Virus record (IMG/VR): IMGVR_UViG_3300044712_002668
Coordinates: 124,001 to 188,000 of that record
Reading direction: 5' to 3' (one strand)
DNA length: 64,000 nucleotides
The position numbers were made by a program, and so were the translations under genes. Under the pieces are notes generated by a model. That model did no database searches and was not told where the DNA came from. It worked only from the letters and a program-made list of their open reading frames with translations. Numbering within the stretch: position 1 is the stretch's first letter; every line of letters starts with the position of its first letter. Positions 1 through 64,000 of the stretch are shown here, piece after piece.

Positions 1-1
1 T

Positions 2-418
2 TGTTGTTTTATTATTAGCGATAATTACTAATTCATTTCTTTTTTCATTCCATGGTTTCCAGCCATTTATAATATTTTGTGCGGAGGGTGGTTGAAACCA
101 TGATGGGTGATTTATTGTAGTAACTTTATGTGATATAGCTGTATTTTCAAAAGCTTTTCCACACCATGCGAATATGTGTTTATGTTTATCCAAAAAATTA
201 AGATTATAATCACATGGGTTGATACACATTGGTTCTAGAACAAGGAAACAATCGTTTGGTTGTGGGTTTTGTCCGGAGTACCAATTTATAGCTAGATTAC
301 ACATGTCATCTCTGCGGTGAGATGACATCCATACTTTTCCTTTTTCATTTTCATATCTTGGAGTTGTTACTGGTCCATGATCCAGATAAATCATATTTAT
401 ATTTATTTTTTCGTTCAT
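2..418 (-). CDS. Partial CDS (runs off the window start), hypothetical, possibly glycosyltransferase-related
   Basis: Open frame on the minus strand from ATG at 418 (MNEKINKYDLSGSW...IIANNKTT); not in the ORF track; divergent from the glycan cluster. Confidence 0.5.
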   Translation of the reverse strand, partial: MNEKININMIYLDHGPVTTPRYENEKGKVWMSSHRRDDMCNLAINWYSGQNPQPNDCFLVLEPMCINPCDYNLNFLDKHKHIFAWCGKAFENTAISHKVTTINHPSWFQPPSAQNIINGWKPWNEKRNELVIIANNKTT

Positions 419-443
419 GTACTACCTTGATATATTTGTTGGT

Positions 444-1196
444 ATGCAAGAAAAATCATTTGTCATAGTTATAGCTAGTTACAAAAATGCTCCATGGTAT
501 CGTCAGAATATACAGTCTGTATTGAATCAACGATACTCTAATTATAGGGTAATATATACTGATGATTGTTCTCCTGATAATACTGGTGGATTGATTGAGC
601 AATTTTTACAACAAAACGATCCTGAAAAGCGTGTAACTTTAATAAAAAATCAGGAACGTAAGGGAGCTATTTACAATTTATATCATATGATTCATTCATG
701 TAATGACGATGATATTATTATTACTGTTGATGGTGATGATTGGTTGACCAATCCAGATGTTTTATCTACACTAAACCAGGTTTATTCTAACGAAGATGTG
801 TGGATGACATATGGTCAATATAGATCTTATCCAGATAATAGAATTGGGTGTTCAAGGCAAATTCCACCAGAAGTAGTAAACTCTTCAGGGTACCGTAAGT
901 ATCATTGGTGCTCTTCACATCTTAGAACTTTTTATGCTTGGCTTTTCAAAAAAATCAAGCAAGAAGATTTCTTTCATAATGGAACATGGATTCCGATGAC
1001 TTGGGATTTGGCTATGATGTTTCCTATGTTAGAGATGGCAGGCACTCGGCATAAGTTTGTTTCCGATGTTTTATATATTTACAATTGTGAAAACCCAATA
1101 AATGATTCTAAGGTAAATTTACAATTACAACAAGGATTGGAGATGTTTTTCAGGTTTCAAAAACCACAATATCCTCGATTGAATAATAGGGAATAA
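444..1196 (+). CDS. Glycosyltransferase family 2
   Basis: IASYKN, 'YTDDCSPD', 'VDGDDW' DxD motif. ATG 444 preferred over 417 because the latter overlaps the divergent gene. Confidence 0.85.
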   Translation: MQEKSFVIVIASYKNAPWYRQNIQSVLNQRYSNYRVIYTDDCSPDNTGGLIEQFLQQNDPEKRVTLIKNQERKGAIYNLYHMIHSCNDDDIIITVDGDDWLTNPDVLSTLNQVYSNEDVWMTYGQYRSYPDNRIGCSRQIPPEVVNSSGYRKYHWCSSHLRTFYAWLFKKIKQEDFFHNGTWIPMTWDLAMMFPMLEMAGTRHKFVSDVLYIYNCENPINDSKVNLQLQQGLEMFFRFQKPQYPRLNNRE

Positions 1197-1198
1197 AC

Positions 1199-1933
1199 AT
1201 GGCTTGTTTTAAAGAATTAGGTAAATATGGAAGGCTTGGTAATGCTTTATTTCAAATAGCAGCAACTATAGCTTATTCAAAAAGATATAATGAAAATTAT
1301 TGTTTTCCTAAATGGGAATATCAAGATTGTTTTAATTTTGATCAATCTAATTTTTTAAATCATACGCCAAGATATGATAATGTGTATAATGAAGATAAAT
1401 ATACCTATAGCAATATTCCATATAAACCAAACTGTAACTTACATGGATACTTTCAAAGTAAAAAATATTTTGAAGATCAAGAGGGTTATATAAAAAACAT
1501 CTTAACACCAAAAGAAAAAAAAGAATCTGGTTTATATGGTGATGTTTGTGGTATTCATATTCGTAGAGGAGATTATATACAATTTAAAGATTTTCATACA
1601 GTATTACAAGTGGATTATTATAGAAAAGCAATGAGTTGTATCCCGGTATCAAAGTTTTTGATTATTTCAGATGATCCGGAATGGTGCAAAATTGCTTTTG
1701 CATATGATGAGAGATGCACTGTAAAGAAACAAGGTTCTGTTATGGATGATTTTACAACACTATCAGCTTGTGGTCATAATATCATTGCAAACTCTTCTTT
1801 TTCATGGTGGGCGGCGTATTTGAATCCCAATCAAAACAAAACCGTGGTAGCTCCAAAAGAATGGTTTGGTCCAAAACTAAAAGATATTAATCCCATCTCT
1901 GATTTGATTCCTTCAGAATGGAGGTTGGTATGA
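1199..1933 (+). CDS. Alpha-1,2-fucosyltransferase-like (GT11)
   Basis: GRLGNxLFQ, GYFQS, HIRRGDY, SDD and NSSFSWW motifs of GT11. Confidence 0.9.
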   Translation: MACFKELGKYGRLGNALFQIAATIAYSKRYNENYCFPKWEYQDCFNFDQSNFLNHTPRYDNVYNEDKYTYSNIPYKPNCNLHGYFQSKKYFEDQEGYIKNILTPKEKKESGLYGDVCGIHIRRGDYIQFKDFHTVLQVDYYRKAMSCIPVSKFLIISDDPEWCKIAFAYDERCTVKKQGSVMDDFTTLSACGHNIIANSSFSWWAAYLNPNQNKTVVAPKEWFGPKLKDINPISDLIPSEWRLV

Positions 1934-2910
1934 CAAGAGTTATATATGCTCCGATTAATTTTGGTGATGTAGTACAAGACGGTGTTTACGATGCCTTTAG
2001 ACAAGCCGGTTGTGACTTGAATGTGTTTGATTATGTTCATAAACACTTATCAACCGGTCAGAATGATCATAGGGTTAGAGAAGAATTCTTGGATAATATA
2101 AAAAGATTTCAGCCAGATGTTGCTTTTTTACAAATTCAACATATGGGGATTATAGATGGGGAGACTATTAGACGGGCCAAGGATCTTTGTCGTAAGTGTA
2201 TTATGGTGAATTGGACGGGGGATGTAAGAAATTATGTTCCTGTTACTTACAGGCAAGCAGCTCAATATTGTGATTATAATATGATATCTTCAACTGGTCA
2301 GATAAAAACATTTGAAGAAATTATCGGTAAGAAAATTAGTTATTTACAAATAGGTTATAATCCAAAACTTTACTATCCTAGAGCTGAACAACCAAAAGAA
2401 TTTAAGTATGACTGTACTTTTATTGGGCATTATAATCCACGTGAAAATTACCCAGGAACTACGGTTAGAGAAAAGGCGTGTGAAATAATGCACCGTGAAT
2501 TTAGAGAGAGGTTTGGTTTGTTTGGTAGTGCTTGGCCTCCTCAATTTTGTAGTAAGGGATCTGTAGATCAAAGATCTTTAATTAATATTTATCATGATAG
2601 TGTTTGTAATGTTAGTATTAGTCATTATAATGATTTGAATCATTATTTTTCAGATAGACTTCTGATGTGTATGGCGAGTGGTAGGCCAACGATTTCTTTA
2701 ACCTTCCCAGGATGGGAAAGTTATTTTACAAATAATACAGATCTTGTTATGGTATCTTCTGTTGAAGAAATTCCAAATAAAATAAGATGGTTGAAAAATA
2801 ATCCTGATATGGCTAATTTTATAGGCACACAAGGCGCTGTGAAAGTAAAACATGAACATACGTATTTTACCATGGTAAAAAAGCTTTTAAATATTATAGG
2901 AATAATATGA
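1930..2910 (+). CDS. Glycosyltransferase, CgeB/YkvP-like (GT-B)
   Basis: WTGDVR, 'YDCTFIG', 'SDRLLMCMASG', 'HTY' C-terminus; ATGA overlap with the upstream stop. Confidence 0.7.
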   Translation: MTRVIYAPINFGDVVQDGVYDAFRQAGCDLNVFDYVHKHLSTGQNDHRVREEFLDNIKRFQPDVAFLQIQHMGIIDGETIRRAKDLCRKCIMVNWTGDVRNYVPVTYRQAAQYCDYNMISSTGQIKTFEEIIGKKISYLQIGYNPKLYYPRAEQPKEFKYDCTFIGHYNPRENYPGTTVREKACEIMHREFRERFGLFGSAWPPQFCSKGSVDQRSLINIYHDSVCNVSISHYNDLNHYFSDRLLMCMASGRPTISLTFPGWESYFTNNTDLVMVSSVEEIPNKIRWLKNNPDMANFIGTQGAVKVKHEHTYFTMVKKLLNIIGII

Positions 2911-3569
2911 ATATATTTTTGAGAACTGCATGTTTAGGTCATTGGGTTAGAGATACTTTATTTGGAGATAAAACACCATATCATAATTATTTTAATCAAC
3001 AAAAGGTTAGAGCAGATCTTTTGATTGATATTTTAAATGGAAAAACACACAAACCTCCAATGAACTCCATTCTTGATAAGCATCTATCCAGGAAAGATAT
3101 GCGAGGAGTATATTCGCAAACAGAAAGTTTGTTGTGGATATCTTCTGGTGTAAAACCAGATTTATTTATTATAGATAGTTATTCTGAGTTGGTTGATAAA
3201 AGATTTATCAGTAATGAGGGTTGGTCTTTTTGTGGTTTATATGGTGACTTTGATACCTCATTTATTTCCAATATGCATGATGATGGTTTGCTTGAAGATG
3301 TATATACAGCGTATGATAATATGTTTTCTTTTATAACAACCAAATGGAATGTACCCATAATTTACATACACTTTCCAACAACTTTTGATGTAAGAGAAAA
3401 GTATATAAAGCAAGGTCTAAAAATAGATCAGGCCATGAACGAGATATGTAAAAAATATAACATCCAAAATATCAAGGCTGATCCAGATCAAATTGAACAG
3501 AAAGACTCTGATTATTATCACATGTCAGACAAGACAGTTAGAAATTTAGCTTCAAAGATAAGATTATGA
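2907..3569 (+). CDS. Hypothetical protein, paralog of 10338..11003
   Basis: Shared blocks ACLGxW, NQQKVRxDL, DSxSELVD, GWSFC, IHFPTxFDxREKYIKQG. Confidence 0.75.
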   Translation: MNIFLRTACLGHWVRDTLFGDKTPYHNYFNQQKVRADLLIDILNGKTHKPPMNSILDKHLSRKDMRGVYSQTESLLWISSGVKPDLFIIDSYSELVDKRFISNEGWSFCGLYGDFDTSFISNMHDDGLLEDVYTAYDNMFSFITTKWNVPIIYIHFPTTFDVREKYIKQGLKIDQAMNEICKKYNIQNIKADPDQIEQKDSDYYHMSDKTVRNLASKIRL

Positions 3570-4327
3570 ATATTACTTTTGGAATAATAACATATTGTGA
3601 AAATGGGGCGAATAATTTTCTTATTGATGCTATCAAATCAATAAGAGATTTAAATATACCTGCATATGAAATAATTATTGTTGGTACTGCAGCTCATTTA
3701 AACCGACATGATATTATCGGTGAAGATGTTATTGTTTTAGATTTTAATGAAAGAATCCGTGACAAATGGATTACTAAAAAAAAGAACATGATTACTGATA
3801 AGGCAAAATATGATAATATAGTTTATCAACATGATTATTTTGCTTATAATACTGGTTGGTATGAGTCTTGGAGAGATTTTGGAGCGTTTCATGTTGGTAT
3901 GAATCGTTTGATAAATGAACCCACTGGATGTCTACAAAACAATGTAGATACAAGATATCGTGATTGGAGTATTTTTCCACATACCGGTGTAGTAGAAAAG
4001 GCTATAAATGTTTGTGGTTTTCAGGGACATGAGTGCCTCATACCATATGAGGAAACCGGCTTTAGTAAATTACAATACATATCTGGTGGGTGGTGGATAG
4101 CCAAAAAACATGTAATGGAAGAGTTTAGATTGAATGAGAGTTTGTGCTGGGGTCAGGGTGAAGATGTAGAGTGGTCATATAGAGTTCGTAACAAGTTTAA
4201 CTTCTCAATAAATAAAGAAGCCTCGGTAAGGTTATTAAAATATCATCATGTTTCATTTTCTCCCATGCGTCAAGAAGTGTATGTTAAAATGAAAGACTTT
4301 CTTAAACAAAACAATTTATATGGATAA
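3566..4327 (+). CDS. Glycosyltransferase, GT-A fold
   Basis: ITFGII, YEIIIVG, KKN, 'QHDY', 'WGQGEDVEWS'. Confidence 0.7.
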   Translation: MNITFGIITYCENGANNFLIDAIKSIRDLNIPAYEIIIVGTAAHLNRHDIIGEDVIVLDFNERIRDKWITKKKNMITDKAKYDNIVYQHDYFAYNTGWYESWRDFGAFHVGMNRLINEPTGCLQNNVDTRYRDWSIFPHTGVVEKAINVCGFQGHECLIPYEETGFSKLQYISGGWWIAKKHVMEEFRLNESLCWGQGEDVEWSYRVRNKFNFSINKEASVRLLKYHHVSFSPMRQEVYVKMKDFLKQNNLYG

Positions 4328-4329
4328 TT

Positions 4330-4932
4330 ATGACTCATGAAGAACTGGTAGAAGAGTTTAGGGAATATAATAAAAAACATGATGTAATGTTTAATTTTGA
4401 TTTAGATAGTACAAGTAATGTTTTAGATTTAGGCGGATATTTAGGAGAGTGGTCATCTGAAATAATTAAAAGATATAATTCCAATGTTTGTATTATTGAA
4501 CCTATACCTGAATTTTATCAGAGCATAAAGAATAAATTCATAAATAATAAAAAGATTATTATACTAAATAACGTCTTATCATATAAAGAGGAAATGGTTG
4601 ATATTTATTACAATAAAGATGGTTCTAGTGTTTATTGTAATTCAGATGTGAAAACATCAGTCCAATCTGTTAAATTAAGCAATGTTATTAATAATATACA
4701 ATGGGATTTTATAGATCTTGTAAAGATGAATATAGAAAACTCAGAATATGATGTTTTTGTTGATTTGATAGAATTATCTTTGTTGAAAAAATTTAAAAAT
4801 ATAATTGTACAATTTCATCGTGACATTCCTGATTATGAAAAAAAATATTATGACATTGTAAATGAGTTGGCTAAAACACATATACAGACATTTAAGTATG
4901 ACTTTATTTGGGAAGGTTGGAGACTTAAATGA
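4330..4932 (+). CDS. FkbM-family methyltransferase
   Basis: VLDLGGYLGEW, IEP, 'IDLVKMNIENSEY', 'VQFH'. Confidence 0.8.
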   Translation: MTHEELVEEFREYNKKHDVMFNFDLDSTSNVLDLGGYLGEWSSEIIKRYNSNVCIIEPIPEFYQSIKNKFINNKKIIILNNVLSYKEEMVDIYYNKDGSSVYCNSDVKTSVQSVKLSNVINNIQWDFIDLVKMNIENSEYDVFVDLIELSLLKKFKNIIVQFHRDIPDYEKKYYDIVNELAKTHIQTFKYDFIWEGWRLK

Positions 4933-5549
4933 TCCGTGCTATTCTTTTTGATTTAGATGGTGTTTTAGTTGACGCTTGCGAATGGCACTATGTTGCTTTG
5001 AATAGGGCTTTAGAGGAAGTGTCAAGAACCTCTATTTCAAGAGACGAGCATATAAAAGTATTTAACGGTTTACCAACAAAAAAGAAACTAGAGCTTCTAT
5101 CCAATCAAGGAAGGGTTGATCCAAATCATCATAGTATGATTTGGAATAGAAAGCAAGAATTAACAAAAGACACGATAATGCAATTAGCCAAACCTGATCC
5201 TGTAAAAAAGGAATTACATGGATACCTTATAAGATCTGGTTTACAATCTATTTGTATTACTAATAGTATTTATGAAACGGCCAGATTGATGCTAGAGTGT
5301 ACTGATCAGTATAGATTTCTCACGGGAATTATATCTAATGATAGAGTGCGTTATCCAAAACCACATCCAGAGTGCTATATTTCTGGAATGGTTACATTAA
5401 TGAGTTATCCGTTTGAGACTATTATTGTTGAGGATTCTGAGGTTGGTCTTTTGGGAGCAAGGCATACCGGAGCTAATGTTTGGGCTGTACCAGGATACCA
5501 TGAAGTTACGAAAGAAAATTTTATTAAAATATTTAAAGATTATATATGA
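4929..5549 (+). CDS. HAD-family phosphatase
   Basis: FDLDGVLVD, KPHPE, VEDSEVG. Confidence 0.85.
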   Translation: MIRAILFDLDGVLVDACEWHYVALNRALEEVSRTSISRDEHIKVFNGLPTKKKLELLSNQGRVDPNHHSMIWNRKQELTKDTIMQLAKPDPVKKELHGYLIRSGLQSICITNSIYETARLMLECTDQYRFLTGIISNDRVRYPKPHPECYISGMVTLMSYPFETIIVEDSEVGLLGARHTGANVWAVPGYHEVTKENFIKIFKDYI

Positions 5550-6382
5550 AAAAAGTTTGTTTATCAATACCGATACATATGTCGTTAGATGTGGTTAGAG
5601 AACATATTAAAAATATTTTTATGTTTGTACCTGATAGCATAGTTGTTCTTCATGTAACAGCAGATCAGTCAAATGATTTTTATATGGGTGCTAAAGCTTT
5701 AGAATTGGAATTTTGTGAACGTGTTTTTGTAAATGATAAAAGGTATTCTACTTTTGATCCTGTTCATAATGTAGTTGGTTTAGCTACGGTTCATGTGTCG
5801 AATTATGAATATGTAAAAAAACTAATTAATTTTGATGTATTTTCAATACACGCTAGTAATGAGATGTTTATCAGAAAGGGTGTAGATAATGTTTATAATA
5901 ATCATTCAATTGGGATGACAAGTTATGAGCCTGTAGATTCATATTATGATGGAAAAATAATTTTCAATGACAGGTTTACGGCAGGTGAAAACAGAGATTT
6001 TCTGGCTAATGCTATAAACAAAATAATTCCAATTAAAAAAGTGTATTGGGGAGGTGTAGCTGAGGGTTATTTTTTTGATAAAAATATAATGGATGAAATT
6101 TCAAGAGTTGTATTAGCTTTGAATCATCGTGTTAGTTGCGAACCAATGGTGTTTTCAACTATTGCTTTGAATTTATTTCCAGAAGTAATACCTAGAGGGG
6201 CTGGAAGAGTTACGTTTACAACCAGTTCTCAAATTGTAAATGATACTGAGATTAATAATACTCTATATGGTATAAATGGTTTTGAAAGTTTTTTCGCATT
6301 AAAACAAGTACCAAGAGATATAAATCACCCTGTAAGAATAAAAATAAACAATATAATTAGAGATAAATATGGATCGTCCTAA
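5546..6382 (+). CDS. Hypothetical protein in glycan cluster
   Basis: Translationally coupled 278-aa ORF; 'HASNEMF' motif; no confident family. Confidence 0.6.
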   Translation: MKKVCLSIPIHMSLDVVREHIKNIFMFVPDSIVVLHVTADQSNDFYMGAKALELEFCERVFVNDKRYSTFDPVHNVVGLATVHVSNYEYVKKLINFDVFSIHASNEMFIRKGVDNVYNNHSIGMTSYEPVDSYYDGKIIFNDRFTAGENRDFLANAINKIIPIKKVYWGGVAEGYFFDKNIMDEISRVVLALNHRVSCEPMVFSTIALNLFPEVIPRGAGRVTFTTSSQIVNDTEINNTLYGINGFESFFALKQVPRDINHPVRIKINNIIRDKYGSS

Positions 6383-6728
6383 AACTATTATTTGCGATAT
6401 AGATGGAACATTATTCAAACATAATGGTGATATTTGTTCCCAACATCTTGGAACTCCCGTATTATTACCAGGGGTAAAAGAATCTTTACAAAATTGGGAT
6501 CGTAAGGGGTATCATATAATTTTAGTTACAGGGAGAAGGGAGGGTGTACGTACAGACACTGAACGTCAACTTTCAGAGGCTGGTGTGTTTTATGACACAT
6601 TGGTAATGGGTGTTGGTGGTGGAGTGAGGGTTTTAGTTAATGATAAAAAACCTGATGGAAATGAAGATACCGCTGTATGTGTGAATTTGATTAGAAACAT
6701 TGGTATTAAAGAATTGGAGAATTTATGA
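6369..6728 (+). CDS. Small HAD-like phosphatase
   Basis: CDIDGT, VTGR, NDKKP. Confidence 0.75.
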   Translation: MDRPKTIICDIDGTLFKHNGDICSQHLGTPVLLPGVKESLQNWDRKGYHIILVTGRREGVRTDTERQLSEAGVFYDTLVMGVGGGVRVLVNDKKPDGNEDTAVCVNLIRNIGIKELENL

Positions 6729-7060
6729 TTATTCAAAAGCCATGGGGTCATGAAGAAATTATAGAACATAATAATAATTATGTTGTAAAAAGGTTGTTTA
6801 TGAAAGCCGGTCATAAATGTTCCTTGCAATATCACAATGAAAAACATGAAACGTTTGTTGTTTTATCTGGTAAGTTGAAGTTTTATGTTGGTGTTGATAT
6901 TGATTCTATTGAAGAAAAAATACTGATTCCTGGAGACTATTATGTAGTACCTCCAAAACTAATACATAGAATGGAAGGTATTGAAGACTCTCTATATTTG
7001 GAAGCCTCCACTTCACAGTTGGATGATGTAGTTAGACTTAAAGACGAGTATAACAGATGA
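6725..7060 (+). CDS. Cupin domain protein (mannose-6-phosphate isomerase type II C-terminal-like)
   Basis: KPWG, SLQYHxxKxE, IHRM, EASTxxLDDVVRL. Confidence 0.8.
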   Translation: MIIQKPWGHEEIIEHNNNYVVKRLFMKAGHKCSLQYHNEKHETFVVLSGKLKFYVGVDIDSIEEKILIPGDYYVVPPKLIHRMEGIEDSLYLEASTSQLDDVVRLKDEYNR

Positions 7061-8607
7061 AGGTATTAATTACTACAAGTGGTGTTGGTAGTAGGCTTGG
7101 TGAGCTTACACAGTTCACCAATAAATCTTTGATACGTATTGGTAAGAAGCCAGCGATATCTTATATTATAGAGAATTACCCATCTGATTCTGATTTCGTT
7201 ATAACACTTGGTTATTATGGTAATCAAGTTAAGGAGTTTTTAACTTTAGCATATCCAGACTATAAGTTTATTTTTGTGGATGTCAATCCTTATGAGGGTA
7301 TTGGAAGTAGTCTTGGATATTCGATGTTATGTGCGAAAGAGCATTTACAAGAACCATTCATATTTCATGCTTGTGATACTATAATAAATGAAAAAATATT
7401 AGAGATTGATAGTAATTGGTTGGGAGGCGGGAATACAGGTTCATCTGCTCAATATCGTACCTTTTCTGTTATGGGAAGCAAAGTAAATACCATACATGAA
7501 AAAGGTGAAAAGAATTATGATTTCGAATACTTGGGAATATGCTCAATTCATGATTGGGAGTTTTTTTGGAAATCTTTAGAAGATGTTTATAACCAAAATC
7601 CAAATAACAACGGGTTAAGTGATTGCGATGCTTTAAGGGAGTGTATAGCTAATCAAACGTTTGGTTACAAAAAATTTGATTGGTTGGATATTGGAAATCT
7701 GGATTCTCTCAATAATGCTCGTAAAAAAATTGCAGATTATTTTGATCTGTTAGATAAGGTTGACGAATCTATATTTTTGTTTGACAAGTTTGTAATAAAG
7801 TTTTTTTTCAATGAGGAAGTCTGTAGTAACCGTGTAAAGAGAGCTGATATTTTGGGTAGGAGCGTGCCCAAGATGCTTGGGAGTTCCAAACACTTTTACA
7901 AGTATGAATATGCTGATGGTTACCTTTTTGCTGACGTTGCTAATACTAAAAACTTTAATACATTGTTAGATTGGTCCAAAAACAATCTATGGATTGTGAA
8001 GGGTTCAAAGTCAAAATCTTTCTATGAGGTTTGTAGGAAGTTTTATTTTGATAAAACCATTTCTCGTTTAGAGAAATTTCATATTGATAATAATCTAAAA
8101 GATCAAGAACATATTATAAATGGTTTACGTGTTCCAACATTAAAAGAGTTATTAGGCAGTATAGATGAAGAATGGTTGTGTAATGTAGAGCCTCGTGGCT
8201 TTCATGGCGATTTCATTTTAGATAATATGTTAATTGATTTTGATAATATTACACTTCTGGATTGGAGACAGGATTTTGGTGGCGATATTGAGCAAGGAGA
8301 TATGTACTATGACCTTGGTAAGCTAAATCATAATCTTATTGTAAATCATTCTATAGTACATAACAGTGGTTACAAAGTCGAATTTAAAATCAATAACATC
8401 ATTGTAGATATTTTGAGAAAAAATTCTTTAGTTGAATGTCAGGATGTTTTGTACGATTTCTGTACAAAAAATGGATATGATATTAAAAAAGTACAAACTC
8501 TTTCATCTATAATTTGGTTGAATATGGCACCGTTACACGATAAAAAATTTGGTATATTTTTATATTTATTCGGAAAATATAATTTATTCAAAGCTATCAG
8601 TTGTTGA
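7057..8607 (+). CDS. Nucleotidyltransferase fused to an aminoglycoside/choline-kinase-like domain
   Basis: N-terminal GVGSRL...NKSL, WLDIG; C-terminal HGDFILDN, LLDWR, YYDLGKL. Confidence 0.75.
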   Translation: MKVLITTSGVGSRLGELTQFTNKSLIRIGKKPAISYIIENYPSDSDFVITLGYYGNQVKEFLTLAYPDYKFIFVDVNPYEGIGSSLGYSMLCAKEHLQEPFIFHACDTIINEKILEIDSNWLGGGNTGSSAQYRTFSVMGSKVNTIHEKGEKNYDFEYLGICSIHDWEFFWKSLEDVYNQNPNNNGLSDCDALRECIANQTFGYKKFDWLDIGNLDSLNNARKKIADYFDLLDKVDESIFLFDKFVIKFFFNEEVCSNRVKRADILGRSVPKMLGSSKHFYKYEYADGYLFADVANTKNFNTLLDWSKNNLWIVKGSKSKSFYEVCRKFYFDKTISRLEKFHIDNNLKDQEHIINGLRVPTLKELLGSIDEEWLCNVEPRGFHGDFILDNMLIDFDNITLLDWRQDFGGDIEQGDMYYDLGKLNHNLIVNHSIVHNSGYKVEFKINNIIVDILRKNSLVECQDVLYDFCTKNGYDIKKVQTLSSIIWLNMAPLHDKKFGIFLYLFGKYNLFKAISC

Positions 8608-8628
8608 TAATTTTTTTGCATACTAAGT

Positions 8629-9618
8629 ATGCCAATTCCAAAGCTTTGTATAGGTCCTATGTCTAAAGAAATTGTAGATTGTATAATAGATTTTACGCAA
8701 TCTACAGGGAATATTATTTGGTTTATACCATCCAGAAGGCAGATAGAATATAATGGTGGGTATGTAAATAATTGGACCACAGAAAAGTTCTTTAAATATG
8801 TTCGTTACAAATCAAGTGTTAACATATTGATTCGAGATCATGGGGGTCCTGGACAGGGATTGTCAATGGATGATGGTGTAAAATCTATATTATGTGATGC
8901 ACATTTTATGGATGGTATTCATATTGATCCTTGGAAGCAATATAAAAACTTGGATGAGGCCGCAAGTATTACAGCTGATTTAATGACACTTTGTTATGAT
9001 GTCAATGATAAGTTATTTTTTGAAATAGGAACTGAACAAGCTATTAGATCTTTGTCTGTAGATGAAATGGAATCCTTTATCTTAAAGGTAAAAGATAAAG
9101 TTAAACCCGTATTATTTGATAGAATTTTATATTTTGTAATTCAATCTGGAACAGGTTTAAAAGAAAATCATAATGTTGGTACTTATGATAAACAAAAGCT
9201 TTCAGATATGATAGCTTTATGTAGAAAGTTTGGCTTTAAATCTAAAGAGCATAATGGTGATTATATCTCAAACAAAGATATCAAAGATAGATTTGATGGT
9301 GGGTTGGATACTCTAAACATTGCCCCAGAGTTTGGTTATATTCAGACAAGGTTTGTACTGAATGAGATTAGTTCAAATGACGAGCTGTACAACAAAATGT
9401 TCAAGATATGTTTTGATTCTAATAAGTGGCGTAAATGGGTTGATGATGATTTCAAACCTTACGATAGAAAAGATGAACTTATCCTAATATGTGGACATTA
9501 TGTTTTTTCACATCCTGAAATTAAAAGTATAACAGATAATATAGTTTGTTTTGAAGAAAGAGTCAAGTTGGTTATAAAACAAAAATTGCAAGATTATTTT
9601 GAGGTGTTAAGTGCTTAA
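8629..9618 (+). CDS. GatZ/KbaZ-like TIM-barrel sugar epimerase/aldolase-family protein
   Basis: RDHGGP, HIDP, EIGTE, KEHNGDY, NIAPEFG. Confidence 0.6.
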   Translation: MPIPKLCIGPMSKEIVDCIIDFTQSTGNIIWFIPSRRQIEYNGGYVNNWTTEKFFKYVRYKSSVNILIRDHGGPGQGLSMDDGVKSILCDAHFMDGIHIDPWKQYKNLDEAASITADLMTLCYDVNDKLFFEIGTEQAIRSLSVDEMESFILKVKDKVKPVLFDRILYFVIQSGTGLKENHNVGTYDKQKLSDMIALCRKFGFKSKEHNGDYISNKDIKDRFDGGLDTLNIAPEFGYIQTRFVLNEISSNDELYNKMFKICFDSNKWRKWVDDDFKPYDRKDELILICGHYVFSHPEIKSITDNIVCFEERVKLVIKQKLQDYFEVLSA

Positions 9619-10336
9619 TATAGTAATACCAATGGCGGGGCGAGGTAGCCGCTTTGAAAAAGCCGGTTATACATTTCCAAAACCTTTAATAGATGTAAAT
9701 AACAAACCAATGATCCAGGTTGTTGTTGAAAATCTTAATCTAGAAGCTAGATACATCTTTTTAGTTCTAAAAGATCATTATGAAAAATATTCTTTAAAAT
9801 ATCTTTTACCTCTAATTTGTGGAAAAAATAAATGCGAAATAGTTATTGTGGACAGTGTAACTGAAGGGGCGGCTTGTACCGTTTTGTTAGCACAACATTT
9901 AATAAACAATGATGATGAGTTGTTATTAGCAAACTCAGATCAATGGGTAAATTGGGATGGTCAACATTTCTTGAAGATGATGAAGGATAGTAAAGCTGAT
10001 GGTGGTATACTTACTTTTATTTCAACTCACCCAAAATGGAGTTTTGTTAAAATTGATGAGGAGAATGGTTTCATAACAGAGGTGGCTGAAAAGAAACCAA
10101 TTAGTAATATAGCTACAATTGGGATATATTATTTCAAGACCGGAAATAGTTTTGTATCATGTGCTGAAGAAATGATTAGAAAAAATATTAGAACAAACAA
10201 TGAATTTTATGTTTGTCCAGTATATAATGAGCTAATTGAAAAAGGAGGAGTGGTGCGTAACTATCCCATCGCAGAAATGTGTGGTCTTGGTACTCCAGAA
10301 GATTTAGATAAATTCTTAAAAACACATAAGGAGTAA
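9611..10336 (+). CDS. Sugar-phosphate nucleotidyltransferase
   Basis: IPMAGRGSRF, PKPLI, TEGAACT, AEKKPIS, GLGTPEDL. Confidence 0.85.
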   Translation: MLNIVIPMAGRGSRFEKAGYTFPKPLIDVNNKPMIQVVVENLNLEARYIFLVLKDHYEKYSLKYLLPLICGKNKCEIVIVDSVTEGAACTVLLAQHLINNDDELLLANSDQWVNWDGQHFLKMMKDSKADGGILTFISTHPKWSFVKIDEENGFITEVAEKKPISNIATIGIYYFKTGNSFVSCAEEMIRKNIRTNNEFYVCPVYNELIEKGGVVRNYPIAEMCGLGTPEDLDKFLKTHKE

Positions 10337-10337
10337 T

Positions 10338-11003
10338 ATGTTATCAAGGGTTGCTTGTTTAGGTCAATGGTCATATCCTGGACATCACAATAATCAGCAG
10401 AAAGTTAGGTCTGATTTGTTTATGTCGGTTGTTAATGGTGGGTCAAGAACTCGTTTTACTGAAAGTATGGATGTTATATCTAACAAAGATATAGGGTATA
10501 TGATTAAACAACAGGAAGATTTGCCATGGCTAAGTGCGAAAGAAGAAGAATTTAACGGTTTATATATGGATTCTTTTTCAGAATTAGTGGATCAAAAATT
10601 TTTGCATAAAGATGATGGATGGTCTTTTTGTGCTTGTTTTTCAGATGTAGATAAAGAAAAAATGCAAAAAAAATTTTTATGTCAAGATTTAATTTCTATA
10701 GATGACTTAGAGGCATCGTATAATAACTTATTTTCTTGGTTTATTAGTAAAAACTCTAATGCTCCTATTATTTTTATACATTTTCCAACCGTTTTTGACA
10801 CAAGGGAAAAATATATAAAACAAGGGGCTGCCATTATTTCATCTATAAATAATCTTAAAAATAAATATAACATCTATAATATTATTGTGCCAAAAGATAA
10901 AATTGAACAAAATCAAAAAATTCCTTTTGTATATCATTTTGGAAAAACAACTGTAGATTACATTTCTGAGCGTGTTAAGAGTATTATTAATTTTGGGTGG
11001 TAA
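10338..11003 (+). CDS. Hypothetical protein, paralog of 2907..3569
   Basis: Same shared blocks as 2907..3569. Confidence 0.75.
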   Translation: MLSRVACLGQWSYPGHHNNQQKVRSDLFMSVVNGGSRTRFTESMDVISNKDIGYMIKQQEDLPWLSAKEEEFNGLYMDSFSELVDQKFLHKDDGWSFCACFSDVDKEKMQKKFLCQDLISIDDLEASYNNLFSWFISKNSNAPIIFIHFPTVFDTREKYIKQGAAIISSINNLKNKYNIYNIIVPKDKIEQNQKIPFVYHFGKTTVDYISERVKSIINFGW

Positions 11004-11480
11004 ATGTTTTATATAGCACACCGAGGTAATGTTCAAGGTCCAAATAAATCATTTGAAAATGATCCGGAATATATTCTTGAGGCTATTGATCTTGGATTTA
11101 CTGTAGAGATTGATGTTTGGTTTCTTGATAATCATTTTTATCTTGGACATGATAAACCGCAATATTTGATTTCTTCTAATTTTTTAATTGATAATAAATA
11201 TACTTTATGGTGTCATGCTAAAAATGCTTTAGCTTTAAAAGAGCTTTTGAGTTTAGATACAAATTGTTTTTGGCATAACATAGATGATATGGTTGTAACT
11301 AGTAAGGGTTATATATGGGCGTATCCTGGTAAAGAACTTACAGAATTAAGTATTGCTGTAATGCCTGAAACAGTTGATTGTTTTTCATATCATAAAACTT
11401 GGACTGATATAGATTTTTGTGCTGGTATTTGTTCTGACTTTATAATGGATTTCAAATATGAAAATAGCAAAATTGAATGA
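11004..11480 (+). CDS. Glycerophosphodiester phosphodiesterase-like (PLC-like) protein
   Basis: IAHRGN, EN, VEIDVW, LGHD, HAKN, GICSD. Confidence 0.7.
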   Translation: MFYIAHRGNVQGPNKSFENDPEYILEAIDLGFTVEIDVWFLDNHFYLGHDKPQYLISSNFLIDNKYTLWCHAKNALALKELLSLDTNCFWHNIDDMVVTSKGYIWAYPGKELTELSIAVMPETVDCFSYHKTWTDIDFCAGICSDFIMDFKYENSKIE

Positions 11481-11781
11481 GATGTTCAAGGGTTGGTTTA
11501 TCGGAGATTTTTTTCCAACACTGGTGTCAACACAAGATGTTGAAGTTGCTGTAAAAAATTATTACAAGGATGATTATGAACCAAGTCATCACCATAAAAT
11601 TGCTAAAGAAATTACAGTAATAGTTGAGGGTCAAGTTAGAATGAATGACTCCATATATAATTCTGGTGATATAATTGTAATTGAGCCAAATGAATCAACA
11701 GATTTCAAAGTACTAAGTGATAAGTGTACCACATGTGTTGTAAAGATTCCTGGGGCTACTAACGATAAATATTTGGACTAA
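11458..11781 (+). CDS. Cupin-fold protein
   Basis: [17 protein letters not shown], VKIPGAxNDKY. Confidence 0.65.
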
Positions 11782-11782
11782 A

Positions 11783-12784
11783 ATGAAGAAAGCTTGTATT
11801 ACTGGGATAACAGGACAAACCGGCAGTTATTTAGCAGAGATTTTATTAGAAAAAGGATACGAAGTTCACGGTCTTATGCGGAGAAGCTCTTCATTTAGTA
11901 CCGGTAGAATAGAACCAGTATATAAAGATCTTCACCTTACCTACGGCGATCTTTCAGATTATTCCTCTATTGCCAATTGGATCCAAAAGGTTCAGCCTGA
12001 TGAGTTTTACAACCTTGGTGCAATGAGTCATGTTCGTGTTTCATTTGATATTCCAGAATACACAATGGATATAGGGGCAACAGGTGTTGTTAGATGTCTT
12101 GAAGCAATTCGTCATTATAGTCCTCAAACTAAATTCCTTCAAGCTAGTACTTCTGAAATGTTTGGTGGTTTCAACCCACCTCAAAATGAAAATAGTCCAT
12201 TCTATCCACGCTCCCCTTATGGAGCTGCTAAGATTGCAGCGTATTGGTCTACTGTTAACTATAGAGAATCATATAATATATTTGGGGTAAACTCTATATC
12301 ATTTAACCATGAGAGTAAACGTAGGGGGGAAACCTTTGTAACAAGAAAGATTACACGTGCTGCTACAAGGATAAAACTTGGTTTACAGGAAAAACTTGTA
12401 CTTGGTAACTTATCAGCTAAGCGGGATTGGAATCATGCAAAAGATGTAGCCAATGCAATGCTCCTTATGATGAACGCGCCACAACCAGACAATTGGGTTG
12501 TAGCTTCTGGACAGATGCATTCAGTGCAAGAGTTTGCGGAGTTGGTATTCAAGAAGCTTGATTTGGATTGGGCTAAGTTTGTAGAAATAGATCAGAAGTA
12601 TTTTAGACCTACAGAGGTTGATGAGTTGTGTGGGGACGCAACTAAAATAAAAACACAGCTTGGATGGGTGCCAGAATATACTTTTGAACAACTTGTTGAT
12701 GAAATGATTGCAGAGGACCTTAAATTAGCTGAACAAGAAGTTATATTAAAGGTTCATGAGAACTCTTCTAGTCACCGGCAGTAA
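11783..12784 (+). CDS. gmd: GDP-mannose 4,6-dehydratase
   Basis: ITGITGQxGSYLAE, [32 protein letters not shown], LGNLxAKRDW. Confidence 0.95.
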
Positions 12785-13721
12785 TTCGTTTCTTGGGCAT
12801 CATTTGATGCCGTTATTAAAAAATCAAAATCAATTTGTGGTGCTTGCCCCTACAAGACAAGAACTTGACTTGCTAGATGAGCAAGATGTTCTTGGTTATT
12901 TTGATATGTGGGGTCCAAATGTTGTTTTGCATATGGCTGCAGTTTGTGGCGGAATAGGGGCAAACAAAGATAGCCCAGCGGTATTCTTGGAATCTAATCT
13001 TAGAATGGCCACTAACCTCTTTCAAGCAATATCTAAATTTCAAATGGTAGATTGTTTTTATGGGCTTGGTTCGGTTTGTGCTTACCCTAAGTTCACACCC
13101 GTTCCTTTCAAAGAAACAGATATTTGGAATGGAATGCCAGAGGAAACCAATTTTCCCTATGGGCATGCCAAAAGAACCTTGATGTTATTACAGCAAACTT
13201 ATAGGGAACAGTATAACTTGAAAGGGGCACATCTAATCCCTGTCAATATGTATGGAGAATATGATCATTTCTCATTGAGAAATAGTCATGTCATTCCAGC
13301 CTTAATAAGAAAAATTGTAAATGCCAAAGATACTAAACTTTCCTCAGTAGAGGTTTGGGGAGATGGTACCCCTACCAGGGAGTTTTTATATGCTGGGGAC
13401 TGTGCCAAAATTATAGCTCAGGCTGTTTTAAGTAAATTTGATTATAGTGAGCCTATAAATATCGGAACCGGAGTTGATATATCTATATATGACCTAGCTC
13501 ATAAAATCAAGTCTATCATAGGGTATGATGGTGAAATTGTTTTCACTAATGACAAAGATTTGAATGGGCAACCACGAAGGAGATTGGATGTATCAAGAGC
13601 AAAAAGTTTTGGGTTCGTTGCTGAGACTGACCTTGATACAGGATTGCGTCATACCGTGGAATGGTATCAAAAAAACAAATTATCCGGAGCATTGGCTTCC
13701 GAACTTAAGGATGACAAATGA
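12756..13721 (+). CDS. fcl: GDP-L-fucose synthase
   Basis: [43 protein letters not shown]. Confidence 0.9.
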
Positions 13722-14752
13722 CATTGAAAGAAGAACTGAACAATGTAATGAAAGATCAGAGGTTATTATCTGTTGATGAATATTTAATCTTACGTGTAAC
13801 AAAAGAAACTGAAGATGATAAGCCAATAGAACCAAAGAAACCTAACCAAAAATATGAAGAGGCTCTTCAAAGATCAAAAATTACATTTGATGACATAAAA
13901 GAAACAAAAGATAAGTGTGAGGGTATTTTATCAACAGCTAGAAAAGCTGTCCCAGGTAAAACAGTTTTATCTCCAAAAAAAGAAGATAAACAACCAAAAA
14001 TTAAAGGGTGGCGTAGAACCAAACAGTTACTTGCCAAGAGGGCTTTAACTAAAAGTTTGGATAATGCTTTTATCCAGGGTGTGGACTGGGCAAAGAATGA
14101 AAAATCAGAAATCGAACCTTCTGAGGTAGATAAGGTAGATGTTAAGGATCTGGAAAATAATGTACCAGTAGAAGAAACTAAACCTCAAACTGAAGAGGCT
14201 CCTGTTGTAGAAGAGGTAAAACCTCATACGGTAGAAGAGAAAAAGGAAGAGTCTTTTCCAGACTTTGAAATACCTAGTATAGATCAATTACGAGAAGCAG
14301 CTCTTAAAAAGGCCGCACAGGTTCTATCAGATTTTCAAAAAGAACCTGAAGTAGGTTCTAAAAAAGAACCACCAAAAGTACCTGATTTTGATTTCAAGAA
14401 ACCAAAGAAACCAAGTGGAATAATTGGTGAGTTCAATAAATGGTATGATAACTTTAAAGTAAATGATTTTACTTTTCTTGAAGCATTGGAATATTATCAT
14501 AAAGTGTATGGGCCAACAGGTTGGACAGTTCAGAAAGCAAGAATACCACATTTAAACAATGATAATGTTGTTGTAACTCAAACAGAAATCGAGACAGCTT
14601 ATTTCTTTCACAGACTTGATATGAAAACCAATATTCCACTAAGAGTTTATAATGATGTTAAAACTTGGTGGAAGAAAAAGCGTAATCTGAAAAAAGAAGA
14701 ATCAAAATATTCCATATTAAATTCTTTCAATAATATATTCTATAGGAGATAA
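13718..14752 (+). CDS. Hypothetical protein, Lys/Glu/Pro-rich low complexity
   Basis: 344-aa coupled ORF. Confidence 0.65.
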   Translation: MTLKEELNNVMKDQRLLSVDEYLILRVTKETEDDKPIEPKKPNQKYEEALQRSKITFDDIKETKDKCEGILSTARKAVPGKTVLSPKKEDKQPKIKGWRRTKQLLAKRALTKSLDNAFIQGVDWAKNEKSEIEPSEVDKVDVKDLENNVPVEETKPQTEEAPVVEEVKPHTVEEKKEESFPDFEIPSIDQLREAALKKAAQVLSDFQKEPEVGSKKEPPKVPDFDFKKPKKPSGIIGEFNKWYDNFKVNDFTFLEALEYYHKVYGPTGWTVQKARIPHLNNDNVVVTQTEIETAYFFHRLDMKTNIPLRVYNDVKTWWKKKRNLKKEESKYSILNSFNNIFYRR

Positions 14753-14753
14753 T

Positions 14754-15149
14754 ATGAGAAAGAAAAATAAAAAAAGTGTAGAATTTTTTGATTTTAAGTT
14801 TGAAGATTTAACTCTTGAAGATTCAGAAGAGAATAAAAGAAAAGAATTTAAAGAGTGGAAGGATTTAGAAAAGCTTGCTGAGAAAAAACCTCTAAAAATT
14901 AAGGAGGTAGTTTCGTTATCTGAGCCACATATACCTGATGCTGATCTTGATAAGGTTAGAGAGCATATGAAAAAAGTCAAAAAGGCAATGTGGAATGCAG
15001 TTGATGCAATAAATAAATTTCGTATGCTTTCTGGAATGAATCTGGAGGATTTGAGTCTACCAGATTCCATTCTTCAACAGAAAATGTTTCGTTTGATCAA
15101 AGCAAGAGATGCTTTACATGGACTTGGTAAAGGTGTTTTCCGTAGATAG
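14754..15149 (+). CDS. Hypothetical protein
   Basis: AGGAG RBS, 131 aa. Confidence 0.65.
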   Translation: MRKKNKKSVEFFDFKFEDLTLEDSEENKRKEFKEWKDLEKLAEKKPLKIKEVVSLSEPHIPDADLDKVREHMKKVKKAMWNAVDAINKFRMLSGMNLEDLSLPDSILQQKMFRLIKARDALHGLGKGVFRR

Positions 15150-15159
15150 GAGATAGTAA

Positions 15160-15408
15160 ATGATAAATGATGGGTATGGAAAAGTAGTTTCTAAACAATC
15201 CAGTCAGGACTGGTATGACAATTGGCCGTATAGTCAAGAAGATGCTGCAGAACTTGCTACAGTTAATTTGGAGCAAGAATATATTTCAGCTCAAAAATCT
15301 CTTTTGAAAGCTAAAAAACTATTGGCTGTAAAAGAAAAGGAACTGGCTAAAGCAGAAGAAGCTTTACGTTCTCATTATAAATCTATTGGATTAAATGTAG
15401 ATGTATGA
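15160..15408 (+). CDS. Hypothetical coiled-coil protein
   Basis: AGGAG RBS, 82 aa. Confidence 0.6.
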   Translation: MINDGYGKVVSKQSSQDWYDNWPYSQEDAAELATVNLEQEYISAQKSLLKAKKLLAVKEKELAKAEEALRSHYKSIGLNVDV

Positions 15409-16361
15409 AAAAGAAACTTTTAATTACAGGTTCAGGCGGTTTCGTTCTAGGTAATCTTATCAGACATTTTTTCTTTAACAGAAAGCAATATACAATTTCA
15501 AGTATTGATAAGGTTAGAGAAGAACACATTATACATAATATTTATGTAAATCTAGGACATGCTTTTCATATAGCTGATGTTTGTGATTTGCATATTTTAA
15601 ATGTTATTCTTCAAAAGGAACAACCAGATATAGTTATTCATGGAGCGGCTGAAACAGGTGTTGATAACTCTCAAAACTGTGTTCAGCCGTTCATTCATAA
15701 TAACATTCTTGGAACACAAAATGTTATAGATGTCTGTGTAAAGAATAACGCAAAACTAATTTATATTTCTACTGATCAGGTATACGGTTCTCATCTTTCT
15801 GAAAAAGAACCACTCTTTACAGAAGAGTCTGGACTCAATCCACAAAACCCATATTCAATAACAAAGTATTCTTCTGAATTATTAATAAAATCTGCCGCTA
15901 AACTAAAGGGTTTGAAATATAATATACTACGTCTTAGTAGTAATTATGGACCCTGGCAAACAGGAAACAAGTTCATACCCAAAATCATAAAATCTGTTTT
16001 AGATAACAAGAAGATAGAGATTTATGGTAAAGGATCTCAGGTTAGGGATTGGACCCATGTAACTGATACTTGTGAGGCAATCTGTAAAGTTATAGATAAC
16101 TGGAAAGATAATGAGATTTACAATGTAAGTGCAAATCAGGAATTTACTAATCTTGAAGTATTCCAGATAGTGTGTAATGCATTGGAAAAAGGCCATGATC
16201 TGATTTCGTTTGTCGAGGATAGGCCATACCATGAATACCGCTATGGTATTAGTGCGGAAAAACTAAACAAATTAGGCTGGAAAAAAGAAATAAAGTTCAA
16301 AGATGGTATTCAGCAAACAGCACAGTGGTATCTAAATAATGCATTCGTTTTGAGGTTATAA
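15405..16361 (+). CDS. dTDP-glucose 4,6-dehydratase-like extended SDR
   Basis: ITGSGGF, HGAAETGVD, ISTDQVYG, YSITK, NYGPWQ, RDWTHV. Confidence 0.8.
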   Translation: MKKKLLITGSGGFVLGNLIRHFFFNRKQYTISSIDKVREEHIIHNIYVNLGHAFHIADVCDLHILNVILQKEQPDIVIHGAAETGVDNSQNCVQPFIHNNILGTQNVIDVCVKNNAKLIYISTDQVYGSHLSEKEPLFTEESGLNPQNPYSITKYSSELLIKSAAKLKGLKYNILRLSSNYGPWQTGNKFIPKIIKSVLDNKKIEIYGKGSQVRDWTHVTDTCEAICKVIDNWKDNEIYNVSANQEFTNLEVFQIVCNALEKGHDLISFVEDRPYHEYRYGISAEKLNKLGWKKEIKFKDGIQQTAQWYLNNAFVLRL

Positions 16362-16363
16362 TT

Positions 16364-17704
16364 ATGTCAACAAAAACATCCGTTGAAACAGTACAACAAG
16401 AGGAAATAGTGAACGATTTAGAAAACAAGATCGATAATGATAAGATGGCTGAGCTGAAGGCCAGAATGGCTGCAAAGAAAGAAGAGGAAAAAACTATGCC
16501 TCCTAGAATTGTAGAAGAAAAAAGAAAAAGTATCCGTTTTGGTGTTGTAGGATCAGGGCAAGCAGGATCCCGTATTGCAGAAGCTTTTTACAAGCTTGGC
16601 TACCCTGCCATTGCTATTAACACAGCACAACAGGATCTGGAACATATCGAGATCCCTGAAAATAATAAGTTGTTTCTGAAGTATGGTTTAGGTGGAGCGG
16701 CAAAAGATCTGACCATTGGTCATGCTGCTGCTGAAACATATTCAGATGAAATTAATCAACTGATGAATCGTAAGGTGGGTAATGAAGAGTCTATTCTTTT
16801 CTGTACCTCCCTTGGTGGCGGTTCAGGTGCAGGTTCTTCTGAGGTTATTCTCAATCTTATCCTGCAAATGCAGGTGCCAATCATTGTAATCACTGTACTC
16901 CCACAAAACAGTGATGATGTTCAAGTCAAGTCAAATGCTTTGCAAACCTTAAGCAAGTTTACAAAGATGGCTCAAAATGAGCAGATTCAAAATCTTATCG
17001 TTGTTGATAATGCCAAGATTGAGCACATCTATAGCGATGTAAGCCCATTTAATTTCTTCAAGGTTTCAAACCAGGCAATTGTTAATCCAATTCATCAGTT
17101 CAATGTTCTTAGTGCAGAGGTTTCTGCAGTAAAGCCGTTAGACTCAAATGAGTTCGGTAAGATGTTTACCGATGGTAAGGGTTTGACAGTTTATGGTACT
17201 ATGAAGGTTGAAAACTATGAAGATGAAACTGCTATTGCCAGCTCTTTGATTGATAATCTCAGTGGGAGTTTATTGGCAGATGGTTTCAAGTTATCACAGG
17301 CCAAATATGTTGGCTTTATGCTGGCTGCTCCAAAGCGTGTTTGGGATAAGATTCCCAATGTCAGTTTGACGTATGCTAAGAGTGTTATCTCTGAAGCTTG
17401 TGACAATCCTTCTGGTATTTTCCATGGATTGTATGAGATTGAGTCAGAGGAAGAGTGCATTACCGTATACAGTATGTTCTCTGGTCTTGGACTCCCAACT
17501 GATCGTATTGAACAGTTGAAAACTGAAACGAAAGAAAAACTTGCTGCGGCTGCCAAGAAGGATGCCGAACGTAATCTTACATTGAAGTTGGATGTAGGTG
17601 AAACAAACGTTTCAGCGGTTGATGCTATCAAACAGAAAATTGCGGCAAAGAAGAGTAGCTTCGGAAAGCTACATGAGAAAGCCGTCATTGATCGTAGAAA
17701 ATAA
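16364..17704 (+). CDS. Tubulin/FtsZ-family GTPase
   Basis: GSGQAGSRI, INT..DL, GGAAKD, tubulin signature LGGGSGAG, VDN. Confidence 0.9.
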   Translation: MSTKTSVETVQQEEIVNDLENKIDNDKMAELKARMAAKKEEEKTMPPRIVEEKRKSIRFGVVGSGQAGSRIAEAFYKLGYPAIAINTAQQDLEHIEIPENNKLFLKYGLGGAAKDLTIGHAAAETYSDEINQLMNRKVGNEESILFCTSLGGGSGAGSSEVILNLILQMQVPIIVITVLPQNSDDVQVKSNALQTLSKFTKMAQNEQIQNLIVVDNAKIEHIYSDVSPFNFFKVSNQAIVNPIHQFNVLSAEVSAVKPLDSNEFGKMFTDGKGLTVYGTMKVENYEDETAIASSLIDNLSGSLLADGFKLSQAKYVGFMLAAPKRVWDKIPNVSLTYAKSVISEACDNPSGIFHGLYEIESEEECITVYSMFSGLGLPTDRIEQLKTETKEKLAAAAKKDAERNLTLKLDVGETNVSAVDAIKQKIAAKKSSFGKLHEKAVIDRRK

Positions 17705-17725
17705 AATCGAGAGTTAAATTGTTGC

Positions 17726-17765
17726 TATATCCGTATTTAGGATCTTTATTCTAAATACGGATATG
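17726..17765 (+). promoter_or_regulatory. 18-bp hairpin directly upstream of the helicase start
   Basis: TATATCCGTATTTAGGAT-cttt-ATTCTAAATACGGATATG (two G-U pairs), ending 4 nt before ATG 17770. Confidence 0.6.
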
Positions 17766-17769
17766 CTAT

Positions 17770-19245
17770 ATGGTTTCAACTATAATTAGATTCGATAATT
17801 TTTGTCAGATATATGATGAGGATAATGTAGATTTATTTAAAGCTTTAGATAAACATTTATCCTTTAAAATTCAAGGGGCGGAGCATTCAAAGGCATTCAA
17901 GGGATACATCAACGATAGAGGGGAGGAGGTTACATGGGATGGCAGACGTCATATAATGACGTCCAAGGGACGCTTTCCAGCCGGTCTGCTTCAGCGTGTA
18001 ATCGAGTTTTATAACAAATGGCAGGTTAGCCCAGAGGTTATAGATAAACGCTCAGAGCGTTCTTCTGGGGCTCCTATTGATATAGAAACGGTTCTACGCT
18101 CCATGCGTAAAGAACCCAGAGATTATCAGATAGAAACCGCTAATATTGCAGTACAACATGACAGGGGCATTATTCGTTCTGCTACAGGTTCTGGCAAGAG
18201 CTTGATTGCAGCATTGATTACCGCAAAAATTGGTAAGCCAACAATTATATATGTTATTGGTACTGATTTATTATATCAGTTTCATAAGTTTTTTACAAGT
18301 ATATTTGGGAAAGATGTTGGTATAATCGGGGATGGTAATTGTGATATAAAGGATATCAACATTGCTACTGTATGGAGTGTTGGCCAAGCTCTTGGTCTAA
18401 AGAAATCAGTATCTCTTGACGATGATGATACTGAGGAAAAGAAAATAGATCCTTTAAAATTTAGTCAGATAAAGACTATGCTTTTGCATACTAAAGTTCA
18501 TTTGTTTGACGAATGCCATTTAGCTGCTTGTGATACGATACAAACCATAGCACAAAATTTAAAAGCAGAATATGTTTATGGCATGAGTGCTTCTCCATGG
18601 CGTGATGATGGGGCGGATCTTCTTATTGAGGCATTACTTGGAAGAAGGATTGTAGATATTGGTGCCAGGGAGCTGATCAAACAAGGTTGGCTTGTTGAGC
18701 CAGATATACGGTTTTTAGCGCCTCCACCATACAGTAAGAAAGGTAAGTATCAAACAATATACTCAAAATATATTGTGGAGCATGAGGCTCGTAATCAGAT
18801 GGTTGTCAAGGGGGCAATCAAACTGGTCGAGCAGGGGTTCCCCTGTCTGGTTCTCTTCCATAGCATTCGTCATGGTAAGATCTTATCTGATCTTTTATCT
18901 AAACAAATACCAATTGGTTTATTAAGCGGTAAAGATCCTAGTAGGGTAAGGGAAAAAGTAAAAGACGATTTAGAAACTGGTAGGATAAACTGTATCGTTG
19001 CCAGTAAGATATTCGATATCGGTGTAGATCTTCCTACATTATCTGGTTTGGTTATAGCAGGTGCTGGTAAGTCTTCAGTGAGAGCTTTACAACGTATAGG
19101 TAGAGTTATCAGACCTTCACCAGGTAAAACAATGTCAGCCATTATAGATTTTGCTGACAGAGCACCATATCTTTTAGATCATGCAGAAGCAAGAAGAGAC
19201 ATCTACAGGCAAGAGTTTGACAACGTATCTTGGCCTCAAAAATGA
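17770..19245 (+). CDS. Superfamily II helicase (UvsW/XPB-like)
   Basis: PRDYQ, ATGSGKS, DECH, SASP, GVDLP, QRIGRVIR. Confidence 0.9.
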   Translation: MVSTIIRFDNFCQIYDEDNVDLFKALDKHLSFKIQGAEHSKAFKGYINDRGEEVTWDGRRHIMTSKGRFPAGLLQRVIEFYNKWQVSPEVIDKRSERSSGAPIDIETVLRSMRKEPRDYQIETANIAVQHDRGIIRSATGSGKSLIAALITAKIGKPTIIYVIGTDLLYQFHKFFTSIFGKDVGIIGDGNCDIKDINIATVWSVGQALGLKKSVSLDDDDTEEKKIDPLKFSQIKTMLLHTKVHLFDECHLAACDTIQTIAQNLKAEYVYGMSASPWRDDGADLLIEALLGRRIVDIGARELIKQGWLVEPDIRFLAPPPYSKKGKYQTIYSKYIVEHEARNQMVVKGAIKLVEQGFPCLVLFHSIRHGKILSDLLSKQIPIGLLSGKDPSRVREKVKDDLETGRINCIVASKIFDIGVDLPTLSGLVIAGAGKSSVRALQRIGRVIRPSPGKTMSAIIDFADRAPYLLDHAEARRDIYRQEFDNVSWPQK

Positions 19246-19255
19246 AAGGTAACTT

Positions 19256-19897
19256 ATGGCTGCTAGGAAAAAAGAAAAAGGAAAGCTGAGTGGTTTGAAA
19301 GATAATGGAGAGCCAAATGCTTACTGGAAAAGGTTCAAGCAACGTCTGGAACAATATTCTGATACACCAGATGCTGAATGGACGGCAGAACATATTTTAG
19401 GTCATATTATCAAAAGGTATAAAGACTATACCAATATGGATTGGGCTTTGTCTATGTCAGGCCCTCCAACAAAATGTAAAGAAATCTATTGTGTTAAAAG
19501 AATGCAACTGGCTTTGGGTAGTGAGGATGGCGGGCTTGCTCATAAGTATGTAGATTATTTGTTTGATACTATCATTGTACCAAAGCATGTTTTACTGACA
19601 AGTGTGGCTTTCTTTTTTACACCACATTTGATTTCAGAATTCAAAGCCAAGCAATATAAAGAGCGTAGGGCTAGTAGGATAACCAGAACAACACAATTAC
19701 CAGCAGAATATGAAAGCATGGCAAGTCAGCTTGACCTTAGTATTTCAACCTATGGTGATTTAGCGTTTGCAAAGATGGCTATAGCTCAGTCTCCTGATAA
19801 TGATGATTATAAACAATACAAATTATTAATTGATAATCTTGCAAATGATGGTTTTGATTTTACCATTCTTGATCGTTTGGAGGATAAATGCAGTTGA
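19256..19897 (+). CDS. Hypothetical protein in replication module
   Basis: 213-aa ORF between the helicase and the loader. Confidence 0.65.
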   Translation: MAARKKEKGKLSGLKDNGEPNAYWKRFKQRLEQYSDTPDAEWTAEHILGHIIKRYKDYTNMDWALSMSGPPTKCKEIYCVKRMQLALGSEDGGLAHKYVDYLFDTIIVPKHVLLTSVAFFFTPHLISEFKAKQYKERRASRITRTTQLPAEYESMASQLDLSISTYGDLAFAKMAIAQSPDNDDYKQYKLLIDNLANDGFDFTILDRLEDKCS

Positions 19898-20322
19898 AGC
19901 CTGGAGATATTGTAAAAATTATCTGCAAGAATGGTTTGGTTGAAAATGGTTCCTTTGTAGAACAAGATGATAATCATCTTGTTTTGAAGTGTATTGATGA
20001 TTCTGTTCTTATAATACTGTCTCCTTATGAAAATATTGTAGCTATCAAGGTAAAAAGCCAATCTGAAATTGTTAGAAAACCACATGATGTTGCTATTACA
20101 GTACCGCTTCAATTAGAAGAAGAAACTTCTAATGAAAATTTAAGGTTGAAAAAACTTTCTGATCTTCATAAGTTACGAATTGAAGAGGAAAGAAAGAGAG
20201 CGAGGGAGTTATTAACTACTAAGACTCCAGTATTGTCTTTACCATCACCGGAGAAGTTTCATGGATACCCAACCAAACTTGGACCTGCTACCCTTCCAAA
20301 ACATACCCAGAAAAAAACTTGA
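19888..20322 (+). CDS. Hypothetical protein
   Basis: GGAGG RBS, 144 aa. Confidence 0.6.
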   Translation: MQLKPGDIVKIICKNGLVENGSFVEQDDNHLVLKCIDDSVLIILSPYENIVAIKVKSQSEIVRKPHDVAITVPLQLEEETSNENLRLKKLSDLHKLRIEEERKRARELLTTKTPVLSLPSPEKFHGYPTKLGPATLPKHTQKKT

Positions 20323-20971
20323 TGATACTATTTTAAGCCTGCAAAACAGATTTGCACAAGATGGCGTATTGAATTCTGACGGGGCAAAATTATGTGACGC
20401 TTTTCAAAGATATTGGGATTCAAATATCCCTGTTGATTATTGGTTCAGGGACATGCATGACTTTTCAGGAGATAAAGGTCTTTTGAAACGTTATACAGAA
20501 ATTACAAGTGATATACCAAAATCATTTCAAGAAGGGGTGCGTATTTGTTTTGCGGGAGGGCATGGTGTTGGCAAGACAATGTCTTGTGTTTGTATCTTGA
20601 AACGTGTTGTAGAGCGTGGACAGCATGATGCTTTATATGTTAATTTGACTGACATAATTCATGTTATGACAAGCCCTGACTTTGAAACAAAGAATGAAGC
20701 CAGGCATCGGTTACTTAATGTGGATTTTCTTGTCATTGATGAGGTTGATCAAAGGTTTATGTCCACTGAGAATGCTGCCGATTTATTTGGTAGGATTCTT
20801 GAGCCCATTATAAGAACACGTATTCAAAATAGAATGCCCCTATTGCTTTGTACTAATAGCCCGAATGTGGTCGATAGTTTTTCTGGCTCTCTCAAGGAAA
20901 GCATCAAAAGCTTGATGAAGTTAGTGACTGTACAGCCAGTACTTGGTAAGGACTTTAGAGGTAATAAATGA
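20261..20971 (+). CDS. DnaC/IstB-like AAA+ helicase loader
   Basis: Walker A GGHGVGKT, Walker B FLVIDE, R..NR.P..L.TN; adjacent to DnaB. Confidence 0.8.
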   Translation: MDTQPNLDLLPFQNIPRKKLDDTILSLQNRFAQDGVLNSDGAKLCDAFQRYWDSNIPVDYWFRDMHDFSGDKGLLKRYTEITSDIPKSFQEGVRICFAGGHGVGKTMSCVCILKRVVERGQHDALYVNLTDIIHVMTSPDFETKNEARHRLLNVDFLVIDEVDQRFMSTENAADLFGRILEPIIRTRIQNRMPLLLCTNSPNVVDSFSGSLKESIKSLMKLVTVQPVLGKDFRGNK

Positions 20972-22425
20972 TTGATGAAGAGTTTGAAGTTACCCAGACA
21001 GAAGACATTCTTGATATCAAAATATTAAAAGGTCTGGCAGCAGATAAAGTAAATGCTATGACATTTACTTATTTATATGATTATACTTTGTTTGATAAAG
21101 ATTATCAAAGCTTCGCCAGATTGTTTCTTGATTATATAAAAACATTCAAAGCATCACCAACAAGAAATGTATTGCTGGATCGCCATTCTGGCAATCTAGA
21201 ACAACTAGAAGTTATCAATGAAATTTGGAATTCCATTGAATCACTGGAATATGATACCAAGGAATTCAATTATGATTTGGCCAAGCTAAAGAAGAGGTAT
21301 CAGACTGATGCTGCTGAGACTATCAGGGTCAAGATAGCCAATGATACCAGCGGGGATCCGGATCAGTTCCTAAAGAAAATAGCTCTTGATCTTCAAAAGA
21401 TTGCTCAGCTTGATTTGGCCAGGACTCATATCCATAAATCTGTAGCTCAGAATATAGATGAGTTCCTTGAGAAGTATGAGGCGAGAAAAGAAGCGCCAGA
21501 TCAAATACAGGAGATTATGACGCGTTACAGTATGCTTGATGCTGTAACGGGTGGTTTGGGCAATGCCGAATTGATAATGGTTGGTGGTGAAACTTCTGCT
21601 GGTAAAAGCGTTTTATTATCCAACCTTGGTATTCAAATGTGGTTACAAGAGAATACCATTGATACCAAGCCGGAGAATTTTTCAAAGGGATATAATATTT
21701 TATATTTTTCTCTTGAAATGAATTATGATGAGTGTTATGTTAGATTCTTGTCAAGACTTGCTAATGTTCCTCAAAGACAGCTTGGTAAAGCTGACTTAAC
21801 CGATGATGAATATCAAAGGGTTTTGAAGGCTAAAGAATTTATCAAAGCATATGAGGCAGCAGGGTGTTATTTTGACATAGTAGATGTTCCGAGAAATCTT
21901 ACAATTGAGGAGGTAGAATTAAGATATAATGATGCTTTGTTGAGATATCGTCCTGATGTAGTTATTATTGATTACATGGGTTTGATGCATAGCACATTAT
22001 TTGCGAAAGAACAAGACTGGTTACGTTTAGGTGCAATTGCAGCTTCATTACACGAATTTAGCCGTGCCTATGATTGTTTGATGATAACTGCCGCTCAGCT
22101 TACAGATCAGAAGAGGGGTTCTTCTCAGAAGAACGCTGATGAAAGCTTAAGAGTTGGCACTCATAGGTGGGGGCGTTCAAGTCTTATTATGCACCATGTT
22201 AATGTTGGTATCCAGATTGAAACAAGACCTAATGAAAGAAGTTATCCAGATATGAGGATACATGTGGTTAAAAACCGCAAAGGTCCCTTGGGACAAGGTT
22301 CTTTAATAAAGAATTTTGCCAATGCATCTTTAATAGATGTACCTTTCGATGAAAAAGAAATGCCAGGAGATATTTCTTCTAGTATTCCAGATTTGATAAA
22401 ATCTATTCAAGAAAGTAAAAATTAA
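20968..22425 (+). CDS. dnaB: Replicative DNA helicase, DnaB-like
   Basis: GGETSAGKS, FSLEM, IIDYMG, AAQL, KNRKG. Confidence 0.85.
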   Translation: MIDEEFEVTQTEDILDIKILKGLAADKVNAMTFTYLYDYTLFDKDYQSFARLFLDYIKTFKASPTRNVLLDRHSGNLEQLEVINEIWNSIESLEYDTKEFNYDLAKLKKRYQTDAAETIRVKIANDTSGDPDQFLKKIALDLQKIAQLDLARTHIHKSVAQNIDEFLEKYEARKEAPDQIQEIMTRYSMLDAVTGGLGNAELIMVGGETSAGKSVLLSNLGIQMWLQENTIDTKPENFSKGYNILYFSLEMNYDECYVRFLSRLANVPQRQLGKADLTDDEYQRVLKAKEFIKAYEAAGCYFDIVDVPRNLTIEEVELRYNDALLRYRPDVVIIDYMGLMHSTLFAKEQDWLRLGAIAASLHEFSRAYDCLMITAAQLTDQKRGSSQKNADESLRVGTHRWGRSSLIMHHVNVGIQIETRPNERSYPDMRIHVVKNRKGPLGQGSLIKNFANASLIDVPFDEKEMPGDISSSIPDLIKSIQESKN

Positions 22426-22440
22426 AAGAAAGAATTAAAT

Positions 22441-22620
22441 ATGAAAAATACAGAGGCTGTAGCGACAGCTGTTAGAATGGAATTTGATCAAACAAATGGA
22501 GATTTATATTTAGTCTTCAAGGTTATAGATGAATCTTTTAAACAAAGAGTTCGAGAGAACTGGTTACAGACTATAGACTTAGTTATGCTTGGAAAAGATT
22601 TAATCCAAAAAGGTGGTTGA
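22441..22620 (+). CDS. Small hypothetical protein (59 aa, below the ORF-track cutoff)
   Basis: MKNTEAVATAVRMEFD...LIQKGG*; fills the gap between dnaB and the zinc-ribbon gene. Confidence 0.6.
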   Translation: MKNTEAVATAVRMEFDQTNGDLYLVFKVIDESFKQRVRENWLQTIDLVMLGKDLIQKGG

Positions 22621-22621
22621 T

Positions 22622-22882
22622 ATGCCGATTTATGATCATGAATGTACAAATCCTGAATGTATGAATGCTTGGGAGGATATTTATTCTATGAATACAGAAC
22701 CTCCAAAGGTTTGTCCTAAGTGTAATCAGGAAACGGCAAAACGTATTATATCCCGCCCAGGACAAGGTAAAGTGGAACTTACTGGACACGATCTGGTAAA
22801 GAAGCTCTGGGCCGAAGGGAAAGCTTTAGCTAAAGAAGCGAGAACAAATGAAAAATTAGCACAAGATTTGTATGGTAAATAA
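22622..22882 (+). CDS. FmdB-like zinc-ribbon protein
   Basis: MPIYDHECxxxxC...CPKC...KRIIS. Confidence 0.8.
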   Translation: MPIYDHECTNPECMNAWEDIYSMNTEPPKVCPKCNQETAKRIISRPGQGKVELTGHDLVKKLWAEGKALAKEARTNEKLAQDLYGK

Positions 22883-22892
22883 CAGGAGCTAG

Positions 22893-23543
22893 ATGACCCA
22901 TGTTAATAAAGACAAGATAAATAATATTTTATCCTTGATAAATGATTTAGTTGACTTAAGACGTAAATGTAAAAAATCAAAAAGTAAAAAACTTCATAAA
23001 GAACTTACTTTCTTACAGCAAGCGGTTGCCAAAGAATTAGATTTTCTTGTAGAAGCACGAGCAAAGAGATATAAGAATTTTTCAAACTATGATGATTTGT
23101 GTCAGGATGGCAGATTGGCATTGTTTTTAGCGCTTCAATCATATGAGCCAGAGAAAGGTGATTTTTTCTGGTGGGCCAACAAATACATCAAGACCAAGAT
23201 TAGTCGAGAGGCCAATCGTCATAGTACTATTAAAATTCCGTTGAAGCATGCCAAGTTGGTTCAACCTTATAAAGTATCACAGTTACCTACTATCATAGAT
23301 AATGCTTTAGATCCTTCTGAAAAACTGAACCAGACTCAGGTTCAGGAAATAGTAAAAAATGCTGTGTCAAAGCTACCTCAAGATCAACAACAGATAGTAA
23401 ACCTGCACTTTGAATTACAATCATCAAAAGATGATCCTAGTTCGATTGGAAAAATTTGTGAGTCCCTTGGAATTTCAAGGGCAAATTGTATGAAGATTTT
23501 GAATGAAGCAAAGAAGAACTTGAAAGTAGAACTTAACATTTAA
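22893..23543 (+). CDS. Sigma-70 family RNA polymerase sigma factor
   Basis: Region 2 'DDLCQDGRLAL..A...Y.PEKG.F..WA..YI', 'TIKIP'; region 4 HTH 'ICESLGISRA'. Confidence 0.8.
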   Translation: MTHVNKDKINNILSLINDLVDLRRKCKKSKSKKLHKELTFLQQAVAKELDFLVEARAKRYKNFSNYDDLCQDGRLALFLALQSYEPEKGDFFWWANKYIKTKISREANRHSTIKIPLKHAKLVQPYKVSQLPTIIDNALDPSEKLNQTQVQEIVKNAVSKLPQDQQQIVNLHFELQSSKDDPSSIGKICESLGISRANCMKILNEAKKNLKVELNI

Positions 23544-26089
23544 TGGAGATTAACGTGAATAACAGACCTGCAATATCTGATGAAGTTTGGGAACAAAACT
23601 ATCGTGGACCTAATGAGACTTGTTTAGAAGATACTTGGGAACGTCAAGCCAAGGCATGTGCTCTGGTTGAAAAACCAGAAATAAGAGATCAAGTTGAAAA
23701 AGATTTTCTTTGGTTGTTGTCAGATTTCAACGGTATTGCAGGTGGTCGTATTACGGCAAACCTTGGAGTTGAGGGTCGTGCCGCAACTACTCTGATGAAT
23801 TGCTTTGTGCATCACCCTTCTGATGTTAATTATCAGGACCCTGATAGTATCGAGGGTATTTATGATATGTTGAAAGCCCAGGCCCATACCCTTAAATCAG
23901 AGGGTGGGTATGGTATGAATTTTTCTTGGATTCGTCCTGCTGGCTCTTATGTCAAAGGAATTGGTGGTCGTACCCCTGGTGTTTTGAAATTCATGGAGTT
24001 ATGGGATAAGTCTTCTGAAATTATAACCATGGGGTATGAAGAAGCCTTTGGTGGTAAGAAGAAAGAAGAGAAGAAAAAGATTCGTAAGGGTGCTCAAATG
24101 GGAATCCTCAATATCTGGCATCCAGAGATTGAGGCGTTTATTGATGCTAAACTTGTCCCCGAACGTTTAACAAAGTTCAATCTTTCTGTTGGTATCACTG
24201 AAGGGTTTATGGATGCTGTCAAGTCAGATGGAAATTGGAATTTGAGATTCCCTGATATTGAAAGTCCATTGTACAAAACTCAATGGTTTGGGGATATAGA
24301 ACAATGGGAAGCGCAGGGTTTACCAACAGTAATTCATAAGACGGTAAAGGCTCGTGATCTTTGGGATAAGATTATGAGGGCTACTTATACCAGAAATGAT
24401 CCTGGGGTTTTATTTCTTGATATTGCTAATAAGTTCAATCCATTAAGTTATGCTGAAAAGATTTTAACAACCAATCCTTGCGGTGAAATTGGAATGAGCA
24501 CTGGCGTTTGTCTGCTATTATCCCTCAATCTTGTTAAGTATTTGAAGGATGATAATGGTGTCAAATATTTTGATTTTGATAAATTCAAAAAGGCCGTAAG
24601 TGTAGCTGTTCGTTTCGCTGATAATATCAATGATATTTCAAGAGTTCCAATATTTGACTATAAAAAGTCAATGCTTGAAAAAAGAAGGATTGGACTTGGA
24701 GTTCTTGGTTTAGGATCATTGTTTTATATACTTGGAATCAGATATGGTTCCGATCAGTCAATAGAACTTACTAAACAGATATTTTCTGCAAAACTGGAAA
24801 CAGAGTTGTTAACCAGCGCTACACTTGGTCAAGAGAAAGGAAGCTTCCCATTATTTGATGCCCAAAAATATTTTTCAACATATTGGTGGAAGACCCTACC
24901 TATATCTGATGAGGTAAGAGAACAAATTGTCAGTATAGGGTGTATGAGAAACTCTCATCGTGCTGCTAATGCACCAACTGGTAATATGAGTATTTATTCT
25001 GGGGTTGTCAGTGGTGGTATTGAACCTTTATTTTTACCAGAATATGTTAGATGGATGATTGTTCCCGAAGGAGATCGTGCAGATTTACGTAAGGCAGGTT
25101 TCCAATTCCCAGATGTATTCAAGGGTGAATGGTTTGAGACACCTCATCTTAGAAGTGCCAAACGTGGTAATGATGATATCTTGATTGGTTCTTTCAATGG
25201 TATCAATTATCAAGTTGATAAAAATCGTGGTCTCACCAAAGAGAATATTGTTGAGGATTATGGTTGGCATTTTGTAAAGCAGAATCTTGATTCTTCTGTA
25301 TTGCAGAACAATAAAGAAGCTGGTTTGTATGCTACTACAGAGGATCTTACCGCCGAAGAACATATCAAAGTTTTGAAAGCTTTGGCTAGATATGTTGATA
25401 TGAACTCTAGTAAAACAGTCAATGTTCCTAATAACTATCCATATGATGATTTCAAGAATCTTTACATGGATGCTTGGGAGGCTGGTGTAAAGGGTATTAC
25501 AACATATCGTGCTGGTACAATGACAGCCGTACTTGAAAAGGTAGATGCAAACAAGGATGATTCAGGAAGGCCAACCAAGATTATAAAGTCACAAGCCCCG
25601 AAGCGTCCAAAGGAACTTCCATGTGATATCCATCAGGTAAAAATCAATGGAAAGAAATGGGTTGTTATTGTTGGCTTGTTAGGGGAACAACCTTATGAGG
25701 TATTCTCCGGGCCATCTGAGAACCTGCCTCTTCCCAAGAACGAAGTGTCTGGGCTTTTAAGACGCAAGGGTAAAGGTAACTACACTTTGATTATTGGGGA
25801 CCAAGAAATCAATGACATTGTAGAGACTCTTAGTGATCATGATAGTGCTTGGGCTACTAGATTGGTTTCTATGCCTTTACGTCATGGAATTCCTTTAGAG
25901 TTTTTGTGTGAGGTTCTATCCAAGGATGGGTTTGTTACCGATGTAAATAAAGGCTTGGCAAGAATACTTAAAAAGTATTCAAAAAATCTTCCTGAGGGTA
26001 AGACCTGTCCAGCATGTGGGAGTTCCAAGGTGAATCTAACTGAAGGATGTCTTGTTTGTATGGATTGTGGCCACGGAAAATGTGGATAA
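23543..26089 (+). CDS. nrdJ: Class II (adenosylcobalamin-dependent) ribonucleotide reductase with C-terminal extension and Zn ribbon
   Basis: GGR, NCF, RKGAQMG, TNPCGE, APTG, SKTVN, KGITTYR, CPACG...CMDCG; no beta subunit nearby. Confidence 0.9.
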   Translation: MEINVNNRPAISDEVWEQNYRGPNETCLEDTWERQAKACALVEKPEIRDQVEKDFLWLLSDFNGIAGGRITANLGVEGRAATTLMNCFVHHPSDVNYQDPDSIEGIYDMLKAQAHTLKSEGGYGMNFSWIRPAGSYVKGIGGRTPGVLKFMELWDKSSEIITMGYEEAFGGKKKEEKKKIRKGAQMGILNIWHPEIEAFIDAKLVPERLTKFNLSVGITEGFMDAVKSDGNWNLRFPDIESPLYKTQWFGDIEQWEAQGLPTVIHKTVKARDLWDKIMRATYTRNDPGVLFLDIANKFNPLSYAEKILTTNPCGEIGMSTGVCLLLSLNLVKYLKDDNGVKYFDFDKFKKAVSVAVRFADNINDISRVPIFDYKKSMLEKRRIGLGVLGLGSLFYILGIRYGSDQSIELTKQIFSAKLETELLTSATLGQEKGSFPLFDAQKYFSTYWWKTLPISDEVREQIVSIGCMRNSHRAANAPTGNMSIYSGVVSGGIEPLFLPEYVRWMIVPEGDRADLRKAGFQFPDVFKGEWFETPHLRSAKRGNDDILIGSFNGINYQVDKNRGLTKENIVEDYGWHFVKQNLDSSVLQNNKEAGLYATTEDLTAEEHIKVLKALARYVDMNSSKTVNVPNNYPYDDFKNLYMDAWEAGVKGITTYRAGTMTAVLEKVDANKDDSGRPTKIIKSQAPKRPKELPCDIHQVKINGKKWVVIVGLLGEQPYEVFSGPSENLPLPKNEVSGLLRRKGKGNYTLIIGDQEINDIVETLSDHDSAWATRLVSMPLRHGIPLEFLCEVLSKDGFVTDVNKGLARILKKYSKNLPEGKTCPACGSSKVNLTEGCLVCMDCGHGKCG

Positions 26090-26090
26090 C

Positions 26091-26480
26091 ATGAGAGAAA
26101 TATCGATATATATAAACAAGGAAGATAGAGATCAAGTAGAAGAAGAAGAAAGAAATTCATTTATTAAATCTATCCTTGAAGGTTTGGATATTCCTTTAGA
26201 AGAGGTTTGGCCAGATCTAAATCTTACAGTAGAACAAAAAGTACAATTAAGGAATTTTCTATCAAAATTAGATATCGAGATTGACCATGATGGAGATCAT
26301 GGTTATAAAATCTTTCATAATAAGGATTGTCTTGGACAGTGGTTTAAACCACGTTTTGTTCTAAGAGAAGATCCTACTGCTAAACATATAAGTAAAAGAT
26401 ATTTTTATGAAATGATAATAAAAACAGATAGTGTTTTTGAACAAGGAGAAAATAATGGAGAAGTTGACACAGTTGAGTAA
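26091..26480 (+). CDS. Hypothetical protein
   Basis: ORF immediately after nrdJ (start MREISI). Confidence 0.6.
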   Translation: MREISIYINKEDRDQVEEEERNSFIKSILEGLDIPLEEVWPDLNLTVEQKVQLRNFLSKLDIEIDHDGDHGYKIFHNKDCLGQWFKPRFVLREDPTAKHISKRYFYEMIIKTDSVFEQGENNGEVDTVE

Positions 26481-26706
26481 AGAAGTTTTGACCACTATTG
26501 AAACTGCCCGTGTAAAGGCTGTAAACCTGGCTTCAGAAGCTGATAAGGCAATTGCAAATGCCAAGGTTGCTGAGCTTGAATATCGCGTAATTGTTCAACA
26601 GGTTTATTTGAGCAATAAGTTGGATGCTGAGTGTAAAATAGATCCTACAACTGGGGTTATTACTTGGCCTGAAGAGCCAGTTACTGTTGAAGGTATAGCA
26701 GGATAA
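26431..26706 (+). CDS. Hypothetical protein
   Basis: AGGAG RBS before the internal MEKL start. Confidence 0.55.
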   Translation: MFLNKEKIMEKLTQLSKEVLTTIETARVKAVNLASEADKAIANAKVAELEYRVIVQQVYLSNKLDAECKIDPTTGVITWPEEPVTVEGIAG

Positions 26707-26707
26707 T

Positions 26708-27175
26708 ATGGATATTGAAAATTTAGCTGCATTGATTGCTATACGTAATCATATAGTTTCTGTTTTGAATGATAGAAATTTAGTAACAAAAGATGGTGTG
26801 GTTGCTTTAGATCGTCTAAGGATTTCTATTGATAAAAAGTTTGTTGAGGAAGTTCAAAAGCTAGATGTAAACAAATTATTTGAAGTTTCTAAACCATCTG
26901 TTCATCCAATGCCTATTGAAGTTGCAAAGGTAAACAGGGTGGAAAATCCAGAGGAACATTATGATCTTTTGATTGAAAAGACTGAACAACCTCAGCAGTT
27001 AGCTCTTCCACTTGAACCAAAGAATGCTTTGAAAAAGCTTGAGCCAGTAAAAGAAGAGCCAGTTGTAACAGAAACGGATGAGGCTCTGGCAAAAAGGATT
27101 GCAGAGGAAAAAGCAAAGTTGAAAGCTTCTGGAAGAAGTAATAAAAAGAAGTCAAATAAAGATGACAATAAATAG
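26708..27175 (+). CDS. Hypothetical protein
   Basis: 155-aa coupled ORF. Confidence 0.6.
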   Translation: MDIENLAALIAIRNHIVSVLNDRNLVTKDGVVALDRLRISIDKKFVEEVQKLDVNKLFEVSKPSVHPMPIEVAKVNRVENPEEHYDLLIEKTEQPQQLALPLEPKNALKKLEPVKEEPVVTETDEALAKRIAEEKAKLKASGRSNKKKSNKDDNK

Positions 27176-27977
27176 AGGTGAAATAATAAACCTTAAAGAT
27201 GAGCAATGGCTGTCCAGACAAAAACATGCTGGACAAGCTGTTGCTCATATTCATAAAACCATTTCTCAGATAATAAGAAATGAAAAAAATGTTTCTTTAA
27301 AAAATCTTGAACAGGCTGCTGAGCGTCTTTTAAAGACATTTGATTGTGAACCAACCTTTTTTAACTATAGGGGTTTTCCTGGTAAGATATGTACTTCAGT
27401 CAATAACGTAATAGTGCATGGTTTCCCTACCGATTATATTCTTCAAGATGGAGATGTAGTTAAAGTTGATGTAGGTGCAACCTTTGAAGGCGCTATCGGG
27501 GATTGTGCTTGTACATACGTATACGGTAAAACAAAAAACCCTAAAATTGCAGAAATGTTATCTGCATGTTTCAATGCTTTGCATAAGGCTATAAAAGCAA
27601 TTGAAGTAGGAAAGAATTTAGGAATAATTGGTTCAACCATTTTTAAAGAATCAAAAAGAACAGGTTTTGGTGTATTGACAGATTATGGTGGTCACGGAAT
27701 TGATTATAATACTTTGCATGCTTCTCCTTTTGTTCCAAATAAATCAAGAGAAACTGATGGTATTATAATACAACCAGGACTGTCAATTGCAATTGAGCCA
27801 ATGTTTGTATTAGGAAATAATATAAACACAAAAACACATACAGATAAATGGTCCGTTTTAACTAAAGATATTGGATGTCATTTTGAACATTCAGTTACAA
27901 TTGATAGTAAAAATCAGTTACACATTATTACGGAACATTTATTAGAGATGAAAGATTTCTTGGAGGTCGAGGCATGA
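27162..27977 (+). CDS. map: Methionine aminopeptidase type I
   Basis: YRGFP..ICTSVN..IVHG, DVG..GD, GHGI, IEPM, HFEHSV metal ligands. Confidence 0.92.
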   Translation: MTINRGEIINLKDEQWLSRQKHAGQAVAHIHKTISQIIRNEKNVSLKNLEQAAERLLKTFDCEPTFFNYRGFPGKICTSVNNVIVHGFPTDYILQDGDVVKVDVGATFEGAIGDCACTYVYGKTKNPKIAEMLSACFNALHKAIKAIEVGKNLGIIGSTIFKESKRTGFGVLTDYGGHGIDYNTLHASPFVPNKSRETDGIIIQPGLSIAIEPMFVLGNNINTKTHTDKWSVLTKDIGCHFEHSVTIDSKNQLHIITEHLLEMKDFLEVEA

Positions 27978-28198
27978 AAATCCTCTTTGATGATGGTGGC
28001 TACCTGGAAATACAAAGGTCACAGAAACCGAACCATTCATGGGTTACGGTTGGTGTAAAACAACCAAATAATCCTTTGGAGCTTCTGGTAAACTCTGCAG
28101 AGATAGAATCTGTAAAGTTATTTGATATGGTTAAATCTGTTATTGGTCCCGTTAGATTAGACCAATTAATAGGAAAGGAAGAAAAAAATGGCAATTAA
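27974..28198 (+). CDS. Hypothetical protein
   Basis: GGAGG RBS, coupled. Confidence 0.55.
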   Translation: MKILFDDGGYLEIQRSQKPNHSWVTVGVKQPNNPLELLVNSAEIESVKLFDMVKSVIGPVRLDQLIGKEEKNGN

Positions 28199-28496
28199 AG
28201 ATACTGTAAAGAATATTAAGCGTTCTCAAATCAAGACAAATACTCAGCGTGTTGCTCATCGTTTGCTTACTGCTGATGGTGAGTGGGTTTCTCGTTCTCG
28301 TTTGGATACCATTCCATCTGTAGCGGCTCGTATCCGTGATCTTCGTAAGGATCAGTTTGGAGCTTTCCAGGTAGAGTGTAAGACCAATACAGCCCTTGGG
28401 CGTAAGACCAAGACTGGTGAGCGTGTATATTACTACCGCATTGATCCAACCTCAGTTACCGAGGTTCAGGTCAAGAAGGTGTTCAAGCTCGTTTGA
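28188..28496 (+). CDS. Small basic protein, possibly winged-HTH DNA binding
   Basis: 'SVAARIRDLRK..FG...V' pattern; strongly biased codons (AAG, CGT); followed by a terminator. Confidence 0.6.
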   Translation: MAIKDTVKNIKRSQIKTNTQRVAHRLLTADGEWVSRSRLDTIPSVAARIRDLRKDQFGAFQVECKTNTALGRKTKTGERVYYYRIDPTSVTEVQVKKVFKLV

Positions 28497-28514
28497 TAGG
28501 TATTTTTTACCTTG

Positions 28515-28548
28515 AAAAGGCTGGTAAGGAAACTTACCGGCCTTTTTT
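28515..28548 (+). terminator. Rho-independent terminator
   Basis: AAAAGGCTGGTAAG-gaaa-CTTACCGGCCTTTTTT. Confidence 0.85.
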
Positions 28549-28603
28549 GTTTTGCCTGCATAATCAGGAATATATATGAAAAACTTCCCGAATATGAGGC
28601 AAG

Positions 28604-29437
28604 ATGGTTTGTACCCCTAATCCACTTTTTATATACACTAGATACCCTTGTGATTATGACGATCCACGTCCTGCGATTGATACCAAGGGTTTACCTATTA
28701 CGGTTGATTTACAGACTCCAGTAAAAGGAGAGGTTGTCAACCGTCAAAGAGAATCCATCCTTGCTGTTGAGGAAGAACTGGGAATAAAACCCAGCGGAAC
28801 CTATACTACAGTTCGTGCTCGTTTGGATGCTCTTGAATCTCTAATCGCTCAGGGCGGTGGAGGTGGAGGAGGTGGTGGGGGTGGTGTTGTACCATACAGC
28901 GAGATATTGCCGGTATCTTTTAATGGACAAACAGCCTTTACTTTATCAGTATCACCTTTGAGTGGTATAGTAGAGCTTTATATAGGGGGTTTGAAACAGG
29001 ATGCTACAGAGTTTGTAGTAAGCGGAACATCACTGACCTATAACGGTTCTGTATCACTTTTGACTAGTGATGTTGTAGAGGTTGTTTACTTTATAAATGG
29101 CGGATTCATAGGTGCTAATGTAAATGTTCTAGGTGTTTTGAGTTTATCATCTAGTCAAAATGATTACTCCCCAGCAGGGTGGACAGCTTGTGATGTATTG
29201 CTTTTGAATGCGTCAGTAGGAGGGGTGAATATTACAGGCTTTAATTCAAATAGTATTACCCACTCTTTCAAAACAGTTATTAATACAGGATTAAATACAA
29301 TAACTCTTAAAAATCAAGATTCTGGTAGCTTGGCTTCTAATAGAATTTTGACAACAGGTAGTGATGTAGTATTGATTTCCAATCAAGCAGCGCGTTTGTT
29401 TTTTGATCCAGTGTTTAATATCTGGAGAGTTGTATAA
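28604..29437 (+). CDS. Putative virion structural/fibre adaptor protein with poly-Gly linker
   Basis: N-terminal helical segment (AVEEELG.KPSG.Y..VRARLDALE), Gly10 linker, beta-rich C-terminus. Confidence 0.55.
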   Translation: MVCTPNPLFIYTRYPCDYDDPRPAIDTKGLPITVDLQTPVKGEVVNRQRESILAVEEELGIKPSGTYTTVRARLDALESLIAQGGGGGGGGGGGVVPYSEILPVSFNGQTAFTLSVSPLSGIVELYIGGLKQDATEFVVSGTSLTYNGSVSLLTSDVVEVVYFINGGFIGANVNVLGVLSLSSSQNDYSPAGWTACDVLLLNASVGGVNITGFNSNSITHSFKTVINTGLNTITLKNQDSGSLASNRILTTGSDVVLISNQAARLFFDPVFNIWRVV

Positions 29438-29455
29438 TTAAATATTTAGGAAAAT

Positions 29456-32400
29456 ATGACAAAACCTAGACAAGAATTTTTGGGTTCTATAAATCTGTTG
29501 GATAAAGCTCTTACTGGGACTATTGATCTGTCATCTGCACGAGTAACCAATGGAGCAGATCCTATAAACAATAAAGACCTTACTACAAAAGAATGGGTAT
29601 TATCTCATATTCCTGCCTCGAACCTTGGGGCAGTATTAAGTTCTGGAAATACAGCAGATGGTTATAATATAGACCTTCAAAATGTATCTAAGGTAATCAA
29701 CTCTCCTGATCCTGTAAATAGTCAAGATCTTGTAACTTTGAATTATTTTACTACTCATACCGGAGGAGTTCCAACATTATCTAATGTTTTGGCTACTGGT
29801 AATAGTACTGGTACTCATAACATTTCCGTTGTAGATGGTTACAAAGTTGTTTTTGGTAATAACGGTCTGGGTGTAGACTCTTACATCTCTGGAGCTGTTG
29901 GTGGAGATTTTCCAGGTACAGTAAATCTTTATGCAAATAACTCTACTATTAAAATTGCTCCAATAGTAAATCCAGCACTTCCTGATGCTAGCGGTCAAAT
30001 ATCAATAACAACATCATCTTACAGCACTCTTACAGGTGGTGGAAAAGAATCTTTATTTTATGTACAGCCAGCATTTTATATTCCGGGTATAACAGTTGAT
30101 ACATGGGGAAGTCCTGGTGGTTTGGGTTACAATGGTATTGGTGGAGGTCTTGGATGGTCTTTGGGAGATGGATATGCTGACTTTTTAGGAGGAAGCATTG
30201 GTTTTAGTGGCGGAGATCATTATACTAACGGTACTTATTCCGTAAAAGATGGTTATGGTGCTACTTGGCAAACGGTAGCTGCAGGTGGTACTTATAGTGG
30301 TCAGTATTGGGATGGTTGGCATGCATTTGGTGGCGCTATTGAGATGTTTCCTCTACACAGAGATCCTGCTAGTACACAGCATGTAACAATTGGTTTTGGA
30401 TCTTTATTGTATGCCAAGACGGTATCTGGAAACGCATACAGCTCACCAAAAGTTACTCCAGTTATCAATGAGCTTTTCTGGAAGCGTCAGGATGATACTG
30501 TTGAGCAGATAACTGGAATGAATTATGCCACCCAAACTTGGGTTGATGGGTACTTTGCATCCTGGGGATTGCCCCAGGTTCTGAACATAAACAGCTCTTC
30601 TGGTGGTTACAGTATAGATCTTGGTAATAACTCAAGAGTTATAAATGCTTTAGATCCTGTTAATAATCAGGACTATACTACAAAGGTATGGGTTACAAAT
30701 CTTGTTGATGGATATTTTGCCGGATGGGGTTTGTCACAAGTTTTGGCAGCAGGAAATTCTTCTGGATCATATGGTATAGATTTAAATAATACCAATAAAA
30801 TTATTAATGCCGCAGATCCTACAAGCCCACAAGATTATGCTACAAAAAACTATGTTGATGGATACTTCTCTTCTTGGGGATTACCAGATGTACTTGGTGT
30901 AAACCAGAACACATCTGGTCATGACATAGCAATGACCACAACTGACAAACTTCAGTTTACTAATGGTTATTTACAAGATAATGGTTCTATAAATATTGTA
31001 GCTGATACAGGTATTGATTTGAATTTGTACGCACCTCAAAATATAATAGCTGGTGCGAACAATAGTATTACCGGAGCATACCATTCTGTAATTTCTGGTG
31101 GTGCTGGAAATACTATATCCTATTCGCTTGCTGATGGGTATAATGTTATCACTGGTGGTAAGCTGGTAAATATAAATAACAGTTCTTACAGTTCTATTAC
31201 TGGCGGATCTTATGCAACCATAAATAATTCAAGCTATTGTTTGTTTGGTGTAGCTGATGGGTATTCTTATATTCAGAATGGTACAAAAACGGCAGTAATA
31301 GTGGGTGGAACCGGGACTACAGCAATTACAAACACTTCTGTTTTAGTAGTTGGTGTGACAGATGGTGGAAATGTAATAGATAGCGTATCTAATAGTTTTA
31401 TAGGATCAATAGATTCTGGCGTTACTGTTCAAGGCTCTTCAAATCATGTGTTTGTTGGTACAACACATAATGGTAGTAACATCAATGCCGCAACAGATGT
31501 GTTTATAGGATCTACAACAAATACAGATATAACTACAGTTAACAATTCTTTTGTAGCTACTGGAAACGCCTCATCATTAACCAATACAGATCATATATTC
31601 ATAGGAGCGGTAGATAATGCTACCGTTACTGGAGGTTCTCATTTATTTGTTGGAGCAGGATCTTCTCCAACATTTAATACTAGCACGACTTATACGGGTA
31701 TAGGTATTGTAGGTAGTTCTACAACTATAACATCAACTAGTAATAGTTTTATTGGGCATTCCAGTAATACTTTTCCATCAAATCTTAATACTGTTTTCAT
31801 TGGTTCTAGTGTTAATAACAGTACATCAATACAAAATATATCTTATTCAGCAATTGGATCTGCCTATGTTAATGGTGATATAAAGAGTTCTTCAAATATA
31901 TTTGCAGGAAATATTTCATATGGTGGAGGTGTAGTATTATCAAACAATACTTTTGCTGGATGTCTAACAAATGGGGCTTATGTTAAAAATATACCTGATA
32001 GCTCTATAGTTTTAGGAATTAATGGTTCATATATAGCTAAAGGATTGAAACTACAAGATAGCAATACACTTATCCGTTGGAAATTAGATGAAACATCTGG
32101 TCCTTGGTATAATAGTGGTACTAGTGGGTCTCTTGATCTTAATACTATTGGTGGGACCGTAGGTACTGGTGTTGGTGTAGAAGGAAATACTTTACTTGGA
32201 AATGCTATAAGTATTACTCCAGGAAATGGTGCGGTTTATACTGGTGATACAAGTGTACAGCCGACAGGTTCAGCTCTTACAGTGTCTGCTTGGGTAAAGT
32301 TAAATAGTTATACTTCTGGAGGAATGTTTGTTTGTAAGAAATATGATATAGCATCTGCTGGTTGGTCTGCTCCATATGCTACAATATACTTAGGTTTGAC

Positions 32401-34525
32401 AGGTGCTCTTGATGGTACTTGGCTTACTGGCGTGACGGTTGGCGGCACTCTTACACAGCCAACAATATCAAGCACTATACCACTTGGCACATGGACTTTA
32501 GTATCAATTACATTTGATGGAACCAATCTTAGAACATATTTGAACGGAAGTTTGGTAGACACTACTGCTGTTACTGGCGGACCAGGAGCGCTTGATTATG
32601 GAAATAATGGTCCATGGTCTTTGGGTGACTATATAGCTTCAAGTGCATTAGGTGGACAAATTCTTGATGGATTAGTTGATGATGTTAGAATTGAAGGTGT
32701 AGTTAGAAGCGCTAGTTATCTTTTGGGATTATACAATTCACAAAGCCCTTATGCACAGGGATGTTTTATAGGTACAGGAAGTACAGCTCAAATATATAAT
32801 AGTGATAGAGCTTTTATAGGAACAGCGGTATCTAGCTACATAAACGAATCATCATATTCTGCAATGGTAAGCGCAGCAAATAGCGCGTTTATGTATGACT
32901 CTGATTATGCATTTATGGGTGCAGTGTCTAATGGATCTAATATATCAAGTTCTGATAATGCTGCTATAATAGCATCTACAAACGGTTCATATATATCTAA
33001 CTCACAAGGTGCATTTATTGGTACGGCTAATTATGGAACAAACGTAAATGGCTCGGCAAATGCAGCTATCGTTGCTGGATCTAATGGTGCAAACATATTG
33101 AATTCTGCAAATGCTTTTATGGGTACGCCAGATCATTCAGCCTATATTACAGCATCGCCGCATGGGGTTATGGTCTCCCCTAATAACAGCTCTTATTTGG
33201 ACACTTCTCCACTTTCATTTATAGGAACGGCTAGCTCGGCTTCATATATCTCAGGGTCAAGTAGCGCATTCATGGGAGCTGTGGATAATGGTGCTCATAT
33301 AATAAATTCAAGTTTTGCAAGCATTCTTTCTGGAAATGGTGGTGCGGTGGTAATAACCGGATCTGCCGGATCTTCCATGATAAATACAACCAATGGTTGC
33401 TACATTGATACATCTCCACGTTCAACCATTATAAATGGCGACTATACATCATATATATTGAACTCTACTGGAAGTTTCCTTGGAGGAGTTACTAACGGAT
33501 GTTATGTAAGTGGTGGAACATATTCTGCCGTTGTCAGCGGTTCTAACAGCCATGTAATTACATCAAACTACTCATCTATCACCTCTGGTATCAATCATAT
33601 AATCGATACGTCTAGTGATGCATTTATAGGAGGTGGAGATACTAATCAGATTACTAGCGTTTCTGATTACGCAGCTATAGTGTCTGGTAGATTTGGAACA
33701 ATAACAGCCAGTGCAAATGCGTTTATAGGAAGCGGGTCTCAAAATACAATCTTAACAAGTAGCGGAAATTCTGCTATATTGGGTGGATCTAGCAACACAA
33801 TAACAAGCTCAACAGAAGCAGCAATAGCTAGCGGTAATAGCTGTTCAATAACCTCTGCTCAACTCAGTTTTATTGGAGGTGGGGCTACCAATTCTATTAG
33901 TAACTCTACTCAGTCATTTATTGGAAATGGTTATGGAAACAATATCTCGGCTACAGGTGGGGAGTTTAATGCAATTGTTGGTGGACAAGTTGGTTCAATA
34001 ACAGCCGGATCAAGCTCAACAATTATTGGTGGTTACAATAACAGAATTGATAACAGCTATTGTGTAATCAGCGGTAAAGATGGTTATGCCAGAATGTATG
34101 GTCAAGAGGTCAGGGCTAATGGTTATTTCTCAAGCCAAGGTGATGCTCAAAAATCAGAAATAATAGTAAAGGGTACAGCTGCAGCCGGAGTAGCTTTTGA
34201 TTTATATACTACCACTACTACAGAGATAGTTTTTGAAGACGGAAAGACCTATGATATATCTGTAAAGATTGTTGCGGTAGATATTACTGATGGAACAAAG
34301 AGAGCAAGGTGGTCATATGATGTTTTGGCCCATCAAACCGCTGGAACAATTACTATAGATGATTCTACCTTGATTTCAAGTGTAACAACTGGTACTGATT
34401 GGGCGGTTACCATAAGCAATGGTGGTGGATCATTGTTCAGGATAAGATTAGATGCATCTGCTGACGCTACTAGAGATAGAAGGGCCATGGCCACAATAGA
34501 ATGGAGAGAGATTAGAGCGGTATAA
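29456..34525 (+). CDS. Large putative tail fibre/appendage protein (repeats, beta-helix, LamG domain)
   Basis: Repeated 'L..VL..GN...IDL.N...IN..DP...QD..TK' units, ~21-aa xFIG/AAIxG solenoid repeats, LamG-like 'TVSAWVK...WTLVSITFDG...YLNG...DDVRI'. Confidence 0.75.
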   Translation: MTKPRQEFLGSINLLDKALTGTIDLSSARVTNGADPINNKDLTTKEWVLSHIPASNLGAVLSSGNTADGYNIDLQNVSKVINSPDPVNSQDLVTLNYFTTHTGGVPTLSNVLATGNSTGTHNISVVDGYKVVFGNNGLGVDSYISGAVGGDFPGTVNLYANNSTIKIAPIVNPALPDASGQISITTSSYSTLTGGGKESLFYVQPAFYIPGITVDTWGSPGGLGYNGIGGGLGWSLGDGYADFLGGSIGFSGGDHYTNGTYSVKDGYGATWQTVAAGGTYSGQYWDGWHAFGGAIEMFPLHRDPASTQHVTIGFGSLLYAKTVSGNAYSSPKVTPVINELFWKRQDDTVEQITGMNYATQTWVDGYFASWGLPQVLNINSSSGGYSIDLGNNSRVINALDPVNNQDYTTKVWVTNLVDGYFAGWGLSQVLAAGNSSGSYGIDLNNTNKIINAADPTSPQDYATKNYVDGYFSSWGLPDVLGVNQNTSGHDIAMTTTDKLQFTNGYLQDNGSINIVADTGIDLNLYAPQNIIAGANNSITGAYHSVISGGAGNTISYSLADGYNVITGGKLVNINNSSYSSITGGSYATINNSSYCLFGVADGYSYIQNGTKTAVIVGGTGTTAITNTSVLVVGVTDGGNVIDSVSNSFIGSIDSGVTVQGSSNHVFVGTTHNGSNINAATDVFIGSTTNTDITTVNNSFVATGNASSLTNTDHIFIGAVDNATVTGGSHLFVGAGSSPTFNTSTTYTGIGIVGSSTTITSTSNSFIGHSSNTFPSNLNTVFIGSSVNNSTSIQNISYSAIGSAYVNGDIKSSSNIFAGNISYGGGVVLSNNTFAGCLTNGAYVKNIPDSSIVLGINGSYIAKGLKLQDSNTLIRWKLDETSGPWYNSGTSGSLDLNTIGGTVGTGVGVEGNTLLGNAISITPGNGAVYTGDTSVQPTGSALTVSAWVKLNSYTSGGMFVCKKYDIASAGWSAPYATIYLGLTGALDGTWLTGVTVGGTLTQPTISSTIPLGTWTLVSITFDGTNLRTYLNGSLVDTTAVTGGPGALDYGNNGPWSLGDYIASSALGGQILDGLVDDVRIEGVVRSASYLLGLYNSQSPYAQGCFIGTGSTAQIYNSDRAFIGTAVSSYINESSYSAMVSAANSAFMYDSDYAFMGAVSNGSNISSSDNAAIIASTNGSYISNSQGAFIGTANYGTNVNGSANAAIVAGSNGANILNSANAFMGTPDHSAYITASPHGVMVSPNNSSYLDTSPLSFIGTASSASYISGSSSAFMGAVDNGAHIINSSFASILSGNGGAVVITGSAGSSMINTTNGCYIDTSPRSTIINGDYTSYILNSTGSFLGGVTNGCYVSGGTYSAVVSGSNSHVITSNYSSITSGINHIIDTSSDAFIGGGDTNQITSVSDYAAIVSGRFGTITASANAFIGSGSQNTILTSSGNSAILGGSSNTITSSTEAAIASGNSCSITSAQLSFIGGGATNSISNSTQSFIGNGYGNNISATGGEFNAIVGGQVGSITAGSSSTIIGGYNNRIDNSYCVISGKDGYARMYGQEVRANGYFSSQGDAQKSEIIVKGTAAAGVAFDLYTTTTTEIVFEDGKTYDISVKIVAVDITDGTKRARWSYDVLAHQTAGTITIDDSTLISSVTTGTDWAVTISNGGGSLFRIRLDASADATRDRRAMATIEWREIRAV

Positions 34526-34538
34526 ATAAAGGTGTGGT

Positions 34539-34964
34539 ATGGCTAATAGAAAAACAATCATAATAGTTGATGAGGCAATTGTTGATGGATATGTTCTAAC
34601 ATACTCATCTATAGATGGATATTTCAAACCATTGCCAGCTTCTGGCGGTATTGCGCCAGCAACAGTAACAGATGTATCATCCCCAACCTATACTGTAACT
34701 GCTTATGATTTCAACCAACGTTTTAGAATGCTATACAACGGAAGTAGCTGTCAGGTTACATTGCCAGCAGCGGCATCTTTAACAGAAGGTTCTACTTGGA
34801 CATTTAAAGATGTAGATGGATATGCTGGAACTTATACTTACAGTGTGGTTGCCGGGGCTAATACAACAATAGACAAGGCTAGTAGCTGGACATTCCCATC
34901 AGCTCCCTATACCGCTCTTAGCCTTGTATATCATAGTTTGTCTGCAAACTGGGAAGTTATTTAG
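34539..34964 (+). CDS. Putative virion structural protein
   Basis: 'VTLPAAASL..G....FKD.DG' fibre-associated pattern; N-terminus resembles that of 38321..43546. Confidence 0.6.
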   Translation: MANRKTIIIVDEAIVDGYVLTYSSIDGYFKPLPASGGIAPATVTDVSSPTYTVTAYDFNQRFRMLYNGSSCQVTLPAAASLTEGSTWTFKDVDGYAGTYTYSVVAGANTTIDKASSWTFPSAPYTALSLVYHSLSANWEVI

Positions 34965-36484
34965 TAGTTGATAAACTTAATCATTCTCCAAGTATTTGCC
35001 GAAGCATTTGCGCAAATATAAAACTCTCCAGTAGTACTTTTTCTAACCTCACAGTTGCCTGGGTTGGCAGGAAAAGCTGCGTCTGGAAATACGGTCAAGG
35101 CACTAGAGTCAAAGGCTGTAGAGTATACTTTACGTCCCGTAGTGATTCTTATTTCATCTAAACATCCATCAAGATAAGTATAGACAGATCCTGTATAGTA
35201 TTTACCAAAGCGTAATACTGGATAGAATCTAGTTATATTGTAATTTAATGAACCTGTAGAATATTTAGTGCCATTGACATACAGAGCTAGACATGATTGA
35301 TCCGTTGTACCTATAAATTCTCTTTGTATAGCTACATGGCTCCATGTATTAAGTGATATAGCAGAGGATTGTACGCTTACAAAGGTTGTATCAGTTCCCA
35401 TATATGCCGTTACAACACCATTTGATTCTAGTTTCAAATATACACCAACCAATCCTGCTGAATAATCCTGATAGAATATGGCTGATCCAGAGGCGTTGAA
35501 AGCTCTTGGATAAACCCAAGTTTCTATTGTCCATTCTTCAAAGCCTGCGTTTACTACAGTATCGCATATATTCACTTCAAGCACAGAGCTTGTACCATTG
35601 AAATCCAAAGATGCATTACCGAATTTATTGATTGAAGTGTTATAGGTCGTATTTATTAAAGCATAACAAGCTGGATATAATCCAAAGTTCATTCCATACA
35701 TTTTGTTATATTGATCGGCATAGTACGCTTGCGATCTTATTGTATTTTCTACACGAACATCCCAGATAGTAGCTTTACTTGTACCATTTCCCTGATCTCC
35801 TAAAACAGAATATTGTCCATGTGTTCCGTATGAGACTGGGGTTCCTGGCGTAGTATATTCTGTTCCAACCAAGCTTCCATTCATATATACTTTTAATAGA
35901 CCCAGCGATGCATCGTATGTCATTGACAGCAAATACCATGCATTTAAAGATAGCATGTGATCTGTAATAAGTATAACAGTACGAGATGATACTCCAAAAG
36001 CTACACCAGCATACCATCGTCCATTATTAGAGTCTGATATACCAATACCCCAGGACTCCCAGGGGCCAGTCCATGAGTTATCAGCTCTATATGATTTGTC
36101 AACAAAAGCTGCCCAACTGGAACTGAAACTATCAAGCTTTACCCAGAAACTTACAGACAGTGTGTTTGTATATTCACCTACAGAAGTGTATCCTGAACCG
36201 AGGCGGCATGTACCGTTGTTTGAGTTTACTGCGGTAGGGCTTGCTCCAAGAGGGCTATTTACTATTGTTGGAGTTCCGAAATCTTTTCCTAAACTTAGTG
36301 TTCCTGCATTACCTGTATTGACCCATGGTGAATCATTTTCACCCAATAGCCATTGGATACCAGTATAACCATCTACAGCCACAGTTGAGCTAGTAGTGGT
36401 GTTACAGTGAGCGTGATACATTGTATGTAATGTTGGCAGATTTGAATCAGTTAGCGGAATTCTTTGTGGTGGAAAGTAACTCAT
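34961..36484 (-). CDS. Double LamG/ConA-like domain protein
   Basis: Two jelly-roll motif sets (SVSFWVK...YMNG...WDVRVE; WTIETWVYP...WSHVA...LDEIRIT). Confidence 0.75.
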   Translation of the reverse strand: MSYFPPQRIPLTDSNLPTLHTMYHAHCNTTTSSTVAVDGYTGIQWLLGENDSPWVNTGNAGTLSLGKDFGTPTIVNSPLGASPTAVNSNNGTCRLGSGYTSVGEYTNTLSVSFWVKLDSFSSSWAAFVDKSYRADNSWTGPWESWGIGISDSNNGRWYAGVAFGVSSRTVILITDHMLSLNAWYLLSMTYDASLGLLKVYMNGSLVGTEYTTPGTPVSYGTHGQYSVLGDQGNGTSKATIWDVRVENTIRSQAYYADQYNKMYGMNFGLYPACYALINTTYNTSINKFGNASLDFNGTSSVLEVNICDTVVNAGFEEWTIETWVYPRAFNASGSAIFYQDYSAGLVGVYLKLESNGVVTAYMGTDTTFVSVQSSAISLNTWSHVAIQREFIGTTDQSCLALYVNGTKYSTGSLNYNITRFYPVLRFGKYYTGSVYTYLDGCLDEIRITTGRKVYSTAFDSSALTVFPDAAFPANPGNCEVRKSTTGEFYICANASANTWRMIKFINY

Positions 36485-37377
36485 AGGTTTCCTCTTACAT
36501 ACCGTAAATCCATACCAGTATCATCAAGCCTTGTCCAAATATTAGATGCGTTTTTAATTGTTAAAGCATTATAACCATCTGGTTTAATTTCTCCAATGGT
36601 AGCTGATGCTGATGATATAGAATCTGTAAAAGCTTGAGTTGGTGCTAGAAAGTTCTTTGCAAGGATACCTGAGTCATAGAAATTACCACCACGATACCAA
36701 GTGTATCCGCTTGTAATTCTTACTTCATCAAGCCTGCCTGTTAAATATAAACCATTATGTGGATAGTATCCCATATACAAATCATATGGAGAATTGAAAG
36801 TATCAGTTGGTAACAACTTAACATAGTTCGTTTGCATTGCACCGTTTATAAACATTATTAGGAAATTGTTATCCCTACATATTGCTACGTGATTCCATAC
36901 ATTCAGTGGTAAAGTAGAGCTTGATAGGAGAACAGGTTTCCATGAGAAAATCCCGTTAAGAGTGTATAGAAAACCAATAAGAGGATCTGCCGGGTTACTG
37001 GTAGTAGCAAGATACCAACCTCTTTGATCCGCATTTGATGAGCAATTTATTATTGGTTTATCACTTGATTGTTGTGGAATGTTTATCCAGAACTCTATGG
37101 TAAAGTCTTTGTTAGATAAATTAACTATTCTGTCAAATTCTCCACAGTATACAGATCCGCCCCCACCAAAATAAAAACATCCAGTTCCAAATTTTGGATT
37201 TGTGGCATCAATTATAGCGTTTCCTAGCATGTTCAAAGTGTTATTATATATTGATGAGTCTACAGTGTTTGTTTGACCTTGTGTACCATTGGCATGACAA
37301 TGTAATTTGACATATTGACTATGTAAATTAGTATCTGTTGTAGCTGGTTTGAAATATGTTGGAGGTATATATGTCAT
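36481..37377 (-). CDS. LamG/ConA-like domain protein
   Basis: LHCHANG...DSS, KFG, DFTIEFW, WNHVA, FING, LDEVRIT. Confidence 0.8.
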   Translation of the reverse strand: MTYIPPTYFKPATTDTNLHSQYVKLHCHANGTQGQTNTVDSSIYNNTLNMLGNAIIDATNPKFGTGCFYFGGGGSVYCGEFDRIVNLSNKDFTIEFWINIPQQSSDKPIINCSSNADQRGWYLATTSNPADPLIGFLYTLNGIFSWKPVLLSSSTLPLNVWNHVAICRDNNFLIMFINGAMQTNYVKLLPTDTFNSPYDLYMGYYPHNGLYLTGRLDEVRITSGYTWYRGGNFYDSGILAKNFLAPTQAFTDSISSASATIGEIKPDGYNALTIKNASNIWTRLDDTGMDLRYVRGNL

Positions 37378-38222
37378 AGCACTCCTTTGAATACGGTGTT
37401 CTTTATTTGCTTCCAGGTTGGCGCAACAATATCAGTACACATATAAACATTTCCATATGCATCTTGTTTCATATCACCGACAAATGTAGCGGCTGGCATA
37501 ACAGGATTTGTCAATGGACCTGGCGTGAAATCTGCTGTATATAAAGCTTGGCCAATTGTAATACGAACATCATCAACATAACCATACATGCTTTTTTGTC
37601 CGCCAGGAAATGGTGAGTAATATCCTATATTCCAATTTGCACTTGATCTCATTAAAAATTTAGAATCTACTGGAATAGTATTTTGTAGTTGACCATTTAG
37701 ATACATTTTTATACTAGTAGTACTATTATTTCGTACAACGGCTACATGATACCATTGGTTTGTAGTAAATGCGCTTGAGCCTATTGCTGCCACCCAATTA
37801 TTTGTCCCCTTCCTAGCCCATATAAACAAAAATATGTTATTATCAGTAATCAATATAGGACCTTGTTGATCAGCGTCAGTATAACTACAAAGAAACGCTT
37901 GGTATCCAATATTTACTTGTGTGGGATATATCCACATTTCAATTGTGAAATCTTTATCATCAAAATTTAAAAGACCCCTACTATTATCCAGAGTTACTTT
38001 GTTTGTTACAGTGCCATCAAAATAAAGAGATGACGATCCATATTTATATACTGATGTAGATATTACAGCCGAACCAGAAGCAGTGTATGTTTTGTTATAC
38101 AAACTGCTATCTGTCATTGCTTGAGATCCATTAGTTCCTTCACAATGAAATAGTGTTTTTGTATAAAACGCAGAGAAATCTGCAATTGGTACTTTGGGTG
38201 GCATTGGTGGAATGTAAGTCAT
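37374..38222 (-). CDS. LamG/ConA-like domain protein
   Basis: FHCEGTNGS...DSS, KYG, DFTIEMW, WYHVAVVR, YLNG, VDDVRITIG. Confidence 0.8.
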   Translation of the reverse strand: MTYIPPMPPKVPIADFSAFYTKTLFHCEGTNGSQAMTDSSLYNKTYTASGSAVISTSVYKYGSSSLYFDGTVTNKVTLDNSRGLLNFDDKDFTIEMWIYPTQVNIGYQAFLCSYTDADQQGPILITDNNIFLFIWARKGTNNWVAAIGSSAFTTNQWYHVAVVRNNSTTSIKMYLNGQLQNTIPVDSKFLMRSSANWNIGYYSPFPGGQKSMYGYVDDVRITIGQALYTADFTPGPLTNPVMPAATFVGDMKQDAYGNVYMCTDIVAPTWKQIKNTVFKGVL

Positions 38223-38320
38223 TACATAAATACTTCGTTATTGGCACAGTGGTTTTTTCGTTTAAGCATACATATGGATAGTTTTACATAGAGTTGTAGT
38301 TTACAATAGCGGGCAAATGC

Positions 38321-41300
38321 ATGACAAATAGGCAAACTGTTATAATCCCTGATGGCGTTGTTTATCCAGACGGTTACGTGGTTACATATGAATTATCTAC
38401 AGATTCGTTTGTGCCAAAATCACCATTGACTGTGATAGGACCTACTGGTCTGGGGTATTCAGGTTTAACAACAAGCAATACTTTTGCTTCAAATGCTACA
38501 GGCACTTTGTTTCTCACTACAAACAAGTCCGCATCAGAGTTGGCTTTCAGTACAGGTGATAGAATCAGAGTTAGTTCTACCAATGTTACTACTGATTATG
38601 TAGAAGGTGTTATCACGTCATTTGTTGGTACGTTATTGACGTTGCCAATTGATAGAAGTTCAGGTTCTGGAACACATTCAAGCTGGAATATTGGATTGGT
38701 AGGTGATGTTGGAGCCACTGGATCTACAGGAGCCACAGGGTCTGCAGGAAACACAGGCCCAACCGGCCCTACAGGTCCAACTGGAGCTACCGGCCCTACA
38801 GGACCAACAGGACCATTATCAACAGTATTGGCAGTTGGCAATACCACTGATGGATACAATATTGTACTTACCGGATCTGATAGATTGTCAACTAGTGCTG
38901 GTTATCTTGCAAAATCAGGAACACAGATACAGTTATACGGTCTTGATGGTGTTACAGGACTAGATGGATATTCTGTTTATATTCATTCAGGAAATTCTAC
39001 GGATGGATACTCTGGTACTGCTGCTTTAATATCGGCAGCCACTTCTGGTGTTAGCGCTGGCGGTTTGAATATTTACACAGGTAGTTATGGAAGTTATGGC
39101 GGGGCTGCAAGCGTTAATGTTAATGGCGCAAGCTCTTCCGGTTCTGCATATTGGTATTTCAACTCTGGTGGTTTCGGGGGTAGTACAGGGTCTACTTTTC
39201 AATTAGGGTATGCATCACCAACTTCGTCATATGGATGGGGACTTACAGGAGGCAGGTTTAACAGTATTGTAGGAACCGGTGCCTCTATTGAGGGAGATGC
39301 TGTTACAGCATCTCAAGGGTCTAGAATATACATGAGCACCGGTATTTCAACCGATGGGTATACCGGATCATCATTAACACTTGGAAGAGCTATTAATGGA
39401 ACTAATGCTGGTAGTTTCAATTTATATACAGGAAGCTATGGAAGTTATGGTGGTGCTGCTAGTGTAAACGTTAATGGGGCAAACTCCTCTAGTTCTTCTT
39501 ATTGGTATTTTAGTTCTGGAGGGTTTGGTGGAAGTACCGGGTCTACTTTTCAACTTGGATATTCTTCAGATACATCGGCATATGGATGGGGTTTAACAGG
39601 AGGTAGATTTAATAGCGTTGTAGGAACTGGAGCGTCTATTGAAGCGGATTCAGTTACAGCATCTCAAGGCGCTCAGATATACATGAATACAGGAACCTCT
39701 ACTGATGGTTATAGCGGAGTAGCTATAACATTAGGAAGGGCTGTTAATGGAACACAGGCTGGTGGTTTAAACCTGTATACTGGAAATTATGGAAGTTATG
39801 GTGGAGGGGCAAACGTAAACATTAATGGAGCAACAAATTCAAGCTCTGCTTATTGGTATTTCAATTCTGGAGGGTTTGGTAGCAATGCAGGCTCTAGTTT
39901 TCAGCTTGGTTATTCAACACCAACATCAGCGTATGGTTGGAAACTTGCTGGAGGAAAGGTAGGAGGAATTAGCACTACGGGAGCATCTATTGAGGGAGAT
40001 GCCGCCACCACAACTCAAGGTGCTCAGATACAGATGAGTACTGGTATATCAACTGATGGTTATAGTGGTACGCAGTTAACATTGGGAAGGGCTATTAATG
40101 GAACTAATGCTGGTAGTTTAAACCTGAGCACTGGAAATTATGGAAACTATGGTAAAAGCGCCAGCGTGAATATCAATGGAGCAAACATCTCCACCTCTGC
40201 ATATTGGGCTTTCAATTCTGGAGGATTTGGATCACATACAGGATCTAGTTTTAGACTGGGGTATGCAGATGCGACACAATCTGATGGCTGGGCTTTAACT
40301 GGTGGCAATTATAACGGAGTAAGTGATACTGGTGCTAGTTTCTCAGGATCTTCTGCATTATCAACAAATGGTTCAAACATAACTCTTACATCTGGAAAAT
40401 CTACTGACGGGTACTTGGCAGCTACAGTAAACGTATTTGGTGGTAATAACTCTACTAGAGATGGTTATGTTGATATCAATTCTTGGTTGATGTTGAGAAG
40501 AAAGTCAGCGCCTGTCGGTTTAACAAACACTTTATATGCGAAGTCAGCTACAAATGAACTTCATTGGATAGATAACACTGGTAGTGATAATATCATATCT
40601 CCACCAGGATCGGGACCCACCGGCCCAACAGGTCCAACAGGAGCAACTGGGCTTGGATATGCTGGAAATCAGGCGATTAGCCCCAACGTCCTTTTGCCTT
40701 TCACAGGTTCCCAGGTTTTCACCTGCACACAGAATGCTGGGACTAACGCTTTTGCTGCTGGAACCTACATAAGACTAGCCCACCCAACCACCCCTTCGAC
40801 GGATTTCATGTTGGGTACGATCACAGCCTATGCCCCTAACGGGGATATGACTGTTAACGTAACGTACAGCACCCAGAACGTGGTTAGTAGTTCGGTATGG
40901 GCCATTTCTGTAGCTGGCATTCCTGGGCCTACGGGAGCCACTGGAGCTACAGGCCCAACAGGTGCTACTGGACCCACAGGCCCGGCAATATCAGGTAGTG
41001 ACGGATATGTTCTTCAATATCAAAATACAACACTAACAGCACAATCTGCTTTGTATACAACACCAACTGCAAGGGCAGCGGCACCAACTTTAGGATTTAT
41101 ACGTTCTGCTAATGGTGATTCAATAATAGGTACAAAAACATCTGGTGGTACTAGCTTTACTGCTTTGGGATATGGATCGGCTTCTTCTGATCGTTTGCAG
41201 CTTGGTGATAGCACATCTTGCTCTTTTACAGATATTAGAGCTTCGAGCGCTGTTACTTTTGCAGTGAATGGTAGTGGTGGGTTATATCTTTCAACATCAG

Positions 41301-43546
41301 TATTTCAGCTAAATGGAATACCATTGGATTTGGTTGCGGACACAGCTTATGCTGTTGGTGGTACTATAAAAGCTGTAGGAACAATATCAGGTTACACTGG
41401 AATAGCTGCTAATACAGCCGGTGGGGCTGTAACTATAAAGGGCGGAGATAGATACAACTCTGCTTCTGGCAATAGTGGTGGAAGTGTTAGTATTTTAGGA
41501 ACTGATGGATATAATCCAGGTGCTGTAACAATACAATCTGGATCTGCAACAGGAACAGTTGCAGGGGGTAATGCCCCAACAATCACCATTGCTGGTGGAG
41601 CTGGTAATGCTTATACAGATGGCAGCTCTATAAGTTTATCTGGTGGTGCTGGTGGTGCTGGAAGAAATGGTGGAAGTATTACACTTACATCAGGTGGCGG
41701 CGCCGGTCCAAGCGGTGGTATAACAATACAAACATCATCTTCTGGCGGTATTGCTGGTCCTATTGTTATTCAGACAGGAAACTCATCTACATCAAGTGAT
41801 ATCACTATTCAAGCTCAAGGCGGTTCTAGTGGTAACGTTAATATTTACACTTCTGCAGGAAGTACTGCTGGAAATATAAATATCAAAGCAGCACTTGGTG
41901 GTTCATCAGGCGGTGGAGGAAATGTAAATCTTTCTTCTTGTAGCGGTACAACGGGTACAGCAGCATCTTTATCATTAATAGCGGCAAACAATACTACTGC
42001 TGTAAATGCTGATGGTCAGATAAGTATGATTGGCGCACAGATAATATCTGCCAACATGATAAAATCAAGACAGTATCCAAACGATAGCAATACTCAGCTT
42101 TGGTATAAACTTGATGAAACAGGAACACCTTGGGCTAACTCTGGAGCGCTTGGCACATTGAATATGACAAAAACAGGAGCTAGCACAGTATCAGTTGTGC
42201 CAGGTTTATTTGGAACAAATGCCGTTTTGTTTACTGCAGGAAACTCTTCTATATTGACTACAGGAGCAACCTCATTAGGAGAATATTCCACTTTCACACT
42301 TTCGTTTTGGGGTTATTTGAACTCATATTCGAGCGGAGGAATATTTGTAATAAAGCATTATTGGTTGGCCTCTAGTATTTGGGGAACGCCATATGGTTTG
42401 ATTGTATCTCTGGATGGTGGTGGAGTGGGTGGATGGATGATTAACGTTCCAGATAATTCTGGAACCACACAACATCAAACTGTTATGCCTACAAAGCTAC
42501 CACTAAAGAAATGGATACATATAGGAATGACAGTTGACGGCTCTAATAACATAAACCTATATCAAAACGGAGCTTTAGTATATTCAGCAGCTCTTGGGTA
42601 TACAGTAGGATATGGAAGTACTCATGGTGCTTGGAATATAGGAGGATATGTAGCTTCAAATGCTGTTGGTCAGCCATTGGACGGCATTGTTGAGGATGTT
42701 AGGATGGAAAACGTTGTAAGAAATCCTAAGTATTTCTCTGATGTTTATGGAATGGGTATAGGTAAGATTATGTATGATGGAAGTACTGCTGCTGATACTA
42801 ATACATATCTAAAATGGACATTTGACGAACAGAACGGACCTTGGGCACATAGTGGAAGTTATGGTAGTGCTTTATCTATGGCTTCCGGTCAAGGAACAAC
42901 AAATATAGTTCCAGGAATAATTGGAAGCGGAATAAATACATCAAATGGTCATGTTCTAACGGCTGCTACTAGCGTTTCCCCAGGAAACACATTTACAGTT
43001 TCAGCTTGGGTTTATCTTTACAACTACATATTAGCAACGGCAGATAATCAGCAAGGAATCATTGTATCAAAGAATTATAATACTGCATCATGGGGAAATC
43101 CATTTATTTCAATACATATGGAGTTAACAAATGATCGTGATGGTTCTTGGACGGCTTATGTAAATAACGGATCTCTTAACTCAATTACTATTCAAGAGCC
43201 TTTCAAAATACCTCTAAACACATGGTCTTTGGTAGCTATAACATATGACGGATCATCTTTTAAAGCATATCTGAACGGAGTTTTGGCAGGATCAATACCT
43301 GTAACTGGAAATGTAAATTATGGAAATAATGGACCATGGATGGTTGGTGGTCACTCATGGGTATCTCCGTACCAATTTTTTGATGGTGTTATTGATGATG
43401 TTAGGATTGAAAACACTGTAAGAAGTGCGGCTTATTTGCAGGCAATGTATCAAAAAGCTTTTGCTGGTATAACATATGTAGATAGGGACGGAAATTTGGT
43501 GTATCAATCACCAAATGGCACTATCTCTGTAATGGGAGCTGGTTGA
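38321..43546 (+). CDS. Large collagen-containing fibre protein with tandem repeats and two C-terminal LamG domains
   Basis: GPT/GAT collagen triplets, 117-aa repeats, Gly-rich 'GG.I.I..G' repeats, two LamG motif sets. Confidence 0.8.
38996..40399 (+). repeat. Four tandem 351-nt (117-aa) in-frame repeats
   Basis: STDGY codons start at 38996, 39347, 39698, 40049, 40400 (exact 351-nt period). Confidence 0.9.
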
Positions 43547-43558
43547 TTCGGAGAAATT

Positions 43559-44203
43559 ATGTCTTTAGGAGTAACAAAATCACAATCATATTCTGGAGAG
43601 TTCAGATCTACAGTAATTAGACCAGGCTCTTCCGCAGACGCATTCACTATAATGACTATAAACATTTCTAAGCTTCCATTGGTTTTTAATGATCTATGTA
43701 ACGTGTTCATAGATGCTACAATTATGTTTAGTAAATATACAACAACAAATGGTCGTCATGTTATGGCAACATATACTGGTGGAATGCAGAAAAGCATGAG
43801 AGCTTTTTACGATCCAACACTAACATATCCTTTTTCTAATACTCCGTCACAATCTGCAACAGCCACAAGACTTATGACATATAAAGGTGGTGATTGCGAT
43901 CCTGATATGTCATTTCAAATCAGAACTGGAGCAAGTACAGATTTAGATTTGTATAATTGGGGTTATTACATACCAGATAATTCTGGAGGCGGTTCTGCAA
44001 ACGTTCTTACAGAAACCGTTGGTAGATTGAACTTTTCAACAAGATCAACCAAAGACATATCAACAGCGGAGCCTAATAGCGTAAATATAAACTGTGCAAG
44101 TCTTGCTAGTACTGCAAATTATTCATTACCAGCAACTACCGTTATAAATTATAGCTGTATTGCAAAGGTAGTTGTTGTGCAGGCTAATTTGTATGGAGCG
44201 TAA
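43559..44203 (+). CDS. Hypothetical protein, probably structural
   Basis: GGAG RBS, Ser/Thr-rich, follows the fibre gene. Confidence 0.6.
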   Translation: MSLGVTKSQSYSGEFRSTVIRPGSSADAFTIMTINISKLPLVFNDLCNVFIDATIMFSKYTTTNGRHVMATYTGGMQKSMRAFYDPTLTYPFSNTPSQSATATRLMTYKGGDCDPDMSFQIRTGASTDLDLYNWGYYIPDNSGGGSANVLTETVGRLNFSTRSTKDISTAEPNSVNINCASLASTANYSLPATTVINYSCIAKVVVVQANLYGA

Positions 44204-45000
44204 TGAAAGCTAGTAAGATCATTATAATATGTCCATTTTCACGTCCAGAATTTGCAAAAAGTGTATATGATAATTTTTTAAGACAAGATTACCAAAATAA
44301 AGAGCTTATCATAATAGAAAATGGCAAAGCAATTGGAGCTTGGAAATATCCAACAGGAACTGTTTTACAATCTGCTAATCACCAAGCTGCTGCAAAAAAC
44401 AAAGGGCTTGAATATATTGGAGATAAATTCAAAGGACAATTCTGGACCACTTGGGATGATGATGATTATTATGGAGCCAATCAATTATCAGAACTGGCAG
44501 AAAACTCTGATAAAGCTGATGTTGTTGGAAAATTGAATATTTTTATGAGAGCCAGCAATGGTAAGTTACGATTTATAGATATGGGTGCTGAGAATGATTT
44601 TGTGGAATCTCTTTGGGGTTGTTCAATATCATCATGGATACAAGATGTAGAATTCCCTGATACTGGAGTGTGGGGAGAGGATCTTTCTTGGATTGATATA
44701 ATGAAAGGTAATGGAGCAAAGCTCTGGGCTACATCTAGGTACAACATCTGCATAAACCGTTTTCATGGGAATAATACTTGGAAAACAACAGATCAGAATA
44801 TTGTAAATACTAGCAAAGAAGTATTTGAGTATGATTTTGATCTTGATATTGTAAATAATATAAAACAAGTAGATGGTAAGTTGATAGATAGAAATACAGA
44901 GTTTGATTTTTCTCATATGGAAGAGATGATTGATCATTCATTTTTTGATAAGTTTATAGAAGAAAGTTTGAAGGGAGATATATGTCTGGTAAAATCTTAA
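44203..45000 (+). CDS. Glycosyltransferase family 2
   Basis: RQDYQNKELIIIEN, WDDDDYY, GED. Confidence 0.8.
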   Translation: MKASKIIIICPFSRPEFAKSVYDNFLRQDYQNKELIIIENGKAIGAWKYPTGTVLQSANHQAAAKNKGLEYIGDKFKGQFWTTWDDDDYYGANQLSELAENSDKADVVGKLNIFMRASNGKLRFIDMGAENDFVESLWGCSISSWIQDVEFPDTGVWGEDLSWIDIMKGNGAKLWATSRYNICINRFHGNNTWKTTDQNIVNTSKEVFEYDFDLDIVNNIKQVDGKLIDRNTEFDFSHMEEMIDHSFFDKFIEESLKGDICLVKS

Positions 45001-45335
45001 CACCAACAGATGGGTATACAATAAACAGTGGATATTTTACAGTTTCTGGGGAACTAGATTCTGTTGATGGTTATGCTTGGATTTTTATGGGAAGGAGTGA
45101 TTATCACTATCTGATGTGGCCAAAGATACAAGTACCTATGGGAAATTTTTCAGTATCTGTTTTTGAAGGTGGGGATCCTGGTGCTGTGGTGTGTAGGTTG
45201 GTACAGGTAAATCAGCATGACCATGAACGTTGCTTGGCAGCTTATACTACCGATGAAGGTATTCACTGTCCTGATTTTATTCAATTTGATTTTGTTAATT
45301 TGAATAAGATTGGCGATAGAATGATTAAACCTTAA
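44982..45335 (+). CDS. Hypothetical protein with two DGY motifs
   Basis: GGAG RBS, 117 aa. Confidence 0.55.
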   Translation: MSGKILTPTDGYTINSGYFTVSGELDSVDGYAWIFMGRSDYHYLMWPKIQVPMGNFSVSVFEGGDPGAVVCRLVQVNQHDHERCLAAYTTDEGIHCPDFIQFDFVNLNKIGDRMIKP

Positions 45336-45350
45336 AAATAGGAGTTATTT

Positions 45351-46001
45351 ATGGATTTCAATACTTTCAGCACCAATATGAAAAAACATTATTCTTTCTC
45401 TGTTGATTTCAAAGACAAATCATTATTAATGAAAGTATTATCTTATATATTGTTTTTTGTTAAAGGGTTTATGACAAAATATATAACAACCATAAATAAC
45501 GTAATATATTTCCCAAAACAAAGTGATATAAACTCACCAGGAGCAGCTCCCATATTAGCACATGAAATCAAACACATACAACAATCAAATAATTATACAT
45601 TTGTATTGTTTTCATTGTTATATTTGTTTCCTCAATCCTTGTCATTATTATCTGTGTTAGGGTTTTTAGGTTTTATATATTGGCCTTTATTTTTATGTTT
45701 TGCCTTCATAATAGCCTTGGCACCATTTGGAGCTTACTGGAGAATGAAGTTTGAACTTGAAGCATATACTGTATCTTTATATTGTTTGAATCTTCAACTG
45801 TCAAACCAGGATGAGCAAACCAGGCGCAAGGTATTACAAGATGAAGCTGTGTGGATAAATACACAGTTCACCTCATCCAATTATTATTGGATGTGGCGTA
45901 GTGGTGTTCTGGATGAATTGAATAATAAAATAGAATCTATACTGGATGGTAGTATAGAAAAAAATGATTCTTACCTTCTGCAGGTCAAGGAACTATTTTA
46001 A
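45351..46001 (+). CDS. Membrane protein with HExxH motif (putative metallopeptidase)
   Basis: AHEIKH followed by a hydrophobic segment and 'FELEAY'. Confidence 0.6.
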   Translation: MDFNTFSTNMKKHYSFSVDFKDKSLLMKVLSYILFFVKGFMTKYITTINNVIYFPKQSDINSPGAAPILAHEIKHIQQSNNYTFVLFSLLYLFPQSLSLLSVLGFLGFIYWPLFLCFAFIIALAPFGAYWRMKFELEAYTVSLYCLNLQLSNQDEQTRRKVLQDEAVWINTQFTSSNYYWMWRSGVLDELNNKIESILDGSIEKNDSYLLQVKELF

Positions 46002-46246
46002 GTTTTCTTTTTAAAATCCACCTTTATAACCTTACATTCTTTCTGCGGTTTTATAACTCTATAAGGTTCATCAAATTCCAGTGAAGCTGTAAGCTTATTT
46101 TCTGGAACAATTAGTTCGGTATTGCAGATATTACACCAAATAAGAAGGGCGAAATTGCCTTTTTTAAAAACCATAGTCCATTGTAAATCTTGTGTCTTAC
46201 AGTTACAAATCGGTTTTGAGAAATGAATTGACATTGATTTAAACAT
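45998..46246 (-). CDS. Small Cys-containing hypothetical protein
   Basis: CxC...CxxC; fills the gap, divergent from the next gene. Confidence 0.5.
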   Translation of the reverse strand: MFKSMSIHFSKPICNCKTQDLQWTMVFKKGNFALLIWCNICNTELIVPENKLTASLEFDEPYRVIKPQKECKVIKVDFKKKT

Positions 46247-46281
46247 ACTACGTATCTATATCTTTGAATTTGTGATATATT

Positions 46282-47535
46282 ATGAAAGTTGAGATGAATT
46301 ACGATATAGGAATAATAGGCGCAGGGGTTGCTGGGGTATTTGCAGCTCTAAGATTAGCAGAAAAATACAAGAATGTAAAAGCTATAGTTTTTGAATTTGG
46401 ACCACCACCTCCAAATTGTCTTAGACAGGATCCTATAAAAATAAAACGTAGGCGGCGTCAACTGGAAGGATGGTTTGGTTGTTTCCCAACAGGGGATGGT
46501 AAGCTTTATGTTCAAGATGATACGCAAAAACTTTGCGATATCGCTGATACCAGGAAAACAAAAACTATCAGTAAATGGTTCTCGGATCAGATTGAAGCTG
46601 TCAATAGTGATAAGGTTATTATCACAAAAAATGTTTCAAATAATATAAAGAAGCACGCTGAAGGATTAGGATTTGTCTATTCTAACCACTCCTATCAGCA
46701 ATGGTCTCCGGACAAGATACATCAGCTATCGAAAATATCAGCTGATAAAATAGACTCATCTGGAAATATAGAACTGTCATTTGATAATGAGGTGTTTGAT
46801 TTCATAAAGAAAAACAATCATTTCCAAGTCAATACTTCTTCGGGGGAGTTCAATTGTAAAAAGCTTATTATTTGTACGGGTAGAAGTGGGTGGCGTTGGA
46901 CCAATAATATATTTAAAAAGCTTGGTATACATGTTGAAGATACTGTTTCTTCATATGGTGTCAGGGTAGAGATGCCAAGTTCTATTATGAAAGATTTCAA
47001 CAAATCTCATTGTTCTTTTACAAGGCAAGATATAAAGGTTGGGCCTTTATGCTGGTATGGCTCTATTATTCAAGAAGATCATGCTGACTTAACTACAGCA
47101 GCTTTCAGGTCCAATGAAGATCGCTGGAAAACAGATAAGGTTTTCTTCTCGGTACGCAAGTACACAAATATAGCTTTAGATGGAATAAAGAATACTGAAC
47201 GAGTTGCGAAATTAGCCTTCCTTTTATCAGGAGATAGGGTTGGAAGGGAAAAAATAAAAAAATTCTTAAAAAGTGAAAGTCAGATAGGTCTTGTTCCTGA
47301 ATACGCTGGGTTTCAGGAGATATTCTCAGAGCTTGAAGTATTTATACCGAACATTGTTAGTAGAGGATATCTTCATATTCCAGATATTGAAACTGTTACA
47401 TCAAAAATAAATATTGCATCAAATTGTGAAACAGAGATTGATGGTCTATTTGTGGCTGGAGAAAGTGCTGGGGTTTCTGGTTTGGCAGCCGCTGGAATTA
47501 TGGGTGCCTTGGCTGTGGAAGGAGCTTTAAAATGA
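46282..47535 (+). CDS. FAD-dependent oxidoreductase
   Basis: IIGAGVAG, DGKL, CTGRSG, GVRVE, GLFVAGESAG. Confidence 0.8.
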   Translation: MKVEMNYDIGIIGAGVAGVFAALRLAEKYKNVKAIVFEFGPPPPNCLRQDPIKIKRRRRQLEGWFGCFPTGDGKLYVQDDTQKLCDIADTRKTKTISKWFSDQIEAVNSDKVIITKNVSNNIKKHAEGLGFVYSNHSYQQWSPDKIHQLSKISADKIDSSGNIELSFDNEVFDFIKKNNHFQVNTSSGEFNCKKLIICTGRSGWRWTNNIFKKLGIHVEDTVSSYGVRVEMPSSIMKDFNKSHCSFTRQDIKVGPLCWYGSIIQEDHADLTTAAFRSNEDRWKTDKVFFSVRKYTNIALDGIKNTERVAKLAFLLSGDRVGREKIKKFLKSESQIGLVPEYAGFQEIFSELEVFIPNIVSRGYLHIPDIETVTSKINIASNCETEIDGLFVAGESAGVSGLAAAGIMGALAVEGALK

Positions 47536-47864
47536 AGACTTATGATAAGTATACAAGTGAAGATGATGATTTTTTCTTTGATGAATCTAAACATCAAAAA
47601 GGAGTTGCCTTAAGACAAGATCATGAATTGTTTACTGATGATGATAATGTCCCTGGTAATATACTTAGAGTTCGTAGGAAAAAAGGAGAATTTGAAATCT
47701 TTAAAAATAAAGATTTATTATTTTCAATTCCAGATTCCAAATTTACTTTAAAGGAAAAAGAGTTTCTTACAAGCGCAAATGGAATGCTTTTCTTTATTGA
47801 TTATGTTAAATCAGGATGGGTTTCCATGGCAGATCTAAAAAGAAAGATCAAGGAAAAGGTATGA
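47532..47864 (+). CDS. Hypothetical protein
   Basis: Coupled ORF. Confidence 0.6.
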   Translation: MKTYDKYTSEDDDFFFDESKHQKGVALRQDHELFTDDDNVPGNILRVRRKKGEFEIFKNKDLLFSIPDSKFTLKEKEFLTSANGMLFFIDYVKSGWVSMADLKRKIKEKV

Positions 47865-48037
47865 TAATTTTTAATGGAACAAAAAAGGTTGGACATCAAT
47901 CCTATCTTTTATTCGGAAACACAAAGGAAATCATTATCGAGGTTCCGGTTTCATCATCTGAACTTGAAAAGTTCTTGTTGTACTTTGATCGGTTGGAACC
48001 AACCAAGATGCCAGTCGAGACAGGGGACGAGCCATAA
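47861..48037 (+). CDS. Small hypothetical protein
   Basis: ATGA overlap with the upstream stop (MIIFNG...). Confidence 0.45.
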   Translation: MIIFNGTKKVGHQSYLLFGNTKEIIIEVPVSSSELEKFLLYFDRLEPTKMPVETGDEP

Positions 48038-48061
48038 CCCTCTCTGCTAGAGGAAAGAAAT

Positions 48062-48727
48062 ATGGCCTACGTTCTTTATGTTGCTGATACGGAAACAACA
48101 GGTACAGATGCTGAGAAGCATGACATCATAGAAGTATGTTTTTGGAGAGTTGGATCTCTAGATAACATACTTACCCAAGATGACAATAAAACTTGGTGGA
48201 TGAAACCATTGAACGTAGCCTCCATTGAAGATGAGGCTTTACGGGTAAACAAACACAAAAAAGAAGATATTCTACATAAGACTGCAGAAGGTAAGGAAAA
48301 GTATAAACATCCATCTGAAGTTCTGCCAGAAATCGAGATGTGGTTTATGCAGGATGGGGCGGCAGCAGAGGAACGTGTACTCGTAGGTCATAACCCAGAT
48401 TTCGATTATAAGTTTCTTCTCAAGTTATGGGAAAAGTCTGGCAATGCCAATGAGTTTCCTATTGGCTATTGGATAGATAACAGTGATGGTACAAGAAGGC
48501 ATCAGATCTTTAAGTATGATACAATGGAGCTTGTACGTTTGATTGATCTGTGTACAGGAAAGAAAAGAAACTACTATAATCTAAGCTCTTTGGTTAAAGC
48601 CTTTAACATAACAAAGGCTCAGGCACATAGAGCTGATGGTGATACAAAAATGACAAAAGATTTGTTCCTCAAAATTATCGAGGTGCTAAAACCTGTTTTG
48701 AGTGAGAAGTTTTCTGATTGTTACTAG
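48062..48727 (+). CDS. DEDDh 3'-5' exonuclease (DnaQ-like)
   Basis: DTETTG, GHNPDFD, DT, AHRADGD. Confidence 0.88.
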   Translation: MAYVLYVADTETTGTDAEKHDIIEVCFWRVGSLDNILTQDDNKTWWMKPLNVASIEDEALRVNKHKKEDILHKTAEGKEKYKHPSEVLPEIEMWFMQDGAAAEERVLVGHNPDFDYKFLLKLWEKSGNANEFPIGYWIDNSDGTRRHQIFKYDTMELVRLIDLCTGKKRNYYNLSSLVKAFNITKAQAHRADGDTKMTKDLFLKIIEVLKPVLSEKFSDCY

Positions 48728-48728
48728 A

Positions 48729-49574
48729 ATGAAAATATTCATTGGAGCAAATAACAATAGCGGATCAAATCTTTTCTTATCTTCTTTTATTAATAATGCA
48801 AAAGATTGTGAGTTCAAGACAGCTTCTTTCTATAGAAATAGCTTTCTATTAAAGAATATAGATTGGATTCTTGATGTAGTTTATGATGTAAATAAACACA
48901 GCAATAACTATCTGGAAACTCTAGGGTGCGCTAACCCTCCAAAAGTATCTCCTATTTATGCGGAGATGATTTTAAATCATCTAGCTGATTGGAAGCCTGA
49001 TCTGGTTATCAGTGAGTGTGAACCATTTTCAGCGCATATTGCAAAACTCTTTGAAGTACCTTTATGGTACTGTAGTTCTTTTTTACAGATTCCATCTTTG
49101 AATATAAATGGGTTTTTCCCTGTAAAAAACAGTTTAAAAAAACTACCCAAAGGGGATAGGTATTTTGTTTATTCCTTTATTGGGAACATAGAAAAACAAC
49201 CATCAATAAATGAGGGGTATGAGTGGGTTTCTCCTTACCCTGAAAGTATAGGAGATAGGTTTTTATCGTTTGAAGAGGATAGCGTACTATCTACTCTTTC
49301 AAAAAAAATTTATGTTACTACCGGTGAAACAGGGTTTGTATCTTATTTGCTTGAAAATGATATTGAATTTGTTGTATCACCATCAATTGATAATTATGAA
49401 CAAACACTAAATGCTGTTGTTTTGGAGCAATACGGTTTAGCCAATAATATAGGGAAACCAAAAAGTATTAGCTTTGGACTAGAGAAGGTTTCTGTAAGCA
49501 CAAAGAAAGTGTCATATAATAAAAAATGGCCTTTACTTCACGAAAGAATAAATAATGAATTTTGTAGCGTTTGA
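48729..49574 (+). CDS. Degenerate GT-B glycosyltransferase-like protein
   Basis: 'KPDLVISECEPF', 'TTGETGFVS', 'EQ..NA..LE..GL'. Confidence 0.5.
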   Translation: MKIFIGANNNSGSNLFLSSFINNAKDCEFKTASFYRNSFLLKNIDWILDVVYDVNKHSNNYLETLGCANPPKVSPIYAEMILNHLADWKPDLVISECEPFSAHIAKLFEVPLWYCSSFLQIPSLNINGFFPVKNSLKKLPKGDRYFVYSFIGNIEKQPSINEGYEWVSPYPESIGDRFLSFEEDSVLSTLSKKIYVTTGETGFVSYLLENDIEFVVSPSIDNYEQTLNAVVLEQYGLANNIGKPKSISFGLEKVSVSTKKVSYNKKWPLLHERINNEFCSV

Positions 49575-50163
49575 TATTGGTAATGTTTTATGTAGGGTTG
49601 AACTGGATAGTTTTCTTTTCTATTTAGTGGAGAAGGAATTGTTTGCCGGTTACACTGAGGCTTATGATTTCCTTGAGGGAATTCAGGTTGCTCAGGATCT
49701 TGGAATGTGTGATATGAAAATGGGTTTGAAGAGTCTCAAAAGACCTTTGAATCAAAAAATACTAAATGACATATTAGAAAAATGGAATAGTATTATCTAC
49801 CCATCAGAAGATATGTTATCTTTAATAGATACTTTACTTTCTAAGAATTATAAAGTTGCATTATTAAGTAATATTGGTAAAGATCATGGGGCTTTGGTAA
49901 GAGAAAGATTCAAGATATTTTCAAGGTGTATTCAGCATTTTTCTTTTGAAGTTGGTGCTAGGAAACCATCTGAGTTGTATTTTCAGAGTTTTGTTTTGAA
50001 ATACAAATGGCCATTGACTACAATATTCTTTGATGATAGGGAAGAAAACATTGTAGCTGCAAGTGATTATTTTACTTCTGTAAAATTTAACTTGTATGAT
50101 TATGATAATGACAATGAGGCTGTGGAGTTTATCTCCAAAACCGTAGGTATTTCTGATATATAA
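49555..50163 (+). CDS. HAD-family hydrolase
   Basis: FDIGNVL, LLSN, RKP, FFDDREEN. Confidence 0.85.
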   Translation: MNFVAFDIGNVLCRVELDSFLFYLVEKELFAGYTEAYDFLEGIQVAQDLGMCDMKMGLKSLKRPLNQKILNDILEKWNSIIYPSEDMLSLIDTLLSKNYKVALLSNIGKDHGALVRERFKIFSRCIQHFSFEVGARKPSELYFQSFVLKYKWPLTTIFFDDREENIVAASDYFTSVKFNLYDYDNDNEAVEFISKTVGISDI

Positions 50164-50187
50164 GTATCAGGATACTTACGGAGTTTT

Positions 50188-50373
50188 ATGATTTTGCACA
50201 AAACACTTTCCTTTGAGGAAGCTTTAGAATACCTTGCTTATGCCGTAATGATGCGTGATTTACCAGACGGATTTGATGGTAAAATTACATGTGAACTTAA
50301 TGATGATGGGTCTATAGATATATACGCCGCACCATCAGAAACCGAAGAAAAAGAAAATAATACTATGAATTAA
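50188..50373 (+). CDS. Small acidic hypothetical protein
   Basis: GGAG RBS, TGATATAT motif upstream. Confidence 0.55.
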   Translation: MILHKTLSFEEALEYLAYAVMMRDLPDGFDGKITCELNDDGSIDIYAAPSETEEKENNTMN

Positions 50374-51328
50374 ATATATTTTTCAATATATCTCCGCCCA
50401 TGTTCAAAACATCAACGTGTTGTTTCTTCAAGCTATCTAATGGTACTTTTGAATTATCGAAAGCTTGAAACACTTGTAAGCCACCTTGACCGGCTTTGGA
50501 GGCAATATTGACACCTCCTATATTTTCATTTGCTTTGTTTCTTTGCAATCCAAGTGTTTGTAATAAATAATTTGATGTTTCAGTGGTAGATCCATAATCT
50601 GTTGGGATGGCAGAGTGGGCAATATAGAATTTCTTGGAAGGATCTTTCATAGCTTCCTTTGCCCATTCAACCCATTCTTTCATATCATTAGGGTTTACAT
50701 TACCATTTGTTTTTGAACTATGCATTCCATCAAGAAGAACAACAGAATCCAAGTTGTTTTTTATTGGTGTAGCTAAATTGTTTTTATCTTTAAGTATTCT
50801 TCTGATAGGATCATAGCCACCAGACCATCCAACAAAAGCTACCTTTCCTACTTTAAGATCATTTCTGTTTAGCTGTTGTTTTAGTTGGTTCATTACTGAG
50901 CTTACAGCATTGTTTACAAATGCAGCGTTTCCATATACCAAACCAGCAGCCATTCCTCCCATACCAGTAGCATCTGGTGGTAATCCCCATTTTGCCTTGA
51001 AGGCAGCACTTGCGGCCGGATCTTTAGGAATATTTACAGACATTATATCTGCTGTAATCAATATTGCATTTGAATTCGCTTGTGCTAGAGCTTTGGTATT
51101 ACCACCCCTGAACCATATAATAAAGTTTACAGATCCATCGGGTTGTATCACTTGTGGTCCGGGCCAAAATACAGAAGAACATCCAGGTGGCCCGCTTAAA
51201 GAAACTTTAAGCTGAGAATATTTTTTCTCACCACCAGAAGATGGAAAAGCTTTTTCTACAGCATCAGTAAGTGGACCTGCTAATTTTTGTAGCTGTTCAA
51301 GTGCTAGTTTTCTAAAATTTCTATCCAT
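50363..51328 (-). CDS. Alpha/beta-hydrolase-like protein
   Basis: Nucleophile elbow VGWSGGY, LLDGMH, C-terminal His. Confidence 0.6.
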   Translation of the reverse strand: MDRNFRKLALEQLQKLAGPLTDAVEKAFPSSGGEKKYSQLKVSLSGPPGCSSVFWPGPQVIQPDGSVNFIIWFRGGNTKALAQANSNAILITADIMSVNIPKDPAASAAFKAKWGLPPDATGMGGMAAGLVYGNAAFVNNAVSSVMNQLKQQLNRNDLKVGKVAFVGWSGGYDPIRRILKDKNNLATPIKNNLDSVVLLDGMHSSKTNGNVNPNDMKEWVEWAKEAMKDPSKKFYIAHSAIPTDYGSTTETSNYLLQTLGLQRNKANENIGGVNIASKAGQGGLQVFQAFDNSKVPLDSLKKQHVDVLNMGGDILKNIFNS

Positions 51329-51373
51329 AGTATAATTTCAAATTAAGCAGAGAGTCTGTTTATGGTTATATCC

Positions 51374-51574
51374 ATGGTTATGGATACAAACCTAGAATTA
51401 ATAAAAGATACTCTGCTTCATTTGTTTACTGAGGGCCAGGTCTTGCCTCGCTGCCCGCATTGTGCTATGTTTCTCGGCCCCAAAGAATTGAATGGTAAAT
51501 GTTCTGCTTGTTCCGGTAGAATTGAATTTTCTACCGTAGTCTGGATAAGTACCGACAACATTCCGAAAGCATAA
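51374..51574 (+). CDS. Small zinc-ribbon protein
   Basis: CPHC...CSAC. Confidence 0.55.
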   Translation: MVMDTNLELIKDTLLHLFTEGQVLPRCPHCAMFLGPKELNGKCSACSGRIEFSTVVWISTDNIPKA

Positions 51575-51576
51575 AG

Positions 51577-53082
51577 ATGTCAAAAGATAAAGTTAAGACG
51601 GAAGATAAGCCTCTTATTCCAGAAGGTAAATATGATGTTACCGATGTCAAAGAATTGAACTTCTTTGATCTATCTGGAGAAAAGGCAAAAACAAAAGGTA
51701 CTTCTAATAAGTTTTATCATGCCGAAATCCAGAAAGAAAAATCTGGAACTCGTGTTCAGCTATATACTATGTACGGTGCCACTGGAAAAGTACAAGCCAG
51801 GGAGTGGCGGTATTTTTCAGATGAGCTTGCTGCCAAGAAAGAATTCAATAGAATTATTTCCAGCAAACTAAAAAAAGGATATGTAGAGATTGATGTAGCT
51901 CAAAGAGCTTTAGGATCTGATTCTGCTAAACAGATAACCAAACCAGTTGTTTTGGCAAATGCAGATCATCTTGTTACGCCTGTTTCTTCAAAGCTTGATG
52001 CTGGACAAAAAAGAATTGTTGAAATATTCTTTGGAAGTCAGGATCATTTCGTAGCTACCACTCTTAAATGTCCACTAGGACAGCTATCAAATACACAGAT
52101 AGATAAAGGCCGTGACGTTCTAAATCAAGCCAAAGATATTGTAAATAGTGGTAGTATTGATAAGAATAAGCTTACTGATTTAACCAATCAATTTTACGGC
52201 TTGATTCCACATAATCTAGGAGGAGGGGCTAGAGGTCAGATGACCGAGCTTCTTCTTGATACTCTTCCAAAGATTGTGGGAAAGGAAAGCGATCTTGATA
52301 CCTTGCTTGATGCGAAGCAAGTCAATGCTGTTTTGAAATCCGATTCAACTATTGATACAAAGTATGATAGTTTGAATTGTGATTTCCTTTCAGTAGATCC
52401 TTCTAGTGATATTTTCAAATTTATGTCCTCGTATTTTCAGGATACAAAAGTACGTGGACATGGTTATGATAAAGAGCGTGTAGTAAATATTTGGGAAATG
52501 AACCGCAAGGATGATAAAGAAAAAGCATTCTTGAAGAATACTGATATAATTGCAAAGCAATGTGGTAAACATTCCTTTGTTTCTGAAACTGAACGTTTAT
52601 CAGGTGGGAAGAATAAGCTGTGGACTCCTGATAAGCGTCCTGATTTAGATAAAGATTTGGTAAAGCTATATACCAATGCAAATGTTTGGTTGTGTTGGCA
52701 TGGAACCAGATCTGCTAATCTGGTTGGTATTACCAGGCGTGGTTTGTTGATTAGACCATCTGGAGCTGTGTATACTGGATCCATGTTTGGAGATGGTAAG
52801 TATTTTGCCTGGCAAAGTACAAAGTCTTTGAACTATACAGATGGTGGATATTGGACTGGAGGTAGACATAATGTATCTTCCAGGTTTATGTTTATCATGG
52901 ATGTTGCTATGGGTAAGCAACACATCTCTCATAATTCACACTTTTTCAAAAAACCACCAGCCGGATTTCATTCTGTATATGGTAAGGCAGGCTCTGGCTT
53001 GTGGAATGATGAAATGATTACATACGATTTTGATGATAAGGATAATCAGTCTGCAATAAGATACTTGTTGGAAATCGTTTAA
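51577..53082 (+). CDS. Poly(ADP-ribose) polymerase-like: WGR + regulatory + catalytic domain
   Basis: WGR-like 'SNKFY...YG.TG...K.KKGY'; regulatory 'CPLGQLS..QI..G...L', 'LTNQFYGLIPH'; catalytic H-Y-E triad WHGTR / MFGDGKYFA / NDEMITY. Confidence 0.9.
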   Translation: MSKDKVKTEDKPLIPEGKYDVTDVKELNFFDLSGEKAKTKGTSNKFYHAEIQKEKSGTRVQLYTMYGATGKVQAREWRYFSDELAAKKEFNRIISSKLKKGYVEIDVAQRALGSDSAKQITKPVVLANADHLVTPVSSKLDAGQKRIVEIFFGSQDHFVATTLKCPLGQLSNTQIDKGRDVLNQAKDIVNSGSIDKNKLTDLTNQFYGLIPHNLGGGARGQMTELLLDTLPKIVGKESDLDTLLDAKQVNAVLKSDSTIDTKYDSLNCDFLSVDPSSDIFKFMSSYFQDTKVRGHGYDKERVVNIWEMNRKDDKEKAFLKNTDIIAKQCGKHSFVSETERLSGGKNKLWTPDKRPDLDKDLVKLYTNANVWLCWHGTRSANLVGITRRGLLIRPSGAVYTGSMFGDGKYFAWQSTKSLNYTDGGYWTGGRHNVSSRFMFIMDVAMGKQHISHNSHFFKKPPAGFHSVYGKAGSGLWNDEMITYDFDDKDNQSAIRYLLEIV

Positions 53083-53089
53083 CCTACGC

Positions 53090-53117
53090 TTGACTGTTCC
53101 AATCGTCATGCTACCGT
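53090..53117 (+). promoter_or_regulatory. Putative sigma70-type promoter
   Basis: TTGACT-N16-TACCGT with an extended TG, intergenic. Confidence 0.4.
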
Positions 53118-53278
53118 CACCGCTCTGTCACAATTAGGCCAACTGGTCATACCAGCTAAAGGTCTTGATCTGTCTATGCATATGTAGACAAAACTCTTAC
53201 CTGGAGGTGAGAAAACTAGATTGTAAGATATCTATTTTGGTACTGATAGGTGAAAAACATCAAAGAGGTAAAAAACAC

Positions 53279-53914
53279 ATGCTAACTTTCAAACACATTC
53301 TACTAATTCTCCAAAGCATATCTCCTTATTATGAGGATAAAGAGACAGCCCAAGAGAGAACAGACCGTATGACTATACTTGCAAACAGTATAGATTATGC
53401 TGCTCATGCGTCTGTATGTCAGAAACTATCAGCAGAAGGCACTAAGAAGTGCAAGAAGCTCTTTGATGGTGATCCGATTTATATGGCAGCTATGTTATTG
53501 ACCATTGGACGCTTTGAGTCCGCATTTGCCAAACATGTGCATGAAAATAAATGCCGCACAAAACAAGGTGAATGTGACGGGGGTAGAGCTAGAAGTCCAT
53601 GGCAGTTTCAGAATACTCCACTCACCAGCAAGTGGTGGGTGAAGTATAAGGGCGCTGATTTAAAATCAACAAAAATTGGTGCTTGGGCTGCTACCAATGT
53701 AATCGCTAATGCCTTCAAGGGTTGCGGTTCATGGCAGGGTTCCATCGCAATGTATGCTACTGGATCTACATGTAAGTGGTCCAGGGCAAAAGAAAGATAT
53801 GATTGGTTTGTTAAAACCAATATTCAACTAAGAAAACTCATCAAGCAAGATGAGGAAGAACAAGAAAAGCAAAAAGAAAAATCCGAAGATTCGGATAAGA
53901 TAGCTCAACGATAA
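53279..53914 (+). CDS. Lysozyme-like/lytic transglycosylase-like protein
   Basis: 'GRFESAF', 'ARSPWQ', 'AMYATG'; GAGG RBS supports the start at 53279 rather than 53165. Confidence 0.5.
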   Translation: MLTFKHILLILQSISPYYEDKETAQERTDRMTILANSIDYAAHASVCQKLSAEGTKKCKKLFDGDPIYMAAMLLTIGRFESAFAKHVHENKCRTKQGECDGGRARSPWQFQNTPLTSKWWVKYKGADLKSTKIGAWAATNVIANAFKGCGSWQGSIAMYATGSTCKWSRAKERYDWFVKTNIQLRKLIKQDEEEQEKQKEKSEDSDKIAQR

Positions 53915-53933
53915 ATCATATAGTCGAGAGCTT

Positions 53934-53969
53934 GGGCCGGATTACCTGAAAAGGTATCCGGCCTTTTTT
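53934..53969 (+). terminator. Rho-independent terminator
   Basis: GGGCCGGATTACCT-gaa-AAGGTATCCGGCC followed by T6. Confidence 0.8.
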
Positions 53970-53989
53970 ATTGCCCAGAAAGTTTATAT

Positions 53990-55012
53990 ATGAAAATTGT
54001 AAAAGGATATTCGTTTGATGATGTTCTTCTGGTTCCAAAAAAATCAGATATTCCTTCTCGTAATTTACCTCTGGATGTAAAATTACCTAAAGGTTTCAGT
54101 GTAAAAATTCCAATCGTTTCAGCTAACATGAAAACTGTTACTGAAGTTTTTATGGCGCAATCCATAGCACGCCAAGGAGGAATGGCTTTATTACACAGAT
54201 TTGATACAACAAAAAACCTACTGAAAAATTATCTAGATTCTATTCTTGCTTTTTCAAGAGATATAGAATCTAGACAAAATATTGGCGTATCTTTAGGAAT
54301 AAAAGATGAAGATATGTCTCTTGCTAAAGAGTATATAGATTTAGGTTGTAAATTGTTCTGTGTAGATGTGGCTCATGGTCATCATACTATGGTTATTTCT
54401 TTTATAGAAAAATTAAGAAGTAACTATCCGGATATTTTGATTATAGCTGGAAATGTAGCTACACCAGAAGGTGCAAAGGATTTATGGAATGCTGGTGCTG
54501 ACATAATCAAGATAGGTGTTGGGCCAGGATCAATCTGTTCTACAAGAGTTGAGACTGGTAATGGTTATCCACAACTAAGCGCATTGGATTTAATATGTAA
54601 TACTTATTATAATCCAAGAAACGATGAACAGCCTATGTTTATAGCTGATGGCGGGATTCGTTTTGCTGGTGATTGTGTCAAAAGCTTATGCTTTGCAGAT
54701 CTTGTTATGATTGGTAACCTTTTTGCAGGTACCGATGAATCACCAGGAAAAGTTGTTTCTTTTCATGATAAAAAATATAAAGAATATGCAGGTTCTTCTA
54801 CACATAAAAGTTCAAGAGTAGAGGGAGTTGTTGGGCTTGTTCCATACAGAGGATCTGTTGAAGGTATAATCAAAAAACTTTGTGAAGGCATTCAAAGTGG
54901 TATGAGTTACCAGGGTGCTCATACTCTTAAAGAGTTGAAACTAAATCCTGAATGGGTAGAGATCTCTGGTTCAGGTTTAATAGAAAGTCATCCACATGAT
55001 ATATTGAGGTAA
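53990..55012 (+). CDS. IMP dehydrogenase / GMP reductase family (no CBS domains)
   Basis: FDDVLLVP, SANM, DVAHGH, AGNVAT, GVGPGSICSTR, ADGGI, EGV. Confidence 0.9.
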   Translation: MKIVKGYSFDDVLLVPKKSDIPSRNLPLDVKLPKGFSVKIPIVSANMKTVTEVFMAQSIARQGGMALLHRFDTTKNLLKNYLDSILAFSRDIESRQNIGVSLGIKDEDMSLAKEYIDLGCKLFCVDVAHGHHTMVISFIEKLRSNYPDILIIAGNVATPEGAKDLWNAGADIIKIGVGPGSICSTRVETGNGYPQLSALDLICNTYYNPRNDEQPMFIADGGIRFAGDCVKSLCFADLVMIGNLFAGTDESPGKVVSFHDKKYKEYAGSSTHKSSRVEGVVGLVPYRGSVEGIIKKLCEGIQSGMSYQGAHTLKELKLNPEWVEISGSGLIESHPHDILR

Positions 55013-55013
55013 T

Positions 55014-55874
55014 ATGTTTAAAGCTAAAATTATTACAGATTCTATTTCAGAAAGAAATAATAGATTAACTACTTTTGAAATTACTTTTCCAAGAATTATT
55101 CTGGCTGAATTCAATACCCATAGAGTATTTTCAAGAAACTCTGCATCTTCTCGTGCCATACCTGTTGAGAAAATGATCAAGATGGTTGAGGAGAATCCTT
55201 ATATTCCTGAAAAGTGGGGTAGGAATCAAAAGGGTATGCAGTCTTATGAGTTTCTTACTGATACTGCAGAAATAACCAATGCTAAAGATGCATGGCTCAG
55301 AGCGCGTGACAATGCAATTAGAAGCGCCAATGAGCTATTAGGTATCGGCATCCATAAACAAATAACAAACAGGCTCCTAGAGCCGTTTATGTGGCATACA
55401 GTTATTGTTACAGCTACCGAGTGGAGTAACTACTTTCATCTTCGTAATCATAAGGAGGCTCATCCTGATATTTGCAGAATTGCCAGTATGATGCAGGAAG
55501 TATATGAAACATCTGTTCCAGTATTATTGAAAAATAAAGAATGGCACATACCATTTATCACAGAAGATGATATTAGCGATGCGAAATGTGCTGGATTCAG
55601 GAAGAACATAGATATTGACTGGGAAAGGTTGATAAAGATATCAACGGGAAGATGTGCCAGAGTTTCATATCTTACCCATGATGGAAGAAGGGATTATTAT
55701 GAAGATATCAAGCTTCATGATAGGCTTTTGACATCAGGGCATATGAGTCCGTTTGAGCATCAGGCTTATCCGGTTGATCATGATGGATTTATTGGTAATT
55801 TTAAAGGCTGGAGACAATACAGGAAAACTATTTCTGGCGAGTTTGATATGTTAGGAAGATCAGGTAATTCTTAG
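55014..55874 (+). CDS. thyX: FAD-dependent thymidylate synthase
   Basis: EFNTHRVFSRNSASSRAIP, HKQ..NRLLEPF, ARVSY, HMSPFEH. Confidence 0.85.
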   Translation: MFKAKIITDSISERNNRLTTFEITFPRIILAEFNTHRVFSRNSASSRAIPVEKMIKMVEENPYIPEKWGRNQKGMQSYEFLTDTAEITNAKDAWLRARDNAIRSANELLGIGIHKQITNRLLEPFMWHTVIVTATEWSNYFHLRNHKEAHPDICRIASMMQEVYETSVPVLLKNKEWHIPFITEDDISDAKCAGFRKNIDIDWERLIKISTGRCARVSYLTHDGRRDYYEDIKLHDRLLTSGHMSPFEHQAYPVDHDGFIGNFKGWRQYRKTISGEFDMLGRSGNS

Positions 55875-55907
55875 ATATATTGTCAGATTCTTTTTGTGAG
55901 GAAATAG

Positions 55908-56426
55908 ATGACAAATAATCTTAAAAAAATTGCTACTTTAGCAGCAAAGAAAGCTGCCATTGAGACATATCGTTCTATTATGAAAATGGCCGATAGTGGT
56001 GGTGAAAAACAAATTAGTGCTCAAGAAGTTATAGAGAAAGCAATAATGCAATGGATTAATTATCTAATGCAAAAAATGCCATCTGATATTTTTGATTTAG
56101 TCAGAGGTAGAGAAACACAGTTTAATATTGATCCTGGCTGGGTAGTTTCTATTGGAGATACATTTGTTGTACCAGATGAAGAAAAAAAACTACCTGCAGA
56201 AAAACAAGAAACAACAATTTTAAATACTAAAATTAAGAATTATTTAATGTCTCAACTTCCAAATTTGACTAAACTTGTTGATAATGCAATTGCTGTAGAG
56301 AATAAAAGACGTCGAGATGAATATAATAAAATTCCTCCAAATAAAAGAATGGAAGCTGATAAGCATTTATTAAGACCTTATACTAAAAATGAATTTAGTA
56401 GACACTATCCAATATCTTGGGGTTAA
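55908..56426 (+). CDS. Hypothetical protein
   Basis: GAGG RBS, 172 aa. Confidence 0.6.
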   Translation: MTNNLKKIATLAAKKAAIETYRSIMKMADSGGEKQISAQEVIEKAIMQWINYLMQKMPSDIFDLVRGRETQFNIDPGWVVSIGDTFVVPDEEKKLPAEKQETTILNTKIKNYLMSQLPNLTKLVDNAIAVENKRRRDEYNKIPPNKRMEADKHLLRPYTKNEFSRHYPISWG

Positions 56427-56649
56427 TTTGCCTACAAAATATATAATTCTAGTAGAAGCTATAGCTCCAATTCAAGCAGAATTTGAAGTTATGGCAAATG
56501 ATGCAGAAGAGGCTTTCAATCTATTGCAGCAGGGTAAGTCTATACAGCTAAGACAAAAACCAAATGTCAATCTATTAAAGATGATAAAGAAAAAGGTTAC
56601 AATAAAAGAATATAATACTTCAATGATAAAACTAATCAAGAATATGTAA
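56389..56649 (+). CDS. Hypothetical protein
   Basis: Fills the gap; start uncertain. Confidence 0.45.
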   Translation: MNLVDTIQYLGVNLPTKYIILVEAIAPIQAEFEVMANDAEEAFNLLQQGKSIQLRQKPNVNLLKMIKKKVTIKEYNTSMIKLIKNM

Positions 56650-56708
56650 ATTCAATGTCGAGCAGGCTGCTGAAAAGGACTCCCATAACCAAAGGAGTCC
56701 TTTTCATT

Positions 56709-57347
56709 ATGTCCATAATTTTTTACGTTCTAGATACAGAAACGACAGGTTTGAAAACTGGATGGCATGAAATCAATCAAATATCAGTTCTTAACTCTGC
56801 ATCAAAAGATCAGATAACAATTGATATATGTGTTGACTACCCCGAAAGGGCTTCCAAAGAAGCCTTGGAAGTTCAAGGCAAATCAGTCCATGATCTGGAT
56901 AATGGAATTTCTCTGAAAGATGCAGTCATTCAAGTTAATGAATTCTTTCAGAAAGATAATTCAAATAAAGCTGCCAGGTGTATTGTGGCTCACAATGCTC
57001 CTTTTGATCGTAAATTTTGCCACTCAGCTTGGGACTCTGTTGAGTTGGAATTTCCTGCCGATTTGTGGATTTGTACCAAACAGTTGGCTCAAAGATATGT
57101 TAAAAAGTATGGTGGAGAAAAAATAGCTCAAGCTCAAAGCTCCCCGAAACCAAAGTTCGGTTTGAACAACTTCCTTCAAGGGGTAGGAATTACTCCAAAA
57201 TTAGGAGCACACCGTGCTGATACAGATACAATCAATACTCTTGAACTTTTCAATTGGTTGCTAAACTCTCAAACAGAATATGTTTCTCTTATCGAACGTA
57301 TCCCTCATAAAAAAGAAAACGTTAAAGATTTATTAGATTCTTATTAA
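56709..57347 (+). CDS. Second DEDDh 3'-5' exonuclease
   Basis: LDTETTG, AHNAPFD, AHRADTD; AGGAG upstream of MSIIF. Confidence 0.85.
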   Translation: MSIIFYVLDTETTGLKTGWHEINQISVLNSASKDQITIDICVDYPERASKEALEVQGKSVHDLDNGISLKDAVIQVNEFFQKDNSNKAARCIVAHNAPFDRKFCHSAWDSVELEFPADLWICTKQLAQRYVKKYGGEKIAQAQSSPKPKFGLNNFLQGVGITPKLGAHRADTDTINTLELFNWLLNSQTEYVSLIERIPHKKENVKDLLDSY

Positions 57348-57403
57348 TTTTTTAGCAACATCTACGCATACGGCGGAATAAGATGTTGCGCACTAGATTT
57401 TTC

Positions 57404-57431
57404 TTGACAGGGCGCACCAGATGAATACACT
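57404..57431 (+). promoter_or_regulatory. Sigma70-type promoter for the Ro60/TROVE unit
   Basis: TTGACA-N16-TACACT in GC-rich intergenic DNA. Confidence 0.6.
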
Positions 57432-57493
57432 GTGTTTCTTGGGTTTTTACCCGGCTGTGCGCCCAGATGCCACCAGGCAAGAAAGGCGCATAA

Positions 57494-57691
57494 ATGACAC
57501 AATTTGTAGGTAATTTGATTTCAGAATCTGTAGAAGCTCTTGATAAAGAAGAGACTGAGAAACGCAGATTAAAGAATAAAGCAAAAGCCTCTCGTAGAAA
57601 AGCGAGAGGCAATGAATCTGATCTGGAAAGAATTCAGAGGAAAAAAGTAAATTCTCTAAAAAAGAAGAATTCTTCTTCTAAAGAGAAATAA
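57494..57691 (+). CDS. Small highly basic protein
   Basis: 65 aa, K/R-rich, between the promoter and the TROVE gene. Confidence 0.5.
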   Translation: MTQFVGNLISESVEALDKEETEKRRLKNKAKASRRKARGNESDLERIQRKKVNSLKKKNSSSKEK

Positions 57692-57731
57692 GTCTACGCC
57701 ATACTTTAATGGCGCGAAATAGGAGGCATAC

Positions 57732-59327
57732 ATGTCTAGCGCAAAGTTTGTACAGCAAGTTATTGGTAACGATCCAAACCGTAAGGTTATCAAGATTGAT
57801 TCTTATTTGTCAGCTAACGAGACTGCTGAAGAGGCAGTGGCTCGTGTATTGCTGACTGGTATTTTGAAGAATCAATTCTATCGTTCGGTAGATGATATTA
57901 CAAAGGAAGCCCTACCTCTTGTAGAGAATATGGCAGATAGCAATCCTGAATATCTGCTTAAGGCGGCTTGTATTGCTCGTAATAGCCATATGAAGGGTAT
58001 GGTCAAGGTTGCCATTGCAGCAATCAACGGGCATGCAAATGATACTTTCTTGAATCGTGATGAGATCAAGGAAGCTATTGTTTCTTTGTTAGCAACATTC
58101 CATCCTGGTCAGTTGATTCAGTTTGTGGAACTGTGCAAGTCCAAGAAGTTTGGGCGTGGATTTGGTTCCAGACCCCAGAAGTGGGTTCGTTCTGCCATGG
58201 AGCGTTGGAATGCGTGGAAGCTTGAGGAGAATACCCTTAAGTATCCAACAGCATTGAATCAACTTGTACGTTTGGTTCATCCACGTTTCAAGGATGAGCG
58301 TGCTGGATTGGTATTGTACGTTCTTGATGGCAAGAAGTCTGAAGCAACTGGTGCTAAGCAGAAGGTTGTGGAAACTTTAAAGGCTGACACTTCTGATAAG
58401 AAGAAGATTGCCAATGCCATCTTGGATCATAAGATTCCATGGGATGTTATCAAGGGTTTTGCAGGCTTGGATGGTCCTATTGCCATGGCTGCAATGACTC
58501 AAATGGGATTGACGGCTTTATTGCTTAATATCCGTTCTTTGGAAGAGCATAATGTTTTCTCTACCACAGATGGATTGAGGGCTCTAAGCCTCAAGATGGA
58601 TGAGGTCAAGGATGGTCGTGCCATTCCTATGGACTTTGCAAAGCCATATATCTACGCTACCAATAGCAAGGTAAAAGATATCTTGCTGGATGCGATGGTA
58701 TCTACTCTTGATGTACCAATGCCTGCTATCGAAGGTAGGAAGGTTGGTGTGTCTGTTGATATCTCTGGTTCTATGGCCGGTGAAACTCTTAAAACTGCCG
58801 GTCTTCTTGCAGTTCCTTTCCTGAAGGCAAATGATTTGTGGTTTACTACTTTTGATACTTCATTGTATGAAGAGGGTAATACCATTAATCAGGGACGTAG
58901 GGATTTTTGGGGTTATTCCTCAAATGGTTTCTGTCCTAAGTTGAAGGGTAGGAGTCGCAAAGATCAAGTGAAGTCTTTGCTTGATTTGAAGACCGCTGGT
59001 GGAACCGATGTCTCCCAGCCAATTGTTCATGCAATTGCTTCACAAAGGTTTTTGGATGTTATGGTGCTTATCACCGATGAGCAGCAGAATGCCGGAACTC
59101 CTTTGATGAGGGTTTGGAATGAGTATTTGGCAAAGGTAAACCCAAGAGCCCATCTTTGGGTAATCAATGCCACAAATTCAAACTGGCATGCTGCAGATTT
59201 TGGTCATAGGAATGTTACAGTGTATCAGACTATGACCCCAGCATTATTCAAGAATCTTGAATACGTTGGTCAGGACTTGGTCAAAGCCATCAAAGACTTT
59301 GATTTCAAGGATGTTGGGAAGCGTTAG
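57732..59327 (+). CDS. Ro60/Rsr-like TROVE domain RNA-binding protein with vWA domain
   Basis: 'LLTG....QFY', 'GRGFGSRPQK....', 'LKYP...LVRLVHP', 'IPW', 'MGLTALLLNI..L'; vWA MIDAS DISGSM, GGTD, LITDEQ; AGGAGG RBS. Confidence 0.9.
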   Translation: MSSAKFVQQVIGNDPNRKVIKIDSYLSANETAEEAVARVLLTGILKNQFYRSVDDITKEALPLVENMADSNPEYLLKAACIARNSHMKGMVKVAIAAINGHANDTFLNRDEIKEAIVSLLATFHPGQLIQFVELCKSKKFGRGFGSRPQKWVRSAMERWNAWKLEENTLKYPTALNQLVRLVHPRFKDERAGLVLYVLDGKKSEATGAKQKVVETLKADTSDKKKIANAILDHKIPWDVIKGFAGLDGPIAMAAMTQMGLTALLLNIRSLEEHNVFSTTDGLRALSLKMDEVKDGRAIPMDFAKPYIYATNSKVKDILLDAMVSTLDVPMPAIEGRKVGVSVDISGSMAGETLKTAGLLAVPFLKANDLWFTTFDTSLYEEGNTINQGRRDFWGYSSNGFCPKLKGRSRKDQVKSLLDLKTAGGTDVSQPIVHAIASQRFLDVMVLITDEQQNAGTPLMRVWNEYLAKVNPRAHLWVINATNSNWHAADFGHRNVTVYQTMTPALFKNLEYVGQDLVKAIKDFDFKDVGKR

Positions 59328-59964
59328 TAGACGCTGAAGACATTGGTACGTGAATGTAGCGGACCTCGGGCGTAGCAGCTCGGGGTCCGTTGCAGTTTGG
59401 TAGCTGCAATAATTGCGTTCCTATCAAACCACCAATTCCAATCAATAATCCAACCAACAATCTAATCATTGCAGTTTGACGTTCTTCGCTGACCTTTTGA
59501 TCGCTCTTTTTCTTTTCGTGTTGAAGTTCTAGTTCTTTATCTATACTGTTTCTATGGCGTTTTTCTTCTTCGGTTATTTTATCTTTTACTTCTGTTACAG
59601 TACCAACAATTTCGCCAACTTTTTTACTGACAGCTTCAACATCATCTTTTATAGATGATAAATCTTTCTGACTGTTTTGATGTACATCTATATGGGATTC
59701 AAGCCATTTTTCTATATTTGATATTCTTTGTTCTATAAGGGCCATTCTAGTTAAAATAGAAGTAGCCCCATTACCATCTCTTATTACATCTGATAGGGCT
59801 TTTACGTTTTCTCTTAATATATTTAATTCTGTTTTTACAGTAGCAAAATCAGCTTCTGATTCTTTGATTTCATTTAAAAGAGTATGTGTAAGTTGAGATG
59901 TGGAATCCAAACCCTCTGCTAATCGTTCAAGTAAAACATCATTTATGTTCTTGGGAGGTGCCAT
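59305..59964 (-). CDS. Coiled-coil protein with C-terminal transmembrane helix
   Basis: Long heptad-rich region followed by LLVGLLIGIGGLIG. Confidence 0.65.
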   Translation of the reverse strand: MAPPKNINDVLLERLAEGLDSTSQLTHTLLNEIKESEADFATVKTELNILRENVKALSDVIRDGNGATSILTRMALIEQRISNIEKWLESHIDVHQNSQKDLSSIKDDVEAVSKKVGEIVGTVTEVKDKITEEEKRHRNSIDKELELQHEKKKSDQKVSEERQTAMIRLLVGLLIGIGGLIGTQLLQLPNCNGPRAATPEVRYIHVPMSSASTNASQHP

Positions 59965-60112
59965 GAGTAACTTCTCCAATTATTTGGGCAGTATTTTTAC
60001 AAGCCTCTCTACAATATCTTATATTTTTAATAGTTCTTTTCAATCGGAATTTTAATTTATTTATATTACTTTCTAATTCTTCAACTGTTCTATTGATATC
60101 ATCTTCACTCAT
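59939..60112 (-). CDS. Small coiled-coil hypothetical protein (57 aa, not in the ORF track)
   Basis: MSEDDINRTVEELESNINKLKFRLK...; GGAG upstream; overlaps the start of the next gene. Confidence 0.45.
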   Translation of the reverse strand: MSEDDINRTVEELESNINKLKFRLKRTIKNIRYCREACKNTAQIIGEVTHGTSQEHK

Positions 60113-60274
60113 AATATACTCCGATTTGTTTCCACATTAATAAGTGATCTTATGCATGTAATACTTGTTTTCAGGGTCGAGAGTCTGAAAAAATCGTACT
60201 TGAGGTTTAATTCTTTGAAAAACTGGTAATATTTAGTCATATACCTGAGGCTGTCAGAAAACGGTAGAAAGCCG

Positions 60275-60303
60275 TTGACAGGCTGGGTGAGACAGGTTAG
60301 ACT
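60275..60303 (+). promoter_or_regulatory. Sigma70-type promoter for the small-RNA/tRNA cluster
   Basis: TTGACA-N17-TAGACT. Confidence 0.7.
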
Positions 60304-60340
60304 GGGTGAGTTCGGTTGGCTTTCTAAACCATCCGAGCAC

Positions 60341-60457
60341 TGGTAAACGCGCCGTAGACGTTTCATCATCAATCAACGATTCTAGGTGGTTCGAATCCAC
60401 CAGACGGGCTTGGTAACGGGGAAACCCGGCCTATTCGTCTGCATCTTTCGTTTACCA
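60341..60457 (+). ncRNA. Y-RNA-like RNA 1 (contains a tRNA T-arm)
   Basis: TGGTAAACG/CGTTTACCA helix, GTAGACG/CGTCTGC helix, TTTCATCA linker, GGTGG-TTCGAAT-CCACC T-arm, CGGG-GAAA-CCCG. Confidence 0.7.
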
Positions 60458-60496
60458 ATTTTATTCCTATCATTATGTAAAAGTGATGGTAGGGGC

Positions 60497-60570
60497 TATT
60501 GAACGCGCTAGCTGATCTTTCATCAATATTGCTAATTGAACCTGTGGGTCAGCGTAATTTTCGTTCAATA
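60497..60570 (+). ncRNA. Y-RNA-like RNA 2
   Basis: TATTGAACG/CGTTCAATA, GCTGATC/GGTCAGC, TTTCATCA, 5-bp stem with 7-nt loop ATTGCTA. Confidence 0.7.
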
Positions 60571-60643
60571 TTTTTTTTATTCATGGAATAAGGTGATATA
60601 TAAATGAATATGAATTTGTCAGCTCGAATATGAACGCCCATTT

Positions 60644-60724
60644 GGGGCGTGAGGCATCTGGTAGAGGCCGCCAGTCTTATAAACTGGGAAGATAACGAGC
60701 AGAGTTCAAATCTCTGACGCCCCA
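60644..60724 (+). tRNA. tRNA-Ile(UAU)
   Basis: Acceptor GGGGCGT/ACGCCCC-A, anticodon arm CCAGT-CTTATAA-ACTGG, T-arm CAGAG-TTCAAAT-CTCTG; long variable region; no encoded CCA. Confidence 0.8.
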
Positions 60725-60747
60725 CTGGGTATAGTGAAAATTTAATA

Positions 60748-60819
60748 CGGGGTATAGGACAGAGGTAGTCCGCTAGTTTTGGGAACTAGAAGTCGCTGGT
60801 TCAAATCCAGCTACCCCGA
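60748..60819 (+). tRNA. tRNA-Pro(UGG)
   Basis: CGGGGTA/TACCCCG-A, D-arm GGAC/GTCC, CTAGT-TTTGGGA-ACTAG, GCTGG-TTCAAAT-CCAGC. Confidence 0.92.
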
Positions 60820-60821
60820 CA

Positions 60822-60898
60822 GATAACGCGATACAATATCTTTCATCATAATAATTGGGATATTACACGAAAACAAGGTATTGTTAATTTTCGTTATC
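60822..60898 (+). ncRNA. Y-RNA-like RNA 3
   Basis: GATAACG/CGTTATC, ACAATATC/GGTATTGT, TTTCATCA, 5-bp stem with 7-nt loop ATTGGGA. Confidence 0.7.
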
Positions 60899-60903
60899 AA
60901 CTT

Positions 60904-60927
60904 AAACCACCTTTTGGTGGTTTTTTT
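60904..60927 (+). terminator. Terminator of the RNA cluster
   Basis: AAACCACC-tttt-GGTGGTTTTTTT. Confidence 0.8.
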
Positions 60928-60967
60928 GTTTTAAGGGAATATTTTTGCTTATAGGTGGCAGGTAAAT

Positions 60968-61837
60968 ATGGGATCACCTAATTTGAATAAGTTTCTTTCT
61001 TCATTACAAGAAATGTCTACGTTTTTCACTACTGATGAGAGTTTTAAAAAAACAGAAGCATCTCCTTACAAACCTATTGTAAACTGGTGTGCTACTTTCT
61101 TGCAAAAATATCCAGCAAGCGTAAAAGATATAAATTGGGATGCTCAGTTCAATTCGATGCTTGTTAGTTTCAATAATACTATAAATCAAGTATCTAAAGA
61201 ATATAGAATAAACGTACCAAGAGATAGTCTTAAAATATTTCCTCCAGGTAAAAATTCTTTTTCTGATAAGCCAGATGAAAATCTTAGATTGATAGAGAGT
61301 TCTTCTGAAGAAAATTATCAAATTATAACAAGATGGGTTTCTGGTATTAAAACTGGCTTTGTTTGGAGTGGTCCAGTTGGCAGGATGGTTACGCAGTTTA
61401 AACAACTTTCTGAATTTATTTTAGATGAAGGTGTTCAAGAAGGTTTGAAAAAATTAAATAATATAGCTTTGCAAGTAGCTTTGACTTCATGGGCTAAACA
61501 AGGTAGAGCATTTATATTTTACCCACAATTTGGTTGGGATGATAGATTAGATAAATATTTAGAAATGTGCAATACTTGGTTTGCAACTATGGGATTTCTT
61601 AAAGTTAAATTCCAATTATCAGCAAGACAGGGTAGAGAGCATAATATAAAAACCATTACCCAAGAAAATGATAAAAGAGCTCTATTTAATATAGATTTAT
61701 TAAAAAAAATAGCAAACATCTTACAGAAAAGATTAGGATTACATGTAAGAGATGTAGCTCAAAAGAAAGCTAATAAATCATTAAAACAAATAGAAAAATG
61801 TGCTTCATACTTTTTATCTCATTGTAAAAAATCTTGA
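60968..61837 (+). CDS. Hypothetical protein
   Basis: 289-aa ORF, no recognisable family. Confidence 0.65.
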   Translation: MGSPNLNKFLSSLQEMSTFFTTDESFKKTEASPYKPIVNWCATFLQKYPASVKDINWDAQFNSMLVSFNNTINQVSKEYRINVPRDSLKIFPPGKNSFSDKPDENLRLIESSSEENYQIITRWVSGIKTGFVWSGPVGRMVTQFKQLSEFILDEGVQEGLKKLNNIALQVALTSWAKQGRAFIFYPQFGWDDRLDKYLEMCNTWFATMGFLKVKFQLSARQGREHNIKTITQENDKRALFNIDLLKKIANILQKRLGLHVRDVAQKKANKSLKQIEKCASYFLSHCKKS

Positions 61838-61928
61838 GGTCGAGGGCAAGGGTACAGCAAGCAATCTGTATTGCTAACTCAATATGGCATTTCATATTGA
61901 GGGATAGCAACTTGTCCTTTATCTCGAA
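61834..61928 (+). ncRNA. Putative structured RNA element (three-way junction)
   Basis: AGGGCAAG/CTTGTCCT closing helix, TACAG/CTGTA hairpin, TTGCTA/TAGCAA plus CTCAATATG/CATATTGAG hairpin. Confidence 0.45.
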
Positions 61929-61936
61929 GTTAAAAA

Positions 61937-62695
61937 ATGAAGACAATTGTTTTTGATTTGAATGGTACATTAACAGAATCTAAATCCGATATTGATCCAG
62001 AAATGCTAAGCTTGCTTGTCAAGCTACTTAGCAAACAAAAGGTATGTATCCTATCCGGTGCTTCTTGGAAGCAGATAGAGAAACAAATTATTTCATATCT
62101 TCCTACAAAAGATATCAACATACTAAATAATTTGTATGTACTACCAACAGCAGGAGCTAGTTTATTCCAATATTGGAATAAGTATGGCTGGGTAGCTATT
62201 TATCAGAACAAGCTTGATAAACATGAGTCTGATAAAATTTCCAAGGTACTTGAAAAGTATTTGAAGCAGAATTCTCTATCTGACAGGTTGTGGGGTAAGC
62301 AGGTGGAGAACAGAGAGTCTCAAGTAACTTTGTCTTGCCTTGGTCAAAAGGCCCCGCTTGATGATAAGGAAAATTGGGATCCTGATTTTTCCAAGCGTAA
62401 AGCAATTGTTTCAGAGTTAGTAAAAGAACTGCCTAATTTTGACTTGCGTATTGCTGGGTATAATTCAATTGATATTACCCCAAAGGGTATTAATAAACAC
62501 TCTGGACTTCATCAGTTGATGAAGCATTTGCATATCAGCAAAGATGAGGTTGTATTTGTTGGTGATGCAATTTTCGAGGGTGGTGTTGACTATCCTGTAG
62601 TTGATATCGGTATTGAGTTTGTAAAAGTAACTTCTATTGATGAAACCAAGAAATTTTTAACTCAATTGCTTGTGGTAGCAGATAAGGCGGCATAA
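61937..62695 (+). CDS. HAD-IIB phosphomannomutase-like hydrolase
   Basis: FDLNGTLTESK, SGA, ENRESQ, WDPD..KR, SIDITPKGINK, FVGDAIFEGG.DYP. Confidence 0.8.
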   Translation: MKTIVFDLNGTLTESKSDIDPEMLSLLVKLLSKQKVCILSGASWKQIEKQIISYLPTKDINILNNLYVLPTAGASLFQYWNKYGWVAIYQNKLDKHESDKISKVLEKYLKQNSLSDRLWGKQVENRESQVTLSCLGQKAPLDDKENWDPDFSKRKAIVSELVKELPNFDLRIAGYNSIDITPKGINKHSGLHQLMKHLHISKDEVVFVGDAIFEGGVDYPVVDIGIEFVKVTSIDETKKFLTQLLVVADKAA

Positions 62696-62697
62696 CC

Positions 62698-62934
62698 ATG
62701 AGAGCAGATGAGTTTTCAGTTTGGTACCATGCCTATATGGCTGGTATCCAGGCAAGAGGTAGTTCCTCTCAAGAGATTGATGCTGTTATTACCGATGCTG
62801 TAACAGTTGCTTCTGTTGCCTTGGAAAAATACAAGAAAGTTGATATCGATACCGATAAAAACAAAATGATGGAAAAGGCTTTACAAGATACTGTCAATAA
62901 AATATCCGAAAAGTTATCAAGTATAAAAGGTTGA
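62698..62934 (+). CDS. Hypothetical protein
   Basis: 78-aa coupled ORF. Confidence 0.5.
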   Translation: MRADEFSVWYHAYMAGIQARGSSSQEIDAVITDAVTVASVALEKYKKVDIDTDKNKMMEKALQDTVNKISEKLSSIKG

Positions 62935-62945
62935 TAATTTGATAT

Positions 62946-63061
62946 ATAAGCGGAACGCGAGTTTAGAATCACCATTAGTATAATGGCAGTACGGTACTCA
63001 TATGAGTACCAGTGCAGGTTCGAATCCTGTAGGTGATTTATACAAATTTCGTTCCGCTTAT
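62946..63061 (+). ncRNA. Y-RNA-like RNA 4 (YrlA-like architecture, with a tRNA-like domain)
   Basis: 12-bp ATAAGCGGAACG/CGTTCCGCTTAT, AATCACC/GGTGATT acceptor-like helix, D-like GTAT-AATGGCA-GTAC, palindromic GGTACTCATATGAGTACC arm, T-arm GCAGG-TTCGAAT-CCTGT. Confidence 0.8.
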
Positions 63062-63076
63062 TTATTTAAGGGTTAA

Positions 63077-63274
63077 ATGCAAGATGAATTTCTTAGAGAG
63101 AGAATATCAGCTGTTGGAAGTTATGGTAAAATACTAGAGATAGTATTTGATGATATGTATAGGGAATTTGAAACGTCTTATAATAAAAAATTTCATAAAC
63201 TTGGGAATCTTCATTGTATAATAAAATACAAAGATATAGATGATAATGTAATGTTTTATTGTGTTCCAAGGTAA
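63077..63274 (+). CDS. Small hypothetical protein
   Basis: 65-aa ORF. Confidence 0.45.
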   Translation: MQDEFLRERISAVGSYGKILEIVFDDMYREFETSYNKKFHKLGNLHCIIKYKDIDDNVMFYCVPR

Positions 63275-63275
63275 T

Positions 63276-63929
63276 ATGTCAAGCGAAAAAGTTTCTTTGG
63301 ATATTAGTTCAATATCAAATTGGATTTGTAACTATGCAACTTCTTATGGTAAGGATACATTACTAGTACCGTTTGATGGTTCAACAAATTCTGCCGTTGT
63401 AACCTGGTGTTGTTTACAATCAACTATATTAAAAACCGGTACACTTAAAGTATTATCTGTTGTTCCTAATAATGAACAAGAATTGTTCAAGAAAATATTC
63501 AATCATTCATATGCTGAATTGCCTGGGAGCCAACTGTATTATCATTCTCTAGAATTAGCTAAAAATTCAAATGGGATATGTGTTGGATGTGTTGATAAAA
63601 CATATGGTTCTTTATATCGTTCCTATAAAAAGTACAATGAGTATTTAGCTGATATTCAGCCTTTATATGATTTCCTATATTCTGAAATTGTAGAGATGTC
63701 AGAGTCTTTAGGTTTCACAAAGAACATTGCCCCGCTTGATTACAGAATATATGAATGGGCTTTACAGCAAGAATCGTATTATAAGATTATTACATCGCTA
63801 GATGCCCCAAATAAATCTTATAAGTGGTATACTTATACAGAAGAACAAAGGTCATTTATTGCAAAAATGCACCAGAGAGAAAAGAAAACAAAACATAAAG
63901 AAATAAAAGTTCCTTACTTCAAAAAATGA
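63276..63929 (+). CDS. Degenerate NAD+ synthetase (NadE)-like protein
   Basis: 'I..WI..Y...', PP-loop-like 'PFDGSTNSAVV', 'Y.KY....ADIQPL.D...SEI.....LG', 'KT.HK'. Confidence 0.55.
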   Translation: MSSEKVSLDISSISNWICNYATSYGKDTLLVPFDGSTNSAVVTWCCLQSTILKTGTLKVLSVVPNNEQELFKKIFNHSYAELPGSQLYYHSLELAKNSNGICVGCVDKTYGSLYRSYKKYNEYLADIQPLYDFLYSEIVEMSESLGFTKNIAPLDYRIYEWALQQESYYKIITSLDAPNKSYKWYTYTEEQRSFIAKMHQREKKTKHKEIKVPYFKK

Positions 63930-64000
63930 GCATATTAAATAAAAATATAGCAAGTGCCAAAGCGTTTATATCTGATGGTATTTTTCAACATGTAGTTGGT
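63926..64000 (+). CDS. Partial CDS running off the window end
   Basis: ATGA overlap, open frame to the end. Confidence 0.35.
   Translation, partial: MSILNKNIASAKAFISDGIFQHVVG

What the first reader, a model, noticed from the sequence alone, without database searches (positions are those of the whole stretch)
29456..45335. Recurrent DGY tripeptide across six otherwise different putative virion proteins
By hand I count about 28 DGY: 10 in 29456..34525, 3 in 34539..34964, 1 each in 34961..36484 and 36481..37377, 11 in 38321..43546 and 2 in 44982..45335. Some come from internal repeats, but many sit in non-homologous contexts and on both strands, and the motif is rare in the enzyme genes. Inference: a recognition tag for post-translational modification (for example Tyr/Ser/Thr glycosylation by the phage glycosyltransferases; a GT2 gene lies at 44203), cross-linking, cleavage, or docking of a decoration protein.
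Basis: partly seen in the sequence, partly recalled or inferred. Interest (0 to 1): 0.7.

Follow-up and report, generated by a model that had tools for sequence, protein, structure and literature searches.

The report
Asp-Gly-Tyr motif on phage surface proteins
The outward-facing virion proteins of this giant phage, a relative of Bacillus phage G, and of its many metagenomic relatives carry 12 to 18 times more Asp-Gly-Tyr tripeptides than chance predicts, in unrelated surface loops and next to a large sugar-adding gene island, so this may be a new attachment or recognition site on the virion, though no modification has been shown.

Summary
The six ORFs hold 10, 3, 1, 1, 11 and 2 DGY (28 in all) against about 1.5 expected. 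The rest of the window holds 2.

- **Not an artefact.** DGY is the most enriched of all tripeptides. After collapsing repeats, 10-14 independent contexts remain. The signal is at protein level: the DNA motif occurs 94 times in the coding frame and 2-7 times in the other frames.
- **Larger than reported.** The window lies in a 336-kb jumbo phage whose closest cultured relative is Bacillus phage G. A second virion module holds 52 DGY against 4.4 expected. The other 76,000 aa of the genome show no enrichment. Relatives share the trait in the same protein families.
- **Where it sits.** DGY is found in outer parts (decoration protein, outer sheath domain, distal baseplate, fibres). It is absent from inner parts (capsid, probable tube, baseplate wedge). 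Sites favour indel-prone loops, and they are gained and lost between relatives.
- **Chemistry.** The Tyr is almost never exchanged for Phe, unlike other Tyr columns. The Asp is exchanged for Asn but not Glu. This fits an Asx-Gly turn showing a chemically specific Tyr.
- **Context.** An island of about 20 kb follows the virion module. It holds GT4, GT2, GT11 and GT1-like genes and a GDP-fucose pathway.

A glycan acceptor site is my preferred reading (about 0.3) but is unproven. Ligand-binding or purely structural turns remain open.

The parts
29456..34525 (+). 1689-aa fibre-like protein with 10 DGY. The DGY codons lie at 29657, 29834, 30167, 30248, 30545, 30707, 30857, 31133, 31256 and 34079 (first base of each 9-nt site).
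   Evidence: ORF and counts. Pfam gives Laminin_G_3 at aa 923-1086 and a weak T7 tail-fibre N-terminal match. Three sites (aa 364, 418, 468) belong to one internal repeat (...TKxYV-DGY-FxxWGL...); the others are separate contexts. The N-terminal 650 aa have only 3 weak partial homologues among 5.8 billion proteins.
34539..34964 (+). 141-aa protein with 3 DGY, at 34584, 34614 and 34815.
   Evidence: Its N-terminal 35 aa are 46% identical to the N-terminus of the 38321 protein (E 1e-5). There is a weak PHROG tail-fibre hit and no homologue in relatives G001-G005.
34961..36484 (-). 507-aa Laminin_G_3 protein with 1 DGY, at 36365-36373.
36481..37377 (-). 298-aa Laminin_G_3 protein with 1 DGY, at 36571-36579.
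   Evidence: PHROG hits go to baseplate-wedge and virion structural families through the Laminin_G_3 domain.
37374..38222 (-). 282-aa Laminin_G_3 paralogue with no DGY. It belongs to the same receptor-binding module.
38321..43546 (+). 1741-aa collagen-like fibre protein with 11 DGY, at 38369, 38849, 38963, 39002, 39353, 39704, 40055, 40406, 40460, 41000 and 41504.
   Evidence: Pfam gives Collagen at aa 128-164 and two Laminin_G_3 stretches, the best at aa 1540-1704. Five sites are equivalent positions of a 117-aa internal repeat. That repeat region has no homologue among 1.84 billion representative proteins.
44203..45000 (+). 265-aa putative family-2 glycosyltransferase inside the fibre module.
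   Evidence: Pfam PF00535, E 5e-5, 23.6 bits against a cut-off of 23.3. It has a 31% identical homologue in relative G001, which lies directly after a 305-aa protein with 3 DGY.
44982..45335 (+). 117-aa protein with 2 DGY, at 45009 and 45066.
   Evidence: No family hit and no homologue in relatives.
417..13721 (+). The part of a ~20-kb glycosylation island that lies in the window. It follows the main virion module. In the window it holds GT2, GT11 (fucosyltransferase family), a GT1-like protein, an FkbM methyltransferase, a HAD hydrolase, nucleotidyltransferases, GDP-mannose 4,6-dehydratase and a GDP-fucose-synthase-like epimerase.
   Evidence: Pfam. Upstream of the window the island continues with one GT4/GT1 and three GT2 genes (genome 116991-121494). 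It is syntenic in relative G001. In relative G002 it is reduced to the GT4 homologue.

Best explanation
DGY is a real short linear motif of the outer virion surface in a clade of jumbo myoviruses related to phage G.

Shown:
- The motif is selected at protein level.
- It occurs in many unrelated contexts.
- It lies preferentially in indel-prone loops of outward-facing proteins: head decoration, outer sheath domain, distal baseplate and fibres.
- It is gained and lost quickly between relatives, while a few sites are invariant.
- Its Asp behaves as an Asx-turn residue (exchanged with Asn, not Glu).
- Its Tyr is selected for its own chemistry (almost never exchanged with Phe).

Inferred:
- An Asx-Gly tight turn displays the Tyr hydroxyl at the tip of a surface loop.
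- The single most likely use is as acceptor or recognition site for glycosylation of the virion by the phage's own glycosyltransferases. These would be the GT4/GT2/GT11 and GDP-fucose island that follows the virion genes, and perhaps the GT2 at 44203. On this reading DGY would be a Tyr-based sequon whose number per protein evolves as sequons do in other viral glycan coats.
- The glycosylation step is not shown.
For: Enrichment and specificity:
- 28 against 1.5 expected in the six ORFs; top tripeptide of all.
- 10-14 independent contexts remain after de-replication.
- The signal is specific to the coding frame.
- Genome-wide: 52 against 4.4 in the 46-117 kb virion module and 28 against 1.6 in the fibre module, but 14 against 11.6 elsewhere.
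- There is no flanking consensus.

Clade-wide, and consistent by family:
- G001 92 against 16.5, G005 75 against 7.4, G004 41 against 2.5, G002 34 against 16.7, always in the virion bins.
- Families with DGY have it in every genome. Capsid, probable tube, the gp25-like baseplate protein and the 1740-aa protein have none in any genome; the gp6-like baseplate protein has none in G000 or G002 and 1-2 in G001 and G005.

Turnover:
- Of 102 DGY columns in 11 family alignments, 11 are invariant and about half are unique to one genome.
- One orthologue has 16 where this genome has 3.

Loops:
- 63% of sites lie within 3 columns of an indel, against 31% for the background (P 9e-17).
- In the moderately confident part of the sheath model (pLDDT 64-86), all three DGY lie in loops between beta bridges.

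Chemistry:
- Phe makes up 9% of the replacements at DGY tyrosines and 43% at other Tyr columns (Fisher P 2.6e-7).
- Asp is replaced by Asn (36%) and hardly ever by Glu (3%).
- DGF is not enriched although Phe is as frequent as Tyr.

Glycosylation context:
- The island is described.
- GT2 number follows DGY excess in the 8 near-complete genomes (Spearman 0.96).
- Phage G has no GT2 above the cut-off and only a mild DGY cluster.
- G002, which lacks GT2, has fewer DGY in 5-6 of 8 shared families.

Precedents from the literature:
- Phage-encoded virion glycosylation in mycobacteriophages (Freeman 2023, as cited in PMC12619734).
- Tyr-linked glycans in Firmicute S-layers (PMC2943079).
Against: - No modification can be seen from sequence.
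- No DGY sequon is known, and the full-text search found no paper on it.
- The link between GT2 number and DGY load rests on essentially one phylogenetic split. Within the DGY-poor subclade, genomes with 2 GT2 and with 0 GT2 differ little (21 and 31 against 18-20).
- Genomes without GT2 still show about 6-fold enrichment in their virion bins.
- Non-virion proteins show no avoidance of DGY (14 against 11.6). A promiscuous cytoplasmic enzyme that reads a bare tripeptide might be expected to cause such avoidance.
- Some sites (DGYGN in the sheath domain, invariant in 17-24 sequences) look like fold-determining loops.
- Tyr is the least conserved of the three positions.
- The island could instead modify DNA or host polysaccharide. 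Both structure models were poor overall (pLDDT 55 and 45), and solvent exposure was not measured.
Confidence: 0.3

Rival explanations
1. Adhesive or ligand-binding turns. The exposed Asp and Tyr at loop tips form many weak binding sites, for example for host cell-wall glycopolymers or capsule. This would be similar in spirit to the Tyr/Gly/Asp/Ser-rich loops of antibodies. The motif is unmodified.
For: - Same surface-loop location and same restriction to outer proteins.
- Tyr is specific and cannot be replaced by Phe.
- Tandem expansions occur in loops, such as DGYYTDGYYDGYPIDGY in an orthologue of a small virion protein.
- The motif is densest in receptor-binding fibres with Laminin_G_3 domains.
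- This reading explains enrichment in relatives without GT2.
Against: - No three-residue binding motif of this kind is known to me.
- It does not explain why DGY load follows the size of the glycosylation island.
- Binding sites usually need a defined pocket, yet there is no flanking consensus.
Confidence: 0.25
2. A purely structural preference. Asx-Gly-Tyr is simply a favoured tight turn or strand start in the all-beta, Gly/Thr-rich outer proteins of this lineage, with no role beyond folding.
For: - Residues before Asp and after Tyr are often beta-branched or Gly (T, I, V before; G, V, A, T after).
- Asp exchanges with Asn as in Asx turns.
- DGYGN loops are invariant in the sheath domain.
- There is a mild excess in phage G fibres (14 against 2.2, 6 of them in one repeat).
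- In the models DGY lies in loops or at a loop-to-strand junction.
Against: - A packing aromatic should exchange with Phe, and this one does not. DGF is not enriched.
- The excess lies only in the full tripeptide, not in DG or GY alone.
- Sites are gained in parallel across unrelated proteins of the same genome (Friedman P 0.03), which points to a genome-level factor.
- The annotated virion proteins of T4 have only 5 DGY.
Confidence: 0.2
3. Another chemistry on the Tyr (cross-linking between virion proteins, phosphorylation, nucleotidylation or sulfation) or a docking site for an accessory protein.
For: - Tyr specificity and surface location fit any chemistry directed at Tyr.
- The island holds a 516-aa protein with weak kinase-like and nucleotidyltransferase-like matches.
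Against: - No candidate enzyme of these classes was identified. That 516-aa protein fits sugar activation better.
- These options were not examined further.
Confidence: 0.1
4. An artefact of internal repeats, amino-acid composition, a DNA-level signal or protease sites.
For: - Some sites are repeat copies: 5 in the 117-aa repeat of 38321 and 3 in 29456.
- The proteins are rich in Gly and Tyr.
Against: - 10-14 contexts remain against 1.5 expected.
- Shuffles never exceed 7.
- The motif is specific to the coding frame.
- G+C content of relatives ranges from 33 to 45% and the trait is the same.
- Capsid and other inner proteins have none, while the sheath and fibres have many, which does not fit prohead protease sites.
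Confidence: 0.02

Closest known systems
Short bacterial glycosylation sequons: D/E-X-N-X-S/T of the Campylobacter N-linked system and D-(S/T)-(A/I/L/V/M/T) of the Bacteroidota O-linked system (recalled from general knowledge, not tested here).
   Same: A very short motif with an acidic residue just before the acceptor. It occurs on exposed loops of many unrelated surface proteins, and its number varies between relatives.
   Different: Here the candidate acceptor would be Tyr. The known systems act outside the cytoplasm through oligosaccharyltransferases, whereas phage virions assemble in the cytoplasm. No glycan has been shown here.
Virion glycosylation by phage-encoded glycosyltransferases in mycobacteriophages (Freeman et al. 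2023, as cited in PMC12619734).
   Same: Glycosyltransferase genes sit beside structural genes, and outer virion proteins are the proposed targets.
   Different: There the glycans sit at the C-termini of capsid and tail-tube subunits. Here the capsid and the probable tube have no DGY, and the motif is internal and on other proteins. The island here is far larger and includes a GDP-fucose pathway.
Tyrosine O-glycosylation of S-layer proteins in Paenibacillus and Thermoanaerobacter (PMC2943079).
   Same: Tyr serves as glycan acceptor on a bacterial-world surface protein. The closest cultured relative of this phage infects a Firmicute.
   Different: S-layer glycans are transferred outside the cell by an oligosaccharyltransferase. 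No consensus around the Tyr is given in the review I read. The host of this phage is unknown.
Bacillus phage G (Donellivirus), the closest cultured relative (capsid protein 54% identical).
   Same: A jumbo myovirus with a related capsid. Its large distal tail proteins gp420-gp431 show a mild DGY excess (14 against 2.2).
   Different: Six of its 14 sites belong to one repeat (...DGYWYVRG). It has no GT2 above the Pfam cut-off and no genome-wide enrichment comparable to this clade (52 against 19 control matches).
Asx-Gly tight beta-turns (general protein structure knowledge).
   Same: Asp or Asn followed by Gly, flanked by beta-type residues. The models place the motif in loops.
   Different: Ordinary turns do not demand Tyr after Gly, do not exclude Phe, and are not enriched 12-18 fold in one functional class of proteins.

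Membership tests
Protein glycosylation sequon | A glycan is covalently attached to the motif's acceptor residue. | not testable with these tools
   This needs virion mass spectrometry or glycan staining.
Protein glycosylation sequon | A short motif that recurs in unrelated proteins independently of fold or repeat. | tested here: met
   10-14 independent contexts in the six ORFs. No flanking consensus. 17 DGY-bearing proteins in the main virion module.
Protein glycosylation sequon | The motif lies on exposed, flexible parts of surface proteins. | tested here: inconclusive
   The motif is enriched near indels (63% against 31%) and lies in loops in the usable part of the sheath model. It occurs in outer and not in inner virion parts. 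Solvent exposure was not measured and the models were poor.
Protein glycosylation sequon | A cognate transferase is encoded and co-varies with the motif. | tested here: inconclusive
   The island holds at least 8 glycosyltransferases. GT2 number against DGY excess gives rho 0.96 with n=8, but this is about one phylogenetic contrast. Genomes without GT2 keep a weaker enrichment.
Mycobacteriophage-type virion glycosylation | Glycans sit on the C-terminal tails of the major capsid and tail-tube proteins. | tested here: not met
   The capsid (genome 46848-47888) and the probable tube (86944-87624) have no DGY in any genome. Their C-termini were not examined for other acceptor residues.
   Only 5 sites of 38321 and 3 of 29456 are repeat-equivalent. 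The rest are in unrelated flanks and in unrelated protein families.
Asx-Gly beta-turn | Asp/Asn-Gly in a loop between beta elements, with Asp exchangeable with Asn. | tested here: met
   Asn makes up 36% and Glu 3% of the replacements of the Asp. Flanks are beta-type. The models place the motif in loops.
Prohead protease cleavage motif | Sites lie in head proteins that are processed (capsid N-terminus, scaffold, internal proteins), not in tail parts. | tested here: not met
   The capsid has none. The sheath, the baseplate and the fibres have many.
DNA-level signal (restriction, methylation or recombination site) | The motif is enriched regardless of reading frame and strand. | tested here: not met
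   94 in the coding frame, against 2 and 7 in the other sense frames, 6 antisense and 3 intergenic.

The most novel reading that the evidence does not exclude
DGY is a previously undescribed tyrosine-based sequon. A clade of phage-G-like jumbo phages would use a self-encoded glycosylation island, with fucose among the sugars, to attach sugars to Tyr at the tips of Asx-Gly turns on the head decoration protein, the outer sheath, the baseplate periphery and the fibres. This would build a glycan coat whose density evolves by gain and loss of the tripeptide.
Probability: 0.25. Interest if true: 0.85.

Novelty: new variant of a known kind. Interest (0 to 1): 0.68.

Why it matters
If the tyrosines are modified, this would be the first sequon-like motif defined for a bacteriophage virion and a rare case of Tyr-linked protein glycosylation. 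It would also be predictable from sequence in hundreds of uncultured jumbo phages. It would give a function to the large glycosyltransferase islands that many jumbo phages carry, and it would bear on host recognition, virion stability and immune recognition.

If the tyrosines are unmodified, the motif still marks which parts of these largely unannotated virion proteins face outward. It would then point to a minimal Tyr-presenting loop used for adhesion.

Either way the finding gives a simple bench test: mass spectrometry of DGY peptides and Tyr-to-Phe mutants.

Tried and rejected
- **Composition artefact.** Rejected by shuffles.
- **Repeat artefact.** Rejected by flank clustering.
- **DNA-level motif.** Rejected by frame counts.
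- **Extended consensus or hydrophobic periodicity around DGY.** None found.
- **General property of phage virion proteins.**
  - A six-frame count on the T4 virion region gave 10 against 2.7, but only 5 lie in annotated structural proteins.
  - The first 50 kb of phage G give 2 against 1.7.
- **Diversity-generating retroelement.** Considered and dropped: the Gly codons include GGA and GGG, and the sites are spread over dozens of genes.
- **Homologues for the six window proteins.** Almost none exist, so no alignment-based structure was possible for them.
- **PDB by sequence.** Nothing useful.
- **Structure predictions.**
  - The sheath family gave mean pLDDT 55; only aa 100-280 are usable.
  - The 495-aa protein encoded just after the capsid gene (genome 49405-50892) gave pLDDT 45.
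  - Foldseek on the sheath model was uninformative.
  - The ESM Atlas look-up of the sheath outer domain gave only weak leads.
- **Literature.** No paper mentions a DGY motif or DGY with tail fibres. The paper on Tyr O-glycosylation sites (PMC4397588) is not held.
- **DNA-glycosylation route.** No thymidylate-synthase-like or hydroxymethylase gene in this genome record, which is 78% complete. This is weak evidence only.
- **Homologue of the island's GT4 in cultured phages.** Essentially none.
- **Hydroxyl generalisation (DG followed by Ser or Thr).** Not supported once composition is taken into account. Only Tyr is enriched, about 9-fold, against 1.0-1.5 for Thr, Ser, Val, Ile and Phe.
Full report
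**The observation**

The nucleotide positions of all 28 sites were checked by translation. The other ~15,400 aa encoded in the window hold only two DGY.

The six proteins are rich in Gly (13.6%) and Tyr (5.4%), but composition predicts only 1.5 DGY. In 5,000 per-protein shuffles the total never exceeded 7. Of all tripeptides, DGY is by far the most enriched (P about 1e-25). It is followed by FIG and the collagen triplets.

The motif is cooperative. 28 of 49 DG are followed by Tyr, 28 of 51 GY are preceded by Asp, and 28 of 35 D-x-Y have Gly in the middle.

I masked the motif and clustered the sites by their 25-aa flanks. This leaves 14 contexts under a strict null and 10 under a lenient one. 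That is still far above expectation (P 4e-6).

**Protein level, not DNA**

All synonymous codons in use for the three residues occur. In the whole genome the DNA pattern GAYGGNTAY is found 94 times in the coding frame. It occurs only 2 and 7 times in the other sense frames, 6 times antisense and 3 times between genes.

**What the six proteins are**

- Four of them, plus the neighbour at 37374-38222, carry Laminin_G_3 domains.
- 38321 has collagen-like Gly-X-Y runs.
- 29456 has a weak match to the T7 tail-fibre N-terminus.
- PHROG matches are to tail-fibre, baseplate-wedge and virion structural families.
- 34539 and 38321 share a 35-aa N-terminus.

This is a receptor-binding fibre module. It is nearly orphan:
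- There are no orthologues in five related genomes.
- The N-terminal 650 aa of 29456 have three weak partial hits among 5.8 billion proteins.
- The 117-aa repeats of 38321 have no hit at all among 1.84 billion representatives.

**The phenomenon is much larger than the finding**

The window is bases 124001-188000 of a 335,988-bp virus record. Genome-wide there are 94 DGY:

| Region | Observed | Expected |
|---|---|---|
| Main virion module, 46-117 kb | 52 | 4.4 |
| Fibre module of the finding | 28 | 1.6 |
| Remaining 76,000 aa | 14 | 11.6 |

DGY is the top tripeptide in both modules and is unremarkable elsewhere. The 46-117 kb region holds the major capsid protein, a decoration-like protein, the tail sheath, and gp25-like and gp6-like baseplate proteins.

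**Relatives**

The capsid protein has 280 relatives at 80-90% identity in IMG/VR, on contigs up to 452 kb. The closest cultured phage is Bacillus phage G at 54% identity. I fetched four relatives in full:

| Genome | Size | G+C | DGY observed | Expected |
|---|---|---|---|---|
| G001 | 392 kb | 43% | 92 | 16.5 |
| G005 | 114 kb | 33% | 75 | 7.4 |
| G004 | 43 kb | 45% | 41 | 2.5 |
| G002 | 447 kb | 39% | 34 | 16.7 |

In each case the DGY are concentrated in the virion bins.

The trait is family-consistent. Families with DGY in this genome have it in every relative. The capsid, the probable tube, the 1740-aa protein (probably the tape measure) and the gp25-like baseplate protein have none anywhere. 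The gp6-like baseplate protein has none in this genome or G002 and 1-2 in G001 and G005. So the motif marks the outer parts: decoration protein, outer sheath domain, distal baseplate and fibres.

**Conservation and turnover**

Some sites are deeply conserved:
- The decoration protein site 52 is DGY in 32 of 32 sequences.
- In the sheath, D222-G-Y-G-N226 is invariant, and sites 198 and 205 are kept in 20 and 17 of 24 sequences.

Most sites are not conserved. Of 102 DGY columns in 11 family alignments, 11 are invariant and about half are unique to one genome. The G001 orthologue of the 2216-aa baseplate protein has 16 DGY where this genome has 3.

In the 495-aa protein encoded after the capsid gene, orthologues carry 1 to 6 DGY. 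Aligned alternatives read AGN, AGE or EAG, so Asp and Tyr come and go together.

Gains run in parallel across unrelated proteins of the same genome. G002 is lower than the others in 5-6 of 8 families (Friedman P 0.03). This suggests a genome-level factor.

A ~100-aa outer sheath domain with three DGY is itself mobile. It is also inserted in the G001 and G005 orthologues of another virion protein (43-48% identity, E 1e-22).

**Where and how the motif sits**

- DGY sites lie within three columns of an indel twice as often as background residues (63% against 31%, P 9e-17). Their flanks are less conserved.
- In the sheath model only residues 100-280 are usable (pLDDT 64-86). There all three DGY lie in short loops between beta bridges.
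- The second model was too poor to use, apart from one site at a loop-to-strand junction.
- Residues before Asp and after Tyr are mostly beta-branched or Gly, and about a quarter of neighbouring DGY pairs are within 10 residues of each other.

Two substitution tests are the most informative.
1. At columns where Tyr is the majority residue, Phe accounts for 43% of replacements in ordinary contexts but only 9% in the DGY context. There the replacements are Gln, Val, Leu, Thr, Ile, Ser and Glu (Fisher P 2.6e-7). DGF is not enriched, although Phe is as common as Tyr in these proteins. The Tyr is therefore not a packing aromatic. It sits at a tolerant, probably exposed, position and is chosen for its own chemistry.
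2. The Asp is replaced mainly by Asn (36%) and almost never by Glu (3%). At other Asp columns Glu takes 17-26%. This is the signature of an Asx turn and not of a charge requirement.

The picture is an Asx-Gly tight turn that displays a Tyr.

**Glycosylation context**

Directly after the last virion gene lies an island of about 20 kb (genome 116991-137721, window 417-13721). It contains:
- one GT4/GT1, four GT2, a GT11 (fucosyltransferase family) and a GT1-like protein;
- an FkbM methyltransferase, a HAD hydrolase and nucleotidyltransferases;
- GDP-mannose 4,6-dehydratase and a GDP-fucose-synthase-like epimerase.

The island is syntenic in G001. In G002 it is reduced to the GT4 homologue.

In the eight genomes that are at least 75% complete, GT2 number follows the excess of the DGY pattern (4-5 GT2: 60-80; 2 GT2: 21-31; 0 GT2: 18-20; Spearman 0.96). 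Phage G has no GT2 above the cut-off and only a mild DGY cluster in gp420-431. Six of its 14 sites belong to one DGYWYVRG repeat.

- The rich and poor genomes form two subclades, so there is about one independent contrast.
- Within the poor subclade the presence of GT2 makes little difference.
- Genomes without GT2 remain about 6-fold enriched in their virion bins.

Its G001 homologue also sits next to a DGY-bearing protein. It could equally serve the collagen-like GPT repeats of 38321. Thr glycosylation of such repeats in Bacillus exosporium BclA is recalled from general knowledge and was not tested here.

The island might instead modify DNA or host polysaccharide. I found no thymidylate-synthase-like gene in this genome record, which argues only weakly against the DNA option.

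**Weighing the explanations**

Repeat, composition, DNA-level and protease explanations are excluded by the tests above. A purely structural turn explains the Asx behaviour and the invariant DGYGN loops. It does not explain the exclusion of Phe, the cooperativity, or the genome-wide parallel gains.

Two functional readings remain: Tyr as an acceptor for the phage's glycosylation system, or Tyr-presenting loops as weak binding sites. I prefer the first because of the island, its position and its co-variation with DGY load. I put it at about 0.3. I put the binding reading at 0.25, the purely structural reading at 0.2 and other Tyr chemistry at 0.1.

What is shown is the motif, its distribution, its loop location and its residue-specific selection. 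Every step from there to a modification is inference.

**Novelty**

No paper in the searched library mentions the motif. Virion glycosylation by phage enzymes and Tyr-linked glycans in bacteria are both known (PMC12619734 citing Freeman 2023; PMC2943079). A sequon-like tripeptide spread over the outer proteins of a phage virion is not. I rate it a new variant of a known kind, conditional on function. It is well worth a mass-spectrometry test.

Noticed in passing
window 417-13721 (continues upstream to genome 116991): A large glycosylation island directly after the virion module. It holds GT4/GT1, several GT2, GT11, a GT1-like protein, an FkbM methyltransferase, a HAD hydrolase, nucleotidyltransferases and a GDP-fucose pathway (GDP-mannose 4,6-dehydratase plus epimerase). 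G+C is lower here (about 31%) than in the rest of the window.
   Followed up: partly
window 38321-43546 (aa 128-165, about 770-780 and 868-890): There are three collagen-like Gly-X-Y runs rich in GPT and GAT. They are separated by a small domain that occurs twice and by five 117-aa repeats. The repeats have no homologue among 1.84 billion representative proteins.
   Followed up: partly
window 29456-34525 (aa 648-1488): The tripeptide FIG occurs 13 times (14 against 1.3 expected in the six proteins). It always appears as ...S/A-FIG-S/T/G... at 16-70 aa spacing. This looks like the repeating coil of a beta-helix, interrupted by the Laminin_G_3 domain.
   Followed up: no
L004:8415-10952 (sheath, aa 170-270), and the G001 and G005 orthologues of genome 72016-73614: A ~100-aa outer domain with two or three conserved DGY(GN) loops is shared between the tail sheath and an insert in another virion protein of relatives (43-48% identity). 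It is a mobile surface domain.
   Followed up: partly
L002:11868-17889 (genome 52667-58688): The two proteins encoded after the capsid gene carry a repeated motif, G-F/Y-N-G-T-T-W-D-R-L/I-R (WDR 12 against 0.5 expected in the module). There is a weak match to DUF6385. These may be head fibre or decoration proteins.
   Followed up: no
L006:6663-9632 (genome 113222-116191): A 989-aa distal virion protein with 8 DGY contains a type I dockerin domain (Pfam E 6e-9), which is unusual in a phage. Two of the DGY sit just before the calcium-binding loops of the dockerin.
   Followed up: no
window 60644-60820 and 62967-63039: tRNA-Ile(TAT) and tRNA-Pro(TGG) genes, plus a third tRNA-like gene for which ARAGORN reports a two-base anticodon.
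   Followed up: no
genome 235717-235926, 281866-282114, 316169-316645 (outside the window): Several small ORFs (69-82 aa) are extremely rich in Gly, Tyr and Cys (for example ...GGDGYGYGDGYCGYRW...). They account for some of the few DGY outside the virion modules.
   Followed up: no
whole record G000: IMG/VR labels the 336-kb record 'provirus'. Its gene content and its relatives (up to 452 kb, one with direct terminal repeats) look like a lytic phage-G-like jumbo myovirus. The same fibre protein is on record from a 454,833-bp contig, so the record is probably incomplete.
   Followed up: no

Follow-up and report, generated by a model that had tools for sequence, protein, structure and literature searches.

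A phage-encoded PARP with WGR, helical regulatory and ART domains, from a lineage seen on viral contigs

The window, a 64,000-nucleotide stretch of DNA, derives from an uncultured tailed huge phage of soil and freshwater (record of at least 336 kb, about 78% complete) and carries a PARP gene under selection. Judged from its sequence and its structural model, the encoded protein looks like a catalytically competent H-Y-E, ARTD-type NAD+-dependent ADP-ribosyltransferase, and we think it probable that it is activated by nucleic-acid ends and acts at phage replication or repair. Phage PARPs of the WGR-HD-ART design are already catalogued, so this is not a new kind of protein. What is new is the lineage: a virus-only subfamily with an RPDL insert, a Y-G-A motif in place of W-G-R and, frequently, an upstream zinc-ribbon gene.

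The gene is an uninterrupted open reading frame that begins with ATG and lies at exactly 51577..53082 (+); reading frames were read without any alternative genetic code. Contigs from an independent rhizosphere study hold the same PARP sequence with zero indels, and none of the RNA runs searched for the gene holds it. The three domains that a first-pass annotation had proposed here are all found by Pfam at scores above the gathering cut-offs:

51577..53082, + strand: PARP gene P0001, 501 aa, WGR - helical regulatory domain - ART catalytic domain (open reading frame, Pfam, PDB profile match, fold match)
51685..51894, + strand: WGR domain, residues 37-106 (Pfam PF05406, 40.1 bits, cut-off 22)
52000..52371, + strand: helical domain (HD / PARP_reg), residues about 142-265 (Pfam PF02877, 58.1 bits, cut-off 26.8)
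52414..53076, + strand: ART catalytic domain, residues 280-500 (Pfam PF00644, 72.4 bits, E 4.7e-20, cut-off 26.7)

The PARP_reg match spans residues 163-265, and the PF00644 match spans residues 280-471 and scores 68.5 bits in a whole-genome search. The AlphaFold2 model has a well-packed PARP fold (mean pLDDT 90.1, pTM 0.82), with HD helices at residues 142-161, 172-190, 196-209, 230-252 and 259-265, all of high pLDDT. Foldseek matches this model to PARP1 WGR-CAT on a DNA break and to PARP2 (E 1e-27, TM 0.63-0.72). The family profile aligns with PARP1/PARP2 WGR-CAT structures in the PDB over the whole length (E 4e-95), and the WGR domain with those of PARP1 and PARP2 over its full length.

The H-Y-E triad, which had been described as intact, aligns with that of PARP1 by profile and also in structure: at the residue level H375, Y409, Y420 and E479 correspond to H862, Y896, Y907 and E988 in the established PARP1 numbering, and K416/S417 to the ‘KS’ of PARP1 ‘SKSANY’. 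Together with G376, these are the key residues of the ART domain. The profile alignment places the family's ‘HGtRs’ on PARP1 ‘WHGSR’, ‘GlYFA’ on ‘GIYFA’ and ‘llNDEfivYd’ on ‘LLYNEYIVYD’. In P0001 the last of these reads ‘LWNDEMITYD’, and the catalytic Glu, earlier assigned to NDEMITY, is E479 within it. The loop ahead of this Glu is short, at nine residues, as it is in most family members. The search returned more than 460 PARP homologues, of which the best 120 are 47-70% identical and share the architecture. H-Y-Y-E is present in 139 of 141 homologues, and an alignment of 57 homologues, down to 27% identity, shows no substitution at H375, G376, Y409, Y420 or E479; such invariance of the donor site implies selection for catalysis. 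For chain synthesis the triad is necessary but not sufficient, PARP3 being a mono-transferase (bioRxiv 10.64898/2026.10.17.759577); P0001, for which polymerase activity had been suggested, may thus make either chains or single ADP-ribose units.

The WGR domain and the region before the catalytic His distinguish the protein from most of its kin. The W-G-R motif reads Y66-G67-A68, with the aromatic residue and Gly kept and the Arg, by alignment R591 of PARP1 WGRVG, lost. Ala or Pro takes its place in the subclade: close kin have YGP or WGP, while deeper kin and other clades have YGR or WGR. Across the family there is almost no variation at N44, K45, Y47, G67, K97 and Y102. As the Arg is replaced by Ala or Pro, coupling between WGR and HD may differ in these proteins. 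The second distinguishing element lies within the ART domain:

52507..52680, + strand: subfamily-specific helical insert, residues about 311-368 (segment lengths, tree, model)

The insert makes the protein ~40 residues longer here than PARP1 and most kin (a segment of 49-66 residues versus 16-24 elsewhere) and is modelled as helices with pLDDT 95-98. It adjoins the catalytic-His strand. Its end is formed by a conserved ‘RPDLD...LY..AN’ (RPDL) motif directly ahead of that strand. The insert is homologous between both clades that bear it, and in a tree whose columns exclude the insert a single branch, with an SH-aLRT of 97, separates the PARPs that have it from the others. Regulation could be upset by the altered WGR motif and by so large an insert next to the active site, as might be expected of a catalytically dead binding protein, or of a plain NADase that depletes NAD+ without transfer to a target. 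Yet every donor-site residue is invariant across the 57 sequences and the model is a high-confidence, well-packed PARP fold, and we regard both of these readings as very improbable.

As far as its sequences can be traced, the subfamily is found only on viral contigs. A search of 185,579 prokaryote species, represented by one genome each, returned no close relative and only two weak matches, to WGR alone. That P0001 is phage-encoded, as first proposed, is borne out by the rest of the record. PHROGs searches with individual ORFs identified a large terminase and a portal (Pfam Terminase_6N and Terminase_6C gave no match in the record), with head-packaging genes at 23-27 kb of the record. There is also a cluster of 36 tRNA genes and one tail-fibre-like match, and the gene order is shared with many long viral contigs in IMG/VR (54-392 kb). 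The record's class in IMG/VR is provirus, and the zinc-ribbon protein encoded upstream of the PARP also occurs on a 454,833-bp contig, both of which would be compatible with a bacterial PARP caught in a mis-delimited ‘provirus’ region. A cellular origin is nevertheless extremely unlikely in view of the terminase, portal and tRNA cluster on the same record, the unchanged order across the viral contigs, and the outcome of the prokaryote search. A 15-kb segment found no megablast match among cultured phages, and identity between the DnaB-like helicase and any phage record is no higher than about 23%.

Phage PARPs have been described before (Perina 2014, Iyer 2021/2022; PMC4245714, PMC7824862, PMC9503650), and the annotation of Klebsiella phage vB_KpM_FBKp34 gives gp111 the three domains of P0001; the novelty initially attributed to the gene was thus overrated. 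FBKp34 gp111, Xanthomonas phage XacN1 BBA65562.1 and the proteins of Cellulophaga phages phi4:1 and phi17:2 and of the uncultured 595-kb phage LR756511 are all H-Y-E phage PARPs, with at most 29% identity to P0001 over the full length. The LR756511 PARP shares the insert, whereas those of FBKp34, XacN1 and the Cellulophaga phages fall in other clades without it; no upstream zinc-ribbon gene is annotated for any of these phage PARPs. None of the literature searched reports a biochemical or genetic characterisation of a phage PARP.

The closest assayed counterparts in design are bacterial. CdPARP from Clostridioides difficile CD160 and HaPARP from Herpetosiphon aurantiacus have the same WGR - PARP_reg - PARP_cat order, the H-Y-E triad and a similar size, like P0001 lack zinc fingers and BRCT domains, and auto-PARylate with activated DNA in vitro (PMC5966428, PMC8120803). 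P0001 also resembles most bacterial PARPs in having Tyr at the first ‘WGR’ position (PMC5966428). It differs from CdPARP and HaPARP in the ~40 extra residues (RPDL insert) before the catalytic-His strand and in the Ala for Arg in the WGR motif. Each of the two bacterial enzymes has a DUF2263-type PARG partner (PMC5966428), whereas none was found in the phage record; their activity has been assayed, while P0001 is known from sequence and model. The best sequence and structure matches are to human PARP1 (WGR-CAT), PARP2 and PARP3, which have the same donor-site residues. Identity to these is about 20-25%, and P0001 lacks zinc fingers, BRCT and an N-terminal extension. The loop before E988 of PARP1 is about 27 residues longer than its counterpart in P0001, and PARP1 has a short turn where P0001 has the insert.

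The first-pass annotation had set the gene apart from T4 Alt/Mod-type enzymes and likened it to PARP2/3 and bacterial PARPs, and the WGR-HD-ART architecture agrees with this. T4 Alt, ModA and ModB are likewise phage-encoded and catalyse NAD+-dependent ADP-ribosyl transfer, which for P0001 is predicted. They are R-S-E mono-ARTs without WGR or HD, however, and some are packaged in the head (PMC9503650, PMC8120803), whereas P0001 has H-Y-E rather than R-S-E together with a sensor and autoinhibitor module.

A small gene lies immediately upstream of the PARP:

51362..51574, + strand: four-Cys zinc-ribbon ORF, 64-70 aa, likely start 51380 (open reading frame, homologues, model)

Its stop codon is 2 nt ahead of the PARP start codon (2–3 nt in the kin that carry the gene). 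Homologues taken from the DNA upstream of PARP loci occupy the same position at L004, L005, L015 and L018, with a frameshifted copy at L007; the ORF is absent upstream of the PARP at L016 and L017. The four Cys are invariant among these homologues at 24-41% identity. A homologue search with the protein returned only itself, its word index being one that misses proteins so short and divergent. The model has a pLDDT of 87. A predicted complex with the PARP scored an ipSAE of 0.00 (mark 0.32), a value that is evidence neither of binding nor of its absence. Scanning the surroundings of the two genes for promoters and terminators gave nothing above shuffled expectation. The ORF was also considered as an equivalent of PARP1 Zn3/PADR1. 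The match to PF08063 covered 13 residues only (14.9 bits, cut-off 25.1, E 0.023), and two structure searches with the model returned generic zinc ribbons (best Foldseek E 0.4, best VIA Z 3.3) and no PARP1 chain; this assignment was dropped.

The search for PARG, macrodomain and NADAR genes suggested with the first reading was successful in part. The phage record contains a NADAR gene and, about 12 kb downstream of the PARP, a macrodomain gene:

Record 188396-188908, about 0.4 kb past the window end: macrodomain gene, DarG/SCO6735-like (Pfam, PDB profile matches)

The macrodomain scores 28.6 bits against PF01661 (cut-off 22) and matches 2afc, 2fg1 and 5e3b at E 1e-35. It falls in the ALC1/TARG1/DarG-like class and is closely related to SCO6735 and BT1257; its best NCBIfam match, DarG, stays below the cut-off because only the macro part matches. 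PARG (PF05028, PF10021) and ARH gave no match in the 336-kb record, about 78% complete, while a control search with PF10021 was positive in D. radiodurans. With no PARG in the record, it would fall to the macrodomain or to enzymes of the host to remove ADP-ribose. Alternatively, this macrodomain and the NADAR may counter host ADP-ribosylation of DNA of the DarT type (PMC9411070).

The PARP sits in a conserved block of replication and nucleotide-metabolism genes that keeps the same order in relatives. Its neighbours include UvsW-like and DnaB-like helicases, RNR, two RNase-T exonucleases, an IMPDH/GMP-reductase-like gene and ThyX, and the gene is not adjacent to the head-packaging genes. We favour, as the probable function, a nucleic-acid-end-activated ADP-ribosyltransferase of phage replication or repair. 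On the pattern of its homologues PARP1/2/3 and the assayed bacterial enzymes, the HD would keep the NAD+ site closed until the WGR domain binds a nucleic-acid end or break and relieves the block. Where phage DNA is being replicated, recombined or repaired, the enzyme would then move the ADP-ribose of NAD+ onto itself and proteins close by, or onto the ends of nucleic acids. In this scheme the activation by ends, the targets and the timing are inferred.

The protein could also be an effector of host takeover or counter-defence that ADP-ribosylates mainly host proteins (RNA polymerase, translation factors, nucleases, defence proteins) in the manner of T4 Alt/ModA/ModB, with the WGR domain doing no more than bring it to nucleic acid. 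Host proteins are the targets that comparative surveys propose for phage PARPs, as for other phage ARTs (PMC7824862, PMC9503650), and the macrodomain and NADAR are further ADP-ribose conflict genes in this genome. We consider this unlikely, however: P0001 keeps both the full autoinhibitory HD and the WGR sensor, which in characterised members gate activity on nucleic-acid breaks (PMC5966428, PMC8120803). In addition, unlike many injected ARTs, it is neither near head or packaging genes nor fused to MuF (PMC9503650), and its neighbours belong to replication and nucleotide metabolism.

A different target is suggested by the recurrence of PARP genes near RNA-end enzymes. Rsr/Ro60-like and RNase-T genes lie within the window, CCA-adding/poly(A) polymerase genes lie near the PARP in relatives, and the PARP gene of Cellulophaga phage phi17:2 stands between a tRNA nucleotidyltransferase and a DNA ligase. 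The enzyme might thus ADP-ribosylate phosphorylated DNA or RNA ends, and so either protect the ends of the phage genome or intermediates of its replication against host exonucleases, or belong to a module for RNA damage and repair. The macrodomain class found in this phage can strip ADP-ribose from DNA (PMC9411070), and ADP-ribosylation of nucleic acids is an established activity of PARP-family enzymes (PMC8385414). The support is gene neighbourhood, though, and adjacency is loose (several kb) in a huge genome that clusters many such genes; we judge end modification as the main role clearly unlikely. Also improbable is a more elaborate scheme in which the virus-only PARP, with its RPDL insert and altered WGR, has adapted to a translationally coupled zinc-ribbon protein. 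The latter would act in trans as a nucleic-acid-end sensor or specificity factor, like the zinc fingers or HPF1 for PARP1, the ALC1/TARG1-like macrodomain would be the reader or eraser, and the whole would serve to mark or protect the ends of phage DNA or RNA. If so, huge phages would carry their own break-sensing ADP-ribose signalling module.

Surveys place PARP-type enzymes among the commoner viral ADP-ribosyltransferases, and the lineage described here is a well-conserved one known only from huge phages of soil and freshwater. Should the favoured end-responsive reading hold, as for the bacterial and eukaryotic relatives, bacteria would have inside them a DNA-damage-type ADP-ribose signal run by huge phages, with a bearing on how large phages protect or organise their genomes during replication and on where eukaryotic PARPs came from in evolution. 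The practical value of this particular gene is modest, since culturable PARP phages (Klebsiella FBKp34, XacN1, Cellulophaga phi4:1) are easier first systems.

One further gene in the window may bear on NAD+:

63261..63929, + strand: NadE-fold ORF, 222 aa, with a degenerate PP-loop, DGSTNS (embedding and structural similarity)

The first-pass annotation had listed a degenerate NadE-like gene at 63.3 kb, of which the fold and the degeneracy stood: DGSTNS replaces the SGGxDS PP-loop. Family membership did not, as the ORF has no Pfam or NCBIfam match. Of the NAD+ synthesis and salvage families, NAD_synthase, NAPRTase and CTP_transf_like gave no match in the phage record. The ORF is possibly an NAD-metabolism or other PP-loop ATPase gene, tied to the PARP by genome and theme only; its Atlas embedding score is 0.94, and it matches PF02540 (NAD_synthase) clusters, many from Uroviricota, at TM 0.76-0.81.

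The first-pass annotation had read the gene at 51577..53082 as a PARP with WGR and regulatory domains and an H-Y-E triad. The ORF is intact, and all three Pfam domain calls exceed the curated cut-offs; a small zinc-ribbon ORF precedes it:

51362/51380..51574, + strand: zinc-ribbon ORF, 64-70 aa, with its stop 2 nt before the PARP start codon
51577..53082, + strand: PARP gene (protein P0001), uninterrupted ORF, 501 aa
P0001 residues 37-106: WGR domain (Pfam, 40.1 bits)
P0001 residues 163-265: PARP_reg domain (Pfam, 58.1 bits)
P0001 residues 280-471: PARP catalytic domain (Pfam, 72.4 bits, E 4.7e-20)

The closest solved structures to P0001 are PARP1 catalytic fragments, followed by PARP2, PARP3, PARP4 and the tankyrases, and its C-terminal part matches phrog_23333, labelled “polymerase” in PHROGs. 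In an independent rhizosphere study (X2), contigs spanning 51134-52450 agree with the window at every position, and a freshwater run (X3) contains pieces of the gene with a few substitutions and zero indels. Metagenomes containing the gene come from rhizosphere, freshwater, wetland and lake; none of the RNA runs searched contains it.

When P0001 alone was aligned to solved structures, the alignment ended short of the proposed catalytic Glu. We therefore built an alignment of 57 homologues (A1) and searched the PDB with its profile, which matched PARP1 WGR-CAT and PARP2 over its whole length (E 4e-95). The profile alignment places the family motifs HGtRs, GlYFA, KSlNY and llNDEfivYd on WHGSR, GIYFA, KSANY and LLYNEYIVYD of PARP1, and thus equates H375, Y409, Y420 and E479 of P0001 with H862, Y896, Y907 and E988 of PARP1. 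These four residues and G376 are invariant across A1, and in a broader set 139 of the 141 sequences have H-Y-Y-E. The AlphaFold2 model of P0001 (mean pLDDT 90.1, pTM 0.82) resembles, as a whole, break-bound PARP2 and PARP1 WGR-CAT in complex with a DNA double-strand break (Foldseek E ~1e-27, TM 0.63-0.72). The first-pass observation is borne out at each point that could be checked, its triad aligns with that of PARP1, and the earlier interpretation of P0001 is supported: the protein has a PARP fold with strongly conserved donor-site residues, joined to WGR sensor and HD autoinhibitor modules. The rival reading, an inactive protein or a plain NADase, has to be weighed against this conservation, and P0001 is very probably an active ADP-ribosyltransferase.

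In PARP1-3, the signal of break binding travels via WGR to HD, and HD responds by opening the NAD+ site (bioRxiv 10.64898/2026.10.17.759577). By analogy, nucleic-acid ends would switch P0001 on, a proposal to which we give an even chance; its substrates in phage DNA metabolism would then be P0001 itself and proteins close by, or else those ends. Whether the product would be chains or single units is about evenly balanced; the short loop before E479 is no argument against chains, because most family members have it too.

Several features set the P0001 lineage apart. From the strand end (residue 310) to the catalytic His there are 49-66 residues, compared with 16-24 in other members and PARP1; the extra segment is modelled as helices (AlphaFold2, pLDDT 95-98) and is closed by a conserved RPDLD..LY..AN motif. 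A homologous insert is present in a second clade that includes the 595-kb phage LR756511. With the insert columns left out, 22/22 insert-bearing sequences lie on one side of a branch (IQ-TREE, SH-aLRT 97), which fits a single origin. The WGR motif reads Y-G-A in P0001, Y/W-G-P in close kin and Y/W-G-R in deeper kin and the other clades; among these sequences the missing Arg is specific to the P0001 subclade, and the first position is usually Tyr in bacterial PARPs (PMC5966428).

The zinc-ribbon ORF has homologues at the same position in four PARP loci on relatives’ contigs (L004, L005, L015 and L018), as well as a 75-aa gene there in the contig of the homologous PARP P0002; it is missing upstream of PARP in L016, L017 and more distant loci. 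At L007:5775-6031 it is split over two reading frames beside an intact PARP gene, a sign either of decay by frameshift or of faulty assembly. Four Cys are invariant among homologues at 24-41% identity and the protein folds confidently; together with the positional homologues, this makes the ORF a real gene and a frequent but non-obligatory PARP companion. Structure searches with its fold gave no informative match. Of all its features, the absence of the WGR Arg, the insert next to the catalytic His and this neighbour are the likeliest to affect regulation.

More than 460 metagenomic proteins match P0001; the best 120 share 47-70% identity and the same three domains, and many of them are encoded on 50-234-kb contigs. 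Among 1.84 billion cluster representatives, searched exhaustively, 3161 match at E up to 1e-3, and seven IMG/VR contigs (54-392 kb) encode relatives at 39-58% identity, all intact. In a 140-sequence tree, P0001 groups with the viral-contig sequences and metagenomic representatives of unknown source in a 21-member clade (support 99); the PARPs of Klebsiella phage FBKp34, Xanthomonas phage XacN1 and Cellulophaga phage phi17:2 lie outside it. PARP genes have been reported in Aeromonas phage Aeh1 and Cellulophaga phage phi4:1 (PMC4245714), and a few jumbo phages also have them (PMC7824862); across viral proteomes, PART/PARP is one of the ART families that occur most often (PMC9503650). The annotation of gp111 of Klebsiella phage vB_KpM_FBKp34 lists a WGR, a regulatory and a catalytic domain, as in P0001; the kind is therefore known, and P0001 is a further member. 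Its novelty is modest. The insert, the WGR change and the zinc-ribbon neighbour find no mention in the phage-PARP literature consulted. A full-text literature search turned up no functional work on a phage PARP.

The IMG/VR record (335,988 bp; CheckV completeness 78%), of which the window is positions 124001-188000, is, on its gene content, a huge tailed phage. Its packaging genes lie far from the PARP region:

23-27 kb of the record: large terminase subunit (phrog_675, E 2.6e-57), with the portal
Directly after the terminase, 23-27 kb of the record: portal protein (phrog_16240, E 2.1e-53)

It also encodes an M15 peptidase, UvsW-like and DnaB-like helicases, a ribonucleotide reductase and the tRNA and IF-1 genes described below; no close cultured phage was found for it. 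The identical zinc-ribbon protein is found on a 454,833-bp contig too, and the phage genome may therefore be ~455 kb; despite its “provirus” label in IMG/VR, the record is probably not an integrated prophage but a part trimmed from a huge-phage contig of ~455 kb. The label would suit a cellular PARP gene in a mis-called provirus, a rival to be set against these phage genes and against a scan of 185,579 prokaryote species (one genome each), which gave no close P0001 relative and two weak WGR-only matches.

Across relatives the gene order is conserved: RNase-T-type exonuclease, glycosyltransferase-like gene, ~205-aa gene, ~60-aa gene, α/β-hydrolase-like gene (opposite strand), zinc-ribbon ORF and PARP, then Cpn10 in some of them, and next an IMPDH/GMP-reductase-like gene and either ThyX or ThyA. 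By its predicted genes this is a replication and nucleotide-metabolism region. In the window, the neighbours include:

48062-48727 and 56655-57347: RNase-T-type exonuclease genes
50363-51328, - strand: α/β-hydrolase-like gene, 321 aa, GWSGG motif (Atlas score 0.95-0.96, TM 0.69; no Pfam match)
53990-55012, + strand: IMPDH-family gene without CBS insert
57732..59327, + strand: Rsr/Ro60-like gene, 531 aa, Ro60 vWA domain; matches Rsr, the bacterial Ro60 orthologue, weakly along its full length

The hydrolase-like gene is divergent from the PARP operon and keeps its position in several relatives; IMP dehydrogenase and GMP reductase models score about equally on the IMPDH-family gene, all sub-cutoff. 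The Rsr/Ro60-like and RNase-T-type genes may work together in RNA quality control or repair. Nearby genes for RNA-end enzymes include the Rsr/Ro60-like one and, in relatives, CCA-adding/poly(A) polymerase genes; in phi17:2 the PARP gene is flanked by genes for a tRNA nucleotidyltransferase and a DNA ligase. These surroundings bear on two further rivals, in which P0001 is a takeover effector modifying host proteins or a modifier of DNA or RNA ends. Homing endonucleases and an intein are scattered in the conserved block: relatives (L015:11153 onward, the P0002 contig and L016:9298-9729) have LAGLIDADG and GIY-YIG homing endonuclease genes in the gaps that separate PARP, IMPDH and ThyX, and an intein (Hom_end_hint) interrupts the IMPDH-like gene.

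The first-pass annotation had also proposed searching the genome for PARG, macrodomain and NADAR genes. A Pfam search of the record found no PARG (PF05028, PF10021) and no ARH (PF03747), and the other two are present in stretches outside the window (L002 and L003):

L002:1396-1908: macrodomain gene, ~12 kb downstream of PARP, just beyond the window
L003:1474-1992 (332449-332967 of the record): NADAR gene, far from PARP (146.7 bits)

The macrodomain is a close relative of BT1257 and SCO6735 (E 1e-35); of the curated families, the DarG antitoxin macrodomain fits it best. Its class also includes the PAR-binding macrodomain that eukaryotic ALC1 joins to an SNF2 ATPase; on the contig of another PARP homologue, P0087 (JGI 3300050339), the gene just downstream encodes an SNF2-family helicase of 701 aa and overlaps the stop codon of PARP. 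SCO6735-class enzymes are reported to strip protein-linked ADP-ribose (PMC5087735) and also reverse thymidine ADP-ribosylation of DNA by DarT (PMC9411070), and NADAR domains replace the macrodomain in some DarT-DarG-like systems (PMC9503650). Both genes may therefore serve in counter-defence against host DNA ADP-ribosylation, rather than as erasers for the phage PARP; their presence argues weakly for a writer-eraser pair. Macrodomains occur in 2/5 related viral records, the three without one being 18-79% complete. One of the two, a 392-kb relative (91% complete), encodes a strong MacroD-type macrodomain (L008 / G003:C1:72668-73021, 141 bits) 4.7 kb upstream of PARP on the same strand, and has another, weaker macrodomain at a separate site.

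The degenerate NadE-like gene proposed at 63.3 kb stands in part: ORF 63261..63929 resembles NAD synthase family clusters, many from Uroviricota (embedding 0.94; structure TM 0.76-0.81), and its PP-loop is degenerate (DGSTNS), but it has no HMM match. NAD synthase, NAPRTase and NMNAT Pfam models gave zero matches in the record. In a relative with 63% PARP identity, a 367-aa gene (L004:8285-9388) ~750 nt downstream of PARP has a sub-cutoff C-terminal NadD-like NMN/NaMN adenylyltransferase domain, which suggests that NAD+ supply genes travel near PARP in some of these phages.

The record has a cluster of 36 tRNA genes at 184.6-215 kb that begins with three genes in the window; another two-base anticodon call lies at 204136-204206 of the record, and an IF-1 homologue directly precedes the macrodomain gene:

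60644-60725: tRNA-Ile(TAT)
60748-60820: tRNA-Pro(TGG)
62967-63039: odd tRNA-like gene with a two-base anticodon call
L002:1169-1399 (188385-188615 of the record): IF-1 (translation initiation factor) homologue, 76 aa, ~0.4 kb beyond the window end (PF01176, 59.6 bits)

Three consecutive Laminin_G_3 (concanavalin-like lectin) genes (34961-38222, - strand) lie between two giant ORFs, with which they may form a receptor-binding module:

29456-34525, + strand: giant ORF, 1689 aa
38321-43546, + strand: giant ORF, 1741 aa, with a weak tail-fibre PHROG match

What the first reader, a model, noticed from the sequence alone, without database searches (positions are those of the whole stretch)
57404..63061. 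Candidate phage Ro60 (TROVE) system with a family of modular Y-like RNAs carrying different tRNA-mimic inserts
Seen: a TROVE-vWA gene, followed within about 3.7 kb by four non-coding elements (60341-60457, 60497-60570, 60822-60898, 62946-63061). They share one scaffold: a terminal helix ending AACG/CGTT, an internal loop CG.. opposite a pyrimidine-rich ..TTT, and a second 7-8 bp helix; three also have the linker TTTCATCA. Helix sequences differ between copies but pairing is kept (compensatory change), so structure appears to be under selection. Each scaffold holds a different payload derived from tRNA. Known: Ro60/Rsr binds the terminal stem of Y RNAs, bacterial YrlA RNAs carry a tRNA-like domain, and Ro/Yrl loci exist in some bacteria and a few phages. 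Inference: this is a constant Ro-binding handle plus a variable tRNA-mimic cargo, interleaved with real tRNAs and driven by host-type promoters. It could be an early anti-defence or tRNA-protection system (decoys for anticodon nucleases or tRNA-modifying toxins), or an adaptor set that tethers Ro to different partners. The handle consensus does not look to me like the canonical GNCGA-type Y-RNA stem, so it may be a separate family.
Basis: partly seen in the sequence, partly recalled or inferred. Interest (0 to 1): 0.93.

Follow-up and report, generated by a model that had tools for sequence, protein, structure and literature searches.

The report
Huge-phage Ro60 with modular Y-like RNAs
An uncultivated huge phage encodes a Ro60 ring protein and, next to it and inside its tRNA gene arrays, a previously undescribed family of small structured RNAs that share one Ro-type docking stem but carry different heads (some tRNA-like), which extends the known Ro60/Y-RNA partnership to a new RNA subfamily rather than revealing a new kind of system.

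Summary
The four elements lie at the stated coordinates. A simple scaffold pattern finds 4 copies where 0.02 are expected. A covariance model finds only these four in the 64 kb.

The same scaffold recurs on the TROVE strand, downstream of the gene, in 15 of 19 related loci, with TROVE identity down to 45%. Covariation is strong: 94% of cells are paired and 12 of 15 pairs show double changes.

The gene encodes a divergent Ro60/Rsr. The 13 best fold matches are all Ro60 or Rsr structures.

The shared handle is a terminal helix ending ACG/CGU, a bulged C, a G.U pair and a U-rich bulge on the opposite strand. This is the geometry of the vertebrate Ro60 site with a different sequence.

Sister copies in the same phage genome carry YrlA-type permuted tRNA domains, which give sub-threshold RF02553 matches.

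The elements abut tRNA genes with gaps of 0-11 nt, between a sigma-70-like promoter and a terminator. They are therefore probably cut out by tRNA-processing enzymes.

Two claims do not hold. Only E1 and E4 carry tRNA-like payloads. The anticodon-nuclease decoy idea fits poorly, because most payloads have no anticodon loop.

Verdict: a new Y/Yrl RNA subfamily of huge phages. Ro60 binding and function remain inferred.

The parts
56655..57347 (+). DEDDh (RNase_T/DnaQ-type) 3'-5' exonuclease; conserved neighbour and candidate nuclease partner
   Evidence: Pfam RNase_T E=1.8e-11. NCBIfam gives only generic DEDD/PolC-type exonuclease matches. It lies just upstream of TROVE in about 17 loci, down to 34% identity, and also in L176-L179. 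RNA versus DNA specificity is not resolved.
57404..57431 (+). Sigma-70-like promoter (TTGACA, 16 nt, TACACT) ahead of the small basic protein and TROVE genes
   Evidence: The same TTGACAGG-type box precedes the RNA clusters in the window, L006, L015 and L018. This is a consensus match only.
57494..57691 (+). Small Arg/Lys-rich protein (65 aa), conserved in position between the exonuclease and TROVE
   Evidence: Homologues with the core KRKxRNKRKAxRR are present in 9 of 9 loci examined. No Pfam or PHROG match.
57732..59327 (+). Ro60/Rsr orthologue (TROVE HEAT-repeat ring plus vWA domain with MIDAS)
   Evidence: phmmer aligns it end to end with D. radiodurans Rsr 2nvo_A, E=1.6e-8. Pfam vWA_Ro60 E=7e-8. 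NCBIfam Rsr matches residues 34-491 at 38.6 bits. The AlphaFold model has pLDDT 81.5, and its 13 best PDB matches are all Ro60/Rsr; 2nvo gives TM 0.72/0.76. D343, S345 and S347 are invariant in 32 homologues.
60275..60303 (+). Sigma-70-like promoter (TTGACA, 17 nt, TAGACT) about 40 nt upstream of E1
   Evidence: Conserved counterparts lie 33-36 nt upstream of the first element in L006, L015 and L018.
60341..60457 (+). E1: Y-like RNA with the handle, UUUCAUC, a T-arm (UUCGAAU loop) and a closed stem with a GG-containing bulge (reduced YrlA-type head)
   Evidence: R1 35.4 bits, E=4e-7, not in the training set. Fold. Orthologues at L003:12757-12873, L039:1062-1183 and L019:9196-9313 show covarying T-arm pairs.
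60497..60570 (+). E2: short Y-like RNA (handle, UUUCAUC, small apical hairpin; YrlB-like)
   Evidence: R1 61.7 bits. MFE z-score -3.1.
60644..60725 (+). tRNA-Ile(UAU) with an unusually long variable region, co-transcribed with the elements
   Evidence: ARAGORN. Rfam tRNA 41.7 bits.
60748..60820 (+). tRNA-Pro(UGG); its 3' end is 1 nt from the 5' end of E3
   Evidence: ARAGORN. Rfam tRNA 69.4 bits. Gap table.
60822..60898 (+). E3: short Y-like RNA (handle, UUUCAUC, A/U-rich loop)
   Evidence: R1 62.3 bits. Fold.
60904..60930 (+). Intrinsic terminator closing the unit E1-E2-tRNA-tRNA-E3
   Evidence: 8-bp stem followed by a T run. Similar hairpin-plus-T-run terminators follow the clusters in L002, L003 and L013.
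62946..63061 (+). E4: 12-bp handle helix (bulged C, G.U) enclosing a normal-topology tRNA-like cloverleaf whose anticodon arm is a closed palindrome; it lacks UUCAUC
   Evidence: R1 22.3 bits, E=0.0012 in the window. Rfam tRNA 34.2 bits at 62968-63038. ARAGORN reports 'tRNA-???' with an abnormal anticodon loop. MFE -47.2 kcal/mol, z=-7.5. No syntenic counterpart in L003.

Best explanation
The window holds the RNA-surveillance module of an uncultivated huge phage. Its own contig is 454,833 bp. The module has two parts.

(a) A conserved gene trio: a DEDDh 3'-5' exonuclease, a small Arg/Lys-rich protein, and a divergent Ro60/Rsr ring protein.

(b) A multi-copy family of Y-RNA-type non-coding RNAs. 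Four copies lie within 3.7 kb downstream of Ro60. At least five more lie in a tRNA array about 30 kb away in the same genome.

Every copy has the same docking handle. The 5' and 3' ends pair in a 6-12 bp helix that ends ACG/CGU. Then come an invariant bulged C, a G.U pair, a U-rich bulge on the 3' strand and a second helix (typically AGAUC/GGUCU). Nearly all copies then carry an invariant single-stranded UUCAUC. The head beyond this is modular. It can be a small hairpin (E2, E3), a T-arm with a reduced tRNA elbow (E1), a full YrlA-type permuted tRNA (elsewhere in the genome), or a normal-topology tRNA-like cloverleaf (E4).

Proposed mechanism:
- The RNAs are transcribed with tRNAs from sigma-70-like promoters. 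RNase P and the tRNA 3'-end machinery release them.
- The handle docks on the outer surface of the phage Ro60 ring, as Y RNAs do.
- The variable head and the UUCAUC strand tether or gate a partner. The most likely partner is an exoribonuclease, either the adjacent DEDDh enzyme or host PNPase. For tRNA-like heads, proteins that recognise the tRNA elbow are also candidates.
- The result would be a set of specialised Ro RNPs that degrade, trim or check structured RNAs (tRNA, rRNA) during infection.

Shown here: the RNA family, its structure and covariation, the Ro60 fold, the genomic linkage, and the layout within tRNA operons.

Inferred: transcription and processing, Ro60 binding, the partner nuclease, and the biological role.
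For: The RNA family is real.
- 4 copies against 0.023 expected.
- R1 finds 35 sites in 29 sources, all on the TROVE strand and downstream of TROVE. Further sites are in L039, L048, L176, L178 and L179.
- 15 of 19 non-redundant TROVE-clade loci with at least 1.4 kb of downstream sequence carry the elements, with TROVE identity down to 45%.
- Covariation: 94% of cells paired, 12 of 15 pairs with double changes, score 0.473 against at most 0.078 for slid controls.
- C6, G7 and C8, and UUCAUC, are invariant across the copies that have these positions (33-35 of 35 rows).

The elements are specific to this phage clade.
- A pattern scan of IMG/VR followed by R1 gives scores of 33 bits or more only in four contigs, all of which encode this TROVE clade.
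- 120 pattern-matching stretches from bacterial and archaeal genomes score at most 30.8 bits.

The protein is Ro60.

The handle resembles a Y RNA.
- The vertebrate Ro60 site is a 7-bp helix, one bulged C and a bulge on the opposite strand (PMC4726728). Chen et al. describe Ro60 contacting the GGUCCGA strand (PMC4201824).
- The phage handle has helix, bulged C and G.U opposite a U-rich bulge.

There is a link to YrlA.
- RF02553 aligns the T-arm, closed acceptor stem and D-arm of L039:2413-2551 (33.1 bits) and of L048:692-820 (37.8 bits). Both carry the new handle.
- Positive control: RF02553 finds a YrlA beside the Ro gene of Gordonia phage Neville at 44.1 bits.

The layout points to processing by tRNA enzymes.
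- The gap from a tRNA 3' end to an element 5' end is 0-2 nt in 9 cases. The gap from an element 3' end to the next tRNA 5' end is 4-11 nt in 7 cases.
- Promoters and terminators bracket the clusters.

The gene context fits RNA processing or repair.
- The exonuclease and the small basic protein are conserved next to TROVE.
- Relatives also place a CCA-adding-type nucleotidyltransferase, a metallo-beta-lactamase, a P-loop kinase and an RNA ligase nearby.

Precedent: phage phiLo Ro60 binds two phage-encoded Yrl RNAs and host PNPase (PMC12135203).
Against: - There is no expression or binding data of any kind.
- The handle lacks the GNCGAA/CGAA motif of characterised bacterial and phage Yrl RNAs. 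No Rfam Y-type family matches in the window.
- Four TROVE-clade loci (L005, L010, L177, L180) have no element within the sequence available.
- Many copies lie 30-50 kb from TROVE inside tRNA arrays. Proximity to TROVE is therefore not obligatory, and a tRNA-centred role independent of Ro60 is possible.
- Synteny in these phages is conserved generally: the minus-strand genes downstream of TROVE are also conserved. Gene adjacency is therefore weak functional evidence.
- The exonuclease looks as much like a DnaQ/PolC proofreading domain as like an RNase.
- The covariation alignment was fitted to the model.
Confidence: 0.65

Rival explanations
1. The elements are tRNA-operon accessory RNAs that do not work through Ro60. 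They could be punctuation or stability structures that guide RNase P, RNase Z or RNase E processing of long tRNA-array transcripts. Alternatively, they could be ligands of the conserved small Arg/Lys-rich protein, since arginine-rich peptides typically bind bulged helices.
For: The elements abut tRNAs with gaps of 0-11 nt. About half of the known copies in two genomes lie in tRNA arrays 30-50 kb from TROVE. Four TROVE loci lack nearby elements. An Arg/Lys-rich protein is conserved in the module.
Against: Simple processing spacers would not need an invariant bulged-C/G.U motif plus an invariant UUCAUC across TROVE divergence down to 45%. High-scoring copies were found only in contigs that encode this TROVE clade. 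The handle geometry matches the known Ro60 site. YrlA-type heads occur on the same handle.
Confidence: 0.15
2. The tRNA-like heads are decoys or sponges that protect phage or host tRNAs from tRNA-targeting defence nucleases or toxins, with Ro60 as stabiliser.
For: Huge phages carry tRNA arrays and RNA-repair genes that are thought to counter attacks on tRNA (PMC7824862). An RNA ligase, a P-loop kinase and a CCA-adding-type enzyme lie near TROVE in relatives. One family member, L039:2210-2323, encloses a tRNA-Ile(UAU)-like cloverleaf with an intact 7-nt anticodon loop.
Against: Most copies have no tRNA-like part at all. YrlA-type heads lack an anticodon arm. E4's anticodon arm is a closed palindrome with a 4-nt loop. 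The features that anticodon nucleases recognise are therefore usually absent. What is conserved is the tRNA elbow, not the anticodon.
Confidence: 0.08
3. The elements are selfish repeats (MITE-like, with terminal inverted repeats) that spread within tRNA regions, and they have no RNA function.
For: They have terminal inverted repeats, occur in several copies per genome, and cluster in intergenic tRNA regions.
Against: Copies within one genome are highly diverged apart from the motifs (mean column identity 57%). Pairing is kept by compensatory changes. All copies share the strand of the flanking tRNAs and of TROVE. The motifs are conserved across phages whose TROVE proteins are only 45-69% identical. 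All of this points to selection on an RNA structure, not recent transposition.
Confidence: 0.03

Closest known systems
Bacterial and mycobacteriophage YrlA/YrlB RNAs (Rfam RF02553; Chen et al. 2014, PMC4201824)
   Same: They are encoded near a Ro60/Rsr gene on the same strand. There are several per genome. The 5' and 3' ends pair in a stem that holds the presumed Ro site. At least one copy per genome has a permuted tRNA-like head (T-arm, then a closed acceptor stem, then a D-arm), and others are short hairpins. In M. smegmatis, YrlA and YrlB are processed from one precursor and YrlA is cut by RNase P.
   Different: The handle sequence is RAACG-C-G ... UUUUU-CGUU, not GNCGAAN0-1G. An invariant UUCAUC follows helix 2. 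RF02553 gives no match in the window and only 33-38 bits (gathering score 69) on the best relatives, and that score comes from the tRNA-like part only. Copy number is higher (at least 9 in this genome). Copies are embedded directly in tRNA arrays. Some heads are normal-topology cloverleaves (E4, L039:2210-2323).
Thermus phage phiLo Ro60 with Yrl1/Yrl2 (PMC12135203; PDB 9KOP, 9L5Y)
   Same: A phage-encoded Ro60 has phage-encoded Y-like RNAs next to the gene. The stem-bulge-stem architecture is the same. The authors report an experimentally shown ternary complex with host PNPase.
   Different: phiLo has two RNAs, located upstream of the gene, with a CGAA motif. The protein is only distantly related: phmmer E=0.2, Foldseek TM 0.60/0.68. 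phiLo is not a huge phage and its RNAs are not described as part of tRNA arrays.
Vertebrate Y RNAs (lower-stem Ro60 site)
   Same: A terminal helix is followed by a single bulged cytidine, with a small bulge on the opposite strand and then an upper stem. A variable loop confers specialisation (PMC4726728). From memory only: a UUAUC motif follows the upper stem in vertebrate Y RNAs and nematode sbRNAs, in the position of UUCAUC here.
   Different: The sequence differs (GGUCCGA/UUGACC against AACGCG/UUUCGUU). Vertebrate Y RNAs are single RNA polymerase III genes with a La-binding U tail, not units cut from tRNA operons. No homology is claimed.
Deinococcus radiodurans Yrn1-Rsr-PNPase (RYPER)
   Same: This is the functional model adopted here. 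The Y RNA tethers the Ro ring to a 3'-5' exoribonuclease and gates access for structured substrates (PMC4726728, PMC4201824).
   Different: No PNPase gene was seen in the window. The only candidate nuclease encoded next to TROVE belongs to the DEDDh family, and its substrate is unknown.

Membership tests
Y RNA / Yrl RNA (Ro60-associated ncRNA) | Encoded close to, and on the same strand as, a Ro60/Rsr orthologue | tested here: met
   The four window copies lie 1.0-3.7 kb downstream of TROVE on the + strand. 15 of 19 related loci show the same arrangement. Further copies lie 30-50 kb away in the same genomes.
Y RNA / Yrl RNA (Ro60-associated ncRNA) | 5' and 3' ends pair in a long stem, followed by an internal loop and a variable module | tested here: met
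   Two helices are supported by covariation: 94% of cells paired, 12 of 15 pairs with double changes. Heads range from about 15 to about 100 nt.
Y RNA / Yrl RNA (Ro60-associated ncRNA) | Conserved Ro-binding sequence motif (GGUCCGA in animals; GNCGAAN0-1G or CGAA in bacterial and phage Yrl RNAs) | tested here: not met
   The consensus is G-G-U-A-A-C-G-C-G-(C/A). Only the CG core is shared, and only copies with ...CGCGAAG approach the motif. Motif definitions come from PMC4201824 and PMC12135203.
Y RNA / Yrl RNA (Ro60-associated ncRNA) | Geometry of the Ro60 site: a helix with a single bulged C and a bulge on the opposite strand | tested here: met
   ACG-[C]-G lies opposite U-rich-U-CGU. C8 is invariant in 35 of 35 copies, and the G.U pair is kept in 31 (A-U in 2). 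The geometry definition comes from PMC4726728.
Y RNA / Yrl RNA (Ro60-associated ncRNA) | At least one copy per genome with a tRNA-like (T-arm/D-arm) domain | tested here: met
   E1 has a T-arm with a UUCGAAU loop. L039:2410-2563, in the same genome, has a T-arm, a closed acceptor stem and a canonical D-arm that RF02553 aligns. The same is seen at L048:692-832 and in L179.
Y RNA / Yrl RNA (Ro60-associated ncRNA) | Reaches the Rfam RF02553 (YrlA) or RF00019 (Y_RNA) gathering score | tested here: not met
   No Y-type match in 57300-63200 at E<=10. The best relatives reach 33.1 and 37.8 bits against a gathering score of 69. The control in Gordonia phage Neville reaches 44.1 bits.
Y RNA / Yrl RNA (Ro60-associated ncRNA) | Physically bound by Ro60 and dependent on it for accumulation | not testable with these tools
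   This needs RIP, EMSA or Northern blots.
Ro60/Rsr protein | HEAT-repeat (TROVE) ring closed by a vWA domain | tested here: met
   The model has pLDDT 81.5. Its 13 best PDB matches are all Ro60/Rsr, and 2nvo gives TM 0.72/0.76. phmmer aligns it full-length to 2nvo_A, E=1.6e-8.
Ro60/Rsr protein | MIDAS motif DxSxS in the vWA domain | tested here: met
   D343, S345 and S347 are invariant in 32 homologues.
Ro60/Rsr protein | Passes the curated family thresholds (Pfam TROVE PF05731; NCBIfam Rsr NF041674) | tested here: not met
   Only PF25045 vWA_Ro60 passes (33 bits against a cut-off of 27.7). There is no PF05731 match at E<=0.01. NF041674 scores 38.6 bits against a cut-off of 900. This is a divergent clade.
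tRNA (applies to the core of E4, 62968-63038) | Cloverleaf with a canonical T-arm and D-arm | tested here: met
   Rfam RF00005 34.2 bits against a gathering score of 29. ARAGORN also reports it.
tRNA (applies to the core of E4, 62968-63038) | 7-nt anticodon loop and free acceptor ends | tested here: not met
   ARAGORN reports 'tRNA-???' with a two-base anticodon. The arm is an 18-nt perfect palindrome that folds as 7 bp plus a 4-nt loop. The acceptor stem continues into the 12-bp handle.

The most novel reading that the evidence does not exclude
The handle may be a general, portable 'Ro60 docking tag' that huge phages attach to many different cargo RNAs. The cargo would include near-complete tRNAs in normal topology (E4, and a tRNA-Ile(UAU)-like cloverleaf with an intact anticodon loop at L039:2210-2323). 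Ro60 would then hold a reservoir of caged tRNA precursors and adaptor RNAs. RNase P and RNase Z could release or destroy them on demand, coupling tRNA supply, repair or turnover to the state of infection. The conserved UUCAUC strand, the small Arg/Lys-rich protein and the DEDDh exonuclease would be further fixed subunits of a multi-part RNP that has no described counterpart.
Probability: 0.15. Interest if true: 0.85.

Novelty: new variant of a known kind. Interest (0 to 1): 0.62.

Why it matters
Ro60/Y-RNA particles are conserved from bacteria to humans, yet it remains unclear how the RNA specialises the ring. This phage clade offers a natural series: one constant handle with at least four classes of head, and nine or more copies in a single genome. 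All are small enough for direct binding and structural work.

The finding also shows that a Ro-type site (bulged C, G.U and an opposite bulge) can be kept while its sequence is replaced. This explains why homology searches miss such RNAs, and it suggests that Y RNAs are under-counted in phage genomes.

The placement inside tRNA operons suggests a simple maturation route through RNase P and the tRNA 3'-end enzymes. It also ties Ro60 to the large tRNA arrays and RNA-repair genes of huge phages, whose roles are still debated.

In practice, these elements should be annotated as ncRNAs. E4-type copies should not be counted as tRNAs, and spurious ORFs should not be called over them.

Tried and rejected
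- Rfam. At gathering thresholds, only the tRNAs match in the window. At E<=10 over 57300-63200 no Y-type family matches. I checked that this negative is meaningful: RF02553 does find a YrlA next to the Ro gene of Gordonia phage Neville.
- Deposited phage genomes. Megablast of the region gave no match. tblastn of TROVE against the same collection gave at best 25% identity. No cultured relative is therefore available.
- Bacterial and archaeal genomes. A search for the TROVE clade in 185,579 species genomes found nothing.
- Strict DNA pattern in bacterial genomes. All score at most 30.8 bits with R1, which is the level expected when 20 bases are pre-selected. For the same reason I rejected L033 (30.9 bits) and L044 (28.7 bits) from IMG/VR as members.
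- RNAalifold on the MAFFT alignment mis-registered helix 2. I specified the structure by hand for the model.
- Default cmsearch filters miss copies with long heads, for example L048:692-832. Copy numbers are therefore minimum estimates.
- I looked for E4 counterparts at the syntenic position in L003 and L002 and found none.
- I tried to assign the exonuclease to RNase T or to DnaQ. PDB and NCBIfam give only generic DEDDh matches.
- MITE, chance-hairpin and terminator explanations were rejected because of the covariation, the strand bias and the motif conservation.

Full report
**What is in the window**

The window has 36% G+C. Its TROVE protein is recorded on a contig of 454,833 bp, and an identical copy lies on a 335,988-bp IMG/VR contig. 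Other genes in the window include a tubulin-like protein, UvsW- and DnaB-type helicases, ribonucleotide reductase, ThyX, a GMP-reductase/IMPDH-type enzyme and very large Laminin_G_3 fibre-like proteins. This is an uncultivated huge phage. Megablast of the region finds nothing among 50,697 deposited phage genomes. The closest TROVE proteins there are 23-25% identical. A pattern-seeded search of 185,579 bacterial and archaeal species genomes found no relative of the TROVE clade.

**Check of the observation**

- A plain pattern (ACGCG, then 30-200 nt, then TT[TC]CGT, with a terminal helix of at least 6 bp) occurs four times, all on the + strand. The expectation is 0.023 per window in 300 first-order Markov simulations.
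- I built covariance model R1 from 19 short copies, 17 of them from other loci. Run without filters over the whole window, it finds only these four: E3 62.3, E2 61.7, E1 35.4 and E4 22.3 bits. The next best hit scores 14.6 bits. E1 and E4 were not in the training set.
- ARAGORN and Rfam confirm two true tRNAs between the elements: Ile-UAU at 60644-60725 and Pro-UGG at 60748-60820. Both programs flag the core of E4 as tRNA-like but abnormal.

**The protein**

ORF 57732-59327 is a Ro60/Rsr orthologue.
- It aligns end to end with D. radiodurans Rsr (2nvo_A, E=1.6e-8).
- It matches Pfam vWA_Ro60 and, far below the cut-off, NCBIfam Rsr.
- An AlphaFold model built on 32 homologues has pLDDT 81.5. 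Its 13 best PDB matches are all Ro60 or Rsr structures, and 2nvo gives TM 0.72/0.76.
- The MIDAS residues D343, S345 and S347 are invariant.
- The clade is large: 91 clusters at 45-70% identity, many on contigs of 100-460 kb.

**The RNA family**

I fetched loci that encode TROVE relatives and searched them with R1.
- The first search gave 35 hits, every one on the TROVE strand and downstream of the gene. More were found in L176, L178 and L179.
- Fifteen of 19 non-redundant loci with at least 1.4 kb of downstream sequence carry 1-5 copies, with TROVE identity down to 45%. L005, L010, L177 and L180 have none in the sequence available.
- The consensus is G-G-U-A-A-C-G-[C]-G-(C/A)-N2-3-(W)AGAUC-(U/A)UUCAUC-[head]-GGUCU-N3-6-UUUUU-CGUU-R-C-C.
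- C6, G7 and C8, the UUCAUC block, and the U-CGU of the 3' strand are invariant or nearly so.
- Both helices covary. 94% of cells are paired, against 30-58% when the partner is slid. 12 of 15 pairs show changes on both sides. The covariation score is 0.473 against at most 0.078. One caveat applies: that alignment was fitted to the model. The raw MAFFT alignment already shows the same compensations.

**Specificity**

A strict 20-base pattern was scanned over IMG/VR and then scored with R1. Scores of 33 bits or more occur only in four contigs, and all four encode this TROVE clade. All of them score at most 30.8 bits, which is the level expected from pre-selecting 20 bases. I therefore treat L033 and L044 (about 30 bits) as chance matches.

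**More copies outside the window**

- In the window's own phage genome, a second cluster of five copies lies about 30 kb from TROVE inside a 10-tRNA array (L039).
- The L003 phage has at least five copies in a 12-tRNA array 43-50 kb from its TROVE gene (L048).
- These copies reveal the range of heads:
  - short hairpins;
  - a T-arm plus a closed stem with a GG bulge (the E1 type);
  - full YrlA-type permuted tRNAs, with a T-arm, then a closed acceptor stem, then a canonical D-arm;
  - a normal-topology tRNA-Ile(UAU)-like cloverleaf, in which UUUCA of the conserved motif forms the 5' strand of the acceptor stem.
- RF02553 (YrlA) matches two of them below threshold: L039:2413-2551 at 33.1 bits and L048:692-820 at 37.8 bits. 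It aligns only the tRNA-like part, not the handle.
- As a positive control, RF02553 finds a YrlA at 44.1 bits just upstream of the Ro gene of Gordonia phage Neville. It also finds one at 33.7 bits near a distant phage TROVE gene in L007.
- The family is therefore a divergent branch of Y/Yrl RNAs with a replaced handle sequence.

**The handle compared with known Ro60 sites**

[quoted passage not shown] Ro60 mainly reads the GGUCCGA strand (PMC4726728; PMC4201824). Bacterial and phage Yrl RNAs have GNCGAAN0-1G or CGAA. The phage handle reads helix-ACG, bulged C, then G paired to U, opposite a U-rich bulge and CGU-helix. The geometry is the same and the letters differ. Whether this reflects descent or convergence cannot be decided here.

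**Layout and likely biogenesis**

- In the window, a TTGACA-17-TAGACT promoter-like site (60275-60303) precedes E1, E2, tRNA-Ile, tRNA-Pro and E3. A hairpin-plus-T-run terminator (60904-60923) follows.
- Very similar TTGACAGG-type boxes lie 33-36 nt upstream of the first element in L006, L015 and L018. Terminators close the clusters in L002, L003 and L013.
- The number of promoter-like sites in the region is not above chance, so this rests on position and conservation.
- Across loci, the gap from a tRNA 3' end to an element 5' end is 0-2 nt in nine cases. The gap from an element 3' end to the next tRNA 5' end is 4-11 nt in seven cases.
- The simplest reading is co-transcription followed by release by RNase P and the tRNA 3'-end enzymes. 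M. smegmatis YrlA and YrlB are likewise cut from one precursor, and that YrlA is an RNase P substrate.

**Gene context**

- A DEDDh exonuclease (56655-57347) lies immediately upstream of TROVE in about 17 loci, down to 34% identity.
- Between the exonuclease and TROVE, 9 of 9 loci examined encode a small Arg/Lys-rich protein with the core KRKxRNKRKAxRR.
- Relatives add a CCA-adding-type nucleotidyltransferase, a metallo-beta-lactamase, an AAA_33 P-loop kinase and an RNA ligase in the same neighbourhood.
- This resembles the RNA processing and repair setting of bacterial rsr loci.
- Two cautions apply. Synteny is conserved generally in these phages. The exonuclease cannot be told apart from DnaQ/PolC-type proofreading domains.

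**Mechanism, and how sure I am**

- I am about 95% sure that this is a selected, structured RNA family.
- I am about 65% sure that its members are Y-RNA-type partners of the phage Ro60.
- I am about 30% sure of the specific role, namely tethering or gating a 3'-5' exonuclease for decay, trimming or quality control of structured RNA such as tRNA or rRNA. That role follows the RYPER complex and phage phiLo.
Most copies have no tRNA-like part. YrlA-type heads have no anticodon arm. E4's anticodon arm is a closed 18-nt palindrome.
- What the tRNA-like heads do conserve is the elbow. That points to elbow-binding partners such as RNase P, the CCA-adding enzyme and T-loop or D-loop modifying enzymes.

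**Novelty**

Several things are already known:
- phage Ro60 genes;
- phage Yrl RNAs (22 phages in Chen et al. 2014; phiLo in 2025);
- the presence of TROVE genes in some jumbo phages (PMC7824862).

I found no paper describing this handle, the UUCAUC motif, the high copy number, the embedding in tRNA arrays or the normal-topology tRNA cargo. No Rfam family covers it. I therefore rate it a new variant of a known kind.

Noticed in passing
window 57494-57691 (+); homologues in L002-L006, L011, L015, L018: A small Arg/Lys-rich protein (44-102 aa, core KRKxRNKRKAxRR) is conserved in position between the DEDDh exonuclease and TROVE in all 9 loci examined. It has no Pfam or PHROG match. It could be a further RNA-binding subunit.
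   Followed up: partly
L039:1062-2563 (- strand), same phage contig as the window, about 30 kb beyond TROVE: A second cluster of five scaffold elements is interleaved with ten tRNAs. It includes a YrlA-type permuted tRNA head and a tRNA-Ile(UAU)-like cloverleaf enclosed by the handle, which ARAGORN calls a tRNA.
   Followed up: yes
window 51577-53082 (+): A phage-encoded PARP-like protein has WGR, PARP regulatory and PARP catalytic domains (Pfam E=4e-10 to 5e-20). A WGR-PARP gene also lies near TROVE in the contig of P0089.
   Followed up: no
window 60644-60725 (+): tRNA-Ile(UAU) has a 9-nt insertion in the variable region (82 nt; Rfam 41.7 bits). This is unusual for an Ile tRNA. tRNA-Ile(UAU), tRNA-Pro(UGG) and tRNA-Met(CAU) recur beside the elements in many loci.
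   Followed up: no
L175:3607-3723 (Gordonia phage Neville, NC_060131.1 about 56356-56472): A YrlA-like RNA (RF02553, 44.1 bits) sits just upstream of the Ro-like gene. It overlaps an annotated 'hypothetical protein' CDS (gp090), which is therefore probably a mis-annotation.
   Followed up: partly
L005:12493-12530 and 12781-12794: These look like relic 3' halves of elements (..GGGTTTGTCTGTTAAATTTCGTTACC and TAGATTTCGTTATC). They lie in a locus that has otherwise lost the cluster between the conserved flanking genes.
   Followed up: partly
L176, L177, L178 upstream of the exonuclease; L178:4550-6053; L179:1220-1732; L180:2873-3886: In relatives, the TROVE neighbourhood carries a CCA-adding-type nucleotidyltransferase (PolyA_pol plus HD), a metallo-beta-lactamase (possibly RNase Z-like), an AAA_33 P-loop kinase and an RNA ligase. 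In L180 a Tad3-family gene lies directly upstream of TROVE.
   Followed up: no
window 48062-48727 (+): A second DEDDh exonuclease is present in the window. Its NCBIfam matches include RNase T (35.5 bits, far below the cut-off) and the epsilon-like C-terminal domain.
   Followed up: no
window 62992-63009 within E4: The 'anticodon arm' of E4 is a perfect 18-nt palindrome (GGTACTCATATGAGTACC).
   Followed up: partly
window 29456-34525, 34961-38222 (-), 38321-43546: A block of very large Laminin_G_3 (concanavalin-like lectin) proteins, probably fibres or receptor-binding proteins. Two of them have weak matches, below the curated cut-off, to a clostridial neurotoxin receptor-binding-domain family. 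This most likely reflects the shared lectin-like fold.
   Followed up: no
window 16364-17704 (+): A tubulin/FtsZ-family protein (Pfam E=7e-17), as found in some jumbo phages.
   Followed up: no
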